NCBI GenBank assembly: GCA_016700135.1
Contig: CP065004.1
Location: 480,001-512,000 of the forward strand
Direction: 5' to 3'
Length of the DNA: 32,000 bases
Source: Candidatus Saccharimonadota bacterium
Lineage (GTDB): Bacteria > Patescibacteriota > Microgenomatia > UBA1406 > GWC2-37-13
Part shown: positions 1 through 32,000 of the stretch, piece by piece
Numbering within the stretch: the stretch's first letter is position 1
Layout of the letters: every line of letters begins with the position of its first letter
Made by a program: the position numbers and the translations under genes
The notes under the pieces: generated by a model
The model's input: only the letters and a program-made list of their open reading frames with translations
What the model was told of the DNA's origin: nothing
Databases searched by the model: none

Positions 1-346
1 GAATAAGTACTTCCTCCCGGGGAAGTCTCTGAAAGATCTCCGTTCTCCACCAGTGATCCGGGAAAAGTTCAACAATCTGATTAAAAGTATCATATGCAAG
101 TCTATATTTTATGTTTTTTACGATTTTTTTTGCGATTGCATTGTACCTGACAATCGAGATTGCGCCGTCGAGTCCGTTTCGTTTTTGACACCTTTCATGT
201 GTCTTTCCTCCCGGTGAGTTACGGTAACAGTATGGACAAACATCCAGGACGGAAGGTTTGATTTCTTTTCGGCAAGTATCACACAATATCCGACCGAGTT
301 TTGCACAGCCTATACAGTATTTTGGGAATAATAAGTCGAGTAACAT
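1..346 (-). CDS. comFC: ComF/ComFC-family protein, N-terminal part only (gene continues past the left edge)
   Basis: Absent from the supplied ORF track because it has no stop inside the window. Manual minus-strand translation from ATG (346-344) stays open to base 1: MLLDLLFPKYCIGCAKLGRILCDTCRKEIKPSVLDVCPYCYRNSPGGKTHERCQKRNGLDGAISIVRYNAIAKKIVKNIKYRLAYDTFNQIVELFPDHWW... The LLDLLFP start, successive CxxC pairs (double zinc ribbon) and LDG...Y......I...KY are the typical N-terminus of ComF phosphoribosyltransferase-like proteins. This makes track ORFs 118..306(-) and 279..476(-) spurious. Confidence 0.7.
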   Translation of the reverse strand, partial: MLLDLLFPKYCIGCAKLGRILCDTCRKEIKPSVLDVCPYCYRNSPGGKTHERCQKRNGLDGAISIVRYNAIAKKIVKNIKYRLAYDTFNQIVELFPDHWWRTEIFQRLPREEVLI

Positions 347-438
347 ACCGGATATACATAAGAGTATAACAGTTTTCACTTAACTTCTTTTTGATACATT
401 TTGATTGCTTGTAAATTGATGTTAATATGTTTATTATT

Positions 439-457
439 TGTGGATAAGTTATCCACA
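439..457. promoter_or_regulatory. Two perfect DnaA boxes in inverted orientation (TGTGGATAA g TTATCCACA)
   Basis: Read directly: 439-447 TGTGGATAA is the reverse complement of the consensus, and 449-457 TTATCCACA is the consensus itself. They lie 22 bp upstream of the probable dnaA ATG at 479. Confidence 0.75.
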
Positions 458-478
458 TTTTATTCGTATTGTTCACTT

Positions 479-1813
479 ATGGCTATGTTGTCGTCTTTTT
501 GGGATTCTTTTTTGGAATCAATATCCGAAAAAAAAGAAAAAAATCCGATATTCTTCTCCATTCTGAAAGATGCACAGCCAGTTGAGATTAAAGGAGATAT
601 CTTGGTTTTATCCTGCAGTAGCAACGGAGCTAAGAGTTATCTTGATAAAAAGAAAGAGGAAATTGAAGATCTTGTTTCCTTCAAGGCCGGTAAAAAAACT
701 TCCGTTGAAATCGTCATACAGGAAAAAAAACTTGACGGGACAGCCCCTCTTTTGGACTTTCAGCCCTCAAAAGAAGATATATATAGGAAGTCGGGTTTAA
801 ATATCAACTACAATTTTGAAAATTTTGCCGTTTCACCGACGAATCAAATTGCTTTTGCTGCCGCACAATCAGTTGCCAAGTCTCCGGGTGTATCCTACAA
901 TCCTTTGTTTTTTTACGGGGGGGTTGGGGTCGGTAAGACCCATCTGGCACAGTCTATTGCCAAAGTCATTCTTGACCAGGACTCGGAAAACAATGTGTAT
1001 TTCTGTTCCAGTGAGAAATTCATGAATGAACTCATTGAATCAATCCGTGCCAAGACTACTGCCCGATTCCGAAAGAAATACCGTTCCCTCAATCTTATTA
1101 TTGTTGATGATATTCAGTTTCTGGCCGGGAAACAAACCGTTCAGGAAGAGTTTTTTCACACGTTCAACAGTATTGTCTCTGCCGGCGGACAGGTGGTTTT
1201 GACATCTGACCGACCACCCTTTGAGATCAGGAATTTAGAAGACCGTCTTCGTTCCCGTTTCTCCGGCGGTCTTATTGTAGATATCCAACAGCCCGATTTT
1301 GAGCTACGCACCGCCATTCTCCTCATTAAAGCAAGAGAAAAGAACATCGCGATTGATATGGAAGCGGCAAAAATCATTGCCGAAACCGTCCTTGATACAC
1401 GTTCTCTTGAGGGGACACTTCTTTCATTGTACGCCCGAACCCTTACTTCCAACTTGAATCGCATAGATTTGAGTGTTGTTGAAGATTTTTTCCATGCGAA
1501 AACAGAACACGTCAAAAAAAGAATGTCTCCGCAGGATGTCATTAAAACCGTTTGTTCTTTTTACAATATAAAACAGTCACATATTAAGGGCGCAACGAGG
1601 AAAAGTACAATAGCGCTCGCCCGTCAGATTGTGATGTATCTTCTCAGAACAGAACTTGATCTGAACCTTGAAGAGGTCGCATATCTTGTAAAGAGAAAGG
1701 ATCATACTACAGTTATTCACGCCATCAATAAGGTTCGTGAAAGAAGTATGAAAGATGATTCTTTCAGGCATGAAATTGAAATGATAACGAAGTCATTGCA
1801 GTCGTCAACATGA
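479..1813 (+). CDS. dnaA: Chromosomal replication initiator protein DnaA
   Basis: Walker A GGVGVGKTHL, IVDDIQFL (Walker B), the sensor/Arg-finger region and a C-terminal DNA-binding domain (ARQIVMYLLR...DHTTVIHA). The longest ORF starts at TTG 401 but would run through the DnaA boxes. ATG 479 (MAMLSSFWDSFL) is the more plausible start. Confidence 0.95.
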   Translation: MAMLSSFWDSFLESISEKKEKNPIFFSILKDAQPVEIKGDILVLSCSSNGAKSYLDKKKEEIEDLVSFKAGKKTSVEIVIQEKKLDGTAPLLDFQPSKEDIYRKSGLNINYNFENFAVSPTNQIAFAAAQSVAKSPGVSYNPLFFYGGVGVGKTHLAQSIAKVILDQDSENNVYFCSSEKFMNELIESIRAKTTARFRKKYRSLNLIIVDDIQFLAGKQTVQEEFFHTFNSIVSAGGQVVLTSDRPPFEIRNLEDRLRSRFSGGLIVDIQQPDFELRTAILLIKAREKNIAIDMEAAKIIAETVLDTRSLEGTLLSLYARTLTSNLNRIDLSVVEDFFHAKTEHVKKRMSPQDVIKTVCSFYNIKQSHIKGATRKSTIALARQIVMYLLRTELDLNLEEVAYLVKRKDHTTVIHAINKVRERSMKDDSFRHEIEMITKSLQSST

Positions 1814-1929
1814 TTTCCACACGTTATAAACACACGTTTTTTGCCGGTTTGTTTTGTCTTGAAAATCCCTTTTCTATTTTATACACTTATGCACAGCTCC
1901 TATTACTACTATTTTATATATAACTAACT
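1814..1929. other. dnaA-dnaN spacer with DnaA-box-like 9-mers and an AT-rich tract; candidate oriC segment
   Basis: 9-mers compared with the relaxed box TTWTNCACA: ATTTCCACA 1813-1821 (8/9), TTATAAACA 1824-1832 (8/9), TTATACACT 1879-1887 (8/9), TTATGCACA 1887-1895 (9/9). An AT-rich stretch follows at 1901-1929 (tattactactattttatatataactaacta). Confidence 0.4.
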
Positions 1930-3030
1930 ATGAAATTCACAATTGATAAGGACATCTTCTTCAATCAAATCAATACTGTCCAGAAATTTACCTCCGATAG
2001 ACTGAACACATCTGCAGCTCTGCAGGGAGTATATATACATATAGAAAAGAAAAAGATTCATTTTTATGCAACAGACCTCAATACTTACTGCCACACATCT
2101 TCGGATCTATCAGCAGACGAATCAATAGATCTTATAATCGAACCGAAAAAGATACTGGAGTTTGTTCAGTTTTTACAGCAGGGAGATATAAACATCACTA
2201 TAGAAAGCAACTCAATCGTCATCCAGCAGGAAAAAACTAAAGGAGCTTTTCCAGTCATTGTCGCTGAAGATTTTCCGTTGCCGCCCGTACTTAAGGAAGA
2301 AGCACAGGATGTGAAGCCTGAATTCTTACTTAATAATCTTCCGTTCCTCCTTTTTACCGCCTCGAGCGATGACGCCAGACCGGTTTTGACTGGGATAAAC
2401 TTTGTTGCTTCTGAGGAAGATCTTACTCTTGTTGCGACAGACGGCTTCAGACTTTCTTTGGTAAAAGAAAAAAGAAAAGGAACGTTTTCATCCATGATTA
2501 TTCCGGCCGATTTTTTGAAAGAGGTTATCAGATATGTCAGAGATGCAAAAACAGTATCTTTCACCTATTCCGAAAAAGAACACTTAGTATTGTTTAAAGT
2601 CGGAGAAACGGAGTTTTACTCACGTCTTATTGACGGAGAGTTTCCTCCCTACGAACGTGTCATCCCGGAAGAAAAGAAAGCAACAGCAGTTCTAAAAAAA
2701 GAGGATTTACTGAGAAATACGAAGCTTATTTCAATTTTTGCACGCGAATACTCGAACGTTATTATCTACGATTTCTCAAAAGACGGACTTGTTCTGTCTC
2801 CGAAAAAAGAAGCAAATGCGGACAACACAACTACGCAGGATATATCGTTTGACGGTGATCAAATCCGGGTTGCATTTAATTATAAGTATGTTGTAGATTT
2901 CCTCAATCATATCGATGCAGAAGAAATCGAAGTTGAACTGTTGAGATCAGATGCTCCGGTTGTCTTTAAAATTCCGAAGAACAATTCTTTTATTCATATT
3001 ATTATGCCGGTGCGCATACAGGAAGGATAA
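1930..3030 (+). CDS. dnaN: DNA polymerase III beta sliding clamp
   Basis: 366 aa, positioned right after dnaA. Clamp motifs present: ARPVLTGINF, ATDGFRLS, LIDGEFPPYERVIP, MPVRI at the C-terminus. Confidence 0.95.
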   Translation: MKFTIDKDIFFNQINTVQKFTSDRLNTSAALQGVYIHIEKKKIHFYATDLNTYCHTSSDLSADESIDLIIEPKKILEFVQFLQQGDINITIESNSIVIQQEKTKGAFPVIVAEDFPLPPVLKEEAQDVKPEFLLNNLPFLLFTASSDDARPVLTGINFVASEEDLTLVATDGFRLSLVKEKRKGTFSSMIIPADFLKEVIRYVRDAKTVSFTYSEKEHLVLFKVGETEFYSRLIDGEFPPYERVIPEEKKATAVLKKEDLLRNTKLISIFAREYSNVIIYDFSKDGLVLSPKKEANADNTTTQDISFDGDQIRVAFNYKYVVDFLNHIDAEEIEVELLRSDAPVVFKIPKNNSFIHIIMPVRIQEG

Positions 3031-3057
3031 TACTGTATAATAACTAATACATATATT

Positions 3058-4071
3058 ATGGACGCAAAAGATAAAACATTTATCGTAATTTCTCCCCGTT
3101 CCATTGCGCTTTTCACCCTGATTCCCCTGGCTCTGTATTTACTTTGGTCTGTTCGTGATATTCTGTTTTCCCTTCTTATCGCATTTATTATCATGAGTTC
3201 GCTGCGGCCGGGTGTTAACTATTTCGTCTCGAAAAAAGTACCGAGAGGTCTTTCTATCGGATTGGTTTTTTCGGCATTTATTTTGTTTTTTCTGTCTCTG
3301 ATCTCAATTATTATCCCTCCGATTGTATATGAAACAACCAATTTGATAAGAAGCCTTCCGTTTATCCTGGAAGAAGTGGCACCGTCGCTGGAAGAGTATG
3401 TTGATTTATCTAACGCTACTTCATATATCCCGAATCTTACGAACAACCTGTTCGGTTTTATATCAGGACTCTTTTCTAACACTCTTTTTGTTATTGCAAC
3501 ACTCTTTTTTAGTCTTTATTTTTTGATTGAGGAAAATCTGGTGAATAAGTTCCTTCATCGGTATATCTCAAAAGACCGTGCCGATAAAATTTCCGCAACT
3601 TTTTCGAAAGCAGAGATGAGAATGTCATCATGGTTTTGGGGAGAAATAACCCTCATGACAGTTGTCGGAGTGTTGACATACCTGGGACTTGTTCTGATCG
3701 GAGTTAAGTATGCCCTTCCCCTGGCGGTGCTTGCGGGGCTTTTGGAGGTTGTCCCGAATATCGGTCCCGTGATTTCTTCTATTCCGGCTATCATTATCGG
3801 ATTCAGCAGTTCGTATTTTGCCGGGTTTTCCGCCCTTGCCCTGTACATTGTAGTACAGCAGCTTGAAAACAACCTTATTGTCCCGATGATTATGAAAAAA
3901 GCGGTCGGCATAAACCCAATTCTTACTCTTCTTGCCCTTCTTCTCGGAGGCCGTATGGGAGGCGTTTTGGGTGTTCTTCTGGCTATCCCGATTCTCCTTT
4001 TTACGGAAACCATTGTTCAGGAATATCTTCATCCCCATATTGCAAAGCAGCGGGACCAACAACCTGCGTGA
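3058..4071 (+). CDS. AI-2E family transporter (PerM/YhhT-like permease)
   Basis: 337 aa, polytopic. Family-typical LLEVVPNIGPVISSIPAIIIG and QQLENNLIVPMIM segments. Confidence 0.85.
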   Translation: MDAKDKTFIVISPRSIALFTLIPLALYLLWSVRDILFSLLIAFIIMSSLRPGVNYFVSKKVPRGLSIGLVFSAFILFFLSLISIIIPPIVYETTNLIRSLPFILEEVAPSLEEYVDLSNATSYIPNLTNNLFGFISGLFSNTLFVIATLFFSLYFLIEENLVNKFLHRYISKDRADKISATFSKAEMRMSSWFWGEITLMTVVGVLTYLGLVLIGVKYALPLAVLAGLLEVVPNIGPVISSIPAIIIGFSSSYFAGFSALALYIVVQQLENNLIVPMIMKKAVGINPILTLLALLLGGRMGGVLGVLLAIPILLFTETIVQEYLHPHIAKQRDQQPA

Positions 4072-4076
4072 AAACT

Positions 4077-4100
4077 GCGTTAATATTGCGGGAAATATTG
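4077..4100 (+). repeat. Recurrent intergenic motif, copy A (GCGTTAATATTGCGGGAAATATTG)
   Basis: Begins 6 nt after the stop of the 3058..4071 gene. Shares the 11-mer TTGCGGGAAAT with copy B and the CGTTAAT...TGCGG layout with copies C and D. Confidence 0.4.
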
Positions 4101-4124
4101 TAAAAAAGGTTACTATAATAAACC

Positions 4125-4814
4125 ATGCCTAAGAATAATTCATTACTTGAGACCGTCAATCTTCTTTCGGAACTGGTCGTATTTGAGACATATGATTTCA
4201 GTGAATTTTTGAAGAAGCTGATGAAACTGATCCTGAAATGTATTCCGGCAGATTCGTGTCTTATTTATTTTTATGACACGGCGCATCAGGAACTTATTCT
4301 CACGGCATCAAAAAAACCGCACGGCAAGCTTTTGGGCAAAATCAAGATGAGACCGGGTGAAGGCATAACGGGCTGGGTCGCCGAACACAAGAAAACGGTT
4401 GTATTGAAGAAAGAGGCCTATAAAGATAGTCGTTTTAAACAATTTAAAGAGTTGCCTGAAGACAAATATGAAGCATTTCTTTCTGTTCCAATTATCGATA
4501 AGTCAGGTGTTGTCGGCGTAATTAATATTCAAAACATTTCACCTTATGAGTTCGAGAAAGAACAAATCGTGATATTAGAGGCTATGGTAAAAATAGTTTC
4601 ATCGGCATTTCAGAAAGTCGCTCTGGAAAGACAGGTGTCTACACTTCAGACAAAACTGGAAGACAGAAAAATAATTGACAAAGCAAAGGGCATTCTTATG
4701 AATAAAAATACATTATCAGAAAAAGAAGCATATGCGGTCATAAGGCGAGAAGCAATGAAAAAACGGAAAACAATGAGGGAGATTGCAGATGCAATTCTTC
4801 TTGTATGGGGGTGA
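4125..4814 (+). CDS. GAF-domain / ANTAR-domain RNA-binding regulator
   Basis: The N-terminal ~160 aa look GAF-like (GEGITGWVAEHKKTVVL, SVPIIDKSGVVGVINIQN). The C-terminal ~55 aa match the ANTAR pattern (RKIIDKAKGILMNKNTLSEKEAYAVIRREAMKKRKTMREIADAIL). Confidence 0.85.
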   Translation: MPKNNSLLETVNLLSELVVFETYDFSEFLKKLMKLILKCIPADSCLIYFYDTAHQELILTASKKPHGKLLGKIKMRPGEGITGWVAEHKKTVVLKKEAYKDSRFKQFKELPEDKYEAFLSVPIIDKSGVVGVINIQNISPYEFEKEQIVILEAMVKIVSSAFQKVALERQVSTLQTKLEDRKIIDKAKGILMNKNTLSEKEAYAVIRREAMKKRKTMREIADAILLVWG

Positions 4815-4835
4815 TAACTACAGTAATATTATTAT

Positions 4836-6071
4836 ATGGACGATATTGGCGACCAATCACAAACGCCACCACCAGAACAATCCGCAAAGCCGCAGGAAAC
4901 CGGCCCCACTCCCGAACAGAAACGGATTGTACGTACCGTTCTTATAGTTTTTAGTGTCCTCTTCTTTATCGTTATTACCGTTCTGGGTGTACTGGCTTAT
5001 ATTCAGTCTGCAAAAGGACCCGGAGAACCGACACCTACTCCCACGGCGGTTGACGCGGTAAGTCCAACTCCTCAGGATACAGATACAAACGGCTGGCAAA
5101 CATTTACAAGTACTGATTTCGGCATTTCAATCCAGTATCCTCCAAATTGGAAAAAGACAGACGGACAGTCATTTGAAAACGGGGACCTCTTCGGGGTCAT
5201 GATCATGGGAGAAACTCAGAGAGAAGCCACTGAACTTTATGACGGAGCAACCCTTACAATTGCAAATCCTATTACCGTTGAAAAAGACTACGAGACATGG
5301 GCAAAAGACTATTACACCACTCATCATGTGGATGAGTCTCAGCCTCTTGAGTTTTCAAACGAAACGATAAACGGCATCGAGTATCTGAAAGTATATACCT
5401 GCGGATTGGGGTGTTTTACCTATTACATTACGGAAAAAGGAGATTACGTCTACCAAATAGTAACCAGCGCAGACGGTCCTTCCGAAAAAGAATACAGGCA
5501 AACAATAGATAAAATGCTGGAAACAATCACATTTGAAGAGGCACAAATGACGGTTATGCCCTCTCCTCCGCCGGGAGCGCTTGCATTTTCATCTCCGGAT
5601 CTCGGCATCGGTTTTTTCTATCCGCAAAAAGTACAAAATATCCAATCGGTTGATGTAAAAGAGACAGGAAATAAAATATATGTTTTTATGACGAATACTG
5701 AGCCTGAGGACGGTCAATGGGTGGAAGTTTTCAGCAAAAATCCGGACGCCACGCTTGAGGAGGCAATAACACAGCATTTTTTGGCCGGAAAAGAAGATGG
5801 ATGTTATGTGACGGTAACCAAAACAGAAGGGTCAATAACAACGGCAATTATTGATTTCTCTTATGATCAGTCCAACGGGCTGGAAGGAATGTTTGAAAAA
5901 ACGAAATACTGTTCGGAGGACTACGCAAAAACAAACGGGATCAGGTATTTCTGGTATGATTCCGCTCACCCCGAAACATACCTCTTCTTCAGTATCGGAC
6001 AGTATGGAATCCCCGTCACAAGCACAGAAAACTGGCAGGATACGGTAAGATTGATCAGAATGCGTGAATAA
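4836..6071 (+). CDS. Hypothetical membrane-anchored extracytoplasmic protein
   Basis: 411 aa: Pro-rich N-terminus, one TM helix (VLIVFSVLFFIVITVLGVLAYI), a PT linker, then two similar modules, each opening with an F.YP motif (FGISIQYPPNW / LGIGFFYPQKV). Confidence 0.6.
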   Translation: MDDIGDQSQTPPPEQSAKPQETGPTPEQKRIVRTVLIVFSVLFFIVITVLGVLAYIQSAKGPGEPTPTPTAVDAVSPTPQDTDTNGWQTFTSTDFGISIQYPPNWKKTDGQSFENGDLFGVMIMGETQREATELYDGATLTIANPITVEKDYETWAKDYYTTHHVDESQPLEFSNETINGIEYLKVYTCGLGCFTYYITEKGDYVYQIVTSADGPSEKEYRQTIDKMLETITFEEAQMTVMPSPPPGALAFSSPDLGIGFFYPQKVQNIQSVDVKETGNKIYVFMTNTEPEDGQWVEVFSKNPDATLEEAITQHFLAGKEDGCYVTVTKTEGSITTAIIDFSYDQSNGLEGMFEKTKYCSEDYAKTNGIRYFWYDSAHPETYLFFSIGQYGIPVTSTENWQDTVRLIRMRE

Positions 6072-6072
6072 T

Positions 6073-6093
6073 GCGTTTAATTTGCGGGAAATG
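6073..6093 (+). repeat. Recurrent intergenic motif, copy B (GCGTTTAATTTGCGGGAAATG)
   Basis: Begins 2 nt after the stop of 4836..6071 and lies immediately upstream of the putative glnA -35. Confidence 0.4.
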
Positions 6094-6098
6094 TCTGC

Positions 6099-6126
6099 TT
6101 GAAATTTTCTTCCTCATGGTTATAAT
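6099..6126 (+). promoter_or_regulatory. Sigma-70-like promoter upstream of glnA (TTGAAA-16 nt-TATAAT)
   Basis: TTGAAA at 6099-6104 and TATAAT at 6121-6126. Implies a ~170-nt leader before the glnA ATG at 6303. Confidence 0.5.
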
Positions 6127-6302
6127 CTAAGTATTCTTCTCATTGGCGAGAACTCTTCTTTACTTCACAGTGTTTGTGAAATCCATGACAGGACAATGAT
6201 GCTCCTTCAAATCAGTGAACGCGTTTTTGTGTTTGCGGGTTTTTATTAATACATTTCATAAACACGTTCACTTGTACGACCGCGAACACAACCACTATTA
6301 CT
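6127..6302 (+). promoter_or_regulatory. Structured glnA 5' leader (several hairpins with alternative pairings)
   Basis: Hairpin 1: TTCTC 6137-6141 / loop ATTGGC / GAGAA 6148-6152. Hairpin 2: TTCAC 6164-6168 / loop AGTGTTT / GTGAA 6176-6180. Long hairpin: GTGAAC 6215-6220 + GTGTTT 6229-6234 pairing with AAACAC 6260-6265 + GTTCAC 6266-6271. The arms are repeated, so mutually exclusive folds are possible. Confidence 0.35.
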
Positions 6303-7709
6303 ATGATTACGTTAGCAGAAGCAACATCTTTGATTAGGTCAAAAGAAGTTGCGTTTATAGACCTGAAGTTTACCGATATTCGCGGAGTATGGCAGCATAT
6401 GACCATTGCTGCAAGGGACTTCAATACAGCGATAAAAGACGGCATCGGGTTTGACGGTTCAAGTATTCGCGGCTTTCAGGATATATATGACAGCGATATG
6501 CTTCTTTTTCCCGATCCGACAACAATCTTTAAAGATCCTTTTTTTGAAAAAACACTCTCATGTATCTGCGGTATCGTCGATCCGATGACCGGGAAACCGT
6601 TTGAAAAAGACCCTCGCCATATCGCAAAAAAAGCAGAGAAATATCTGAAAAAATCAGGATTCGGAGACACGTCATATTGGGGTCCTGAGGCGGAGTTTTT
6701 CCTCTTTGATGTCCTCAATATTCATTTCTCCCCCTACAGACAGCTTATTGAACTCGAAAGCTCTGAAATTCCTGCAGATGACTTTGATTCCCGATCTCCC
6801 GGTGACGGATATCATATGGCCATGAAGCGGGGATATTTCCCGGCTGCTCCCTTTGACAAACTGCAGAGATTCAGATCGGAAATGGTTGAAATTCTTGAAA
6901 AAATCGGCATAGAAGTTGAAGTGCATCATCATGAAGTTGCAGCAGCAGGACAGGTGGAAATTGATCTCAGATACGATACTCTGGTAACAATGGCTGACAA
7001 ACTAATGATTTACAAGTATGTAGCACGGAATCTTGCGAAAGTACACGGGCTCGTTGCCGTCTTTCTCCCCAAACCGATTTATGGAGATAACGGATCCGGT
7101 ATGCACACACACCAGAGCATCTTTAAAAACGGAAGCAATGTATTCTTCGACAAAAAGGGATACGGAGGACTCTCTCATCTCGGGCATGCGTATGTAGCCG
7201 GATTACTGACGCATATTGACGGTTTACTGGGGGTGACAAATCCTACGGTCAATTCCTATCGCAGACTTGTTCCCCATTTTGAGGCGCCGACAGCCGTTGC
7301 TTTTTCAGCCAGAAACCGCAGTGCGGCAGTAAGAATCCCGATGTATCATGCTTCGGAAAAAGCAAAACGGGTAGAATTCCGTTGTCCCGATCCGACCTGC
7401 AACCCGTATCTTGCCTTTGCGGCTCAGCTTGTCGCCGGTATTGAGGGTATGGAAAAGAAAATGGATCCGGTAAACATGGGATTTGGACCGTATGACAATG
7501 TAAATATCTGGGAAACCGAAAATATCCGTCAGACGCCGAAAACATTGTTTGAAACACTTGATGCTTTTGAGAAAGACAGCGTGTATAAAAAATCAGGCGT
7601 TTTCCCAAAAGAAATTTTGGAAAGCTACATTGGGCTAAAACGCGATGAAGCAACGGAAGCCATGATGTATCCTACTGTTTCAGACTTTTTCTTTTACGGA
7701 GATATGTAA
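6303..7709 (+). CDS. glnA: Glutamine synthetase, type I
   Basis: 468 aa. FDGSSIRGF, GPEAEFFLFD, HHHEVA..GQ.EID, KPIYGDNGSGMHTHQS and NSYRRLVPHFEAP are classic GSI motifs. Confidence 0.95.
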   Translation: MITLAEATSLIRSKEVAFIDLKFTDIRGVWQHMTIAARDFNTAIKDGIGFDGSSIRGFQDIYDSDMLLFPDPTTIFKDPFFEKTLSCICGIVDPMTGKPFEKDPRHIAKKAEKYLKKSGFGDTSYWGPEAEFFLFDVLNIHFSPYRQLIELESSEIPADDFDSRSPGDGYHMAMKRGYFPAAPFDKLQRFRSEMVEILEKIGIEVEVHHHEVAAAGQVEIDLRYDTLVTMADKLMIYKYVARNLAKVHGLVAVFLPKPIYGDNGSGMHTHQSIFKNGSNVFFDKKGYGGLSHLGHAYVAGLLTHIDGLLGVTNPTVNSYRRLVPHFEAPTAVAFSARNRSAAVRIPMYHASEKAKRVEFRCPDPTCNPYLAFAAQLVAGIEGMEKKMDPVNMGFGPYDNVNIWETENIRQTPKTLFETLDAFEKDSVYKKSGVFPKEILESYIGLKRDEATEAMMYPTVSDFFFYGDM

Positions 7710-7720
7710 AAAAGTAACTG

Positions 7721-7759
7721 ATTGCGGTAATAATTCGTTAATTATGCGGGAATTATTTG
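7721..7759 (+). repeat. Recurrent intergenic motif, copies C' and C (ATTGCGGTAATAATTCGTTAATTATGCGGGAATTATTTG)
   Basis: Two cores (TTGCGGTAATA and ATGCGGGAATT) lie between the glnA stop (7709) and the aldo/keto reductase start. Confidence 0.4.
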
Positions 7760-8656
7760 AATTATAATAAGGTAGTGATTATTCCGACAAAAAAGCTCAA
7801 ATCCGGTTTTGAAATGCCGGTATTCGGACTTGGTACTTGGCAGATGGGAGGACGGGAAGAACGAAATCCCGAAAATAATGATGGGGCTGACATTGAAGCA
7901 ATAAAGCGTGCAATAGAGGCAGGGATTAGTCACATTGACACGGCTGAAATGTATGCGGCCGGTCATGCCGAAGAACTGGTCGGTATGGCAATCAGCGGTT
8001 TTGATCGAAATCGTCTGTTTCTGACGTCAAAAGTACTGGACGGGAATCAGACATACGATGGAGTTATGCATGCCGTTCACGGATCTCTGAAGCGGTTAGG
8101 TACGGAATATCTTGACTTATACCTCATACACGCCCCGGACGAATCGGTCCATATTTCTGAGACGATGCGGGCTATGGATGACGTTGTGGATCAAAAACTC
8201 GTGAAGAATATCGGACTCAGTAATTTTTCCGTGAAGCAGTTTGAGCAGGCACAGCAATACGCACGTCATAAGATTGTGACGAACCAGGTTCATTACAACC
8301 TTGAGATACGGGAAATCGAAAAAAACGGGGCCCTGTCATATTATCAACTGCACGATGTCATGATTACTGCCTGGAGACCGCTTCAGAAAAGTATTATTTT
8401 GACAGACGGTGCGGAAATACTGAGAGATATCGGTAAAAAATATACAAAAACACCGGCACAAGTAGCAATAAATTGGCTTATCTCCCAACACAATGTGGTA
8501 ACAATGTCTACTATGAGAGATTGGAAACACCTGGAAGAAAACCTCGGGGCTATCGATTGGGAGCTTTCAGATCGTGACATTGAATATCTTCGTCGTGAAT
8601 TTCCTCATCAAAAACCGATTTCTGACGTATATCCCCTTTCTGACAACCTTTGGTAA
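7757..8656 (+). CDS. Aldo/keto reductase family oxidoreductase
   Basis: Family motifs MPVFGLGTWQMG, IDTAEMY, GLSNFS and NQVHYNL. The start is uncertain. The track start is TTG 7757, but a TATAAT at 7763-7768 sits inside that extension, so GTG 7775 (MIIPTKKLKSG...) may be the real, leaderless start. Confidence 0.9.
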   Translation: MNYNKVVIIPTKKLKSGFEMPVFGLGTWQMGGREERNPENNDGADIEAIKRAIEAGISHIDTAEMYAAGHAEELVGMAISGFDRNRLFLTSKVLDGNQTYDGVMHAVHGSLKRLGTEYLDLYLIHAPDESVHISETMRAMDDVVDQKLVKNIGLSNFSVKQFEQAQQYARHKIVTNQVHYNLEIREIEKNGALSYYQLHDVMITAWRPLQKSIILTDGAEILRDIGKKYTKTPAQVAINWLISQHNVVTMSTMRDWKHLEENLGAIDWELSDRDIEYLRREFPHQKPISDVYPLSDNLW

Positions 8657-8674
8657 ATGATGAGTGAATACAGC

Positions 8675-8694
8675 GGTTAATATGCGGTAATTAC
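8675..8694 (+). repeat. Recurrent intergenic motif, copy D (GGTTAATATGCGGTAATTAC)
   Basis: Lies between convergent genes and overlaps the pgi stop codon (8691-8693). Confidence 0.35.
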
Positions 8695-9977
8695 TCTTCC
8701 AAAATCTTTTTTGTCTCAATTTTGTAGAGTTCAACATGAGGCTGATCAAAGGTGTTTACATCCATCAGATGTCCGAGATACATTATTTCTATCATTTTAA
8801 ACTGCATAAATTCACCCAATGACTCTTCATCCGTCTTCTCAAAACCGATTTCCATGAACGGCAAACCCTGGTTTTTATATGCAATTTTGGTACCCTGTAC
8901 GATTGCATTCATGATTGAATGAATCTTTTTTCCCTTTATAACGGGAACAAGATTGTATTGTAGATTTTCCGCTACGGCTAAGTTTGTGAGCTGCTCCCTT
9001 GAGTATATAAAGGTTGTAATTTTATCTTTAGGCCCGCCAAGGTACAGCTGTCCGACCGAGTGCAAATCGGTTGAACCGACAGAGACTGTCGGAGTTATCC
9101 CCTTTCCGTCTTTTCCTACACTCTCCCCCATAAGCTGACGGTACCATTTTCCCAATGATTCAAGCTGCGGAAGGAACGTAAAATTGTCATTAATATTTTT
9201 GCCTTGCTCTGACAATAAATAGAGGATTGAAGCCGAAATCATAGCAGGATTATCTTCTGTAAAAGCTCTTTTCCCGCATATATCCCGCATATTTGCCGCA
9301 CCTCTTCGTAATTTCACAATATCAAATCCCGCCAGAGCGAGAGGGAAGAGTCCAACGGCAGAGAGGACGGAAAAGCGTCCTCCCACCTGTTTGGGCATGA
9401 GGATTGCATCAAAGCCGAGTTCCGTGGCTTTTTTGTGCATATTCGAACCTTCATCCGTTGTAAAAACAATCCGATCGGTAATGTCTGAAAATTTCTGAGA
9501 TAGAGAAGAGGAGAGGACTTCGAGATTGGTCATTGTTTCCGTCGTACCGCCAGATTTACTGATTGCGTTGATGAGAAATTCCTCCGTTGAGGAGCATGAA
9601 GAGAGGAGTGGAACAACTTTTGAAAGAACGTTTTCATCCTGAGTGTCAAGGAAGATCATTTTTGGGAAGCGGGCCGGTTCGAATAAATCATAGTATCCGT
9701 GGATTGCATCGTAAATTGCCTTTGTGCCGAGATTTGAACCTCCGATACCGATTACGACAATGTATTTCAAGGTGACGGTTTTCTTTTTCTCGACAAGATT
9801 TTGTACGGTATTTAATAATGTTTCATCGGTTGAAAGGTTTACGGAGCTTTCCGCTGCTTCATACGTTCCCGATTGTATTACCGACTTAAGCTTATCTTTA
9901 TATTCGTCGAGTTTTGGAGATGTTTCCCTTATTTGTTCATCGGAGAGTCCTGTTGAATTTTTGTATTGAAAGTACAT
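8691..9977 (-). CDS. pgi: Glucose-6-phosphate isomerase (short bacterial/archaeal-type PGI)
   Basis: 428 aa. IGIGGSNLG, ISKSGGTTET, GGRFSVLSAVGL and GVNTFDQPHVE-like motifs. Confidence 0.9.
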   Translation of the reverse strand: MYFQYKNSTGLSDEQIRETSPKLDEYKDKLKSVIQSGTYEAAESSVNLSTDETLLNTVQNLVEKKKTVTLKYIVVIGIGGSNLGTKAIYDAIHGYYDLFEPARFPKMIFLDTQDENVLSKVVPLLSSCSSTEEFLINAISKSGGTTETMTNLEVLSSSLSQKFSDITDRIVFTTDEGSNMHKKATELGFDAILMPKQVGGRFSVLSAVGLFPLALAGFDIVKLRRGAANMRDICGKRAFTEDNPAMISASILYLLSEQGKNINDNFTFLPQLESLGKWYRQLMGESVGKDGKGITPTVSVGSTDLHSVGQLYLGGPKDKITTFIYSREQLTNLAVAENLQYNLVPVIKGKKIHSIMNAIVQGTKIAYKNQGLPFMEIGFEKTDEESLGEFMQFKMIEIMYLGHLMDVNTFDQPHVELYKIETKKILEE

Positions 9978-10009
9978 AGTGACGGAACGTAAAAAAATTT
10001 ATTAACTGT

Positions 10010-11086
10010 CTACGCGAATGTCTGTATTACAACTGATTTTTCAGTGTTTGTCTCAATATCATATTTCTCACATGTTGAAGGAATAAAGCAGGAGTGTCCT
10101 CGTGTGATCCGTATTGTTGTCCCTCCGGCTGAAACGTGAATATCACCGTCTCGGACATACAAATGATGGAATCTGCCGTCTGTTGATTGCTGTCTTTTTT
10201 CTGAGATTTCAAGCAAATTGACAGAGTAGAAGCGGGTTTTCAGCAATTTTTCCCCGTCTGCCGTTCGTTTTAAATACTCAAGCTTATTATGCCCGGGATC
10301 GCGATCCAAATGCTCAAAATAATCTTCAATATTCAGCGTTCTGATAGTGCCGTCGTCTTTTATTTTGCCCTGGTCAAAGCTGCGGATTGTTGCGGCATCA
10401 TCGCTGGCATCAAGCTGCACCTCAAAAACAATGTTGCCGAGCGGTGCTTTTTCCCTATTTTCTTCCCATGAATGATGAATTGCACCCATTGACAGATCTA
10501 TCAGATCATTTTTCCGGGTAGGATAGAGATTGACAAACTGCCAGGGATTTTTTTCTTTAATATATTCGTTTGCCTGCTTTCTGGCTTCATCCAAAGTAAT
10601 CTCCTGGCTTAAAATTTTTCCGCTGAGATCCTGCATATAGCGATAGATATCAATACATGTTTTTCTATATTCATCAACGGAAATGTCATTTTTTATCCCG
10701 AGGGAAATGAATCCGTTCTCGAGAAAATACCATGACTCCGGTTTCGGAAGCCATCGGTCACTTTTCTCCTCGGGTCGGATATGAAGCTGAAAAGAATTGC
10801 CTAATGCCTGATTCAGTTTGATAAGAAGCGGCATTGTCTCACCGTCTGCAAGAACCTCCTGAATCGGGATTTTGTTTATATTATACGTATTCGGCCCGAA
10901 CTGCGGATCCGAAGAATCAAAAATATCAACTGCCAAATAAGATTTTCCCCAGAGTTCATGACTCTGTCCGATTTTGATATTTTGAAACTCCGGTCTGTTT
11001 TGCCAGTTTTTCAGTTCAAGAATATAATGACCGCCCCAAGTGGGTTGTTCAATGAGGTCGGGAATGATAAGGTAAGGTCTCGTCAT
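10010..11086 (-). CDS. Class I mannose-6-phosphate isomerase-like cupin protein
   Basis: 358 aa. Collinear with type I PMI landmarks: PTWGG near the N-terminus, LLIKL....SFQLH.RPE (cf. S.QVHP), ESWYF (cf. E.WY) and GAIHH (cf. G..HA), with a C-terminal cupin strand pattern. Adjacent to pgi. Confidence 0.6.
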   Translation of the reverse strand: MTRPYLIIPDLIEQPTWGGHYILELKNWQNRPEFQNIKIGQSHELWGKSYLAVDIFDSSDPQFGPNTYNINKIPIQEVLADGETMPLLIKLNQALGNSFQLHIRPEEKSDRWLPKPESWYFLENGFISLGIKNDISVDEYRKTCIDIYRYMQDLSGKILSQEITLDEARKQANEYIKEKNPWQFVNLYPTRKNDLIDLSMGAIHHSWEENREKAPLGNIVFEVQLDASDDAATIRSFDQGKIKDDGTIRTLNIEDYFEHLDRDPGHNKLEYLKRTADGEKLLKTRFYSVNLLEISEKRQQSTDGRFHHLYVRDGDIHVSAGGTTIRITRGHSCFIPSTCEKYDIETNTEKSVVIQTFA

Positions 11087-11154
11087 ATGTTATGCAATTT
11101 ACGCCTACATCATAGCGGATTTTAGCCGGGTATTCAATTGAAGTTGCCCTTAGC

Positions 11155-11170
11155 ATGCGGTATATTTAAT
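11155..11170 (+). repeat. Recurrent motif core, copy E (ATGCGGTATATTTAAT)
   Basis: Core TGCGGTA+AT-rich, as in copies C' and D. Lies just upstream of ATG 11177. Confidence 0.3.
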
Positions 11171-11176
11171 GATGTA

Positions 11177-12547
11177 ATGAGAAAACGCTTAATCGGTTCT
11201 CGTGGAGAAATTTCTACAATCGTCGTTGTCGGTCTTTTGGTACTTCTTGGTGCGGTAGCTCTTGTGACAACTACATTAAACCGGAACGTGCAGGATCCCC
11301 GTTCGGAAGCTTCCGAGAGCTGCAATTTTGACTCGGGACAGGCGCTCTCACTGGGTAGTACCGAGACGAATGCCTCAAATATGGAGAATCGGTGGCCGAT
11401 CAGCGCTCATCCTCATGAGTACGATGTCCTCGGACCGGGGTATTATGTCCTAAAACCCAATACAAATCAGGATGTTTTGAATCTCACAAAGCAGGATGGA
11501 GGAGCGGTTGACTCCAAAATGAACGGGTTTATGGGTTCGATGTTCGGATACAAACCGACAAAATTGACGGCAGCACATGATGTTTCATACGGAGGAAGTG
11601 TCCCTCAAGGGAATGATACTGCCATAAAAGGAGATGCTCCAGTTCTGGAAATTCCGACAGAAGCAGGGAACACTGCGGTAAAAGTTCCTTCGACGGGATA
11701 CGACATCGGCGGCGGATATGAAGCGATGGTTGTTTTTGCCACAGCTGACAGAGTAACTATCCATATAGGAAGACATGAATATTTTGTAGGGAGCGGACAG
11801 AACAATTGTAATGGTGGGACCTGCAGCGGCGGTTATTGGATTTATGTAAAGGGTATTTGTGTTGATAAGCAGATTCAGCAGGCGTATAACAATGTCAAAG
11901 CGGCACAGCAAAGCGCCGGAGCCGATAAAAATCCTATACAGTTGCCGATGGTGAGGCCGGGACAGATACTCGGTAAGGCAACGGGCACAAGTGTTATTGT
12001 CGGGGTTCGCGATAACGGTCCGTTTATAACAACCTCAAAGCCCGTTTACTGGGAAGGTGTTCCTTCAAAGGATGTTCAGCCGACTACTGCTCAAACAACA
12101 ACTCCTCAGCCGACTACTGTCCAACCCACAGCAGTCACAGCTTCTCCGACACCAACACCAGTTTCATGTCGACCAGGACAGACAAAATGTCCCGGAACAA
12201 ATATCTGCGTCGACTTTCAGGATCAATGTCAGACGCCGACGCCCACTCCGCCTTCGGGTCAGTGTGCGAGTCCGGAGGTTTGGTGTACTTCCCTGAATAG
12301 GTGTACGGGGAGAACGGCTTGTCCGACAGCGACGCCTACTCCGTCTTCGGGCCAGTGTGCGAGTCCGGAGGTTTGGTGTACCTCCCTGAACAGATGTACA
12401 GGAAGAACAAGTTGCCCGACTCCAACAACGGCAGTTACCCCGGTACAGTCCTATGGGACGTTCCGGACCACGTCAGGAGCCGATACAGCCGGCGAGTTGA
12501 TTCAAACACCTGACGGAAGATTCGCAATTATTATTCAGCAGCTATGA
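11177..12547 (+). CDS. Secreted/anchored protein with a PT-rich linker and a duplicated four-Cys module
   Basis: The track ORF starts at TTG 11138. ATG 11177 gives MRKRLIGSRGEISTIVVVGLLVLLGAVALV (a signal anchor). The central domain ends LPMVRPGQILGKATGTSVIVGVRDNGPF, reminiscent of RlpA-type double-psi beta-barrel proteins (weak call). The C-terminus is PT-rich with two 31-aa Cys modules. Confidence 0.6.
   Translation: MRKRLIGSRGEISTIVVVGLLVLLGAVALVTTTLNRNVQDPRSEASESCNFDSGQALSLGSTETNASNMENRWPISAHPHEYDVLGPGYYVLKPNTNQDVLNLTKQDGGAVDSKMNGFMGSMFGYKPTKLTAAHDVSYGGSVPQGNDTAIKGDAPVLEIPTEAGNTAVKVPSTGYDIGGGYEAMVVFATADRVTIHIGRHEYFVGSGQNNCNGGTCSGGYWIYVKGICVDKQIQQAYNNVKAAQQSAGADKNPIQLPMVRPGQILGKATGTSVIVGVRDNGPFITTSKPVYWEGVPSKDVQPTTAQTTTPQPTTVQPTAVTASPTPTPVSCRPGQTKCPGTNICVDFQDQCQTPTPTPPSGQCASPEVWCTSLNRCTGRTACPTATPTPSSGQCASPEVWCTSLNRCTGRTSCPTPTTAVTPVQSYGTFRTTSGADTAGELIQTPDGRFAIIIQQL
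12239..12424 (+). repeat. Tandem 93-bp in-frame duplication (2 x 31 aa: TPTP.SGQCASPEVWCTSLNRCTGRT.CPT.)
   Basis: Copy 1 spans 12239-12331 and copy 2 spans 12332-12424. The cores are near-identical (cagtgtgcgagtccggaggtttggtgtac.tccctgaa). Confidence 0.85.
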
Positions 12548-12942
12548 AAAAACCGAAACGATTATATCAGCGATTAGGAATGGGAATGGCATTAGTGCTG
12601 TCTTTCGCAATTGTGGTCGGTATAACCCCCAGAATCTTTTTAGCAGGTTCTCCAGAGCTTAACCCGAATTTCCTGACAGACTTAGGCGCTCTTCCCGGTG
12701 ATTTTGTGGCTATGTTCAGAGGAGAATCATCCTCAAAAGAGGAACAGATGACTGCAGAAATCCCAAGAGTAGTGCATCCCGCCGGTCTCGATTACGAGCC
12801 GGTTGCCAAAGGCGTATATGCGTCAGAAGCGGATCAGTCAGGAAAACGATATATCAGGATTGAAGAGGGTACAAAACTGGAAAAAAAGATTGTTACGCTC
12901 GACGACGGGCGGACGGTTGAAGTATATGTCCCGTTGGAATAA
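12544..12942 (+). CDS. Hypothetical membrane-anchored protein
   Basis: 132 aa with an N-terminal TM helix (LGMGMALVLSFAIVVGI). Its ATG overlaps the upstream stop (ATGA at 12544-12547), which suggests translational coupling. Confidence 0.55.
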   Translation: MKKPKRLYQRLGMGMALVLSFAIVVGITPRIFLAGSPELNPNFLTDLGALPGDFVAMFRGESSSKEEQMTAEIPRVVHPAGLDYEPVAKGVYASEADQSGKRYIRIEEGTKLEKKIVTLDDGRTVEVYVPLE

Positions 12943-12986
12943 TTTCTGTTGTGAAAAATTTATAAGTTATATAGAATGAAATATAT

Positions 12987-13283
12987 ATGTATTTCGGACC
13001 GTTTTTCTTTGATACAAAAGAAATATTTCTTATTGTCGCCAGTTTCCTAATCGGGTTTGCTCTTCTTTTCGGCTGGGAAATCTGGTGGTTTGACAAGCAG
13101 GTTCTTTTGACGATGGTTATTCTTATGCTTATTACCAAAGGATTGCTTCCGGCAATCCACAACGAAGCATTTTTTATACTGGCTGTTATCTCAATTTTTC
13201 TGACATTATATCTCCCGGTATTTCAGGTTATTATCTTCTATTTCTTAAGCTTTTTGCTGTTCCGTCTCCTCAAGGTCATTTGA
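12987..13283 (+). CDS. Small integral membrane protein (about 3 TM)
   Basis: 98 aa, almost entirely hydrophobic. No recognisable family. Confidence 0.45.
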   Translation: MYFGPFFFDTKEIFLIVASFLIGFALLFGWEIWWFDKQVLLTMVILMLITKGLLPAIHNEAFFILAVISIFLTLYLPVFQVIIFYFLSFLLFRLLKVI

Positions 13284-13313
13284 TGCCTGAAAATAGTGTA
13301 TAATCAGTACAGC

Positions 13314-14306
13314 ATGAAACAAACAATCCTCGTGTATGCTCGGGCGCTTCGTGTCAATCAATGGATCAAAAATTTCATAATTTTTGCGGCAATTTTATTT
13401 GCGGGAGAGCTTTTTGATTTAGAACTTCTTTCCAAAACAATCGGAGCTTTCTTTATTTTCTGTTTGTTGTCGTCTACGTCATATGTCCTGAACGACATTA
13501 TTGATTACCAGTACGACAAGAAACACCCGACAAAAAAACATCGCCCTATTGCTTCAGGTCTTATCTCAATCCCTCAGGCGACTTTTATCGTATTCATTCT
13601 GACACTTGTTTCGCTTCTAATATCTCTCGCATATTCTCTCAATTTCTTTTTTCTGTCGCTCTTCTTCCTTCTTCTTCATTTTTACTATTCTCTATACCTG
13701 AAGCGGTATCCGGTAGTTGATATTTTTACGATTTCCTTGTCTTTTGTCCTCAGAACCCTTGCCGGCGTGGTCGCAACCGGGTATCACGTCCCGATATGGC
13801 TTCTTATGACAGTCTTTTTCATCTCTCTTTTTATGGCATCTGTCAAACGGCATGCCGAGCTTGTCACTCACGGAAGCGATACAAGGGAATCTTTGTATCG
13901 GTACAAAAATCATATGCTGTACTTTCTCTCAACGACTTTTGCGACACTGACGATCGTATCATATGCTTTATATACCTATACGCTGTATATTGATCCGTCG
14001 CAGCAAAGTACGTATAGCGGATCATCAATCTGTGAACAGCTGTATCAAAAACCGAAAGATATCCAAAACTGCGAAAAGCAAAATCTTATCACGAATATTT
14101 CCGAATACTTTCCGAATCTTGAAGCAAGGAAACTGATGATGTTGACGATCCCGTTTGTCGTATACGGAATCTCACGATATGCTCAGCTTCTGTATGAAAA
14201 AGAAGAAGGAGAAAGACCTGAAAAAATCATTACGACAGATAAACCGCTGCTCATCACAATCTTCCTGTGGGGATTTATGATATTTCTTCTTATTTACGTA
14301 TTCTAG
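13314..14306 (+). CDS. UbiA-superfamily prenyltransferase, decaprenyl-phosphate phosphoribosyltransferase-like
   Basis: Polytopic. First Asp-rich motif NDIIDYQYDKKHPTKKHRPIASG. ATG 13314 is preferred over GTG 13296 because a TATAAT at 13299-13304 lies inside the extension. There is a hydrophilic insertion (YIDPSQQSTYSGSSICEQLYQKPKDIQNCEKQ). Confidence 0.8.
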   Translation: MKQTILVYARALRVNQWIKNFIIFAAILFAGELFDLELLSKTIGAFFIFCLLSSTSYVLNDIIDYQYDKKHPTKKHRPIASGLISIPQATFIVFILTLVSLLISLAYSLNFFFLSLFFLLLHFYYSLYLKRYPVVDIFTISLSFVLRTLAGVVATGYHVPIWLLMTVFFISLFMASVKRHAELVTHGSDTRESLYRYKNHMLYFLSTTFATLTIVSYALYTYTLYIDPSQQSTYSGSSICEQLYQKPKDIQNCEKQNLITNISEYFPNLEARKLMMLTIPFVVYGISRYAQLLYEKEEGERPEKIITTDKPLLITIFLWGFMIFLLIYVF

Positions 14307-15259
14307 TAGGCATTGCAGGTAATATATCCTTTGTAGTACATGCCGACAGTTCCGGTGTGTGTGGTTATTCCCCCTCCATTTTCATGATAGTAAGTGAATG
14401 TCTTACATTCTTTATTTCCTATTTGCCATTTATCAATAAAAATATTCCGATCACCCGTTGAGCCGTTTATCCCTCCCGAGCAGCCCGGGCACCAGTCATT
14501 GGTAAAACGGACACGAATATCGTCAGTAAGAGGTGTGTCTTTGGGAAGAACGGCGTAATAAGATCCGTTATCTTTTGTCGTATACGTTTTTAATAGTTTT
14601 CCATTGTGATAGAACTCCATAATCGGATATACTTGACCGCCTGGTTCGGTGGTTGCCGAAGCACGAGCTGATATTGTGACCTGATCGGCTCGGCTGAATC
14701 CCGGGATCCGGAGGATATCGCTTCCGATAATATTTACAATCAATACAACCCCGAATGTGAAAATGAGACCGATGATGGCACTGGTGATCATCCGTTTGCC
14801 TTGTGCGATTTTGAAACGGTCTCCCTGTGCCGTTACCAAGAGGAAGGCTCCGTAAATAATTACTCCGAAGGCAAGGACACCTACTGCAGGAAAAATAAGA
14901 TTATTCAGCAAAAAATTAAGTACCCCTCCGCCGGCACTTGCATCAGTAAAAGAACTGATGTCGGTGCCCAGACAGCCGATTTGAGTGAAGTACTTCCCGG
15001 CAGCCGGGACAGGCGGTTTGTTGTAATTGGCTGCAGCTTTATCCTCATTGATTTTTAGTGTCTCATTGGCTGTGGGATCAGTGGTAATTGCATATTGAGC
15101 AGGGTATAAACACTGCGCACAATCCGCCCAGTTTTCAGGAGGAGTTCTGCCGTTACAGTAACCGCAGGCATCACATTCGGCGATCCTTTGAGCGGATACA
15201 TCGTTTGCCGGGAAAAACAAAATACTGAATACGGCTAAAAATAACAGGAGCTTTTTCAT
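14303..15259 (-). CDS. T4SS-type (TrbC/VirB2-like) pilin with a Cys-rich N-region and a ~125-aa C-terminal beta-rich extension
   Basis: Signal peptide MKKLLLFLAVFSILFFPANDVSAQ. The two-TM pilin core VLNFLLNNLIFPAVGVLAFGVIIYGAFLLVTAQGDRFKIAQGKRMITSAIIGLIFTFGVVLIVNII matches the pattern of CPR T4SS_pilin proteins. The extension (nt 14306-14692) carries a CBM-like F.ND...DRN.F.D motif. Confidence 0.6.
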   Translation of the reverse strand: MKKLLLFLAVFSILFFPANDVSAQRIAECDACGYCNGRTPPENWADCAQCLYPAQYAITTDPTANETLKINEDKAAANYNKPPVPAAGKYFTQIGCLGTDISSFTDASAGGGVLNFLLNNLIFPAVGVLAFGVIIYGAFLLVTAQGDRFKIAQGKRMITSAIIGLIFTFGVVLIVNIIGSDILRIPGFSRADQVTISARASATTEPGGQVYPIMEFYHNGKLLKTYTTKDNGSYYAVLPKDTPLTDDIRVRFTNDWCPGCSGGINGSTGDRNIFIDKWQIGNKECKTFTYYHENGGGITTHTGTVGMYYKGYITCNAY

Positions 15260-15333
15260 ACAATTTACAGTATATCCTATTCCTCCGTATGTGGCTTAGA
15301 TTTTCCAAATCCTAATAAGTTATAATGATAGAT

Positions 15334-17046
15334 ATGAAACGCGTTTTTCTGTCAATTCTGCTGGCTTCAACTCTGGTCCTGACATCGGCGGGATACGGTT
15401 TGGTGCGTGCCGACGAGCTGGAAGACATCAATAAAAAGCTGGATGAATTGCAGAAATCTCTGGACTCATCACAAAAAGCAACGGCTACAAACGAACAACA
15501 GCTTGCAAGTCTGAATCAGCAACTCAACAATATCAAAGCACAGGTTACGAAGATCGAAAATGATATTGTGCAAAAGGAAGAAGATATCAAAGTCGGCGAG
15601 GAAAAACTGGCGGCACAAAAAGAATTACTGGACCAGCGGGTGGCTTCTTTTTACAAGCAAAAGGGGCGTTCAAAAGACGCACTTCTTGAAATTCTCATTT
15701 CGGATAGTTTTACTGAGTTTTTAAAACAGTTCACTTACCAGCAAAATCTTCTTGATGATGACCGTAAAGCAATAGTCCGCGTGGTTCTTCTTGTTAAAGA
15801 TATTGAGGAAAAGAAAGAAACACTTGAGAGTGAAAAGGAACGCCTTATTCCGATAAAGCAGGCCATTGATGAGCAGTCGGAGTTTTTGGAAGGTGAAGTG
15901 ATCAGTGCAAAGAAATTCCAGGAGGGTTTGAAAAGTGAGATAGCGGCACTTTCTGCCAGACAGCAGGAAATCATAAATGCCCGTAGCGGAGGGTTTACTG
16001 TAAATATCGGTTCGGGAGCTTTTGCATCAGGAGGAGTATCATCTCGTGCAGAATTTATTGCCTCAGCACCAGGGGGATATTTTGCCGTCTTTTCGTTCGG
16101 GGCCTATACACACAGAGATGGTATGAGTCAATATGGAGCTTTGGGAAGAGTTAAACAAGGTCAAAATGCAGAACAAATACTCCAATATTATTACCCAGGG
16201 GTGCAGATATCTAAAGTTGACACAAATCAAAGTATTAGCGTAAACGGAACGAATACATATGGACAAACTTTTAATAATGAATCTTTCCAATTAGAAGATT
16301 ATTTAAAGCATATTTATGAAATGCCAGGCTCATGGCCAAAAGAAGTATTAAAAGCACAAGCCATAGCTGCACGTAGTTATGCATATGGGAAATCTTCTAT
16401 TTGTCCAGGACAAGGTTGTCAAGAGTTTAAGCGTGAAGAAAATACTGAGGAGTGGAAAGCTGCGGTGAAGGAAACTGAAGGTATGATAATGACAGGTGGA
16501 CCTGGTAGCTTCAAGTATTCCTCAACTACAGGAGGATGGCTTAATAATACGGGTTGGGATACCAACGATGGTCAAGGTGGCTCGAATTTTATCGAAAAGT
16601 CATACGAAACTGTAGGAGGTTCACCATGGGTATACTCTGCTTGGTATGTAGATGTATTTGGAGAATATGGGGCTAAAGGAGGCACATGTGGACGTTCCAA
16701 CCCTTGGCTTTCTCCTGAAGAAATGGCAGATATTGTTAACGCTCATCTAATTCTAACAAAAGGAAATAGCGATGAGGTATCTCGTATTTCACCAATTACC
16801 ACAGAATGTTGGAGTGGTAATCCCTATAGTATAGAAGAATTGAAGAATATTGCTTCAAAGTATGGAGGAATAAGTCAAGCTAATAGTGTGTCCTTAACTC
16901 AAGGTAATGGAACAACAAACACAGTAATAATAAATGGTATTAGTATGACTGGGGCGGAATTTAAAAAAGCTTTTAGCTTAAGGGCACCTGGTTTTATTCG
17001 TATTCCTCAAAAAGGATTTGCATTCTTCAATATCGAAAAAAAATAA
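15334..17046 (+). CDS. SpoIID/LytB-domain protein with an N-terminal signal peptide and long coiled coil
   Basis: GMSQYGA and KAQAIAARSYA motifs. The N-terminal ~200 aa is heptad-rich (LDELQKSL...LNQQLNNIKAQV). Start ATG 15334 is preferred, because TATAAT 15321-15326 overlaps the track start at 15325. Confidence 0.85.
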   Translation: MKRVFLSILLASTLVLTSAGYGLVRADELEDINKKLDELQKSLDSSQKATATNEQQLASLNQQLNNIKAQVTKIENDIVQKEEDIKVGEEKLAAQKELLDQRVASFYKQKGRSKDALLEILISDSFTEFLKQFTYQQNLLDDDRKAIVRVVLLVKDIEEKKETLESEKERLIPIKQAIDEQSEFLEGEVISAKKFQEGLKSEIAALSARQQEIINARSGGFTVNIGSGAFASGGVSSRAEFIASAPGGYFAVFSFGAYTHRDGMSQYGALGRVKQGQNAEQILQYYYPGVQISKVDTNQSISVNGTNTYGQTFNNESFQLEDYLKHIYEMPGSWPKEVLKAQAIAARSYAYGKSSICPGQGCQEFKREENTEEWKAAVKETEGMIMTGGPGSFKYSSTTGGWLNNTGWDTNDGQGGSNFIEKSYETVGGSPWVYSAWYVDVFGEYGAKGGTCGRSNPWLSPEEMADIVNAHLILTKGNSDEVSRISPITTECWSGNPYSIEELKNIASKYGGISQANSVSLTQGNGTTNTVIINGISMTGAEFKKAFSLRAPGFIRIPQKGFAFFNIEKK

Positions 17047-17102
17047 ACATTCTTACATGAGTCTGACGGTTTTTTACGTTCGAGAATATATACTGCTCAT
17101 GT

Positions 17103-17573
17103 ATGAAACTTACCAGTCCGACATTTGAAAACGGCAATACCATTCCTGAACCTTATACCTGCAAAGGGTTGAATGTTAGTCCTCCTCTTGAAATTATAGG
17201 AGTTCCTTCCGACACAAAAAGTCTGATTCTTGTTGTGAAGGATATAAACGCACAACCCAAACCGTGGATTCACTGGCTTATTTACAATATTCCGGCAGAT
17301 ACGAAAGAGATTGAGGAGGGTTCTATCCCGGTGGGTGCCAGAGAAGGGATGTGTAACGGCGGCACGTATGGTTATGAGGGGCCGTGTCCGAAATATTTTA
17401 CGGGAAATCATTCTTACGACTTCACTCTTATTGCCATAGATTCGGTTCCTGATATCCCGATGGATGCTGATTATAAAGCTCTGTCAGATGATGTTCAGAA
17501 TCACATTCTCGGTGAGGCAACATTGAGAGGAACCGTAAAAGGAACGGGAGAAGAAGCGGTAGAGAAATCGTAG
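17103..17573 (+). CDS. YbhB/YbcL-family PEBP (Raf kinase inhibitor-like) protein
   Basis: LTSPTFENGNTIPEPYTC, WIHWLIYNIP and GYEGPCP....H.Y.F.L.A.D are family hallmarks. Confidence 0.85.
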   Translation: MKLTSPTFENGNTIPEPYTCKGLNVSPPLEIIGVPSDTKSLILVVKDINAQPKPWIHWLIYNIPADTKEIEEGSIPVGAREGMCNGGTYGYEGPCPKYFTGNHSYDFTLIAIDSVPDIPMDADYKALSDDVQNHILGEATLRGTVKGTGEEAVEKS

Positions 17574-17576
17574 CCG

Positions 17577-18551
17577 CTACTTTCCGGCACGAATCAACAA
17601 TATACCCTTTTGTACCGCAGCAGAAAGGAAAAGCAGTACGACAAAAAACCACCACGGACCGATTATCTTATGAAATCCGTAATCCACGAATATTTTTACA
17701 AATAGAAAATGAATAAAAAAGAGAGAGTATGAATGTGCGCTTAAAAAATCAAACGGCTTTTGCAGGTATGTCATGTACAGCTTGTTCTTGGAGACAAGAC
17801 GGTGAACCCAGTACATGACTGTCGTAAAAAAGATCCCGTATGACAAATAATACAGGTTCGGCGGATATTTGTTTTCAGTCAGTACCAACGTCTTTCCTTG
17901 GCTTTGAAGGAAATCTCTCGTTATAAAAAAAGTCATGACAGACAGCAGTATCGTCCCTATAAAGAAATACCGATTTTCTTTGTGATTGGTAAAAAGCAGG
18001 GTAAAAATAAGAAAGAATGTCCACGGCAGCCACATGACATATCGGAAGGGCACGGGCGGGATGGAGATTAAAAGCAGAACAGTACTCACGAAAGCCGTTC
18101 CTGTCAGAATATAAAACAGCCATTTTTTCTGTCTATACATAAAATGAATGACCGGGATCAGGAACAAAAAGTAAATAAAGAGAATTACCAGCCAGCTCAG
18201 ATCACGGCCACCGCTCAAAAGTATTTTTTCCGTCATCTGCTTTATATTGAAGGATGTAGGATTTTTTATAAACACAAGGATAAAAAAAGGAATAAGGAAG
18301 AGATAGTAAGGAATTACAAGGCGTTTCAGCCCTTTTACCACATATGAAACTGAAAGAGTTGTTATACTGTCTTTTGCGAAAAAAATATATCCTGAGCAAA
18401 AGACAAAGAGAGGAACGGCAAAATGAGTATAATCCCAAACGGCATATACGGTCGGATCACCAAGAAAATATGCCGTTGCATGTATAAGAATCATCAGCAA
18501 AACAGCAAGACCGCGTAAAAAGTCAATCGTCGTGTTTCTCTCTTTCATCAT
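17577..18551 (-). CDS. Acyltransferase-3 / DUF1624-like integral membrane protein
   Basis: About 10 TM. N-terminal IDFLRGLAVLLMILIHA motif. The track ORF extends to 18590. The internal ATG at 18551 (MMKERNTTIDFLRG) has a TATTAT 9 nt upstream and leaves room for the divergent lepB promoter. Confidence 0.7.
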   Translation of the reverse strand: MMKERNTTIDFLRGLAVLLMILIHATAYFLGDPTVYAVWDYTHFAVPLFVFCSGYIFFAKDSITTLSVSYVVKGLKRLVIPYYLFLIPFFILVFIKNPTSFNIKQMTEKILLSGGRDLSWLVILFIYFLFLIPVIHFMYRQKKWLFYILTGTAFVSTVLLLISIPPVPFRYVMWLPWTFFLIFTLLFTNHKENRYFFIGTILLSVMTFFITRDFLQSQGKTLVLTENKYPPNLYYLSYGIFFTTVMYWVHRLVSKNKLYMTYLQKPFDFLSAHSYSLFFIHFLFVKIFVDYGFHKIIGPWWFFVVLLFLSAAVQKGILLIRAGK

Positions 18552-18596
18552 TGAGGTACAATAATAGGTAAATACTAAACTATTCATCATTTTATC

Positions 18597-19958
18597 ATGT
18601 CCAAGGACGACAACTCATTCGTAAATGCTTTGATTATCTGGCCATTGAAATTCGTGGGGATGATTCTCCAACTCCTTTTTTTTGCGGCGTTTGTCTTTGC
18701 GGGTTGGTTCGTCCTGCAAATGGTCGGAGTCCTGAATGTACAGGTTCCGGTGTCCGGTGCTTCCATGCTTCCCACGTTGCCTGAGGAAGGGTATGTCCCG
18801 TTTCAGCGGTTTTATTATGACGGGCGGGTTCAGAAATTTATTCCTCAAACGATTGCAAAGGGGGACATCGTTGTTTTTGAGAATGACGAAACGCATGAAG
18901 AACTGGAAAAGCAGCAGAAAGACTCAAGCGGATTTGTAAAACGCGTTATAGGAGTGGCCGGAGATATCGTGCAGATTCGCGACGGTTTTGTCTATGTCAA
19001 CGGGAAGCGTCTTGAAGAACCGTATACCCTGAAGCCCCGCTCCACGTTCGGAGGGAAAGAAATCCAGGATTGCGAAGTTGTGAAAGTCCCGGAAGGCAAG
19101 CTGTTTGTGTTGGGAGATAATAGAAAATTGAGTATGGATTCCCGGCAGATAGGGCTTGTTTCAGTACAGGATGTCCAGTTTTATATCCCGTACGAGAAGC
19201 AGGAAAATGAGTTTGCAAATCGCTGGCGCGACTCATCACATGACTTTGATACAGAGAACGAATCACTGTTTAATGTCGATGATTTTGTGTTCCTTCTCAA
19301 TCAAAAACGGCGGGAAAACGATCTTTCTGAACTGAAGTACCAGCCCAAGCTGGAACGGTCCGCACAGTACCGGGCAGAAGTCATGCTGAAATACAATGAG
19401 TTTGATTCCGATGCTCCGCACAGCGGATATTCCATGAAAGATGCTATGAGTGACGCCAATTACTCAAACATCGTATACGGTGAGTTTCCGATGATCGGGT
19501 ACTATGACGCGGAAGAATTGTATGATGCTTTTATGGAACAGCCCGGTGCTTCAGAGTTTCTTTTAAACAAAGACTATGATGAAATCGGTGTTTCAACATT
19601 TGTCGGAGAACTCAATAACTGCCCGGTACAGGTGGTAGTTCAGCACCTGGCAGGATATGTCCCGCCCGACTACTCACAATCACAGATATCGGATTGGAAA
19701 GACGGTCTCTCAAGACTGCGAAAGATCCAACCCGGGTGGCAGCAGCTTAAATCTTATAACGATTTGTACTCTCAGAATAAGGCTGATATTGATAGGATCA
19801 ATGAAATACTCGACATCCGAATAGCCCGTTTTTCACAAATTATTCAGCGTATGGAGGCAAATCAATGGCTGACTGAACAAGAAAAATCCTGGATAAAGGA
19901 AGATACCAATCTTGCCGAAGAACAAAATCGACTGGCGGAAAGATTGAATGCCCGTTAG
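18597..19958 (+). CDS. lepB: Signal peptidase I (S26) fused to a CAP/SCP(YkwD)-like domain and a C-terminal helical tail
   Basis: SPase boxes SGASMLPTL, KRVIGVAGD and GDNRKLSMDSR lie in residues ~50-200. Residues ~225-353 follow the CAP/YkwD pattern (N..RR.N.L..L.....L..SA..RA..M......HSG......M......GE........EL..AFM..PG...LL...Y..IGV). Residues 354-453 are helical. Confidence 0.85.
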   Translation: MSKDDNSFVNALIIWPLKFVGMILQLLFFAAFVFAGWFVLQMVGVLNVQVPVSGASMLPTLPEEGYVPFQRFYYDGRVQKFIPQTIAKGDIVVFENDETHEELEKQQKDSSGFVKRVIGVAGDIVQIRDGFVYVNGKRLEEPYTLKPRSTFGGKEIQDCEVVKVPEGKLFVLGDNRKLSMDSRQIGLVSVQDVQFYIPYEKQENEFANRWRDSSHDFDTENESLFNVDDFVFLLNQKRRENDLSELKYQPKLERSAQYRAEVMLKYNEFDSDAPHSGYSMKDAMSDANYSNIVYGEFPMIGYYDAEELYDAFMEQPGASEFLLNKDYDEIGVSTFVGELNNCPVQVVVQHLAGYVPPDYSQSQISDWKDGLSRLRKIQPGWQQLKSYNDLYSQNKADIDRINEILDIRIARFSQIIQRMEANQWLTEQEKSWIKEDTNLAEEQNRLAERLNAR

Positions 19959-20016
19959 CCTGAGACATATGACTCAGCTTCCGTGCAAGTAGGATATTAA
20001 TTATCTTAACAACTTC

Positions 20017-20496
20017 TTACATTAATTCTTTTTCTTCAATTTTCTTTGAAAAATGATTCATGATGTTTATATATCCGGTGAAATCGGAGGAGGATGCATC
20101 ATTCAGTAAATTAACCAACCGTTCCTGAATTTGTTTTTCCAATGAATCCACTAACTCTTCTCCTTTTTTTGTAAGCAGTAAAATCTTAGCACGTTTATCA
20201 TCGGGATCATTATCGATTCTTATCAACTTATTTTTTTTGATTGAGGAGACGAGCTCCGTAATAAAAGGAGGCTCTACACCCATCTGTTGTGATATTTGTA
20301 TAAACCTGCAGCCCTGAGGATATTCACGCAAAAGACCCAATAAACTCCAATCCAGTGTCGATAATTTGTGTTTGGCCAGGACCGGTGCGACATAGTTTTT
20401 TACCAAACGGTATGTCTTCGCCTGCATCCGGAGCAGCGTGTAGGTCTCAAAGTCTGTTTTCCCGCCCACCAACTTCTGTAATGCATTTTTTAGCAT
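20017..20496 (-). CDS. MarR-family transcriptional regulator
   Basis: 159 aa. Winged-helix region LSTLDWSLLGLL......RFIQISQQMGVEPPFITELVSSIKKNKLIRIDNDPDDKRAKILLLTKKG. Confidence 0.85.
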   Translation of the reverse strand: MLKNALQKLVGGKTDFETYTLLRMQAKTYRLVKNYVAPVLAKHKLSTLDWSLLGLLREYPQGCRFIQISQQMGVEPPFITELVSSIKKNKLIRIDNDPDDKRAKILLLTKKGEELVDSLEKQIQERLVNLLNDASSSDFTGYINIMNHFSKKIEEKELM

Positions 20497-20650
20497 AAAT
20501 TAAAAACAAATTATGACAGACCCTATTATAGTTATTGATAGCTAAAAGAGCAAGATTTGAGCTCATTTCTTACGGTATGTTAACACGGTTATCAAATACG
20601 TTTAAGATCAGCAGATGATTTTAAAGCCGTAATTATCCTATCCGTACAGC

Positions 20651-20679
20651 TTGACAATCCAACGAAAACATAGAACAAT
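20651..20679 (+). promoter_or_regulatory. Promoter: TTGACA-17 nt-AACAAT, ending 5 nt before ATG 20685
   Basis: A perfect -35 at 20651-20656, an exact 17-nt spacer and a weak -10 at 20674-20679. Confidence 0.45.
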
Positions 20680-20684
20680 GAAGT

Positions 20685-21368
20685 ATGCCACAACAGCAGG
20701 AAGCAATATTTCAACAGGCGACACCATTACCTCCATCTTTGAATCCCCAGGTCCTTTATAGCTGGAAAGCTCCCCTGCGGGCATACAAAAAAAGGAGCCG
20801 ATATGTGTTGCGATTTTATGTTGCCGTAGCGATGCTTCTTACTGTGATCATATTTTTCCTGGGAGACAGGATACTTATTATTCCTATCTGGTCAATACTG
20901 TTTCTTTTTTATATTCTCACCATTACTCCCCCTCCGCAGGTAGAAAACCGCATCACAAAATTCGGTCTTGAAACGGCCGGAATCACGTTGAAATGGGACG
21001 TACTTTCACATTTTTATTTTACGGAGCGTTTCAATTTCACCATACTGACCGTTGTGACACAGCCTCCCTACTACATGCATGCCTATCTTGTCATACCGAA
21101 AGAACGTATCAAAAAAGATGTCATGAAGATTCTCGCGGAGCATATTGTGTATCAGGAAAAACCACAGCTTGGACTTACAGACAGATTAATAAATCTTCTA
21201 TCTTATCTTATTCCCGATGAGGAAGAGGGTGAAGACGTCCCCGCAAAGATTACCATGAAGCCTAAAGAGGAAAGCAAAATTGATGAGGTTAAAGATACTC
21301 TTGCATCTTTTTTCCAAAGACAGAAGAAGACATCTCCTTCACGCCCAACAAACGAGCCCAGTATGTGA
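20685..21368 (+). CDS. Hypothetical two-TM membrane protein with an acidic/basic C-terminal tail
   Basis: 227 aa. TM hairpin VLRFYVAVAMLLTVIIFFLG...IPIWSILFLFYILTI, followed by a small globular domain. The 3' end overlaps the convergent gene by 80 nt. Confidence 0.5.
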   Translation: MPQQQEAIFQQATPLPPSLNPQVLYSWKAPLRAYKKRSRYVLRFYVAVAMLLTVIIFFLGDRILIIPIWSILFLFYILTITPPPQVENRITKFGLETAGITLKWDVLSHFYFTERFNFTILTVVTQPPYYMHAYLVIPKERIKKDVMKILAEHIVYQEKPQLGLTDRLINLLSYLIPDEEEGEDVPAKITMKPKEESKIDEVKDTLASFFQRQKKTSPSRPTNEPSM

Positions 21369-21909
21369 CTCCTTCATCAGTGGTGACCAGATACCCGTCG
21401 AGTTCTTTTGCGAGCATAATGAGGTCAAAATCAGCCTTGCTGTCGATGGTTCCCGTGCGTGTGGCATTCCGATACCGTTCACGCAGTTTGGTAAGAATCT
21501 TACCGCAGGCAATTTGAAACTCTTTATGCGGCAGTACCTCTTTTCCCATAAACATTTCTGCTGTGTGTATAATCTCTTCTTCCGCAACTTTCATGGCGCG
21601 GTAGGCTCTATCTCTATAATCTTCGATAAGACGCTCAATAATGACTGCCGAAACAGACTGTTCTGACGTTCTGGGAGATTTAACCGTAACAGAGCCAAAG
21701 AGCGATTTTAGCAACGGATCGTCCGGACTGTCAAAAAAAGATGTGATTTCTTGGACTATTGTAGGAGGCACGACGATTTCGACCTCCCCATCAGGAGCTT
21801 TTTGTACTGCCCTGACTATGTTTTTTACAATATCTGCCGTAGTCTCCCCTAGACCGAGTGCGGCTTCCATGTTGAAGAACAAATTTGTGTCAATAATATA
21901 GCTTTTCAT
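21289..21909 (-). CDS. PIN-like protein of the UPF0278 / RNA-ligase-partner family = HARP-like (homolog of Aquifex RNase P 38, RNA-free RNase P) candidate
   Basis: 206 aa. N-terminal MKSYIIDTN (Asp7) and a C-terminal block LRERYRNATRTGTIDSKADFDLIMLAKELDGYLVTTDEGVTYWARLLGVK. This closely parallels my recollection of the Aq_880/HARP C-terminus (LREKYR...G.LDSK.D.D...LA.ELDG.LV..DEG...WA...G.K). The size and the helical insertion between the PIN halves also fit. Confidence 0.6.
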   Translation of the reverse strand: MKSYIIDTNLFFNMEAALGLGETTADIVKNIVRAVQKAPDGEVEIVVPPTIVQEITSFFDSPDDPLLKSLFGSVTVKSPRTSEQSVSAVIIERLIEDYRDRAYRAMKVAEEEIIHTAEMFMGKEVLPHKEFQIACGKILTKLRERYRNATRTGTIDSKADFDLIMLAKELDGYLVTTDEGVTYWARLLGVKEMSSSVFGKKMQEYL

Positions 21910-22418
21910 ACAAGTATTATAGCAGGGATGTTCTTTTCGGTTATTTCTTCACTCCGGAAATAGTGAGTTTTTCGGCTTTAGGAAAGGATTTTTTAATTAT
22001 TTATCTCACGGTGCTGATTTTATAAAGAGCCTTGTATCAATATATATTCCGATATTTCTATATCCCTCACTTTTCCCGCTTTACACATCGAAAGTGTAAG
22101 AATTGATAAAAGTGCCCGTGCACTATATTGCACAGATTTTTAGATCAAGCCATTCACAGATCCCGTGAATAAGAGAGAAGTATATATTTCTCCAATGTCC
22201 TGATGTACAACATCTGTTCAAGAAATACATAAAAAGATTCATATATTATTACAGGATCTTTAGCAACATATACCGCATTTTGCTGATATGTTTTGATATG
22301 GTAAATCAACTTGCAATACTACAGATAGTGGTATACATTTGTAATGCACCCAAGATATGAAGAAAAGGGGATTAAGAATTAGCGGGATATCACGCGGAAG
22401 GTACGTAAGATTGTACAT

Positions 22419-22865
22419 ATGAAGTGTCTTTTTTGTCAACACACGAATACTGAAGTCATTGAAACGCGCGTTTCAGAAAACAGAACCGCTATCAGAAGGC
22501 GCCGTTCTTGTCCGCAGTGCAAGAAAAGATTTACGACATATGAACGCATAGAGGAGCTGCCGATACTGGTTATCAAGAGAGATCTGAGAAGAGAGCGTTT
22601 TGACAGAAAGAAACTGATGAACGGCATATTTAAAGCAGTAGGGAAGACGACGGTGACAGCAGATCAGGTCGAAGATATCGTAAACCAGATAGAACAGGAT
22701 ATTACACAGGCAGGCAAAACGGAAGTCAGCAGCAGTGAGATAGGTAGTATGGTTGCTTACCAACTGAAAAACATAGATAAGATCGCGTACATCCGGTTTG
22801 CATCAGTGTTTAGAAGATTTGTCGATGTTGAAGAGTTTGAATTGGAGCTGAGAAAGCTCTCATGA
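22419..22865 (+). CDS. nrdR: Transcriptional repressor NrdR
   Basis: MKCLFCQHTNTEVIETR....RRRR.C..C..RFTTYE zinc ribbon followed by an ATP-cone. Confidence 0.95.
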   Translation: MKCLFCQHTNTEVIETRVSENRTAIRRRRSCPQCKKRFTTYERIEELPILVIKRDLRRERFDRKKLMNGIFKAVGKTTVTADQVEDIVNQIEQDITQAGKTEVSSSEIGSMVAYQLKNIDKIAYIRFASVFRRFVDVEEFELELRKLS

Positions 22866-22908
22866 CAACCTCAAGAAGTCCAAATATTATAAATTAGATA
22901 CAACTATT

Positions 22909-25314
22909 ATGAAACTGACAGGTGTTTCAGAGAAAGTATTCCTTGACAGATACTCTCTCAAAGACATAAAGGGCAATCCAGTTGAAGCACAACCGGATGA
23001 GATGTGGCGCCGTATCGCCAATGCTGTCGCCGAGCAGGAAAAGCCTTCACAGCGCAAGAAATGGGCTGATGCATTCTATAATGCAATGGAGGATTTTAAG
23101 TATGTTCCCGGAGGCCGCATTCTTGCAGGCGCAGGTACAGGCTATTCGGTAACTTTTTATAACTGTTTTGTGATTCCGTCTCCGAAAGATTCCCGTGGAG
23201 GAATTCTGAATACATTGGGAGAAATGATTGAGATTATGGCTCGGGGAGGCGGTGTCGGAATTAACCTTTCCACACTTCGACCACGAGGGGCACGGGTTGA
23301 GAAAGTAAACGGATTTTCTTCGGGGCCCTGCAACTGGGCAGAGATATTCTCACTTGCTACTAAAGATATTATTCAGCAGGGCGGTACCCGTCGCGGAGCT
23401 CTTATGCTTATGCTCTGGGACTGGCACCCTGATATCGAAGAATTTATTACTGTAAAACAAGATCTTTCACGCATCAACGGAGCAAACCTTTCCGTTGCCG
23501 TTTCAGACTCCTTTATGGAAGCAGTCAAGAAAGATGAGGACTGGCCTCTTATTTTCCCGGATAAAAATGATCCTGAATATGACGAAGTGTGGGACGGGGA
23601 TATTGAGGGCTGGAAAGCGAAAGGAAAGAAAATCAAAGTGTATAAAGTTGTCAAAGCAAGAAAGATCTGGGATCTTATTGCTGAAGCTGCCTGGAAGTCT
23701 GCAGAGCCCGGAGTAGTGTTTATGGAGAGATACAACAAAATGCACAATAACTACTACTGGAATAAAATCATCTGCGTAAACCCATGCGGAGAAGAAGGTC
23801 TTCCGGGATGGGGAGTATGTAATCTTGGTTCTATCAATCTCTCAGCCTTTGTCAAAGGATATGAGGTTGATCGTGCCGGAACATTTGATTTTGAGGAACT
23901 TCGAAAGACAGTACGCATTGCAGTAAGACTCCAGGACAATGTTGTAGATATGGATCCGTACGTGTTTCCGGGGATAAAGAAGACCCAGCTTGAAGGAGAA
24001 AGAAGAATTGGTCTTGGGACTATGGGGCTCGGGGACACTCTTATTAAGCTTCATATTCGTTACGGTTCAGAAGAGTCTTTGAAGTTCATCGAGAAAGTTT
24101 ACAAGATGATTGCACATGAATCATACCTTGCATCTTCTGATAATGCGAAAGAGAAGGGGTCCTTCAAGAAATTTGACGGTGCTAAATTTGTGAAGAGCGG
24201 TTTCATGAAAACTCTTCCTGCCGAAATCAGAAAGAAAATAAAAAAAGACGGCATTAGAAACTCAGTGCTTCTCATGCAGGCTCCCACGGGATCAACTTCC
24301 CTTATGGCCAGTACAACATCAGGAATAGAGCCTGTATATGAATTTGAATTCATAAGGCGAGATCGTCTTGGAGAACATGCCATACGGCATCATCTCTATG
24401 ATGAATGGTACAAAAAACATGAAGCTGAGATGAAGGCCGGAACAATCAAAAGACCGGAGTACTTTGTATCAGCAAATGATCTTTCTCCTGAAGATCATGT
24501 CATGGTTCAGGCTGTCATTCAGAAATATGTTGATGCATCAATTTCGAAGACTGTCAATGCCCCGACCACACACACGGTTGACGATGTAAAAAGACTCTAT
24601 ACATTGGCATATGAACAGGGATTGAAGGGTATTGCCTATATGAGAGAGGGATCCCGTGCCGGTGTTCTTGAGAGAAAACCTGATGCCAAAGCTGCGCCGG
24701 ACAAAGCAGAACAGCCGAAAATGCAGATACCGACAGTAAAACCGCGACCGATGGTTGTTCACGGATCGACATACAAAATCGATACACCGGTCGGACGGGC
24801 ATATGTCACCATAAATACCAACGGCAATAATGAACCACATGAAGTATTTATGACAATCGGTAAAGCAGGGACAGATGTATTTGCCATGGCAGAAGGGCTG
24901 GGTCGTATGATCTCTATGTACTTTAGATCTACCGCTCATCTTCCGGCTGAGGAGCGCATCAAAAACGTCATCAACGAGCTTCAGGGAATCGGCGGCGGGC
25001 GCACGATGGGATTTGGAAAAGAACGTGTCCGCAGTATGCCTGATGCCGTAGCCAAAGTCTTGAAAATGCATTTTGAGTACTTGAATAAACAACGAACAGA
25101 GACTCAAAACGGCAACGGCCATACAACAGAAGTGAAGCTAGTGAGTGAAGTCGAACAGCCGGCACTTCTTGCCGAACAAGGTCAGCAACTGGTTGCTGCT
25201 GCAGACGTACCGAAAGAAAAGCATTTTGACATCTGTAAAGAATGCGGTCAGGCATTACTTGCACGTGAAGAAGGTTGTGCAAAGTGCTATGGCTGCGGTT
25301 ATGCAGAATGTTAA
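22909..25314 (+). CDS. nrdJ: Class II (adenosylcobalamin-dependent) ribonucleotide reductase
   Basis: 801 aa. Active-site VNPCGEEGL, the TGSTS segment and ISKTVN. The C-terminal Cys-rich tail is CKECGQALLAREEGCAKCYGCGYAEC. Confidence 0.95.
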   Translation: MKLTGVSEKVFLDRYSLKDIKGNPVEAQPDEMWRRIANAVAEQEKPSQRKKWADAFYNAMEDFKYVPGGRILAGAGTGYSVTFYNCFVIPSPKDSRGGILNTLGEMIEIMARGGGVGINLSTLRPRGARVEKVNGFSSGPCNWAEIFSLATKDIIQQGGTRRGALMLMLWDWHPDIEEFITVKQDLSRINGANLSVAVSDSFMEAVKKDEDWPLIFPDKNDPEYDEVWDGDIEGWKAKGKKIKVYKVVKARKIWDLIAEAAWKSAEPGVVFMERYNKMHNNYYWNKIICVNPCGEEGLPGWGVCNLGSINLSAFVKGYEVDRAGTFDFEELRKTVRIAVRLQDNVVDMDPYVFPGIKKTQLEGERRIGLGTMGLGDTLIKLHIRYGSEESLKFIEKVYKMIAHESYLASSDNAKEKGSFKKFDGAKFVKSGFMKTLPAEIRKKIKKDGIRNSVLLMQAPTGSTSLMASTTSGIEPVYEFEFIRRDRLGEHAIRHHLYDEWYKKHEAEMKAGTIKRPEYFVSANDLSPEDHVMVQAVIQKYVDASISKTVNAPTTHTVDDVKRLYTLAYEQGLKGIAYMREGSRAGVLERKPDAKAAPDKAEQPKMQIPTVKPRPMVVHGSTYKIDTPVGRAYVTINTNGNNEPHEVFMTIGKAGTDVFAMAEGLGRMISMYFRSTAHLPAEERIKNVINELQGIGGGRTMGFGKERVRSMPDAVAKVLKMHFEYLNKQRTETQNGNGHTTEVKLVSEVEQPALLAEQGQQLVAAADVPKEKHFDICKECGQALLAREEGCAKCYGCGYAEC

Positions 25315-25355
25315 CCAACATAAGCAATTGTTAGGGGTTGCTTAAGAAAGTAAAA

Positions 25356-25387
25356 TACCCCGCTTTTTACAGGCGGGGTATTTTTTT
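25356..25387 (+). terminator. Rho-independent terminator after nrdJ
   Basis: Stem TACCCCGC (25356-25363) / GCGGGGTA (25373-25380), a 9-nt loop, then T7 (25381-25387). Confidence 0.85.
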
Positions 25388-25690
25388 GAAAAGAGTAGTT
25401 TGTTTCCCGGCCGAGGAAAGTTGAAGCATATGCATTTTGGAGCTTTTTCACGCTGGCGAAAATATACTACGTGGTGGGACATCTTGATCGTGCGCCTTGA
25501 AAAAGTACAACAATGGGTATGCGAGACTTTCAGAAAGAGCAAATCTTGTTGTAATCGATTTTTTTATCACTTCGTTATCCGAGAATTTCATCTATAGAAA
25601 ACCCTTTGTTCGGAAGTAAACTCTCCGCCAGCCGGCGGATCAAACATCCGTTTCACTCACTAATGTTAATTACTTTGTTAGGAATATAGA

Positions 25691-26843
25691 TTACCGAAGT
25701 ACTTGACTCATCCATACTCTGATCCTGAAGATCCAGCCTTCAAAATAACTCTCAAGCTGGCGGTCATACTTTTTCACGGTATCAAATCCTTCCTTAGCTT
25801 TTGTAAGCGGTTTCTCAGTCGCCTGATCAAGCTTTTGTACATTTTCGGGATTTACTACTTCACGTGCCAGTTCTTTCGGCGATTTAATTTCGATAGGTTC
25901 TGATACTTGTTGCGGGTCAGAGGGATTCGGATCTTTCCGTCCGAACCAGGGAAGTGAGAAAGGACTTGATTCGGTCGGTTGAGGATCGTAGGGATTTCCG
26001 GGCATACCGGTCCATGTCGGGGCAGGTGTCCATGTAGGTACAGGTGTCCATGTTGCGTTTGGATCCGCCGGAGGAATAGTATTTGTCGGTTGTCCCGGCG
26101 GGACAGTAGGCTGATTTGTTGTTCCCGGTCTGGTCGTCGGTGTGGGCTGATTGGGCCTCAATGTGGCCGTTGGCGGTTGTGGTCTTGGAGTTGCAGTCGG
26201 CTCATTCGGTCTTGGAGTTGCTGTCGGCGGTGGAGTGGTGGGTCGCGGGGTATTGGTGGCAGTAGGCGGCGGGGGTGCCTGTGTGTTTGTCGGAGTAGGA
26301 TTTCCTCCCGGCATATTCGGAGCAAGACCGTATTTGGGGACCTTATTCCCGTTTTCATCTTTCTTTACACATCCGTATTCGTTAAAACCACCGGGAAGTC
26401 CCCAGTATTTACCACAATCTCGTTTGTCGCCTGAAAGCAAATCACAGTAATTCGGGTGACAGTGCCATCGTTCCATAAAACAGCAAAATCTCGAATCCTG
26501 ATATTGGACCATGTCTGCGCAGCAATCCGGCTGATGTTGAGAACAATAGTAACGTTGATACTCTGTTGTTGGGGGGCCAACGGGGCTTATTCTGATCACA
26601 GACATATGAATATCGGTCATCATCGTAAGTATTTTGCGGTGTTTTCGGTTTGCGCGTGCAGCCATCTGGGTAGCAGATATCCTGATCATCACAGGTGCAC
26701 TCTTCAACTGATTCAGATGCTTTGCTGGCGGTCGTAAAGAGCTTTCCTCTTTCGGAAGTGTATTGAGAAACGGAAATACTGATAATTACGGCAATGATAA
26801 AAAGAATGCTAACCATCATAAGCCGAACATCTGTTTTTTTCAT
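25691..26843 (-). pseudogene. Cys-rich, Pro/Thr-rich secreted surface protein split by a single-base frameshift in a C6 (plus-strand G6) tract
   Basis: Track ORF 26442..26843 supplies the signal anchor plus a Cys-rich start (MKKTDVRLMMVSILFIIAVIISI...ECTCDDQDICYPDGC...YVCDQNKPRWPP). Track ORF 25691..26707 continues the Cys-rich domain in another frame from ...PPTTEYQRYYCSQHQPDCC. The frames swap at G6 26571-26576. Removing one G gives ...RWPPTTEYQRYYC... and one ~383-aa protein. Confidence 0.7.
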
Positions 26844-26897
26844 GTATGAATTGATTATAATAGACTTTTAGTCCAGTTGGTAGATTAGAAGACTATT

Positions 26898-27419
26898 ATG
26901 AGCATAACGACAAAAACAGGAGACAAAGGAGAAACCGCGCTTTTCGGAGGTAAAAGGGTAAAAAAATACGATCCGCAGGTGGAAGCTTATGGTTCTGTGG
27001 ATGAGGCAACCTCTTTTATCGGATCGGCAATTGAAGCGATTTCCGATAAAGATGTGACAGGCCTCCTTACGAATGTGCAGCTTACTTTATATATTCTTAT
27101 GGCACATTTGTCCGGATACAAGATGGATCGCAATAAAGTCGAAGATCACTTAAAAAGTATAGAAAAGGAAATTGTCCGTCTTGAAAATACGTTGCCGAAA
27201 CTGACCAGGTTCATTCTTCCGCAAGGGAGCGAGGAGGCATCACGGTTGCAGATAGCACGTGCGATGGTTCGATCCTCAGAGCGGCGGGTAACGGCGTATG
27301 TAGACCGTAAAACAGAACAAACTGCCGATGATATGATGGCGGTACAGTATCTCAACCGCCTTTCCGATCTCTTGTTTATGTTAGCCAGGAAATATACTCC
27401 GGAAGAACACCTTACCTAA
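26898..27419 (+). CDS. pduO: PduO-type ATP:cob(I)alamin adenosyltransferase
   Basis: TKTGDKGETALFGGKRV.K.D..VEAYGSVDE at the N-terminus and RAMVRSSERR later on, both family signatures. Confidence 0.9.
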   Translation: MSITTKTGDKGETALFGGKRVKKYDPQVEAYGSVDEATSFIGSAIEAISDKDVTGLLTNVQLTLYILMAHLSGYKMDRNKVEDHLKSIEKEIVRLENTLPKLTRFILPQGSEEASRLQIARAMVRSSERRVTAYVDRKTEQTADDMMAVQYLNRLSDLLFMLARKYTPEEHLT

Positions 27420-27744
27420 GCTCATCAATTTTAGCTGCCATAATAAAATCATTAAGACTTAAGCCTTGAATTTTCTGAGTCATAAGATCAATGAGTACAT
27501 TCCGAAAATTATGGACATAGATATCCGGATGATGCCCCTCTTCTTCGGCCAGTTCTGCAACTTGGTTCACGAAATCAATAGCCTCTCGGAAGTTTTTGAA
27601 AGTAAAATCACGACTGATTTGTCTTTCATCTACAACGCTCCAATCCTTGTGCAGTTTTCCGAGGTTTTCCATAATTGCCTCCCTTTTCATAGGAGGTGTA
27701 TCAATTGAGCAGGCTTCACATTTTTTTTGAGTAAGATTATTCAT
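27412..27744 (-). CDS. 4a-hydroxytetrahydrobiopterin (pterin-4-alpha-carbinolamine) dehydratase
   Basis: 110 aa. W......I.R.F.FKNF..A..FVN.VA.LAEEEGHHPDI...........L.T.....L...DF..A..ID pattern. Confidence 0.9.
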   Translation of the reverse strand: MNNLTQKKCEACSIDTPPMKREAIMENLGKLHKDWSVVDERQISRDFTFKNFREAIDFVNQVAELAEEEGHHPDIYVHNFRNVLIDLMTQKIQGLSLNDFIMAAKIDELR

Positions 27745-27805
27745 AAGTATGGGTTGATTTTTAATGCATGATGGTGTAATTTTACTATACGTTAAAAATA
27801 TAAAT

Positions 27806-27957
27806 GCTTGGTAAGCATCATCCCGCCGAGTAAGGGAAAAGATGCTAAGTATCAGGGAATGAGGTGTAATTCCTCAACTGTGCCGCAGCGGTAATTCCGA
27901 TTTTGATCGGATAAGTCCGAAGACCGACCAAGTCCTCTACCCCGAGCAGGGATATCT
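27806..27957 (+). promoter_or_regulatory. Cobalamin (AdoCbl) riboswitch plus expression platform
   Basis: The conserved core CAGGGAATGAGGTGTAATTCCTCAACTGTGCCGCAGCGGTAA (27853-27894) parallels the E. coli btuB leader core (AGGGAAUCCAGUGCGAAUCUGGAGCUGACGCGCAGCGGUAA). The B12 box AAGTCCGAAGACCGACC (27913-27929) parallels btuB AAGCCCGAAGACCUGCC. Supporting helices: P1 CTTGGT 27807-12 / ACCAAG 27927-32; AGCATC 27814-19 / GATGCT 27841-46; GAGG 27861-64 / CCTC 27872-75; TCCGAT 27896-901 / ATCGGA 27906-11. Confidence 0.85.
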
Positions 27958-29241
27958 ATGTCACCATCTGTCGTCGAATGCGAGACATGCGTCTTGCCAG
28001 AACAAGAACCGCAAATTATCGGAGAATTGCCTCTCGAGAGTACTTTCCCTCTTGATCCGGAGATAGAGTTTCGGGCGATAAATCGCACAAAAAGTGAAAC
28101 AGACCCGGATTACCTAACTCCCGAACAGCTCAACTACTACCAGAGGGAAAATTTAGTCTGTTTTTTATGTGAATTTGCAGGTAAAGTACCGTACAAAAAA
28201 ATTCCGGGAATTGTTACCGATACCGGGAGACTGAAAATCTGTAATATGGATGTCCTGCAAATGGCTGAAAAAGCGGCAGATATTGCGGGAAAAGGATCAA
28301 GGGAAGAGAGCGAACTCATCGGCTGGCAAAAAGCAATTGATTCTATACAATGGGGAGCAAACAGAGTCGATATCGTATCTCCACCGGCAATTGCGGACTA
28401 TATGCTGACATTTTCTCTGTATATTGATGATTATGACCCCAGAATCGGCGGGCGGCCGGTCAGTCAGATTGTATCAAGGCGCGATGAACAGATGGGTTCT
28501 CTCGAGGTAAGTCGCGGAATTTATCAGAATCTTGCTCAAAACGCCGGACAGCATTATGATATCGCTCATTTTTCCGGTCCGGAAGACTTTATTACCAATC
28601 CAATAGTTCATCATACAGAAGACAGTGACAGTCTTGCCCGTGCTGTCACCAGCATCGGTGTCGATGAGAATGACATCGTTTACTCCGAACGATTTGAGCA
28701 GGAAGTACGTGAAGTGCTTGAGCCGATGATACAGGAGTATCTGCGTCAGGTAGACGAACTGTCCTATTTAAGCAGCAGCGAAAAGCATGAATGGCCGTAT
28801 GAAGAAAAAAAACATGCATTAGATGCTCATTTACATACCATGTTCAGTTTTGCAAAAAGGATCGGAAGAGAACTGCAGACGAATTACTGGAATACCGATG
28901 TCGGACAAACCGTTCGTGATATCATGAAACTGCAAACGATTGATCCCATGCAGTATTATGCACATGCAGAAGCAATCCGGCAATCGGAAAGAGCCACAAT
29001 TACAGGAGGCACCTCCTGTCCCAGTCTGAATTCTACATCTGCGATGGAGAGCTTATCAGGGTTTAGTGAATCCGGCATGTCCTTCAATACGGCAATTCAG
29101 AGTTTTATGCAAGGTGAATCAAAAAGTAAAAAAACACTCGAATGCACCTGTCCGAATTGTGATAAAAAAGTTGCGGCCCGAATTGAAAACAATAAAATCA
29201 CCTGTCCCAACTGCAAGGCATCGGCACCGTATAAATGCTAA
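27958..29241 (+). CDS. Uncharacterised 427-aa soluble protein with N-terminal Cys cluster and C-terminal zinc ribbon (riboswitch-controlled)
   Basis: The ATG lies 26 nt after riboswitch P1. No TM segments. Cys clusters: CETC...CFLC (N-terminal) and CTCPNC-x14-CPNC-x7-C as the very C-terminus. I recognise no family. Confidence 0.7.
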   Translation: MSPSVVECETCVLPEQEPQIIGELPLESTFPLDPEIEFRAINRTKSETDPDYLTPEQLNYYQRENLVCFLCEFAGKVPYKKIPGIVTDTGRLKICNMDVLQMAEKAADIAGKGSREESELIGWQKAIDSIQWGANRVDIVSPPAIADYMLTFSLYIDDYDPRIGGRPVSQIVSRRDEQMGSLEVSRGIYQNLAQNAGQHYDIAHFSGPEDFITNPIVHHTEDSDSLARAVTSIGVDENDIVYSERFEQEVREVLEPMIQEYLRQVDELSYLSSSEKHEWPYEEKKHALDAHLHTMFSFAKRIGRELQTNYWNTDVGQTVRDIMKLQTIDPMQYYAHAEAIRQSERATITGGTSCPSLNSTSAMESLSGFSESGMSFNTAIQSFMQGESKSKKTLECTCPNCDKKVAARIENNKITCPNCKASAPYKC

Positions 29242-29290
29242 GATCAGTTTCAGCCTTCACCTTTTCCCGATATTGATTTACACTTAAAGT

Positions 29291-29746
29291 ATGTCAGACA
29301 CAAAGAACGTAACCGACAATCATACATCGATAAAGCACCTGATTGATGACCACCATGCTTCAAATCAGAGTTCTCATTCCAAAGAGGGTGAACCTGCGCG
29401 GCCCCGTTCGGTTGAGAAGCTGCGGGATGAAGAGTATATTGCACCGGAAAACGAACCGACAATAGAAGACAAAGAACTGGAAAAATATATTGAGATTGAA
29501 CGTGATGTTCCGGAGATTCACCCTGATCTTAAAAAAGCGGGACTGCAGGCGCTGGACACGACATCTCTTGATCCGAAACAGAGGGTGCGGTTGCCTATTG
29601 CAGATGAAGAGATTATGAACGGACTGGATGAACCGTTGTCATCTTCCTTCCGTTGGCTGGCGGAGTTTGCTCTATTCATGCTCAAAAGGGCACATCTTGC
29701 CCTGAAACGGGTGCACGGAAAAGTAGTAAGAGTGATTCAAAAGTAA
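29291..29746 (+). CDS. Uncharacterised 151-aa protein with a His-rich N-terminus and an amphipathic C-terminal helix
   Basis: NHTSIKHLIDDHHASNQSSHSKE has 6 His in 23 residues. The C-terminus is FRWLAEFALFMLKRAHLALKRVHGKVVRV. It lies 49 nt downstream of the 427-aa gene. Confidence 0.5.
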   Translation: MSDTKNVTDNHTSIKHLIDDHHASNQSSHSKEGEPARPRSVEKLRDEEYIAPENEPTIEDKELEKYIEIERDVPEIHPDLKKAGLQALDTTSLDPKQRVRLPIADEEIMNGLDEPLSSSFRWLAEFALFMLKRAHLALKRVHGKVVRVIQK

Positions 29747-29802
29747 CCGGCCGGTGATGTTCCACCGTTTATGGCGATGCTGCCGGTTGGAGGATTGCCG
29801 AT

Positions 29803-30126
29803 TTATTCGTTTGTAACCCGCTTAATTTCTTCCTCAAAGCCTTCCTTACTATGGGCTCCGACGAATTGGTTCTTTACTGTACCGTCCTTGAAGATTAAAA
29901 AGGTCGGGATTGAAAATACTGAATAATTGCCGGCAAGTTCCTGATTTGCATCTACGTCAACTTTAACAAATTTTACATCTTTCATCTCTTCAGACAATTC
30001 TTCAAGTATCGGAGCAACAACTTTACATGGGCCGCACCATTCGGCATAAAAATCTACGACTACTACGCCTTTGTGATCAACAACGTCGTTTTGAAATGTT
30101 TCTGATGTTACTTGTACTGCGGCCAT
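29803..30126 (-). CDS. trxA: Thioredoxin
   Basis: 107 aa with the WCGPCK active site. Confidence 0.95.
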   Translation of the reverse strand: MAAVQVTSETFQNDVVDHKGVVVVDFYAEWCGPCKVVAPILEELSEEMKDVKFVKVDVDANQELAGNYSVFSIPTFLIFKDGTVKNQFVGAHSKEGFEEEIKRVTNE

Positions 30127-30345
30127 ATTCTTTTGTTAAATATTAACGGTATGACATTGTACACGATCCGGTATCAGTTTTTCAATGAATATTTAATCAA
30201 GTTTCTTAATTATGTGTTATGATTATGTCTATAGTATTCGTTTTAATGAAGGGAAATATCTGATTTTCCTCTGTATTTTTCGAAATTTCAGGTATACTTG
30301 CAATATCAACGCACATTCTATATACATTTTACGAACGTTAACGTG

Positions 30346-30374
30346 TTGTTATTTCGTGAAGAATGTGGTATATT
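30346..30374 (+). promoter_or_regulatory. Promoter: TTGTTA-17 nt-(TGg)TATATT upstream of the Xer-like gene
   Basis: -35 at 30346-30351. Extended -10 TGGTATATT at 30366-30374. ATG at 30385. Confidence 0.45.
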
Positions 30375-30384
30375 ATAGGCTCAT

Positions 30385-31248
30385 ATGGATGAATATTTTC
30401 TTCCGAAGCTTTTGGAACGATTTGTCTCGTTTCTGAATGACCAGGGAAAATCAAAGTTTACGGTAGTTGCCTACAAGAAAGATATTGAGCAATTTATCGG
30501 CTATTTGGCTTCTCATGAGAAGTCCGATATTCGTGACGTAAAAAAAGAGGATATTGAAGGCTTCATCCAGAATCTGCTTGAAAAGAAATACACTAAAAAA
30601 TCCGCTTCACGTAAGCTCAATTCCATCAGAACTTTTTTCAGATTTTTGAAGCATGAAAGCGTCATCAGTGCAAATCCTGCATTTGACATCTCACATCCGA
30701 AATATGTACAAACTCCGCCTCGCATTCTTTCAAAGATGGAGTATCGTGCACTTCGGGACGTTGCAAAAGAAGATCCCCGCACCTATGCTCTTGTTGAAGT
30801 TTTGCTTCAGACCGGTATTAAGATCGGAGAACTTGCAACACTTCGCGTCGGAGATATCAATAGTAACGTCATTCATATTCAGAAATACGGTAAAAATATT
30901 GAGCGTGATGTCCCGTTGAATAATGCAGCCGCTAAGGCTCTGGAAGTTTATATCAAAGACCGCGGTGAAAATGCTAAATCGGATCATGTTTTTATCACCA
31001 GAACTGGGAATCCGCTTCTTATCAGAAACATCCGACAGATTATTGACCGTTGTTTCCAGGAAGTCGGTATTGAAAATGCCACAGTAAATGACCTTCGCAA
31101 CACATTCATCGCTCATCAGCTGAGAAACGGTGCAACTCTTGAATACATCTCAAATATCGTCGGACACCGACGAATCTCTTCTACCGAAAGGTTTCTCAAC
31201 CTTGTCAAACAGGAAGCAGACCGAAAAGAGAAACTCGGCGAGCTGTAA
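30385..31248 (+). CDS. Tyrosine-recombinase (XerC/XerD)-like protein with substituted catalytic residues
   Basis: 287 aa, collinear with XerD: SAM-like N-domain, then the catalytic-domain blocks. At XerD catalytic positions it has TGIKIGEL (Arg-I -> Lys146), VNDLRNTF (His-II -> Asn235, Arg-II kept), GH (His-III kept) and GHRRISSTERFLNL (nucleophile Tyr -> Phe270, codon TTT 31192-31194). Confidence 0.85.
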   Translation: MDEYFLPKLLERFVSFLNDQGKSKFTVVAYKKDIEQFIGYLASHEKSDIRDVKKEDIEGFIQNLLEKKYTKKSASRKLNSIRTFFRFLKHESVISANPAFDISHPKYVQTPPRILSKMEYRALRDVAKEDPRTYALVEVLLQTGIKIGELATLRVGDINSNVIHIQKYGKNIERDVPLNNAAAKALEVYIKDRGENAKSDHVFITRTGNPLLIRNIRQIIDRCFQEVGIENATVNDLRNTFIAHQLRNGATLEYISNIVGHRRISSTERFLNLVKQEADRKEKLGEL

Positions 31249-31266
31249 TCTTGGTATACTTTCTTC

Positions 31267-31680
31267 ATGAATATTACAGTCCACACAGACGGCGGCTCAC
31301 TCAATAACCCCGGACAGGCCGCAATAGGTTTTCATATAGATGAAGGATCCCGCAGAATTCATGACCACAGTGAAGCAATCGGTATTGCCTCAAACAACGT
31401 TGCGGAATATACTGCGCTTATTCGTGCTTTGACCTATCTGAGAGATAAAATAGCTGTCAAAGAACTGAACGTAGAACGAATTCTTGTCATCGCGGACTCT
31501 GAACTTATGATCAAACAGGTCACGGGACTCTACAAAGTCAAAAATCCGGATATCCGCACGCTTTTTAATCAGGTAAAAGTCCTCGAAATGGAACTTGGAG
31601 TCCCGATTTCTTACAAGCATGTTCTTCGCGCAGAAAACTCAGAAGCAGACGCCCTGGTGAAAAAAGCTCTCGGCAGATAA
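31267..31680 (+). CDS. rnhA: Ribonuclease HI
   Basis: 137 aa. DGGS..NPG (Asp), NNVAEY.AL (Glu), ADSEL (Asp) and SEADALV (Asp) form the DEDD set. Confidence 0.9.
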   Translation: MNITVHTDGGSLNNPGQAAIGFHIDEGSRRIHDHSEAIGIASNNVAEYTALIRALTYLRDKIAVKELNVERILVIADSELMIKQVTGLYKVKNPDIRTLFNQVKVLEMELGVPISYKHVLRAENSEADALVKKALGR

Positions 31681-31786
31681 CCTTGGAACTTGCAGGCTGT
31701 AGAAGGCGGCTGGTACCGAGGAAAGTTAGTTCCTACAAGCTACATACTACTAGCTACAAACTTCTCTCTCCGCTATACTGATATAT

Positions 31787-32000
31787 ATGGACCAGCATCC
31801 TATACCACGTCAGATTACGACATTTGAATTTAAACTGATCGGGTTTATGACCCTGAAGCAGTTTTTGTATCTTGCCATTTTCTTTCCGATAGGATTTATC
31901 ATCTATAAAGTAGTTCCCGTTGCTTTTTTGAACGTCCTTCTGGGAGTGCTTGTCGGTGCTGTGGGGATAGCGTTCGCATTTATTCCGATCCAGGACAGAC
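31787..32000 (+). CDS. PrgI-family (VirB3-like) T4SS membrane protein, N-terminal part (runs off the right edge)
   Basis: Manual translation from ATG 31787: MDQHPIPRQITTFEFKLIGFMTLKQFLYLAIFFPIGFIIYKVVPVAFLNVLLGVLVGAVGIAFAFIPIQDR... This is the typical PrgI opening (P..I...E.KL.G..T.KQF.YL) plus a TM hairpin. Confidence 0.6.
   Translation, partial: MDQHPIPRQITTFEFKLIGFMTLKQFLYLAIFFPIGFIIYKVVPVAFLNVLLGVLVGAVGIAFAFIPIQDR

Follow-up and report, generated by a model that had tools for sequence, protein, structure and literature searches.

A predicted long-spike HARP without the Glu141 equivalent in a Roizmanbacteria-type lineage of CPR bacteria

Introduction

The locus described here, in a 32-kb stretch of bacterial DNA that is called the window below, raises the question whether a HARP, a homolog of the protein-only RNase P, serves a CPR bacterium as its sole RNase P, works beside an RNA-based enzyme or has taken over a different task. 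No known RNase P is smaller than HARP, and what makes organisms retain it is an open question. According to the latest survey, which comprises 751 HARP-positive genomes, bacterial HARPs are limited to a few extremophile orders and are tightly tied to the RNA ligase Rnl3, whose gene lies adjacent to HARP in 80% of the bacterial ligase-positive genomes. The table of this survey contains no Patescibacteria, the CPR clade described below is absent from published HARP surveys, and we found no paper in the literature linking Roizmanbacteria with RNase P.

A first-pass annotation of the window, made from the DNA sequence, had proposed a HARP candidate, had named a profile search and a structure comparison as checks, and had suggested RNase P replacement outside the Aquificae in case the lineage lacks rnpB and rnpA. 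Such a replacement would not by itself be a first, as HARPs beyond the Aquificae have already been published, including those of some HARP-only 'unclassified bacteria' and of Nitrospirae (PMC6380272).

Results and Discussion

A HARP-family gene in the window

The host of the window is a Candidatus Roizmanbacteria-type CPR bacterium. The gene and the segments of its predicted product are:

21289-21909, minus strand: HARP-family gene, predicted protein-only RNase P homolog (PF08745/TIGR03875); ATG-to-stop ORF, 206 aa plus stop
21649-21909, minus strand: predicted N-terminal half of the PIN-like metallonuclease core, aa 1-87, with Asp7-Thr8-Asn9 and Glu54
21457-21648, minus strand: predicted spike-helix (SH/PrH) insertion with two long helices, aa 88-151 (AF2 model, alignment)
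21289-21456, minus strand: predicted C-terminal half of the PIN core, aa 152-206, with D156-S157-K158-A159-D160, D178-E179 and the C-terminal helix

The first-pass annotation had given no strand for its 206-aa ORF beginning MKSYIIDTN (with Asp7); the ORF lies on the minus strand, and the quoted C-terminal block, LRERYRNATRTGTIDSKADFDLIMLAKELDGYLVTTDEGVTYWARLLGVK, corresponds to residues 142-191 of its product. The assignment to the HARP/UPF0278/'RNA ligase partner' family was borne out by profile searches. Pfam PF08745 (PIN_5/HARP) was matched over its full length (positions 2-204 of 205) with 148.6 bits at a cut-off of 27 (E=2.1e-43), and TIGR03875 ('RNA ligase partner') with 148.1 bits, likewise above its curated cut-off (95.3). 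When PDB sequences were searched with phmmer, the best seven matches were all annotated as 'RNA-free ribonuclease P', led by the HARP of Planctomycetes bacterium GWF2_40_8 (7e8k, 7e8o; E=1.7e-28), and generic PINs were found at E>1e-3. The protein stayed under every equivalog cut-off of the curated HARP subfamilies NF003340-NF003345 (PRK04358.1-x), the best scores being 117 bits against a cut-off of 260 for NF003345 and 115.9 against 241 for NF003344. Judged by profile scores, the CPR HARP clade lies outside all of these curated NCBIfam subfamilies.

The AlphaFold (AF2) model of the protein (pLDDT 92, pTM 0.84) contains strands at residues 3-6, 44-47 and 173-175 and two long helices at residues 88-120 and 128-151, in agreement with the helical insert that had been read from the sequence before. 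The predicted fold is a PIN-like alpha/beta/alpha metallonuclease core into which a spike (SH/PrH) domain of two helices is inserted. A C-terminal helix carrying the conserved motif VFGKKMQxYL is confidently predicted at residues 195-203; oligomerisation of Aq880 requires the equivalent helix (PMC8266387). Structural comparison with the PDB by Foldseek placed HARPs at all of the top 34 positions. The best matches were the tRNA-bound HARPs Aa, Pb and Ht with E~1e-14 and TM scores of 0.82-0.84 (query) and 0.89-0.91 (target), and VapC toxins appeared at E~1e-2 and TM ~0.35. On the basis of profiles and model, we take the window gene to encode a true HARP-family member.

Active-site and tRNA-contact residues

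The roles of catalytic and tRNA-contacting residues of AaHARP have been established by mutagenesis (PMC12217051, PMC8266387). Its catalytic residues Asp7, Asp138, Ser139, Asp142 and Asp160 are all present in the window HARP as D7, D156, S157, D160 and D178, with D156-S157-K158-A159-D160 corresponding to AaHARP D138-S139-K140-E141-D142 and D178-E179 to D160-E161. In the spike, R99, R104, K107, K137, K141, R143, R145, R147 and R151 are the counterparts of AaHARP R94, K99, R102, K119, R123, R125, K127, R129 and R133, respectively. Of these AaHARP residues, Arg94, Arg102, Arg125, Arg129 and Arg133 bind the tRNA at its elbow and at the cleavage site. Asp7-Thr8-Asn9 and Glu54 are invariant in an alignment of 50 clade sequences. 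Among 118 clade members, six of which are gapped at the D7 position, no variation was observed at D156, S157, D160, D178, R143, R145 and R151. D7 is Asp in each of the 112 members in which the N-terminus is present, and R99 and R147 are conserved in 116 and 117 of the 118, respectively, the exceptions being Lys. These conserved residues map onto AaHARP residues found to be needed by mutagenesis (PMC12217051, PMC8266387).

A lack of conserved active-site residues had been named by the first-pass annotation as a point against the assignment; it applies to one of six key residues, the Glu141 equivalent, which is Ala159, and not to the others. Among the clade members this position is never D or E (A 99, T 13, V 3, G 2, S 1). 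All HARPs of solved structure have Glu here, and in AaHARP the E141Q mutation abolishes activity and weakens tRNA binding about 10-fold (PMC12217051). Since Glu141 is also missing from about half of 95 full-length PF08745-family representatives, mostly long-spike ones, it may not be universally required in HARPs. The position of the elbow-contacting Arg102 is occupied by Lys107 in the window HARP and is variable among the clade members (K 46, T 18, N 16, D 13, Q 12). Furthermore, the tip of the spike is about 13 residues longer than in the Aa, Pb and Tc HARPs, which could shift the molecular ruler of the enzyme. By these alignments the CPR clade appears as a distinct long-spike HARP subgroup without Glu141, and it offers a natural test of which active-site residues HARPs truly need.

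Aquifex aeolicus Aq_880 (AaHARP; 7f3e, 8kd9) and the HARP of Hydrogenobacter thermophilus (8kda, 8ssf/8ssg) have PF08745 and the fold in common with the window HARP, together with equivalents of Asp7, Asp138, Ser139, Asp142, Asp160, Arg94, Arg125, Arg129 and Arg133 and the C-terminal helix. However, they are only about 26-29% identical to it in structural alignments, and the window HARP has Asn in place of Ser9 in addition to the replacements of Glu141 and Arg102 and the longer tip. The hosts also differ, being hyperthermophilic Aquificaceae in the two known cases and a CPR bacterium here. The HARP of GWF2_40_8 likewise stems from an uncultured, metagenome-derived bacterium, and its tRNA-bound structure 7e8o is among the best structural matches, but it retains Glu141 and Arg102 and has a spike of 20 residues compared to 34 in the window HARP.

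Distribution and genomic context of the clade

Relatives of the window HARP were found in at least 93 species-level GTDB genomes. The 84 HARP loci that were examined (the window, 80 genome loci and three further contigs) belong to small genomes of 0.9-1.45 Mb, and their DnaA proteins are 49-61% identical. The neighbouring genes in the window are:

20685-21368, plus strand: uncharacterised 227-aa membrane protein, convergent with HARP; overlaps the HARP 3' end by 80 nt
21910-22418, no strand: intergenic region of 509 bp between the divergent HARP and nrdR genes, with consensus matches only
22419-25314, plus strand: nrdR and the gene for class II (B12-dependent) ribonucleotide reductase; divergent from HARP
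401-3030, plus strand: dnaA-dnaN; the dnaA start is probably 479

Across the relatives, HARP is consistently close to the replication origin. It is adjacent to and divergent from nrdR in 43 of the 84 loci and abuts dnaA-dnaN in 27 other genomes, either divergently from dnaA (14 loci, spacing about 80-100 nt) or co-directionally after dnaN (13 loci). The spread over at least 93 species, the degree of DnaA divergence and the synteny with nrdR or dnaA-dnaN argue for vertical inheritance under purifying selection, in an origin-proximal housekeeping context. The CPR HARPs form a large clade, not described before, that extends throughout one lineage of ultra-small groundwater bacteria.

This clade breaks both generalisations of the survey, the restriction to extremophile orders and the linkage to Rnl3. 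Rnl3 co-occurs with 89% of the surveyed HARP-positive genomes, whereas the conserved genes that flank HARP within +-6 kb in 80 loci of the CPR clade include no Rnl3 RNA ligase; the ORFs of at least 110 aa in the 32-kb window contain no RNA-ligase domain. No linkage of HARP to tRNA genes was observed, the window itself being free of tRNA genes. The conserved neighbour is a different one, namely the convergent membrane-protein gene, which is paired with HARP in all 84 loci; conversely, all three genomes chosen via this neighbour alone also carry HARP. The 227-aa protein combines two TM helices and a PH-like beta-sandwich with a conserved motif at its N-terminus. It matches no Pfam, NCBIfam or PADLOC family, and its fold matches are weak and PH-like. 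Because of the convergent orientation, the two genes are not co-transcribed.

RNase P RNA and RnpA around HARP and in other CPR bacteria

The first-pass annotation had seen no RNase P RNA signature in the window, and a search with Rfam models agreed, giving no RNase P RNA at gathering thresholds or at E<=1. Neither rnpB nor rnpA was found within about +-10 kb of HARP in the 84 loci, corresponding to 1.37-1.47 Mb of searched sequence. Within these loci, negative results were obtained by tblastn with RnpA and L34 of E. coli, B. subtilis and T. maritima, by tblastn with CPR L34, RnpA, YidD, YidC and Jag, by an HMM built from 120 real CPR RnpAs and by a CR-I/CR-V motif scan, as well as by Rfam at E<=0.01 in the three loci whose CR-I (P4-region) motif matches were best.

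In ordinary CPR genomes, the cluster rpmH-rnpA-yidD-yidC-jag is located divergently from dnaA. The window lacks this cluster, as do about 30 HARP loci with dnaA inside them, and in the 14 loci with divergent HARP and dnaA genes it is HARP itself that occupies the rpmH-rnpA site of other CPR bacteria. In the window, the gene upstream of dnaA had been called comF instead of rpmH-rnpA, which holds: the partial ORF there encodes a double zinc ribbon of the ComF type (DZR_2, E=1.2e-7), and the corresponding full-length protein of locus L085 comprises DZR_2 and Pribosyltran.

With a synthetic bait in the style of CPR RnpA, 1969 real RnpA proteins (PF00825) were retrieved. The 120 of them that were listed are Parcubacteria/Pacebacteria-like, come from bacteria whose DnaA is 38-39% identical to that of the window, and none is encoded on a HARP-bearing contig. 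CPR bacteria in general keep RnpA, the set of 1969 proteins speaking for CPR at large and not for Roizmanbacteria. With respect to the RNA subunit, Lui et al. 2021 described diverged RNase P RNA in 35 of 35 circularised CPR genomes, with 11 Microgenomatia in their genome table; in 10 of the 35 the RNA scored only below Rfam thresholds (PMC8172020).

Furthermore, the nucleotide at position -1 was determined for 19 tRNA genes in the HARP loci, which represent only three tRNA species and are in many cases orthologous and not independent. U is present in 10, A in seven and C in two of them. In the HARP-only A. aeolicus, 38 of 44 tRNA genes have A(-1). U(-1) is the preference of the RNP enzyme, and U(-1) opposite A73 can lengthen the stem, a situation poorly handled by HARPs.

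Proposed role of the CPR HARPs

By homology with solved HARP-tRNA complexes, the spike helices of the window HARP would mediate dimerisation, and the dimers would assemble into higher oligomers with the help of the C-terminal helix. An active site built from Asp7, Asp156, Ser157, Asp160 and Asp178 would then remove the 5' leader of pre-tRNA by two-metal-ion hydrolysis. RNase P activity was detected for all three archaeal HARPs tested and for several bacterial ones (PMC10941002). However, in vitro no activity on pre-tRNA was obtained with four recombinant bacterial HARPs, and knockouts of archaeal HARP genes were without phenotype, so that membership in the family does not guarantee RNase P function in vivo.

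The best explanation, which we favour with moderate confidence, is a true HARP of a Roizmanbacteria-type lineage, belonging to a long-spike subgroup without Glu141, that would work beside a diverged RNA-based RNase P. We lean towards coexistence because CPR bacteria keep RnpA, all 35 genomes of Lui et al. contain RNase P RNA, most HARP-bearing bacteria also have rnpA and rnpB, and the tRNA genes show no A(-1) enrichment. The situation would resemble that of the HARPs of Halorhodospira halophila (Hhal2243), Thermodesulfatator indicus and Euryarchaeota, which coexist with the RNP enzyme in an accessory or unclear role, and such coexistence is judged most likely for the window HARP. Unlike the CPR clade, in which HARP is present in every locus examined, these RNP-coexisting HARPs are patchy at the genus level and occur mainly in extreme habitats.

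It is unlikely that the lineage, with its at least 93 species, has instead lost both rnpA and rnpB and uses the Glu141-less long-spike HARP as its sole RNase P, as the Aquificaceae do. The retention of HARP in all loci across a deep lineage, compared to the patchy genus-level spread in archaea and Proteobacteria, is in favour of this replacement, as are the position of the gene beside dnaA, its presence in the slot of the missing rpmH-rnpA-yidD-yidC-jag cluster in 14 loci and the cost of redundancy in genomes as small as these; moreover, some 'unclassified bacteria' with HARP were reported to be without RnpA (Daniels et al. 2019). However, the absence of rnpA and rnpB covers only about +-10 kb around HARP, and the cluster may merely have moved, rpmH being essential and also sited elsewhere. 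The RNase P RNA in all complete CPR genomes of Lui et al. (PMC8172020) likewise argues against replacement, as does the fact that A(-1) is not enriched as in Aquifex (A in 7 of 19, U in 10 of 19, in a small sample of non-independent genes), and a sole housekeeping enzyme would be expected to retain Glu141 and Arg102. Complete HARP-bearing genomes exist, e.g. CP066689.1, and whether one or two RNase P enzymes are present is answerable by a single covariance-model search. If the RNP enzyme were absent, a ribozyme that ranks among the most conserved in biology would have been lost independently for a second time. The lineage would then be the second large bacterial one without RNase P RNA and the first outside the Aquificaceae with a reduced genome, and the role of RNase P would be filled by a HARP variant lacking a residue thought to be essential.

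More doubtful still is a diverged function, in which the CPR HARP would not be an RNase P and might have 3' trailers or other structured RNAs as its cleavage targets, or bind and store tRNA, possibly together with the membrane protein. The clade-wide loss of Glu141, the variable Arg102 position and the longer spike speak for this, AaHARP also cleaves 3' trailers, for several bacterial HARPs no activity on pre-tRNA was seen in vitro, and no known HARP system shows anything like the strict pairing with a PH-like membrane protein. However, the (near-)invariance of the tRNA-contacting residues R143, R147, R99 and R151, of the four catalytic Asp residues and of the Ser would be difficult to understand if tRNA-like substrates and catalysis were not involved, Glu141 is lacking in about half of the family representatives anyway, and the convergent genes are not co-transcribed.

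Finally, although HARPs fall within the VapC-like PIN group and a toxin-antitoxin origin has been proposed in the literature, a generic VapC-type PIN toxin or anti-phage defence nuclease is highly improbable and this reading is effectively refuted: similarity to VapC structures (E~1e-2, TM~0.35) and PIN sequences (E>1e-3) is marginal, VapC/PIN-domain toxins share a distantly related PIN-like core with acidic active-site residues but have no spike domain and comprise about 130-140 aa compared to the 206 aa of the window HARP, no PADLOC model matches, no antitoxin-like gene lies upstream, where the intergenic region is followed by the divergent nrdR, and the locus lies on the chromosome near the origin, in a setting that is syntenic across the lineage.

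Sequence elements upstream of HARP

Two elements were noted upstream of HARP, both as consensus matches only: a TATAAT, which precedes the ATG of HARP by about 8 nt, and, at 22439-22410 on the minus strand, a promoter-like site that matches at 11 of 12 positions.

Identification of the window protein as a HARP

The open reading frame that the first-pass annotation had described as a HARP candidate was recovered at exactly the same coordinates, with an ATG start:

21289-21909, minus strand: HARP-family gene, 206 aa

The protein begins with MKSYIIDTN as described, and the C-terminal block named in that annotation corresponds to residues 142-191. Profile, PDB-sequence and structure searches all favoured the proposed HARP/UPF0278 identity over that of a generic PIN protein. 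PIN_5 (PF08745; Pfam, 148.6 bits versus a cut-off of 27, spanning the whole profile) and TIGR03875, 'RNA ligase partner protein' (148.1 versus 95.3), both scored above their cut-offs; with the NCBIfam HARP subfamily equivalogs the protein remained far under every cut-off. All seven significant sequence matches in the PDB were 'RNA-free ribonuclease P' (E=1.7e-28 to 1.5e-18), namely HARPs from Planctomycetes, Thermococcus celer, Aquifex, Halorhodospira and Hydrogenobacter, and generic PIN proteins were found at E>1e-3 only.

An AlphaFold model was built from 50 sequences of the clade of long-spike HARPs to which the protein belongs. This model was confident (pLDDT 92, pTM 0.84) and contains a PIN-like core into which two long helices (88-120 and 128-151) are inserted. 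When the PDB was searched with Foldseek, the top 34 matches to the model were without exception HARPs, the closest being the tRNA-bound structures from Aquifex, Planctomycetes and Hydrogenobacter (E~1e-14), with TM-scores of 0.82-0.84 by query length and 0.89-0.91 by target length. The family assignment is thus correct, and the window protein is a HARP. As HARPs ranked best in both sequence and structure searches, a VapC or other generic PIN toxin is effectively ruled out; VapC proteins followed far behind in Foldseek (E~1e-2, TM~0.35). Also rejected were a defence nuclease, as no PADLOC model matched the window protein, and a toxin-antitoxin system, as no antitoxin-like gene is located upstream of HARP.

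A HARP clade in CPR bacteria

By its gene content (dnaA, dnaN, glnA, nrdR, class II RNR and T4SS-pilin-like proteins) and its named relatives, the window, which is part of a contig of 1,448,136 bp, is placed in Candidatus Roizmanbacteria-type Microgenomates/Patescibacteria (CPR). Scanning one genome per GTDB species yielded at least 93 relatives, the best 80 of which made up the set of genome loci, with 41-99% identity over the best-aligned segment. Their records are titled Roizmanbacteria, Microgenomates or Patescibacteria, and many third-party records 'uncultured Gammaproteobacteria'. One third-party MAG record titled 'Weeksellaceae bacterium' likewise has CPR-type synteny. These gammaproteobacterial and Weeksellaceae names are evidently wrong; for the former, this follows from DnaA being 49-61% identical to that of the window in the loci that include dnaA, and from the window synteny common to all of them. 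Mislabelled third-party MAGs include the loci L001, L002, L006, L008 and L013.

The HARP family as a whole is small: when 1.84 billion representatives were searched exhaustively, 156 clusters at 50% identity were found, just 15 of them at E<=1e-30. Bacterial HARPs were described as sporadic, occurring in five phyla beyond the Aquificae and in 'a few unclassified bacteria' (PMC10941002, PMC6380272). A genome-mining survey from 2025 reported 178 bacterial cases from a few extremophile orders only, and Patescibacteria, Roizmanbacteria and Microgenomatia are all missing from the 751 genomes that it tabulates (PMC12153264). Our literature search found no link between Roizmanbacteria and RNase P; the CPR clade has automatic database annotation and no description in the literature searched. 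A large CPR clade is missing from the published surveys, and it contradicts the reported links of HARP to extreme habitats and to Rnl3. No Rnl3 ligase was detected within +-6 kb of HARP in the 80 loci or in the 32-kb window.

Conserved and exchanged residues

For residue comparison, 118 clade members were aligned with the Aa, Pb and Tc HARPs, the key residues of AaHARP having been set by mutagenesis and cryo-EM (PMC12217051, PMC8266387). D7, D156, S157, D160 and D178 of the window protein correspond to D7, D138, S139, D142 and D160 of AaHARP, and R99, R143, R147 and R151 to R94, R125, R129 and R133; throughout the clade, each of these residues is invariant or almost invariant. The active-site residues, on which the first-pass annotation had made its assignment partly dependent, are therefore kept with one exception. 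The position of Glu141 is occupied by Ala159 in the window protein and by Ala (99), Thr (13), Val (3), Gly (2) or Ser (1) in the clade, and never by an acidic residue. The E141Q exchange abolishes AaHARP activity (PMC12217051), and all solved HARPs, Hhal2243 included, have Glu at this position. Arg102, which contacts the elbow, is replaced by Lys107 in the window protein at a position that varies across the clade, Ser9 is replaced by Asn in 111 of 118 members, and the spike tip is longer by ~13 residues. Among 95 full-length family representatives, about half keep Glu141, mostly those with a short spike like the characterised HARPs, and many long-spike members are without it. The CPR clade is thus not a unique exception but falls into a part of the family that is uncharacterised.

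Judged from the alignment, the four-Asp plus Ser site and the elbow and cleavage-site arginines appear intact and under strong purifying selection. By homology, spike-mediated dimers would assemble into larger oligomers via the C-terminal helix, one dimer would measure the tRNA elbow, and the adjacent dimer would cut the -1/+1 bond by two-metal-ion catalysis. As Glu141 is missing, the Arg102 position varies and the spike is longer, activity and specificity should not be taken for granted.

Genomic setting

HARP is located near origin-linked genes in all 84 loci (the 80 genome loci, three extra contigs L085-L087 and the window). HARP and nrdR are divergent in 43 loci, the window included; in 14 loci HARP is adjacent to and divergent from dnaA, and in 13 it comes directly after dnaA-dnaN in the same direction. 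The gap between HARP and dnaA measures ~80-100 nt in the contigs L085 (10497-12571) and L087 (10473-12514), and ~2 nt separate dnaN and HARP in locus L019 (7454-10621). In the window, dnaA-dnaN occupy the left end; comF, reported earlier upstream of dnaA, is represented there by a partial ORF that encodes a double zinc ribbon of the ComF type. The dnaA gene probably starts at 479, and just 5' of this position, at 441-449, lies a perfect DnaA box (TTATCCACA); cumulative GC skew climbs from ~4 kb onwards. Both sequence features fit a window that starts at or near the replication origin. The window contains no tRNA genes.

A second gene accompanies HARP:

20685-21368, plus strand: gene for an uncharacterised membrane protein, convergent with HARP

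This neighbour (~160-280 aa) is convergent to HARP in 80 of 80 genome loci and in the window, and the two genes usually overlap at their 3' ends through the poorly conserved tail of the neighbour (median 53 nt, window 80 nt). In all three large contigs picked via the neighbour alone (L085-L087), HARP was found beside it, so that the tail-to-tail pair is present in 84 of 84 loci. The family comprises 373 clusters, all 'hypothetical protein', and has no Pfam family, the match to DUF5673 being sub-threshold. In Roizmanbacteria UBA1450 the neighbour is more conserved than HARP (91% versus 82% identity). The model predicts two TM helices followed by a PH-like beta-sandwich, with weak structure matches to PH/PTB domains only, and the protein carries a SWKAPLRAYKKRS motif. 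So far the neighbour appears confined to this lineage. It could work together with HARP, or the two could simply form a very stable gene pair.

Replacement or coexistence

RNase P RNA, reported as absent from the window, gave no Rfam match there at gathering thresholds and none at E<=1. A lineage-wide loss of this RNA, by which HARP would have replaced the RNA-based enzyme, would agree with HARP being kept, in small genomes, at every locus examined. In ordinary CPR genomes (L082-L084), the order is dnaN<-dnaA<- / ->rpmH->rnpA->yidD->yidC->jag; in no locus, including ~30 with dnaA, is any of rpmH, rnpA, yidD, yidC and jag located within ~10 kb of HARP, and in 14 genomes HARP takes the dnaA-divergent slot that rpmH-rnpA hold in other CPR. 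HARP-only cases among 'unclassified bacteria' were also reported by Daniels et al. (PMC6380272). However, we consider such a replacement unlikely. RnpA is abundant across CPR bacteria, and Lui et al. found RNase P RNA in 35 of 35 circularised CPR genomes, 11 of them Microgenomatia in the genome table and 10 with matches only below Rfam thresholds (PMC8172020). Most HARP-bearing bacteria also possess rnpA and rnpB. These observations argue for coexistence of HARP with an RNA-based RNase P, as does the nucleotide at position -1 of the tRNA genes. In A. aeolicus, 38 of 44 pre-tRNAs have A(-1), a signature of HARP-only organisms (PMC12439589), but it was not seen in 19 tRNA genes from HARP loci, which have U (10), A (7) or C (2) once two gene boundaries set by ARAGORN are corrected by hand; U(-1) is the preference of the RNA enzyme. 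With so few, phylogenetically redundant genes in the sample, the A(-1) evidence is weak.

Further genes and elements

14303-15259, minus strand (16007-16930 in locus L006): T4SS-pilin-like segment plus CBM60-like module, both below Pfam cut-offs
18597-19958, plus strand: signal peptidase I (Peptidase_S26) with a CAP/cysteine-rich secretory protein domain fused at the C-terminus
27793-27946, plus strand: cobalamin riboswitch (Rfam, 55.8 bits)
27958-29241 and 29291-29746, plus strand: 427-aa and 151-aa proteins without Pfam match
30385-31680, plus strand, and beyond in L081 and L085-L087: XerC/D-type recombinase and RNase H gene
18538-18956 in locus L064 and 18525-18944 in locus L068: tmRNA genes (ARAGORN prediction)

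The pilin/CBM60-like protein is conserved close to HARP in ~38 loci, and the architecture of the peptidase fusion is unusual for LepB. The riboswitch is the sole real Rfam match in the window. The protein pair 3' of it, which also occurs in L081, L085 and L086, adjoins the B12-dependent class II RNR and a PduO-type adenosyltransferase; both members of the pair are candidates for the uptake or handling of B12 in a small-genome organism. The predicted tag peptide of the L064 and L068 tmRNAs is unusually long with 30 residues (ATSFDDAVADLKAFASDMVFGSRQQAMLYA). Type IV secretion genes (TraC-like, PrgI-like and VirB4/TraG-like) come after the recombinase and RNase H gene, and in several genomes this group remains near the dnaA-HARP region.

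Follow-up and report, generated by a model that had tools for sequence, protein, structure and literature searches.

Genes at the locus

The locus lies in a 32,000-nt stretch of DNA, which we analysed as a whole and refer to as the window; all coordinates are counted from its first nucleotide. Upstream of the leader studied here, the plus strand carries genes for NrdR (22419-22865; TIGR00244), for the adenosylcobalamin-dependent (class II) ribonucleotide reductase NrdJ (22909-25314; TIGR02504 NrdJ_Z, 565 bits against a cutoff of 399.95), and for a PduO-type cob(I)alamin adenosyltransferase (26898-27419; PF01923 at 166.9 bits, and TIGR00636 at 150.7 bits, above its cutoff of 108.45). The presence of NrdJ together with the adenosyltransferase indicates that the organism uses adenosylcobalamin (AdoCbl) for its DNA precursors and adenosylates corrinoid that it imports. 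In the window we saw no gene for B12 biosynthesis and no transporter gene. Also upstream, the minus strand encodes a membrane-anchored protein rich in Cys and Pro.

Following the adenosyltransferase gene, on the minus strand, is a gene for pterin-4a-carbinolamine dehydratase (27412-27744; PF01329, 99.4 bits). It bounds a spacer of 213 nt, divergent as a first reading of this DNA made from the sequence alone (the sequence-only reading) had described. Because this gene is missing from some of the orthologous loci (L003 and L005), we do not count it as part of the unit. The spacer ends at the gene that we call X (27958-29241, plus strand), which codes for a protein of 427 amino acids with a C-terminal CxxC...CxxC zinc ribbon, and which has a riboswitch in front of it in 22 lineages. 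A second gene, Y (29291-29746, plus strand), begins 49 nt downstream of X and is probably co-transcribed with it. Y codes for a conserved partner protein of 151 amino acids and follows X in nearly all loci. Beyond Y, on the 3' side, are genes for a thioredoxin (minus strand), a Xer recombinase and RNase H.

We retrieved the genomic context of relatives of X that range from 82% down to 23% amino acid sequence identity. Almost all loci share the gene order NrdR – ribonucleotide reductase – (variable gene) – adenosyltransferase – leader – X – Y, and with few exceptions the adenosyltransferase gene directly precedes the riboswitch. Among the departures from this order, locus L034 has a DUF4430 gene between the adenosyltransferase gene and the leader, and L031 has DUF4430 and DUF6580 genes divergently upstream and a nitroreductase-family gene in the place of Y. 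DUF4430 is the C-terminal domain of transcobalamin-type B12-binding proteins (PMC4350170). Our literature search found nothing on DUF6580, nor on cobalamin riboswitches in CPR/Patescibacteria. The X protein of the window has an identical counterpart, annotated as hypothetical, in a Candidatus Roizmanbacteria bacterium, and it is to this CPR group that we assign the host. The hosts of the X–Y pair in general look like CPR (Microgenomates-type) bacteria, their wider range being judged from synteny.

The cobalamin aptamer in leaders of X

By searching the full 32-kb window against Rfam 15 with cmscan, we found a match to the Cobalamin model (RF00174) on the plus strand at 27793-27946, with a score of 55.8 bits (gathering threshold 31.5 bits) and an E-value of 1.8e-11. 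The alignment spans the full model, from position 1 to position 189. No second RNA family was matched in the window, and a permissive scan of a 501-nt segment (27600-28100) returned the same match (E = 2.8e-13) and nothing else notable. The sequence-only reading had proposed a cobalamin riboswitch on this strand of the spacer, and the score bears it out. Both strings on which that proposal was built, CAGGGAATGAGGTGTAATTCCTCAACTGTGCCGCAGCGGTAA at 27853-27894 and AAGTCCGAAGACCGACC at 27913-27929, are at the positions given for them, and the two E. coli btuB leader strings with which they had been compared occur verbatim in NC_000913.3.

The conserved core of the family can be read at 27855-27894 and 27913-27929 on the plus strand: the GGGAA junction, the P4 T-loop (GGUG..AA.UCC), the segment CUG..CCGCA.CGGUAA, and the B12 box AAGYCCGAAGACC. 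This core is invariant across the orthologous leaders. In the window the B12 box (27913-27929, plus strand) is AAGUCCGAAGACCGACC, compared with AAGCCCGAAGACCUGCC in btuB; it contains the 3' arms of P6 and P3 as well as the start of the 3' arm of P1, and it is nearly invariant among the orthologues. We conclude that the window RNA is a genuine member of the cobalamin riboswitch family (clan CL00101). Taken by itself, it is an ordinary, textbook-type instance of a well-known family.

We compared the helices in two alignments of orthologous leaders: A6, in which 11 leaders were aligned with MAFFT in a structure-blind way, and A7, an alignment of 22 sequences that was fitted to the structure model and is thus biased towards that structure. 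The structure that we counted on A6 consists of the Rfam-type helices and the kissing loop proposed below. In A6, 89.7% of cells are paired, as against 78.4% in shuffled alignments (none of 500 shuffles reached the observed value) and 29-44% when the pairing partners are slid, and double changes are found in 18 of the 43 pairs. RNAalifold, run independently on the same alignment, recovered P1, P2, P4, distal P6 and P13, with double changes in 19 of the 38 pairs that it predicts. The structure-fitted alignment A7 has 88.2% of cells paired, compared with 72.3% in shuffles, and double changes in 30 of 43 pairs. The register of distal P6 is one position off in A7, so we judged that helix on A6 alone. 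The positions of P5 and of the kissing loop are constant in the leader set and are uninformative for covariation.

Taking the helices in turn, the 5' arm of P1 (GCUUGGU, 27806-27812, plus strand) is complementary to its 3' arm (ACCAAGU, 27927-27933). The sequence-only reading had placed this helix at 27807-12 / 27927-32, which is a perfect 6-bp duplex, and the pair G27806-U27933 extends it. Double changes occur in all seven P1 pairs in A7 and in three of the seven in A6. The peripheral hairpin that had been noted at 27814-27846 is P2 (plus strand; AGCAUC...GAUGCU with an inner CCC/GGG), on which the minimum free energy (MFE) fold and RNAalifold agree. Among the orthologous leaders P2 covaries and is variable in length, and it is missing from those of L010 and L033. 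In the Rfam alignment, the 5' arm of P3 (C.GG, 27853-27856, plus strand) pairs with CCG at 27924-27926; two of its G-C pairs are nearly invariant, and double changes are seen in two of three pairs in A7.

The hairpin previously reported at 27861-27875 is P4 with its T-loop, the complete helix being 27860-64 / 27872-76 (UGAGG-UGUAAUU-CCUCA, 27860-27876, plus strand); four of its five pairs covary and 98-99% of cells are paired. P5 (27879-27887, plus strand) is a UG/CA stem carrying the loop L5, UGCCG, at 27881-27885, and is invariant in 22 of 22 leaders. P6 (27889-27919, plus strand) has a CGG/CCG base (27889-91 / 27917-19), in which one G-C pair is replaced by A-U in L011 and L032. It also has a short distal hairpin at 27896-27911 (UCCGAU-UUUG-AUCGGA), the one that the sequence-only reading had recognised just before the B12 box, and four of the five pairs of this hairpin covary in A6. 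The peripheral extension of P6 is nearly absent from the window RNA, where 10 nt stand in place of 61 model positions. A small hairpin ahead of the start codon, CCC-CGAGCA-GGG, does exist as had been described, at 27940-27951 (plus strand) and not at 27941-27952, the earlier coordinates being one off. It is P13, the regulatory helix, and one of its C-G pairs is replaced by U-A in L011 and L013. Thus P1, P2, P3, P4 and P6 carry compensatory changes in homologous leaders, in line with the expectation that the helices of a real element would covary.

In 22 independent lineages, in which identity to X falls as low as 23%, and in every related locus for which upstream DNA is available, the X homologue is directly preceded by a cobalamin riboswitch on the same strand. 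In 19 distinct lineages, a match to RF00174 or RF01689 reaches at least the gathering threshold (loci L001-L010, L014-L022, L024-L031, L033 and L034). The cores in L011 and L012 score below gathering, at 25.5 bits, and those in L013 and L032 are recognisable by eye. We also built a covariance model of our own from the 11 leaders and ran it over 214 kb; it detected every one of the 22 lineages, with scores of 29-164 bits, and had no further match. The assertion that the riboswitch drives the gene at 27958 is supported by this conservation, as well as by its orientation and distance from the gene and by the lack of an intervening terminator.

The orthologous aptamers range in length from 68 nt (L033, best matched by RF01689) to 227 nt (L022, RF00174), with L5 and P13 kept throughout, so that they form a natural series useful for probing the role of peripheral elements. 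Distal P6 ranges from none (L033) to about 95 nt (L005 and L015), and P2 and the P6 extension are present or absent independently of each other. RF01689 is the best-scoring model for the leaders of L010 as well as L033. At this one locus, then, RF00174 and RF01689 form a continuum.

The expression platform

The start codon of X (ATG, 27958) is 26 nt past G27932, the distance that had been given from P1 in the sequence-only reading. P1 and P13 are 7 nt apart, and a further 6 nt separate P13 from the AUG. The 3' strand of P13 includes GGGA (27949-27952, plus strand; 5 nt before the AUG), which is a candidate Shine-Dalgarno sequence or ribosome landing region. All leaders, close and distant, have the element CCCCG-N(1-2)-GCAGGGA, and its variation is confined to N, which is A, U, C, AA or UA. 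GGGA is constant among the orthologues except for GGAA in L005, and is located 2-9 nt 5' of the start codon (the spacing is just 2 nt in L010). L5 is UGCCG in 22 of 22 leaders, and its exact complement, CGGCA, is what remains of L13 once the variable N is taken out. Across the family, L5 has the consensus UCCCG (PMC10327014); relative to this consensus there is a C-to-G change here, and it is matched by a C in L13. In E. coli btuB, regulation requires a five-pair kissing loop between L5 and L13, and the bulge in the L13 of env8 provides a precedent for a bulged partner (PMC10327014). A layout of this kind has been described for class II cobalamin riboswitches (PMC6158498). The invariance of P5 and of the kissing-loop positions could also stem from another constraint.

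From the aptamer to the ATG (we scanned 27933-27958) there is no terminator-like site, which rules out an intrinsic-terminator mechanism. For the 43-nt platform the folding energy is -5.1 kcal/mol, which is not an improvement on shuffled sequences; P13 is thus unstable when alone, which fits a hairpin whose stabilisation would depend on ligand. An alternative MFE hairpin over the start codon (GGGAUA...UGUCACC) was dropped, as it is not conserved in orthologues. Our scan for consensus promoters found none on the plus strand upstream of the aptamer. The sequence TTGATT at 27754-59, followed by TGTAAT/TAATTT, is conserved by eye in close relatives, and we do not claim it as a promoter.

We propose that the element works as follows. 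When a corrinoid is bound, L5 (UGCCG, 27881-85) would pair with L13 (CG-A-GCA, 27943-48) through five base pairs, leaving A27945 bulged, and this contact would stabilise the otherwise weak 3-bp P13 (27940-51). The ribosome would land on GGGA, which is the 3' strand of P13, together with the stretch just downstream of it. With this site and the AUG made inaccessible, initiation of X translation would be blocked, so that the switch would be turned OFF by occlusion of the ribosome-binding site (RBS), as in env8HyCbl and E. coli btuB. In the absence of B12, P13 would melt and X–Y would be translated. The kissing loop, the OFF direction and the translational level of control are all predictions drawn from the conserved sequence elements.

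The form that such occlusion would take depends on how this organism starts translation. GGGA is a poor match to the canonical Shine-Dalgarno (SD) sequence, and the genome appears to make little or no use of SD sequences, so occlusion of the RBS may be steric rather than a matter of SD sequestration. The suggestion in the sequence-only reading that most genes of the window are leaderless is plausible: an SD motif is missing from 29 start regions, and in many of them a box resembling TATAAT occurs a few nucleotides ahead of the ATG. The leaders of the distant orthologues L011 and L013 are built differently, with the CGAGCA element located about 100 nt upstream of a strong SD sequence, AAAGAGGAGG (GAGGAGG). 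In these two leaders CGAGCA belongs to two mutually exclusive folds, each of which is the MFE fold in one of the two sequences. One fold is a long hairpin, CUCUCGAGCAAGG...CCUUCUCGAGAG, that leaves the SD sequence free, and the other pairs CCUUCUC with GAGGAGG. If CGAGCA is captured in P13 and the kissing loop, the balance would shift towards the fold that sequesters the SD sequence, and this again points to OFF logic.

Overall, we estimate a probability of about 85% that the segment 27793-27951 (plus strand) is a functional B12 riboswitch in the 5' leader of the X–Y unit, with a translational OFF mechanism as the predicted mode of action.

The X–Y pair, alternative readings and known systems

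X belongs to a large and divergent family. A word-indexed homology search found just 12 relatives of X, compared with about 250 cluster representatives with E-values of 1e-3 or less (140 of them at 1e-10 or less, and nearly all of them 380-480 amino acids long) in an exhaustive profile search. Searching for homologous proteins with a profile of 72 X sequences gave only proteins that were already known, and a scan of genome contigs with alignment A1 gave only three close relatives. When X and its 72 relatives were compared with Pfam and NCBIfam, there was no match except for sporadic matches to zinc ribbons, and a profile search of PDB found eL43-like zinc ribbons at the C-terminus only. The AlphaFold model of X, made from the 72-sequence alignment, is confident (pLDDT 88.2, pTM 0.82), and in a Foldseek comparison with PDB it has no neighbour (best E-value 0.09, TM at most 0.17). 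PAS-, GAF- and TagF-like Foldseek matches were discounted as too weak (probability at most 0.54). The conserved positions of X are E72, R115, E116, E119, S141, Y148, P215, Y261, G351, C354 and the four zinc-ribbon cysteines, and its conserved motifs are ENLxxFLxEFAG, SRExxE, SPPKxADY and GGSxCP. Y has no match in Pfam, NCBIfam or PDB; its conserved stretches are NHTPI, SKEGEP, HPDLKKAGLQ and a C-terminal amphipathic helix, RWLAE...HGKVVR. Neither protein has a predicted membrane segment or a recognisable cofactor-binding domain.

Cobalamin riboswitches normally repress either genes for acquisition and salvage of corrinoids or B12-independent bypass enzymes. For X–Y we tentatively favour a role in corrinoid handling (acquisition, processing, or hand-over to the adenosyltransferase), on account of the tight linkage to the adenosyltransferase gene and the occasional DUF4430 and DUF6580 neighbours. 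We rate the chance of this as somewhat short of even; it is the weakest of our inferences, drawn from regulation and synteny. In its fullest form, a possibility to which we give similarly guarded credence, X and Y could make up a previously unrecognised corrinoid-handling system, with a fold absent from PDB, in apparent CPR bacteria that import B12 for NrdJ. If so, the invariant riboswitch would be a regulatory signature by which the X–Y family can be identified.

The real lead at this locus is the regulated gene pair and not the riboswitch, which any Rfam-based annotation would find. The riboswitch serves as a label, and what it is coupled to is an unannotated pair of genes, X–Y, that are candidate new players in the handling of B12. 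The regulons of riboswitches have been a recurrent guide to missing transporters and salvage enzymes. With X–Y as a concrete candidate, how CPR bacteria, which have reduced genomes and scavenge B12, obtain and process this cofactor becomes a testable question.

Several other readings of the locus can be weighed against this one. The regulation could be as we describe and yet X–Y could provide a bypass that does not need B12 and comes on under B12 shortage, such as an alternative route to deoxynucleotides. B12 riboswitches elsewhere repress B12-independent isozymes (for example metE and the class I and class III ribonucleotide reductases), so such genes have a place among the known targets, and the sole visible B12 enzyme, NrdJ, is in the same cluster as X. 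On the other hand, X is unlike any ribonucleotide reductase, kinase or nucleotide-metabolism family, and its tightest tie is to the adenosyltransferase. A function in cofactor handling also fits better with the uptake-like DUF4430 and DUF6580 genes in L031 and L034, and we regard a bypass as unlikely. The direction of control might also be reversed, with B12 turning X–Y on because the products are needed only together with the cofactor, for example as a chaperone that loads AdoCbl into the ribonucleotide reductase. There is a documented activating corrinoid riboswitch, that of A. halodurans cobT (PMC10327014), and X does lie beside genes that use and activate B12. An ON switch, however, requires an inhibitory structure that cannot form together with P13, and no terminator or sequestering helix in the window competes with P13; in L013, moreover, the fold that frees CGAGCA is the SD-sequestering one, which implies OFF logic. 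We consider an ON switch highly improbable.

It is also conceivable that the riboswitch is real and acts mainly on transcription or RNA stability, through Rho-dependent termination or RNase access. Translational cobalamin riboswitches reportedly add Rho termination and RNA decay to RBS occlusion (PMC6158498), and in a genome largely without SD sequences an SD-centred mechanism is not assured. Set against this are the absence of an intrinsic terminator between 27933 and 27958, the short distance of only 25 nt from P1 to the AUG, and the fact that P13 adjoins the start codon in all orthologues, the arrangement seen in switches that occlude the RBS. We think it improbable that Rho or RNA decay is the main route of control, and a secondary Rho effect may exist beside translational control. 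Lastly, the element might no longer function, being a relic in decay, or might resemble a riboswitch only by chance; the near deletion of the P6 extension could be taken this way, and the idea is otherwise a general one. It is effectively refuted by conservation and covariation: the match has an E-value of 1.8e-11, the element is present in 22 lineages whose X proteins have diverged to 23% identity, compensatory changes occur in P1, P2, P3, P4 and P6, and the regulatory hairpin is invariant.

The uptake and salvage proteins that are regulated by B12 riboswitches include BtuB/BtuFCD, ECF-CbrT, BtuM and CblC-type processing enzymes. X–Y hold the position that is usual for genes of these kinds, behind a cobalamin riboswitch and beside an adenosyltransferase. 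X and Y match none of them, and they differ from them too in their lack of predicted membrane segments and in the C-terminal zinc ribbon of X.

Among the riboswitches themselves, the E. coli btuB element (RF00174, class I, translational) shares with the window RNA the core GGGAA – P4 T-loop – CUG...GCAGCGGUAA and the B12 box AAGYCCGAAGACC. The five-pair L5-L13 kissing loop and the translational control of btuB (PMC10327014) would be further points of likeness, predicted in the case of the window RNA. In btuB, however, there is a long P6 peripheral extension, the leader is about 240 nt long, and the RBS hairpin is separate from P13, whereas the window RNA has a P6 with a 6-bp hairpin at its end, a leader of about 150 nt, and a P13 that itself adjoins the AUG. 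The window RNA also differs from btuB in having L5 as UGCCG instead of the UCCCG-type consensus, and in having a bulged L13.

The compact class II elements such as env8HyCbl (Cbl-IIa; RF01689, AdoCbl-II), whose members span a broad range of ligand selectivity (PMC6158498), have no P6 extension, a part that is nearly absent from the window RNA, and they resemble the window RNA in having P13, with the ribosome-binding region, right after P1. A kissing loop of the env8HyCbl type, with a bulged L13 nucleotide (PMC6158498, PMC10327014), is like the one that we propose here. Unlike class II, the window RNA has a 33-nt P2 hairpin between P1 and P3 and not the J1/3 T-loop that defines the class (PMC6158498), and it has as L6 a UUUG tetraloop, in which no T-loop partner for L4 is obvious. 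In the window, RF00174 scores above RF01689 and the other models of the clan. The architecture of the window aptamer is intermediate between classical class I and class II.

Leaders and start sites of the X orthologues

The leaders of gene X (window 27958-29241, + strand), which encodes a 427-aa protein behind a cobalamin riboswitch, have aptamers that range in size within this one gene family from a 68-nt minimal form (L033:5908-5975) up to 227 nt (L022:2201-2427), with L010:314-412, L005:5782-5989 and L015:1-170 also compared. The P2 hairpin and the P6 extension are gained and lost independently of each other among X leaders, and they differ even between the window and L015, whose X proteins are 77% identical. 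The best Rfam model also differs by leader, being RF01689 (AdoCbl-II) for some and RF00174 (Cobalamin) for others. An additional small hairpin lies in the interval between helix P1 and P13, the mini-hairpin just before the X start codon, in several related loci (L019:1661-1680; L020; L026:2415-2435; L010:413-430; L009:5960-5980). Its stem is kept while its sequence changes by lineage (for example, CCGC-UUUCAU-GCGG or CUGUUUGA-UGUA-UCAAACAG), and it is absent from the window leader.

Two distant X orthologues have longer expression platforms (L011:5885-6006 and L013:5893-6006, with z-scores of -4.7 and -3.2) that can form two mutually exclusive folds. The first is a long hairpin containing the CGAGCA element, the loop sequence of P13 in the window; the second pairs CCUUCUC with a strong Shine-Dalgarno sequence, GAGGAGG. 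A U-run is also seen 3' of GGGAAAAG in these platforms.

At L010, the database gene call of protein P0008 (485 aa; L010:338-1795) overlaps the riboswitch, the RF01689 match at L010:314-412 falling within the called ORF. The true start of P0008 is the ATG directly 3' of GCAGGGAAU (MRTAQVER...), matching that of its relatives.

Start regions and a second leader in the window

No Shine-Dalgarno motif was found at 29 start regions in the window (for example, those at 21909, 30385, 31267 and 4125), and many of them have a TATAAT-like box 6-10 nt 5' of the ATG, which together suggest that mRNAs in the window are mostly leaderless. Gene X is one of the few genes there with a real leader. Another leader (6072-6302) precedes the glutamine synthetase gene glnA (6303-7709): a promoter, TTGAAA-17-TATAAT, at approximately 6100-6128 is followed by about 170 nt with several hairpins. 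This leader has no Rfam match even at E <= 1. It lies two genes downstream of a GAF-ANTAR regulator gene (4125-4814), and ANTAR control of it is possible.

Genomic setting of the riboswitch-X unit

Between the ribonucleotide reductase (class II NrdJ) and PduO-type adenosyltransferase genes is a conserved gene (25691-26843, - strand), at the same position in most related loci, for a Cys/Pro/Thr-rich protein with an N-terminal membrane anchor and no Pfam match. A frameshift near 26554-26559 splits the window copy: of the 373-aa L001 homolog, residues 1-95 match one reading frame and residues 97-373 a different one. This copy is a pseudogene, or the assembly is in error here.

Two short contigs with the riboswitch and X, L014 (CAZDDM010000087.1) and L015 (CAYMVU010000068.1), come from MAGs binned as 'uncultured Gammaproteobacteria'. 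Their X proteins are 99% and 77% identical, respectively, to the Roizmanbacteria protein, and both contigs are probably mis-binned CPR sequences.

In two divergent lineages (L031 and L034), the riboswitch-X unit adjoins genes for DUF4430 (a transcobalamin-like domain) and DUF6580 (a membrane protein), at L031:1163-2022 (-), L031:3529-4152 (+) and L034:1044-1505 (+). In L031 the place of Y, the 151-aa partner gene, is taken by a nitroreductase-family gene. All three types of neighbor are candidate uptake or reduction partners. The window itself begins with dnaA-dnaN (401-3030), and several related contigs have the riboswitch-X-Y-Trx-Xer-RNaseH block no more than a few kb from dnaN-dnaA (L009:11459-13344; L010:5775-7614; L034:6125-8793); in these genomes the cluster is therefore close to the region of the replication origin.

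Follow-up and report, generated by a model that had tools for sequence, protein, structure and literature searches.

On the evidence of its sequence, the 427-residue product of an open reading frame at positions 27958–29241 of the plus strand, which we call X, is the first recognised member of a real and undescribed protein family. Throughout that family the gene is paired with a cobalamin riboswitch, and the pairing outlasts the loss of synteny. X is probably a B12-handling protein, because nearly every relative examined is preceded by the riboswitch and some share an operon with the adenosyltransferase PduO. We propose that X is cytosolic and handles corrinoids, supplying adenosylcobalamin before or together with PduO, a proposal to which we give a little less than an even chance.

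The locus and its riboswitch

X was found where an earlier note on this DNA had described it. In the window (the whole 32-kb stretch of DNA analysed here) the features that bear on the argument are the following.

22419–22865, plus strand: NrdR repressor (PF22811 and PF03477), given for context
22909–25314, plus strand: NrdJ, adenosylcobalamin-dependent ribonucleotide reductase (TIGR02504, 565 bits, cut-off 399.95; also Pfam)
26898–27419, plus strand: PduO-type ATP:cob(I)alamin adenosyltransferase (PF01923, E 5.7e-49; TIGR00636, 150.7 bits, cut-off 108.45)
27793–27946, plus strand: cobalamin riboswitch aptamer, RF00174 (clan CL00101), in the 5' leader of X
27958–29241, plus strand: X, a soluble, acidic 427-residue protein of net charge -23
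29291–29746, plus strand: Y, a 151-residue protein, 49 nt downstream of X
29803–30126, minus strand: thioredoxin (TIGR01068, 120.7 bits), 562 nt downstream of X and convergent with X and Y

The riboswitch call made in the earlier note is independently confirmed by Rfam, where RF00174 scores 55.8 bits (E 1.8e-11; gathering score 31.5), spans positions 1–189 of the 189-position model, and is the sole match in the window. The aptamer ends 11 nt before the ATG of X, on the same strand and with no terminator-like site in between, and this proximity to the start codon means that the riboswitch probably acts on X at translation initiation. A minimum-free-energy fold of the leader did not reveal an expression platform (z -0.82). 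Among cobalamin riboswitch regulons (RF00174 and RF01689) the X leader is a standard member, typical in both position and strand, while the family that it precedes has not previously been linked to such regulons in searchable sources; the literature that we searched yielded nothing relevant on cobalamin riboswitches in CPR bacteria, on riboswitches combined with zinc ribbons, or on DUF6580.

The riboswitch is equally a feature of the homologues. At the Rfam gathering score it lies upstream of X in 20 of 24 distinct syntenic loci, with correctly placed sub-threshold matches in 3 more, and among the divergent metagenome loci it does so in 16 of 20. When verified instances are built into an nhmmer profile, 49 of the 53 eligible loci give a match, 43 of them within 150 nt, and there are zero matches elsewhere in 421 kb. 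A switch is undetectable at a few loci (L019, L033, L078, and L115). Short forms of the protein (264–330 residues) keep the riboswitch without NrdJ or PduO nearby, as in L032, where a 299-residue form has a 43-bit riboswitch and both genes are absent within 6 kb. In loci of the L041 type the next called gene is on the opposite strand, and short-form X appears to be monocistronic behind its switch. The earlier suggestion that X is probably corrinoid-related thus draws strong support from a pairing that extends across the whole family.

An undescribed protein family

A database protein identical to X is annotated 'hypothetical protein IPM65_02850 [Candidatus Roizmanbacteria bacterium]', which bears out the assumption of the earlier note that the DNA is from a CPR bacterium. 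The family comprises 169 representative clusters (50% identity) at E ≤ 1e-3, and a codon-pattern scan yielded 81 loci; where the source names of X loci are informative, they are Roizmanbacteria, Microgenomates, or Patescibacteria. Some members are only ~20% identical and sit in unrelated gene neighbourhoods.

That X belongs to no recognised family, as the earlier note had held, was borne out by sequence, profile, and Foldseek searches, which returned no characterised match. Against Pfam, NCBIfam, and PDB sequences nothing appeared beyond sub-threshold zinc-ribbon models, and profile searches with alignments A1 and A3 neither extended the family nor retrieved named relatives. The longest family members carry no fused domains. 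The Pfam B12-binding domain (Rossmann-like, DxHxxG) is absent from all 43 members scanned; Pfam and NCBIfam scans of X show no ribonucleotide reductase, kinase, nuclease, or P-loop signature, and no flavin, Fe-S, or NAD(P)H-binding domain is detectable, nor was an HTH or other DNA-binding domain found. Neither of two confident AlphaFold models (X and a short form) has a Foldseek match in the PDB at E ≤ 1e-3, the sole trend being toward PAS-like domains at non-significant E values. Foldseek matches to Hsp90-N/GHKL, TagF, and histidine kinases were dropped (probability <0.4, TM <0.2), and sequence matches to TraG-D_C (E 0.13) and IcmE (E 0.15) were dismissed as noise. We treat the 'TSCP' of a GGTSCP loop in X as coincidence rather than kinship with TSCPD domains, since PF12637 matches no member.

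Domain architecture and conserved cysteines

As the earlier note had stated, X has no transmembrane segment (maximum Kyte-Doolittle 19-residue mean 0.97); nor does it have a signal-like N-terminus. The AF2 model (pLDDT 88.1, pTM 0.81) and family conservation divide it as follows.

28027–28617, plus strand: alpha/beta domain, residues ~24–220, from AF2 secondary structure and conservation
28630–28992, plus strand: helical domain, residues ~225–345
29008–29022, plus strand: GGTSCP loop, carrying the family-invariant Cys354
29134–29238, plus strand: C-terminal zinc ribbon, C396-x-C398-x2-C401-x14-C416-x2-C419-x7-C427(end)

The alpha/beta domain is modelled in the order beta-beta-alpha-alpha-beta-beta-beta, a PAS-like topology that we take as a weak lead only. 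Its conserved polar residues are Y61, E64, N65, E72, K76, R115, E116, E119, S141-P142 (an invariant Ser-Pro, in WxSPPK), Y148, R174, E177, S185, and P215. The helical domain varies in length and is strongly shrunken in the short forms. Cys354 is invariant in all six family alignments (A1–A6), within a GGxSCP loop that is flexible in the model (residues 353–361, pLDDT <50); the equivalent loop of the short-form model (243–262) is likewise of low pLDDT.

The C-terminus of X, LECTCPNC-x14-CPNC-x7-C(end), and the tail of the neighbouring NrdJ, CKEC-x10-CAKC-x2-C-x4-C(end), read exactly as the earlier note had written them. In X two CxxC knuckles are placed on beta-hairpins (AF2 strands 393–397, 404–410, 413–415, and 422–424), which makes this a putative zinc site of the ribbon type, and the family profile matches eL43/L37ae zinc ribbons at E 2e-3. 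The ribbon is the best-conserved part of the family (consensus KTLxCTCPxCxKKVxAxIxNGKIxCPxCxxSAPYxC), its CPNC-x14-CPNC knuckle pattern being invariant across the family alignments. Beyond the knuckles X carries two extra cysteines, C396 and C427. In the family the extra cysteine lies either at the C-terminus or in a CC doublet, and the two arrangements covary: among 145 non-redundant tails a terminal Cys is found in 73 of the 74 that have C396 alone and in 0 of the 32 that have the doublet, counts that ignore phylogeny. This covariation suggests that an extra cysteine is required. Six C-terminal cysteines are present in the X of the window, while other members do not all have six. The N-terminal part contributes C8, C11, C68, and C71. 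Here the earlier note was right about X itself, which does have an N-terminal cysteine cluster, but the cluster is kept only in the clade closest to X, other members having FLxEF in its place, and so is not a family feature.

An eL43/L37ae-like ribbon as the best-conserved part, together with a PAS-like topology of the kind typical of sensors, could point to a zinc-ribbon protein that acts as a regulator or binds nucleic acids and is linked to B12 only indirectly. We consider this the least probable of the explanations weighed here: the conserved polar residues, the invariant Ser-Pro, and the loop cysteine resemble an enzyme or ligand site, neither an HTH nor any other DNA-binding domain was found, and the gene is tightly coupled to PduO.

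PduO and other B12-related neighbours

PduO is the most constant neighbour of X. It is the gene immediately upstream wherever synteny holds, and also in ~20 of the metagenome loci. Four loci have one riboswitch ahead of an adjoining PduO and X, in that order, with 0 nt between the two genes in L059, L089, and L100 and 3 nt in L038; the L059 switch is also an Rfam gathering-score match. In the window, and at most loci, the unit under riboswitch control does not include PduO. The adjacency and these four operons favour the first hypothesis of the earlier note, a soluble processing factor feeding PduO.

Several loci have, between PduO and the switch, genes for a DUF4430 protein that is transcobalamin-like (E 5.8e-4 to transcobalamin-1) and for a DUF6580 membrane protein whose single PDB match is 6FNP chain A, which we take to be CbrT. 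With these genes beside the switch, the locus is marked as an island of B12 use, and they suggest that membrane transport of B12 is supplied by genes other than X. At some loci the switch precedes X but not the putative transporter genes, its usual kind of target, and such an arrangement is unusual for a salvage regulon.

Riboswitch-repressed B12-independent isozymes beside B12-dependent ones are a known pattern (nrdAB, nrdDG, metE), and the second hypothesis of the earlier note, a B12-independent backup, was of this kind. In the form considered here, X would replace a B12-dependent step whenever NrdJ is short of its cofactor, with deoxynucleotides possibly obtained by salvage or DNA uptake. 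X sits in an NrdR-NrdJ cluster; a ComFC-like protein (double zinc ribbon plus phosphoribosyltransferase) follows it in 7 loci and T4CP-like ATPases in ~9, and its ribbon is similar to those of nucleic-acid-binding proteins. On the other hand, X follows PduO rather than NrdJ, both in the PduO-X operons and in L005, where PduO is present and NrdJ absent within 6 kb, and it makes little sense to co-regulate an adenosyltransferase with a B12-independent bypass. X also lacks ribonucleotide reductase, kinase, nuclease, and P-loop signatures, and its short forms have no ribonucleotide reductase nearby. We therefore judge a substitute decidedly unlikely, the coupling to PduO being less consistent with it.

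Y and the T4CP-like ATPase

The protein Y begins with an acidic, probably disordered part in which short motifs are conserved, and it ends in a basic amphipathic helix; it matches nothing in Pfam or NCBIfam. It has no transmembrane segment (maximum hydropathy 0.84), and a role as membrane anchor was rejected on the hydropathy of its family (maximum 1.41). Y lies 4–50 nt behind X in most long-form loci, and short-form X has neither Y nor the ATPase, so that Y is likely an operon partner in the long-form clades only and is not a universal partner of X. In L006, X, Y, and a DUF8128/TrwB-like ATPase are co-oriented, with Y overlapping the ATPase by 4 nt, an order that recurs in L008, L046, L093, and L115. 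In L033/L034 the Y homologue is attached to a DUF8128/T4CP-like ATPase 1.9 kb and three genes from X. Close relatives carry T4SS-like genes (PrgI, TraC-like, VirB4-like) ~2 kb downstream.

Cobalamin riboswitches most often control uptake genes, and X, with Y and in some lineages the T4CP-like ATPase, might belong to a device for acquiring B12. As such it could be a cytosolic high-affinity trap that gives direction to uptake via a solitary S-component, or one part of an import machinery that these episymbionts direct at a host. The riboswitches, the close spacing of Y behind X, the co-oriented ATPases, and the T4SS-like genes of close relatives all speak for such a device. Against it, neither X nor Y has a transmembrane segment, X without Y or ATPase retains the riboswitch, Y stays with the ATPase rather than with X in L033/L034, and several loci already have candidate uptake genes of recognised types (DUF4430, CbrT-like DUF6580). 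The earlier proposal of an uptake system built with the 151-residue neighbour is weakened accordingly, and we regard an acquisition role as unlikely, though deserving of some weight.

NrdJ and thioredoxin

NrdJ is the only B12-dependent enzyme seen in X loci. That of the window has a TSCPD domain and a six-Cys C-terminal tail of the CRD type, and a six-Cys CRD array ends every one of the 26 non-redundant syntenic NrdJ tails extracted. In the NrdJ CRD six C-terminal cysteines are fully conserved, four binding zinc and two forming a terminal redox pair, and the tail works as an electron relay (PMC5704485). For the NrdJd of S. nassauensis, thioredoxins and a glutaredoxin failed as reductants, and the electron donor is unknown (PMC5704485). 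Like the NrdJd CRD (PMC5704485), X has six cysteines at the extreme C-terminus, four as two CxxC knuckles and two extra, one of these being the last residue or close to it. Their spacing is not the same (C-x-CxxC-x14-CxxC-x7-C in X versus CxxC-x9/10-CxxCxxC-x4/5-C in NrdJ), and the body of the CRD (150–220 residues, hydrophobic) is missing from X, so far as sequence comparison can tell, which leaves a likeness at the zinc-ribbon level only. A CRD is fused to a ribonucleotide reductase core or encoded beside one (nrdJb), and Pfam scans of the remainder of X find nothing similar to ribonucleotide reductase or TSCPD. The echo of the NrdJ tail that the earlier note had remarked upon therefore amounts to a generic zinc ribbon with additional cysteines (hhalign probability 71%, E 3.8e-5, over 31 columns dominated by cysteines), and to nothing beyond.

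One might nevertheless see in X a redox partner of CRD-type NrdJ, acting as electron donor to its six-Cys zinc tail or in the maturation of that tail. The constancy of the CRD array, the missing NrdJd reductant, and the similar make-up of the X tail are in its favour. Repression by B12, however, has the wrong sign for a factor needed while NrdJ is active, short-form X lies far from any NrdJ, and the tail alignment is short and cysteine-dominated; we consider such a partnership very improbable.

The thioredoxin gene placed by the earlier note ~560 nt downstream does lie there, and most long-form loci keep it in this convergent position. In five short-form loci lacking NrdJ, the analogous place is taken by a glutaredoxin-domain protein. 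As an argument for a redox partner of X this is tempered by NrdJ, which explains the neighbouring thioredoxin equally well.

Proposed role of X

For the corrinoid-handling role that we prefer, we infer corrinoid binding, the chemistry, a redox function of the tail, and the partner proteins as follows. When B12 is scarce, the ligand-free leader would allow X to be translated (with Y in the clade of the window); when it is plentiful, the aptamer would fold beside the ribosome-binding region and turn X off. An incoming corrinoid (HO-, Me-, or CN-cobalamin) would be bound by the alpha/beta domain, with the invariant C354 of the loop serving as cobalt ligand or nucleophile. The zinc-ribbon tail and its extra cysteine pair (C396 plus C427, or the CC doublet) may form a thiol/disulfide relay, recharged by thioredoxin or glutaredoxin. 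X would thereby strip the upper ligand, reduce the cobalt, or both, and the resulting cob(II)/cob(I)alamin would pass to PduO.

Several observations weigh against a corrinoid role. A corrinoid-binding motif, domain, or fold is undetected in X, PduO is outside the switch unit in most loci, transporters are sometimes not behind the switch, and the zinc ribbon is of a kind usual in nucleic-acid-binding proteins. A bolder form of the proposal, which we think possible but doubtful, is that X represents a new fold and a new, thiol-only class of corrinoid processing, built from the loop cysteine and the zinc-ribbon tail and loading PduO. X would then be the functional counterpart of CblC/CblD in CPR bacteria, and its tail chemistry might possibly also engage the six-Cys tail of NrdJ.

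Comparison with known systems

CblC/MMACHC (with CblD/MMADHC) is the cobalamin beta-ligand transferase/decyanase of eukaryotes and some bacteria, and CblD forms a Cys-S-Co bond. CblC has the role here proposed for X, namely soluble, thiol-based removal of the upper ligand with delivery of the product to the adenosyltransferase branch, and an architecture loosely like it (alpha/beta domain plus helical module). The two have no sequence or Foldseek similarity, however, and where CblC has a glutathione/flavin site, X has a zinc ribbon and protein cysteines. Nor, to our knowledge, is CblC under riboswitch control as X is. BtuM, a B12 transporter that consists of a solitary S-component, ligates cobalt through a Cys, and acts as a decyanase, is typically found behind a cobalamin riboswitch, as X is, and the two share the idea that one conserved cysteine could act on the cobalt when B12 arrives; but BtuM is an integral membrane protein, and X has neither a transmembrane segment nor any similarity to it. 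X and Y likewise show no family matches to the membrane B12 transporters as a group (BtuCDF, ECF-CbrT, BtuM), nor the membrane segments of such proteins. PduS, CobR, and flavodoxin-type cobalamin reductases serve an ATR, as X would in its proposed task of delivering reduced corrinoid. Unlike them, X has no detectable domain for flavin, Fe-S, or NAD(P)H, and any reduction that it performs would therefore be thiol-based.

Significance

Many CPR/Patescibacteria need B12 for their sole ribonucleotide reductase and yet cannot make it, and their route from imported cobalamin to adenosylcobalamin is unknown because CblC, PduS, and other known processing steps are unannotated in them. With its near-universal switch and its occasional translational abutment to PduO, the X family is the best available candidate for this missing step; if that is true, it would add a new protein fold and a new chemistry to B12 trafficking. 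X is also a concrete candidate relevant to the question of what reduces CRD-type class II ribonucleotide reductases, and B12 auxotrophy in uncultured bacteria with small genomes has a practical marker in the conserved pairing of riboswitch and X.

A Cobalamin Riboswitch Ahead of X

Protein X is encoded by an ORF read directly from the window, amid the following features:

22419–22865: NrdR
22909–25314: adenosylcobalamin-dependent RNR, NrdJ (TIGR02504, 565 bits; cut-off 400)
26898–27419: PduO-type adenosyltransferase (TIGR00636, above cut-off)
27412–27744, minus strand: pterin-4a-carbinolamine dehydratase
27793–27946, plus strand: full-length cobalamin riboswitch aptamer (Rfam, 55.8 bits; gathering score 31.5; E 1.8e-11)
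27958–29241, plus strand: X, 427-aa ORF
29291–29746: Y, 151-aa ORF
29803–30126: thioredoxin, convergent with X–Y

The aptamer bears out the riboswitch that the earlier note had placed before X, and it represents the only Rfam family found over the entire 32-kb window. Because it ends 11 nt from the X ATG, with no terminator-like hairpin found between the two, control at translation initiation would be the simplest reading.

Homologs of X, to which the earlier note had looked for a check, are in most cases likewise preceded by the riboswitch. At the Rfam gathering score, 20 of 24 distinct syntenic loci have an RF00174 or RF01689 aptamer immediately ahead of X, on the same strand; three others (L006, L008, L022) give sub-threshold matches in the correct position, and Rfam finds no match upstream of X in L019. 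Divergent metagenome loci reach the gathering score in 16 of 20 sampled. With an nhmmer profile trained on 35 Rfam-verified instances, and counting only the 53 loci where X is complete and no less than 150 nt of upstream sequence is available, a match precedes X in 49 (43 within 150 nt; 34 of 38 outside the training set), with zero matches elsewhere across 421 kb. In L032, on a 773-kb contig, a 299-aa form of X is surrounded by unrelated genes and has a 43-bit aptamer 12 nt upstream, and short forms beside VIT1, RskA_C-like or glutaredoxin-domain genes retain the switch; the coupling is thus independent of synteny. The family-wide coupling of X to a cobalamin riboswitch is established, and would put X under its control.

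At four loci (L009:338, L087:3830, L057:65, L111:1823) the called or longest-ORF start of X overlaps the aptamer, the true start probably lying further downstream. A "conserved" cluster of 60–79-aa ORFs directly upstream of X, on the opposite strand and antisense to the riboswitch (L037, L041, L044, L045, L053, L058, L072, L081, L099, L105, L106, L111), almost certainly reflects conservation of the riboswitch itself and not a real gene.

The X Family and Its Cysteines

The window protein is identical to an entry that is assigned to Candidatus Roizmanbacteria and labeled a hypothetical protein. Pfam, NCBIfam and PDB sequences returned nothing beyond sub-threshold zinc-ribbon models, in keeping with the earlier description of X as of unknown family; nor is there a hydrophobic segment (peak Kyte-Doolittle 19-residue mean 0.97), as had been said of its TM segments. 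By sequence comparison X belongs to a real family: when 1.84 billion cluster representatives were searched exhaustively with phmmer, 169 proved related at E ≤ 1e-3, of which 105 reached E ≤ 1e-10, and most were 380–480 aa long. A codon pattern for the tail led to 81 metagenome loci, 80 of which encode the family, many in short forms of 264–330 aa. No fused Pfam domain was found in the members scanned, ten of the longest among them.

A 43-sequence alignment shows E119, C354 (in a GGxSCP loop) and the ribbon cysteines C398, C401, C416 and C419 to be invariant, and Y61, E72, R115, E116, G122, S141, Y148, S185, P215 and Y261 nearly so. The divergent set has in common with window X only an R..E motif, WxSPP, the loop cysteine and the tail, which is strikingly conserved (KTLxCTCPxCxKKVxAxIxNGKIxCPxCxxSAPYxC). 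All cysteine patterns quoted in the earlier note occur in the window sequence; the N-terminal cluster, present in window X, fails as a family feature, C8, C11, C68 and C71 being restricted to the closest clade. That X carries conserved thiols and falls outside the known families is established.

Confident AlphaFold2 models of window X (pLDDT 88.1, pTM 0.81) and of a 299-aa short form (pLDDT 88.7, pTM 0.75) both run from N-terminal helices through an alpha/beta domain (beta-beta-alpha-alpha-beta-beta-beta), a helical module and a loop to a C-terminal zinc ribbon, and in both the invariant cysteine lies in that low-confidence loop. That X might be a nucleic-acid-binding regulator is the least likely of the readings weighed here.

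Among 145 non-redundant tails, and in counts that ignore kinship, the C-terminal cysteine is present in 73 of 74 with C396 and no preceding cysteine, in 29 of 30 with cysteine at neither 395 nor 396, and in 2 of 9 with cysteine at 395 only, and is missing from all 32 with a CC doublet (395–396). Terminal cysteine and doublet are therefore mutually exclusive, and the family would seem to need one extra thiol, from one position or the other, beside the first zinc knuckle.

The cysteine-rich tail of class II RNRs holds zinc with four cysteines and relays electrons with two, and thioredoxins and glutaredoxin failed as its electron donors (PMC5704485). Such a tail is carried by all the syntenic NrdJ proteins extracted (26 non-redundant). 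With four ribbon cysteines plus extras, one of them at the chain end, the X tail parallels it in layout, and the echo of NrdJ perceived in the earlier note survives as a likeness at the zinc-ribbon level only (hhalign probability 71%, 31 columns). As for X being the electron donor to such an NrdJ, repression by B12 has the wrong regulatory sign, and we hold this very unlikely.

Loci L010, L011, L015, L017, L018, L020 and L023–L027 come from GTDB records titled "uncultured Gammaproteobacteria bacterium" yet are syntenic with Roizmanbacteria/Microgenomates, and L010 shares 99% identity with the window. These titles have the look of mislabels left in as placeholders.

Linkage to PduO

Long-form loci follow the order NrdR–NrdJ–PduO–riboswitch–X–Y, with thioredoxin convergent downstream. 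X tracks PduO more faithfully than NrdJ; L005 has PduO and no NrdJ within 6 kb. The order RNR–riboswitch–PduO–X in L059, L089 and L100 (0-nt PduO–X gap) and in L038 (3-nt gap) means that one switch precedes a contiguous PduO–X pair, the L059 switch being an Rfam match at gathering score too. The genetic tie of X to PduO is established.

Two genes of L013, for a DUF4430 protein (4767–5165) and a DUF6580 membrane protein (5131–5730), separate PduO from the riboswitch; L016, L023, L024 and L028 have ORFs that agree with them in size and placement, and a similar pair is probably present in L067 and L079. The pair is apparently not behind the riboswitch. The L013 DUF4430 protein matches the transcobalamin-1 C-terminal domain (E 5.8e-4), and in PDB the DUF6580 protein matches only 6FNP chain A (full length, E 0.18), which we take to be the ECF-CbrT B12 transporter. 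They are plausible uptake components, likely a B12 binder and S-component pair, and mark such an X locus as a B12-utilization island, its membrane step probably being supplied by other genes.

Several further features of the region may be recorded. The pterin-4a-carbinolamine dehydratase gene, wedged between PduO (8-nt overlap) and riboswitch, is seen there in members of the closest clade alone (window, L001, L010) and is an odd companion for a CPR genome. The minus strand between NrdJ and PduO has a 338-aa ORF, rich in Pro and Thr and without a family match (25691–26707), and overlapping it a 133-aa ORF with a hydrophobic N-terminus (26442–26843), the gene model at this site being uncertain; L001 and L002 have a minus-strand gene of 325–390 aa at this site. 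A 453-aa ORF (18597–19958, plus strand) fuses signal peptidase S26 and CAP (cysteine-rich secretory protein) domains. Tandem NrdJ paralogs, both above the TIGR02504 cut-off, occur in L006:882–5009, L008:1101–5206 and L033:2590–6795, the first copy with a TSCPD domain and the second without it, ending in a six-Cys tail.

Protein Y and Other Neighbors

Y combines an acidic, probably disordered N-terminal part bearing short conserved motifs (N[FY]TPIDD, SKExEP, PxDLKKxGL, KLPISDEKI) with a basic amphipathic helix at the C-terminus; no TM segment and no Pfam or NCBIfam match was found. It lies downstream of X in most long-form loci. Since it is absent from the genes adjoining short forms, overlaps translationally in one clade with a 780-aa DUF8128/TrwB-like (T4CP-like) ATPase, and in L033/L034 remains beside the ATPase, with 1.9 kb and three genes separating it from X, Y is not a universal partner of X. 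An uptake or trap device made of X, Y and the ATPase seems unlikely.

The overlap is seen at L006:7216–9968, L008:7356–9180, L033:11221–13991, L046, L093 and L115, the ATPase (~780 aa) having DUF8128, TrwB_AAD_bind and TraG-D_C domains. PrgI-, TraC- and VirB4-like genes lie ~2 kb downstream of X in L001 and L002, close relatives of the window. In seven loci (L038:2537–3271, L059, L078, L101, L103, L104, probably L029) X is followed by a gene for a ComFC-like protein (double zinc ribbon plus phosphoribosyltransferase), often near SmpB and tmRNA, which may reflect mere synteny or some connection with DNA uptake. In five short-form loci that lack NrdJ, a glutaredoxin-domain protein takes the position of thioredoxin: in L041:5441–6061 a convergent gene downstream of X encodes 206 aa with DUF302-like and glutaredoxin domains, and the same gene recurs in L045, L053, L099 and L106. 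In L081 the gene upstream of X encodes a 91-aa member of its BLAST cluster. A group I intron (RF00028, 67.6 bits) is present at L049:3091–3296, ~500 nt downstream of a short-form X.

Proposed Function

The ComFC-like and T4CP-like neighbors hint that X could be a B12-independent bypass for dNTP supply; the PduO–X operons speak against this, and we regard it as still less likely than the uptake device. X probably has some part in acquiring or trafficking B12. In the most economical mechanism, to which we give somewhat less than an even chance, X would handle incoming corrinoid just upstream of adenosylation, removing the upper ligand and/or reducing the corrinoid by protein thiols, and would then hand it to PduO. 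Were this so, X would be a functional analog of CblC/CblD or of the ATR-associated reductases.

The riboswitch ahead of X is ordinary. The protein is absent from Pfam, NCBIfam and PDB, and the literature that could be searched yielded nothing relevant; X itself stands a fair chance of being categorically new, both in fold and in chemistry. We regard it as an undescribed core component of a B12 salvage regulon.

Follow-up and report, generated by a model that had tools for sequence, protein, structure and literature searches.

A probable pseudo-recombinase of the Xer family is a strongly conserved core gene product in an order of Patescibacteria

Introduction

XerC/XerD, XerA and XerH (1a0p, 5hxy, 4a8e, 5jjv) are two-domain tyrosine recombinases encoded by chromosomal single-copy housekeeping genes. 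In B. subtilis, XerD serves as a non-catalytic unloader of SMC at the terminus, providing a precedent for an Xer protein with a site-bound job other than recombination. To our knowledge, bacteria rarely have pseudo-enzymes derived from site-specific recombinases, and no role has been assigned to any of them. The nearest described analogue of the protein reported here is the streptococcal and lactococcal 'XerD' (YnbA), a conserved degenerate paralogue encoded beside a single active Xer, XerS (PMC1914069). YnbA lacks two residues of the R-H-R-Y tetrad, shows no recombination activity and has no known function; it neither binds difSL nor affects XerS (PMC1914069). The tyrosine-recombinase fold has also been re-used in the T4SS-associated TcpM/MOBM relaxases, where most catalytic residues are dispensable, the Tyr being the only one that TcpM requires (PMC12857230). 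Smyshlyaev et al. 2021 (PMC8138268) delineated a 'Cand' subgroup of simple recombinases that are related to Xer and restricted to candidate phyla; a term search of their main text found neither 'inactive' nor 'catalytic tyrosine'. Judging from its description, this subgroup may contain the family analysed below. In full-text literature searches, we came across no published account of an Xer paralogue with a degenerate active site in CPR bacteria.

Here, we analysed a Xer-like gene from a Roizmanbacteria-type genome. Its product finds its best sequence and fold matches among XerC/XerD, XerA and XerH, which it resembles in length, in two-domain architecture and in being encoded by a chromosomal single-copy housekeeping gene, and with which it shares Arg-II, His-III and the signature residues of the N-terminal domain. 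Unlike these enzymes, it lacks Arg-I, His-II and the nucleophilic Tyr and belongs to a separate clade, and its gene lies near the replication origin instead of being linked to the terminus, with no dif site found with it. Like YnbA, it is a degenerate paralogue coexisting with one active Xer, but it belongs to another family, another phylum and another gene neighbourhood, and its C-terminal tail is conserved whereas YnbA lacks the extreme C-terminus. Judged on the catalytic Tyr alone, it falls outside the MOBM relaxases, because TcpM requires this Tyr and our protein has F270 in its place; there is also no oriT or plasmid context. Most likely, the protein is a pseudo-recombinase, an Xer paralogue that is functional although catalytically dead.

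Results

An Xer-like protein with three of six catalytic residues replaced

The window, by which we mean the entire 32,000-nucleotide stretch of DNA analysed, is part of a closed contig of 1,448,136 bp. An ORF at 30385..31248 on its plus strand, the orientation of all features described for this gene, encodes 287 aa and was assigned as an Xer-like pseudo-recombinase gene from the ORF, Pfam, AF2 and Foldseek results; we refer to it as the Asn-type Xer paralogue. The protein combines the catalytic domain and the N-terminal SAM-like core-binding domain that define the fold of the tyrosine recombinase superfamily: PF00589 (Phage_integrase) matches residues 115-275 with an E-value of 1.1e-27 and 97.3 bits (cut-off 27.1), and PF02899 (Phage_int_SAM_1) matches residues 10-91 with 5.7e-17 and 62.2 bits. 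From the Pfam match and conserved residues, we placed the core-binding domain at residues 9-91 (30409..30657). The catalytic-type domain with its degenerate pocket, located by Pfam and by the XerD and XerA alignments, extends over residues 115-275 (30727..31209).

The register of the active-site residues was set by HMMER alignments to the solved structures of XerA (5hxy, 3.3e-27) and XerD (1a0p, 4.9e-21). All motifs are in register with both, in agreement with the block-by-block alignment with XerD proposed in the initial annotation. The Arg-I motif QTGIKIGEL stands opposite ATGLRVSEL, the His-II/Arg-II motif NDLRNTF opposite HVLRHAF, and the nucleophile motif GHRRISSTERF opposite GHSDLSTTQIY. 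Reading the codons in this alignment, the Arg-I position is Lys146 (AAG, 30820..30822), and the beta-hairpin lysine, opposite K172 of XerD, is Lys170 (AAA, 30892..30894). The His-II position is Asn235 (AAT, 31087-31089), followed by the family-specific Asp236, the pair at 31087..31092 belonging to a VND signature. Arg-II is kept as Arg238 (CGC, 31096..31098) and His-III as His261 (CAC, 31165..31167), and the nucleophile position is occupied by Phe270 (TTT, 31192..31194). The residue after Arg-II is also Asn (N239). Thus, the catalytic signature of an active enzyme reads K146/K170/N235/R238/H261/F270, with three of the six residues, including the nucleophile, replaced, and the protein contains no Tyr after the GH motif. 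The three substitutions, the retention of Arg-II and His-III and the absence of any downstream Tyr had all been claimed from manual alignment, and they hold.

The protein scores well below the equivalog models of XerD (TIGR02225, 170.4 bits against a cut-off of 329.6) and XerC (TIGR02224, 158.2 against 335.15), as does the intact Xer of the same genome (243 and 240 bits). It also stays below the models for archaeal-type XerA (NF040815, 143.4 bits against 220) and for the streptococcal XerD-like protein YnbA (NF002685, 41.3 against 178).

The predicted fold and the conserved surface

The AlphaFold2 model, built from an alignment of 73 sequences, reached a pLDDT of 93.2 and a pTM of 0.81. XerA was the top Foldseek match by E-value (7e-17), and the best whole-chain superpositions were with DNA-bound clamps, namely lambda Int (1z19_A; TMq 0.79, rmsd 2.8 Å), the Tn1549 Int and XerH-difH. 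The full two-domain C-clamp fold of tyrosine recombinases is retained according to this model. Chain 14 of PDB 9i5v (P. gingivalis 'RaiA') was matched via its intact XerC-like N-terminal part and was set aside as irrelevant to the degenerate family.

Residues common to the Asn-type and canonical Xers include T26, Y30, D33, R76, K77 and F84 in the N-terminal domain and R174, R214, R238, G260 and H261 in the C-terminal domain. Within the Asn-type family, conservation is highest in the stretches of the old active-site motifs, and new family-specific invariants have appeared at V234-N235-D236 (P-H-T in canonical Xers), N215, R217 and N79. The C-terminal tail (31195..31245), which ends ...KEKLGEL, is nearly identical across the order as ...VKQEAERKEKLGEL. 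A terminal [ED]-[LIV], which is not the usual ending of canonical Xers, is present in 51 of the 76 Asn-type rows of our alignment. In tyrosine recombinases, the C-terminal segment is donated in trans to the adjacent subunit, and the drop in AF2 confidence along the tail is consistent with such a donation. From the model and the pattern of conservation, we infer that DNA clamping and oligomerisation have been kept and cleavage lost.

A single-copy core gene under strong purifying selection

The substitutions are fixed throughout a family-level clade. Lys, Asn, Arg, Asn and His occupy the respective positions in all 120 close homologues (70-100% identity) found in the database, those with a name belonging to Roizmanbacteria, Woesebacteria and 'Patescibacteria group' bins; the hairpin Lys is present in all 120, and the nucleophile position holds Phe in 119 and Leu in one. 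A single-copy orthologue is found in 40 of 41 relatives, which together represent three families of the order. In comparison with its two closest relatives, the Asn-type gene has a dN/dS of 0.010 and 0.014 (synonymous sites are saturated in more distant pairs), lower than for the flanking thioredoxin (trx, 0.040) and RNase H (rnh, 0.045-0.108) genes. Within the genus, the Asn-type protein is 85-87% identical, versus 71-73% for the canonical Xer. Within its order, the Asn-type gene belongs to the single-copy core, and purifying selection on it is very strong. This fits the suggestion in the initial annotation of a domesticated, non-cleaving protein; the further argument there that the substitutions are no sequencing error is borne out by the same homologues, and the question raised there, whether orthologues share the K/N/F pattern, is answered in the affirmative by them, the single Leu at the Tyr position apart.

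These data bear on whether the protein could still be an active recombinase or nuclease working with another nucleophile, or else a decaying remnant or a sequencing artefact, a group of explanations that we regard as highly improbable. Arg-II, His-III and the hairpin Lys do remain, and the pocket motifs are highly conserved, as might be expected of an enzyme. However, no Tyr follows the GH motif, and catalysis is known to be severely impaired in Tyr-to-Phe and Arg-I-to-Lys mutants of Cre and Flp (PMC2943603, PMC4381057). A sequencing artefact or a pseudogene is ruled out by the agreement of 120 homologues and by a dN/dS close to 0.01.

Distribution of the Asn-type family

We delimited the family from a HMMER scan of 50%-identity representatives together with a phylum sample of 301 Patescibacteria genomes with a completeness of at least 80%. 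Its signature is QTGIRIGEL / (K/T)VNDLR(H/N)TF / GHKRLSTTEKYL, and the C-terminus closes with [ED]-[LIV]. The family occurs in 74 of the 301 genomes, including all 16 sampled genomes of the window's class outside the window's own family. Outside this class, it is present on an all-or-none basis by family, for instance in 14 of 15 genomes of family f29, which are Dojkabacteria by their NCBI names, and in none of those of families f19 (0/15), f21 (0/10) and f27 (0/10). Its neighbours in the protein atlas are from Shapirobacteria, Woesebacteria, Collierbacteria and WWE3. We set aside Tn-seq essentiality data from Saccharibacteria, as the named family outside Microgenomatia is Dojkabacteria and there was no sign of the Asn-type in Saccharibacteria.

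Genomes without the family mostly carry one PF00589 gene, and all 74 genomes with it carry at least two (the unpublished genome G190 was used solely in this tally). The baseline of the phylum is therefore one Xer, and the Asn-type is an extra paralogue. In a FastTree phylogeny of 133 rows, in which many inner branches are weakly supported, the Asn-type rows form one clade (SH-like support 98) that is separate from the canonical Xers, among them the one encoded in this genome. The tree is made up of representatives of 240 to 330 aa, without most close orthologues and without four truncated or aberrant rows (P0143, P0155, P0157 and P0237); P0199 grouped with the canonical rows and is outside the Asn-type clade counts.

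Stepwise decay of the active site

The name of the family reflects the His-II position, which is Asn in 69 of the 76 clade rows and in most others Gln, Ser, Lys or Met; a single row has His. At positions 235 and 236, Asn reaches 91% and Asp 96% in the clade. On top of this common state, Tyr has been lost in at least five separate events (12 Phe, 1 Ile), Arg-I in at least 13 (to Lys, Thr, Leu, Gln or Asn) and His-III in at least four, versus no Tyr loss and one Arg-I loss in the 57 canonical rows. Arg-II is invariant in all 76 Asn-type and all 57 canonical rows. The hairpin position in the wider family is mostly Ser/Thr, or the hairpin is deleted, the loop alignment being less certain than that at the other positions.

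Within the window's order, the six positions read K-K-N-R-H-F in the window's own family (f1), where one genus still has Arg at Arg-I, R-K-N-R-H-F in family f3, and R-(no hairpin)-Q-R-H-Y in family f2, in which the hairpin is deleted. The initial annotation had counted three independent substitutions as an argument against an error. They are indeed real, but they do not represent one event: because the residue states differ among f1, f2 and f3, the three substitutions arose at different depths. The comparison indicates that the change of His-II to Asn is ancient and family-wide, that Tyr became Phe at about the level of the order, and that Arg-I became Lys later, within f1. Most Asn-type members outside the order keep Arg-I, Arg-II, His-III and Tyr, and for this reason the ancestral Asn-type family may still nick or cleave DNA, with a function different from that of the Tyr-less clades. 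Tyr and Arg-I have been lost repeatedly and independently in a clade kept under strong purifying selection, which argues for a selected function that does not require strand cleavage.

Gene neighbourhood and proximity to the origin

The ORF at 401..1813 of the window is dnaA, 29.6 kb away from the Asn-type gene. The cumulative GC skew reaches its minimum at about 470-480 kb of the genome, immediately ahead of the window, which places the replication origin at the start of the window. Ten other closed or near-closed genomes, representing six families, have the orthologue 27-125 kb from dnaA, corresponding to 2-11% of the genome length, where the possible maximum is 50%. In sister genera of f1, it adjoins dnaN and an S1-domain gene. 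A DivIC/FtsB gene (PF04977) adjoins the orthologue in 33 of 36 loci outside f1, nearly always in divergent, head-to-head orientation, and f3 also has an adjacent divIC. In the present genome, divIC lies at 361 kb, 149 kb from the Asn-type gene, and the divergent neighbour is thioredoxin. The head-to-head divIC gene, the distance of 2-11% from dnaA and the adjacent dnaN of the sister genera suggest a housekeeping function in the handling of the chromosome, connected with replication or cell division. This linkage to divIC and the origin could also be inherited synteny without functional meaning.

An RNase HI-type gene (31267..31680, plus strand; Pfam RNase_H, 3e-11) begins 18 nt downstream of the Asn-type gene, and among 30 loci of the order, 23 have such a gene directly after the orthologue. 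No terminator-like site was found between the two genes, which are probably co-transcribed. The locus does not resemble a mobile element, for which a patchy distribution, a tRNA or att context and mobile flanks would be expected. Its single-copy orthologues and its conserved housekeeping neighbours, which are trx, rnh, dnaN, S1 and divIC, speak against a phage or mobile-element integrase.

T4SS-like genes also recur in the neighbourhood: of 59 loci, 30 have them at a distance of no more than 1.5 kb. PrgI/VirB3-like genes are present in 17 f1 loci, including the window from 31787 onward, and a VirD4-like coupling protein is encoded in 13 loci, which belong to f1, to two further families of the class and to Dojkabacteria. 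The T4SS clusters of Patescibacteria are situated near dnaA/dnaN, are mostly without a relaxase and are widespread in the phylum (PMC12102498). The protein might accordingly be a DNA-recognition or processing accessory of a chromosomal T4SS-like system, comparable with TcpM/MOBM, in which nothing but the Tyr is required (PMC12857230). We consider such a role improbable. The Asn-type protein has no Tyr and therefore cannot be a covalent relaxase, and the family is restricted to 74 of 301 genomes in spite of the wide distribution of T4SS (PMC12102498). Moreover, the T4SS neighbours are often on the opposite strand or separated by other genes, and a shared location near the origin may alone explain the proximity.

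The upstream spacer

The 258-bp spacer upstream of the gene contains the two ATTATGT copies (30209-30215 and 30222-30228) and the palindromic cluster AACGTTAACGT (30334-30344) at the positions reported in the initial annotation, where the former were likened to a dif half-site. This likeness does not survive comparison: the window holds three ATTATGT copies, versus 6.0 +/- 2.3 expected, and both spacer copies are altered in the nearest relative, whose protein is 99% identical. The palindrome ACGTTAACGT carries one change in the nearest relative, and neither it nor the ATTATGT copies are recognisable in the next, so the palindromic cluster is not conserved either. The only block of the xer-side spacer conserved among relatives of the genus is a sigma-70-like promoter at 30346..30374 on the plus strand, TTGTTA-17-(TG)TATATT, found by consensus scan and ending 10 nt before the ATG. 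At about 30156-30185, a second conserved block represents the oppositely oriented promoter of the thioredoxin gene.

A transcription regulator built on the recombinase fold, controlling its own promoter and the neighbouring genes, mostly divIC and here rnh, would be compatible with the head-to-head layout with divIC, which is kept across classes, and with the probable co-transcription with rnh. It is nonetheless hardly probable in our view. The spacer has no conserved operator-like repeat, the 10-bp palindrome at the -35 position is disrupted in the nearest relative and missing from the next, and no palindrome recurs near the gene across 63 loci. Furthermore, the neighbours in f1 differ and the protein is highly conserved all the same.

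The intact Xer of the genome and the search for a dif site

The closed genome contains two PF00589 genes only, the Asn-type gene and a canonical xer. The latter, at 889,161-890,126, is an intact candidate for the active paralogue that the initial annotation had proposed to look for: a protein of 321 aa with the motifs STGLRVSEL, GKGGKAR, HVLRHSY and GHKNIATTQIY, in which all six catalytic residues (R/K/H/R/H/Y) are intact. The dif site sought along with it did not come to light, as no E. coli- or B. subtilis-type dif was found in the genome within 7 mismatches, nor any candidate in the DNA near the canonical xer. The only XerD-arm-like match, at 116 kb, is preceded by a sequence that resembles a tRNA 3' end. 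Upstream of the canonical xer, a non-coding stretch of about 0.8 kb is conserved among close strains only, and the one strong inverted repeat found there, ATTAGCAGA-N11-TCTGCTAAT, is a CIRCE-like HrcA operator, which also precedes hrcA and clpB. Apart from this operator, we found no conserved palindrome near either xer gene.

The Asn-type protein might act at dif as a non-catalytic partner of the canonical Xer, in a heterotetramer in which the canonical subunits alone exchange one strand pair, while the dead subunits would give arm specificity or FtsK-type control, and the Holliday junction would be resolved by RuvC or replication. In each of the 74 genomes with the family, one or more other PF00589 genes are present, most genomes without it having only one, and FtsK and RuvC, like DivIC, are encoded elsewhere in this genome. 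The XerC/XerD paradigm is well established, as is exchange by XerC alone at CTX-phage sites (PMC3442271). Still, we judge a partnership possible but doubtful: the two xer genes are 379 kb apart with no shared site found, the near-universal canonical Xer can evidently do without a partner in the approximately 75% of genomes where the family is missing, and the analogue YnbA neither bound difSL nor affected XerS (PMC1914069).

Neither an SMC hinge nor ScpA was found in this genome, and the SMC hinge is present in just 8 of the 301 sampled Patescibacteria genomes. A role in SMC unloading as for B. subtilis XerD is therefore excluded. The phylum as a whole is almost entirely without SMC condensin.

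Discussion

The reading that we favour, with somewhat better than even confidence, is that the Asn-type protein would bind DNA or serve as an architectural factor without cleaving it, and would have a housekeeping function connected with replication or division. Going by its predicted fold and conservation, the protein would clamp specific or structured DNA and would oligomerise, probably via the conserved C-terminal tail. It would act as an architectural or bridging factor and not as an enzyme. A more specific version, which we offer as speculation and think unlikely to be right in full, is that the family might represent an undescribed chromosome-handling factor of Microgenomates, Dojkabacteria and WWE3, in which a recombinase tetramer would have become a non-cutting, site-specific DNA bridge or clamp near the origin, coupled to the divisome through divIC or to the essential T4SS-like machine.

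Databases name the Asn-type proteins XerC, XerD or 'tyrosine-type recombinase/integrase', and they might wrongly be counted among active recombinases or taken for mobile-element markers. A deep branch of CPR retains what is most likely a pseudo-recombinase as a core gene that is under tighter constraint than the neighbouring genes and, at genus level, better conserved than the real Xer. The repeated loss of the nucleophile and of other catalytic residues amounts to a natural experiment, suggesting that the conserved function is not recombination. Most lineages of ultra-small bacteria have so far been genetically intractable. The DNA targets of the Asn-type proteins could reveal a new piece of chromosome organisation, segregation or division control in these bacteria.

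Genes downstream of the dead Xer gene and its sister-family orthologues

An RNase HI-type gene (window 31267-31680) starts 18 nt 3' of the dead Xer gene, xerL, and is its conserved downstream neighbour across the order. By eye, its DEDD residues (D8, E47, D77, and D128) are apparently intact. A T4SS-like module follows directly, beginning with a PrgI/VirB3-like gene right behind the RNase H gene (window 31787-32000 and beyond), and the gene order xerL-rnh-prgI is held in 17 loci of the window's own family, f1.

The orthologues in the sister family f2 (loci L027-L032) retain Arg-I and the nucleophilic Tyr, have Gln in place of His-II, and have lost, through a 6-residue deletion, the beta-hairpin on which the catalytic Lys is located. 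Judged from these sequences, the crippled pocket is reached by a different route in f2.

Outside the window, chain 14 of PDB 9i5v, a 401-aa ribosome-bound 'RaiA' chain from Porphyromonas gingivalis, aligned over residues 5-282 as a full XerC-like region, and in this alignment the motifs for Arg-I, His-II, Arg-II, His-III, and Tyr are all intact. The presence of this region in a chain labeled as RaiA suggests either that a recombinase is fused to RaiA or that the gene model is a joined one.

Replication origin and chromosome-maintenance genes

The ORF at window 401-1813 is dnaA. In the closed genome, cumulative GC skew reaches its minimum at ~470-480 kb, immediately before the window, which places the start of the window at the replication origin. 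The SMC hinge domain was present in just 8 of the 301 sampled Patescibacteria genomes (completeness of at least 80%), and neither the hinge nor ScpA was found in the closed genome of the window; condensin therefore seems to be absent from nearly the whole phylum. The single ParB_N-domain protein of the genome (G000:C1:883665-883898, in a 441-aa open frame) lies ~5 kb from the canonical xer, the intact Xer gene of this genome.

Upstream region of the canonical xer

The canonical xer is preceded by a non-coding stretch of ~0.8 kb (L001:352-1143, corresponding to G000:C1:888369-889160), in which no credible gene was found and whose 85-aa ORF had no Pfam match. This leader varies fast among strains, except for the promoter-proximal 60 bp and an inverted repeat, ATTAGCAGA-N11-TCTGCTAAT (TTAGCA-N15-TGCTAA), which is CIRCE-like. 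Copies were located at L001:741-769 (G000:C1:888758-888786), L073:1529-1557, and L074:1505-1533. Of 41 relatives, 37 carry the repeat in one to four copies per genome, and the reversed control gave almost zero matches. In the window's genome, hrcA and a ClpB-type gene are each preceded by the repeat, and the canonical xer has a perfect copy ~0.36 kb upstream, at a position conserved throughout the genus. On this basis, the intact Xer, or an element of its long leader, may belong to the HrcA heat-shock regulon.
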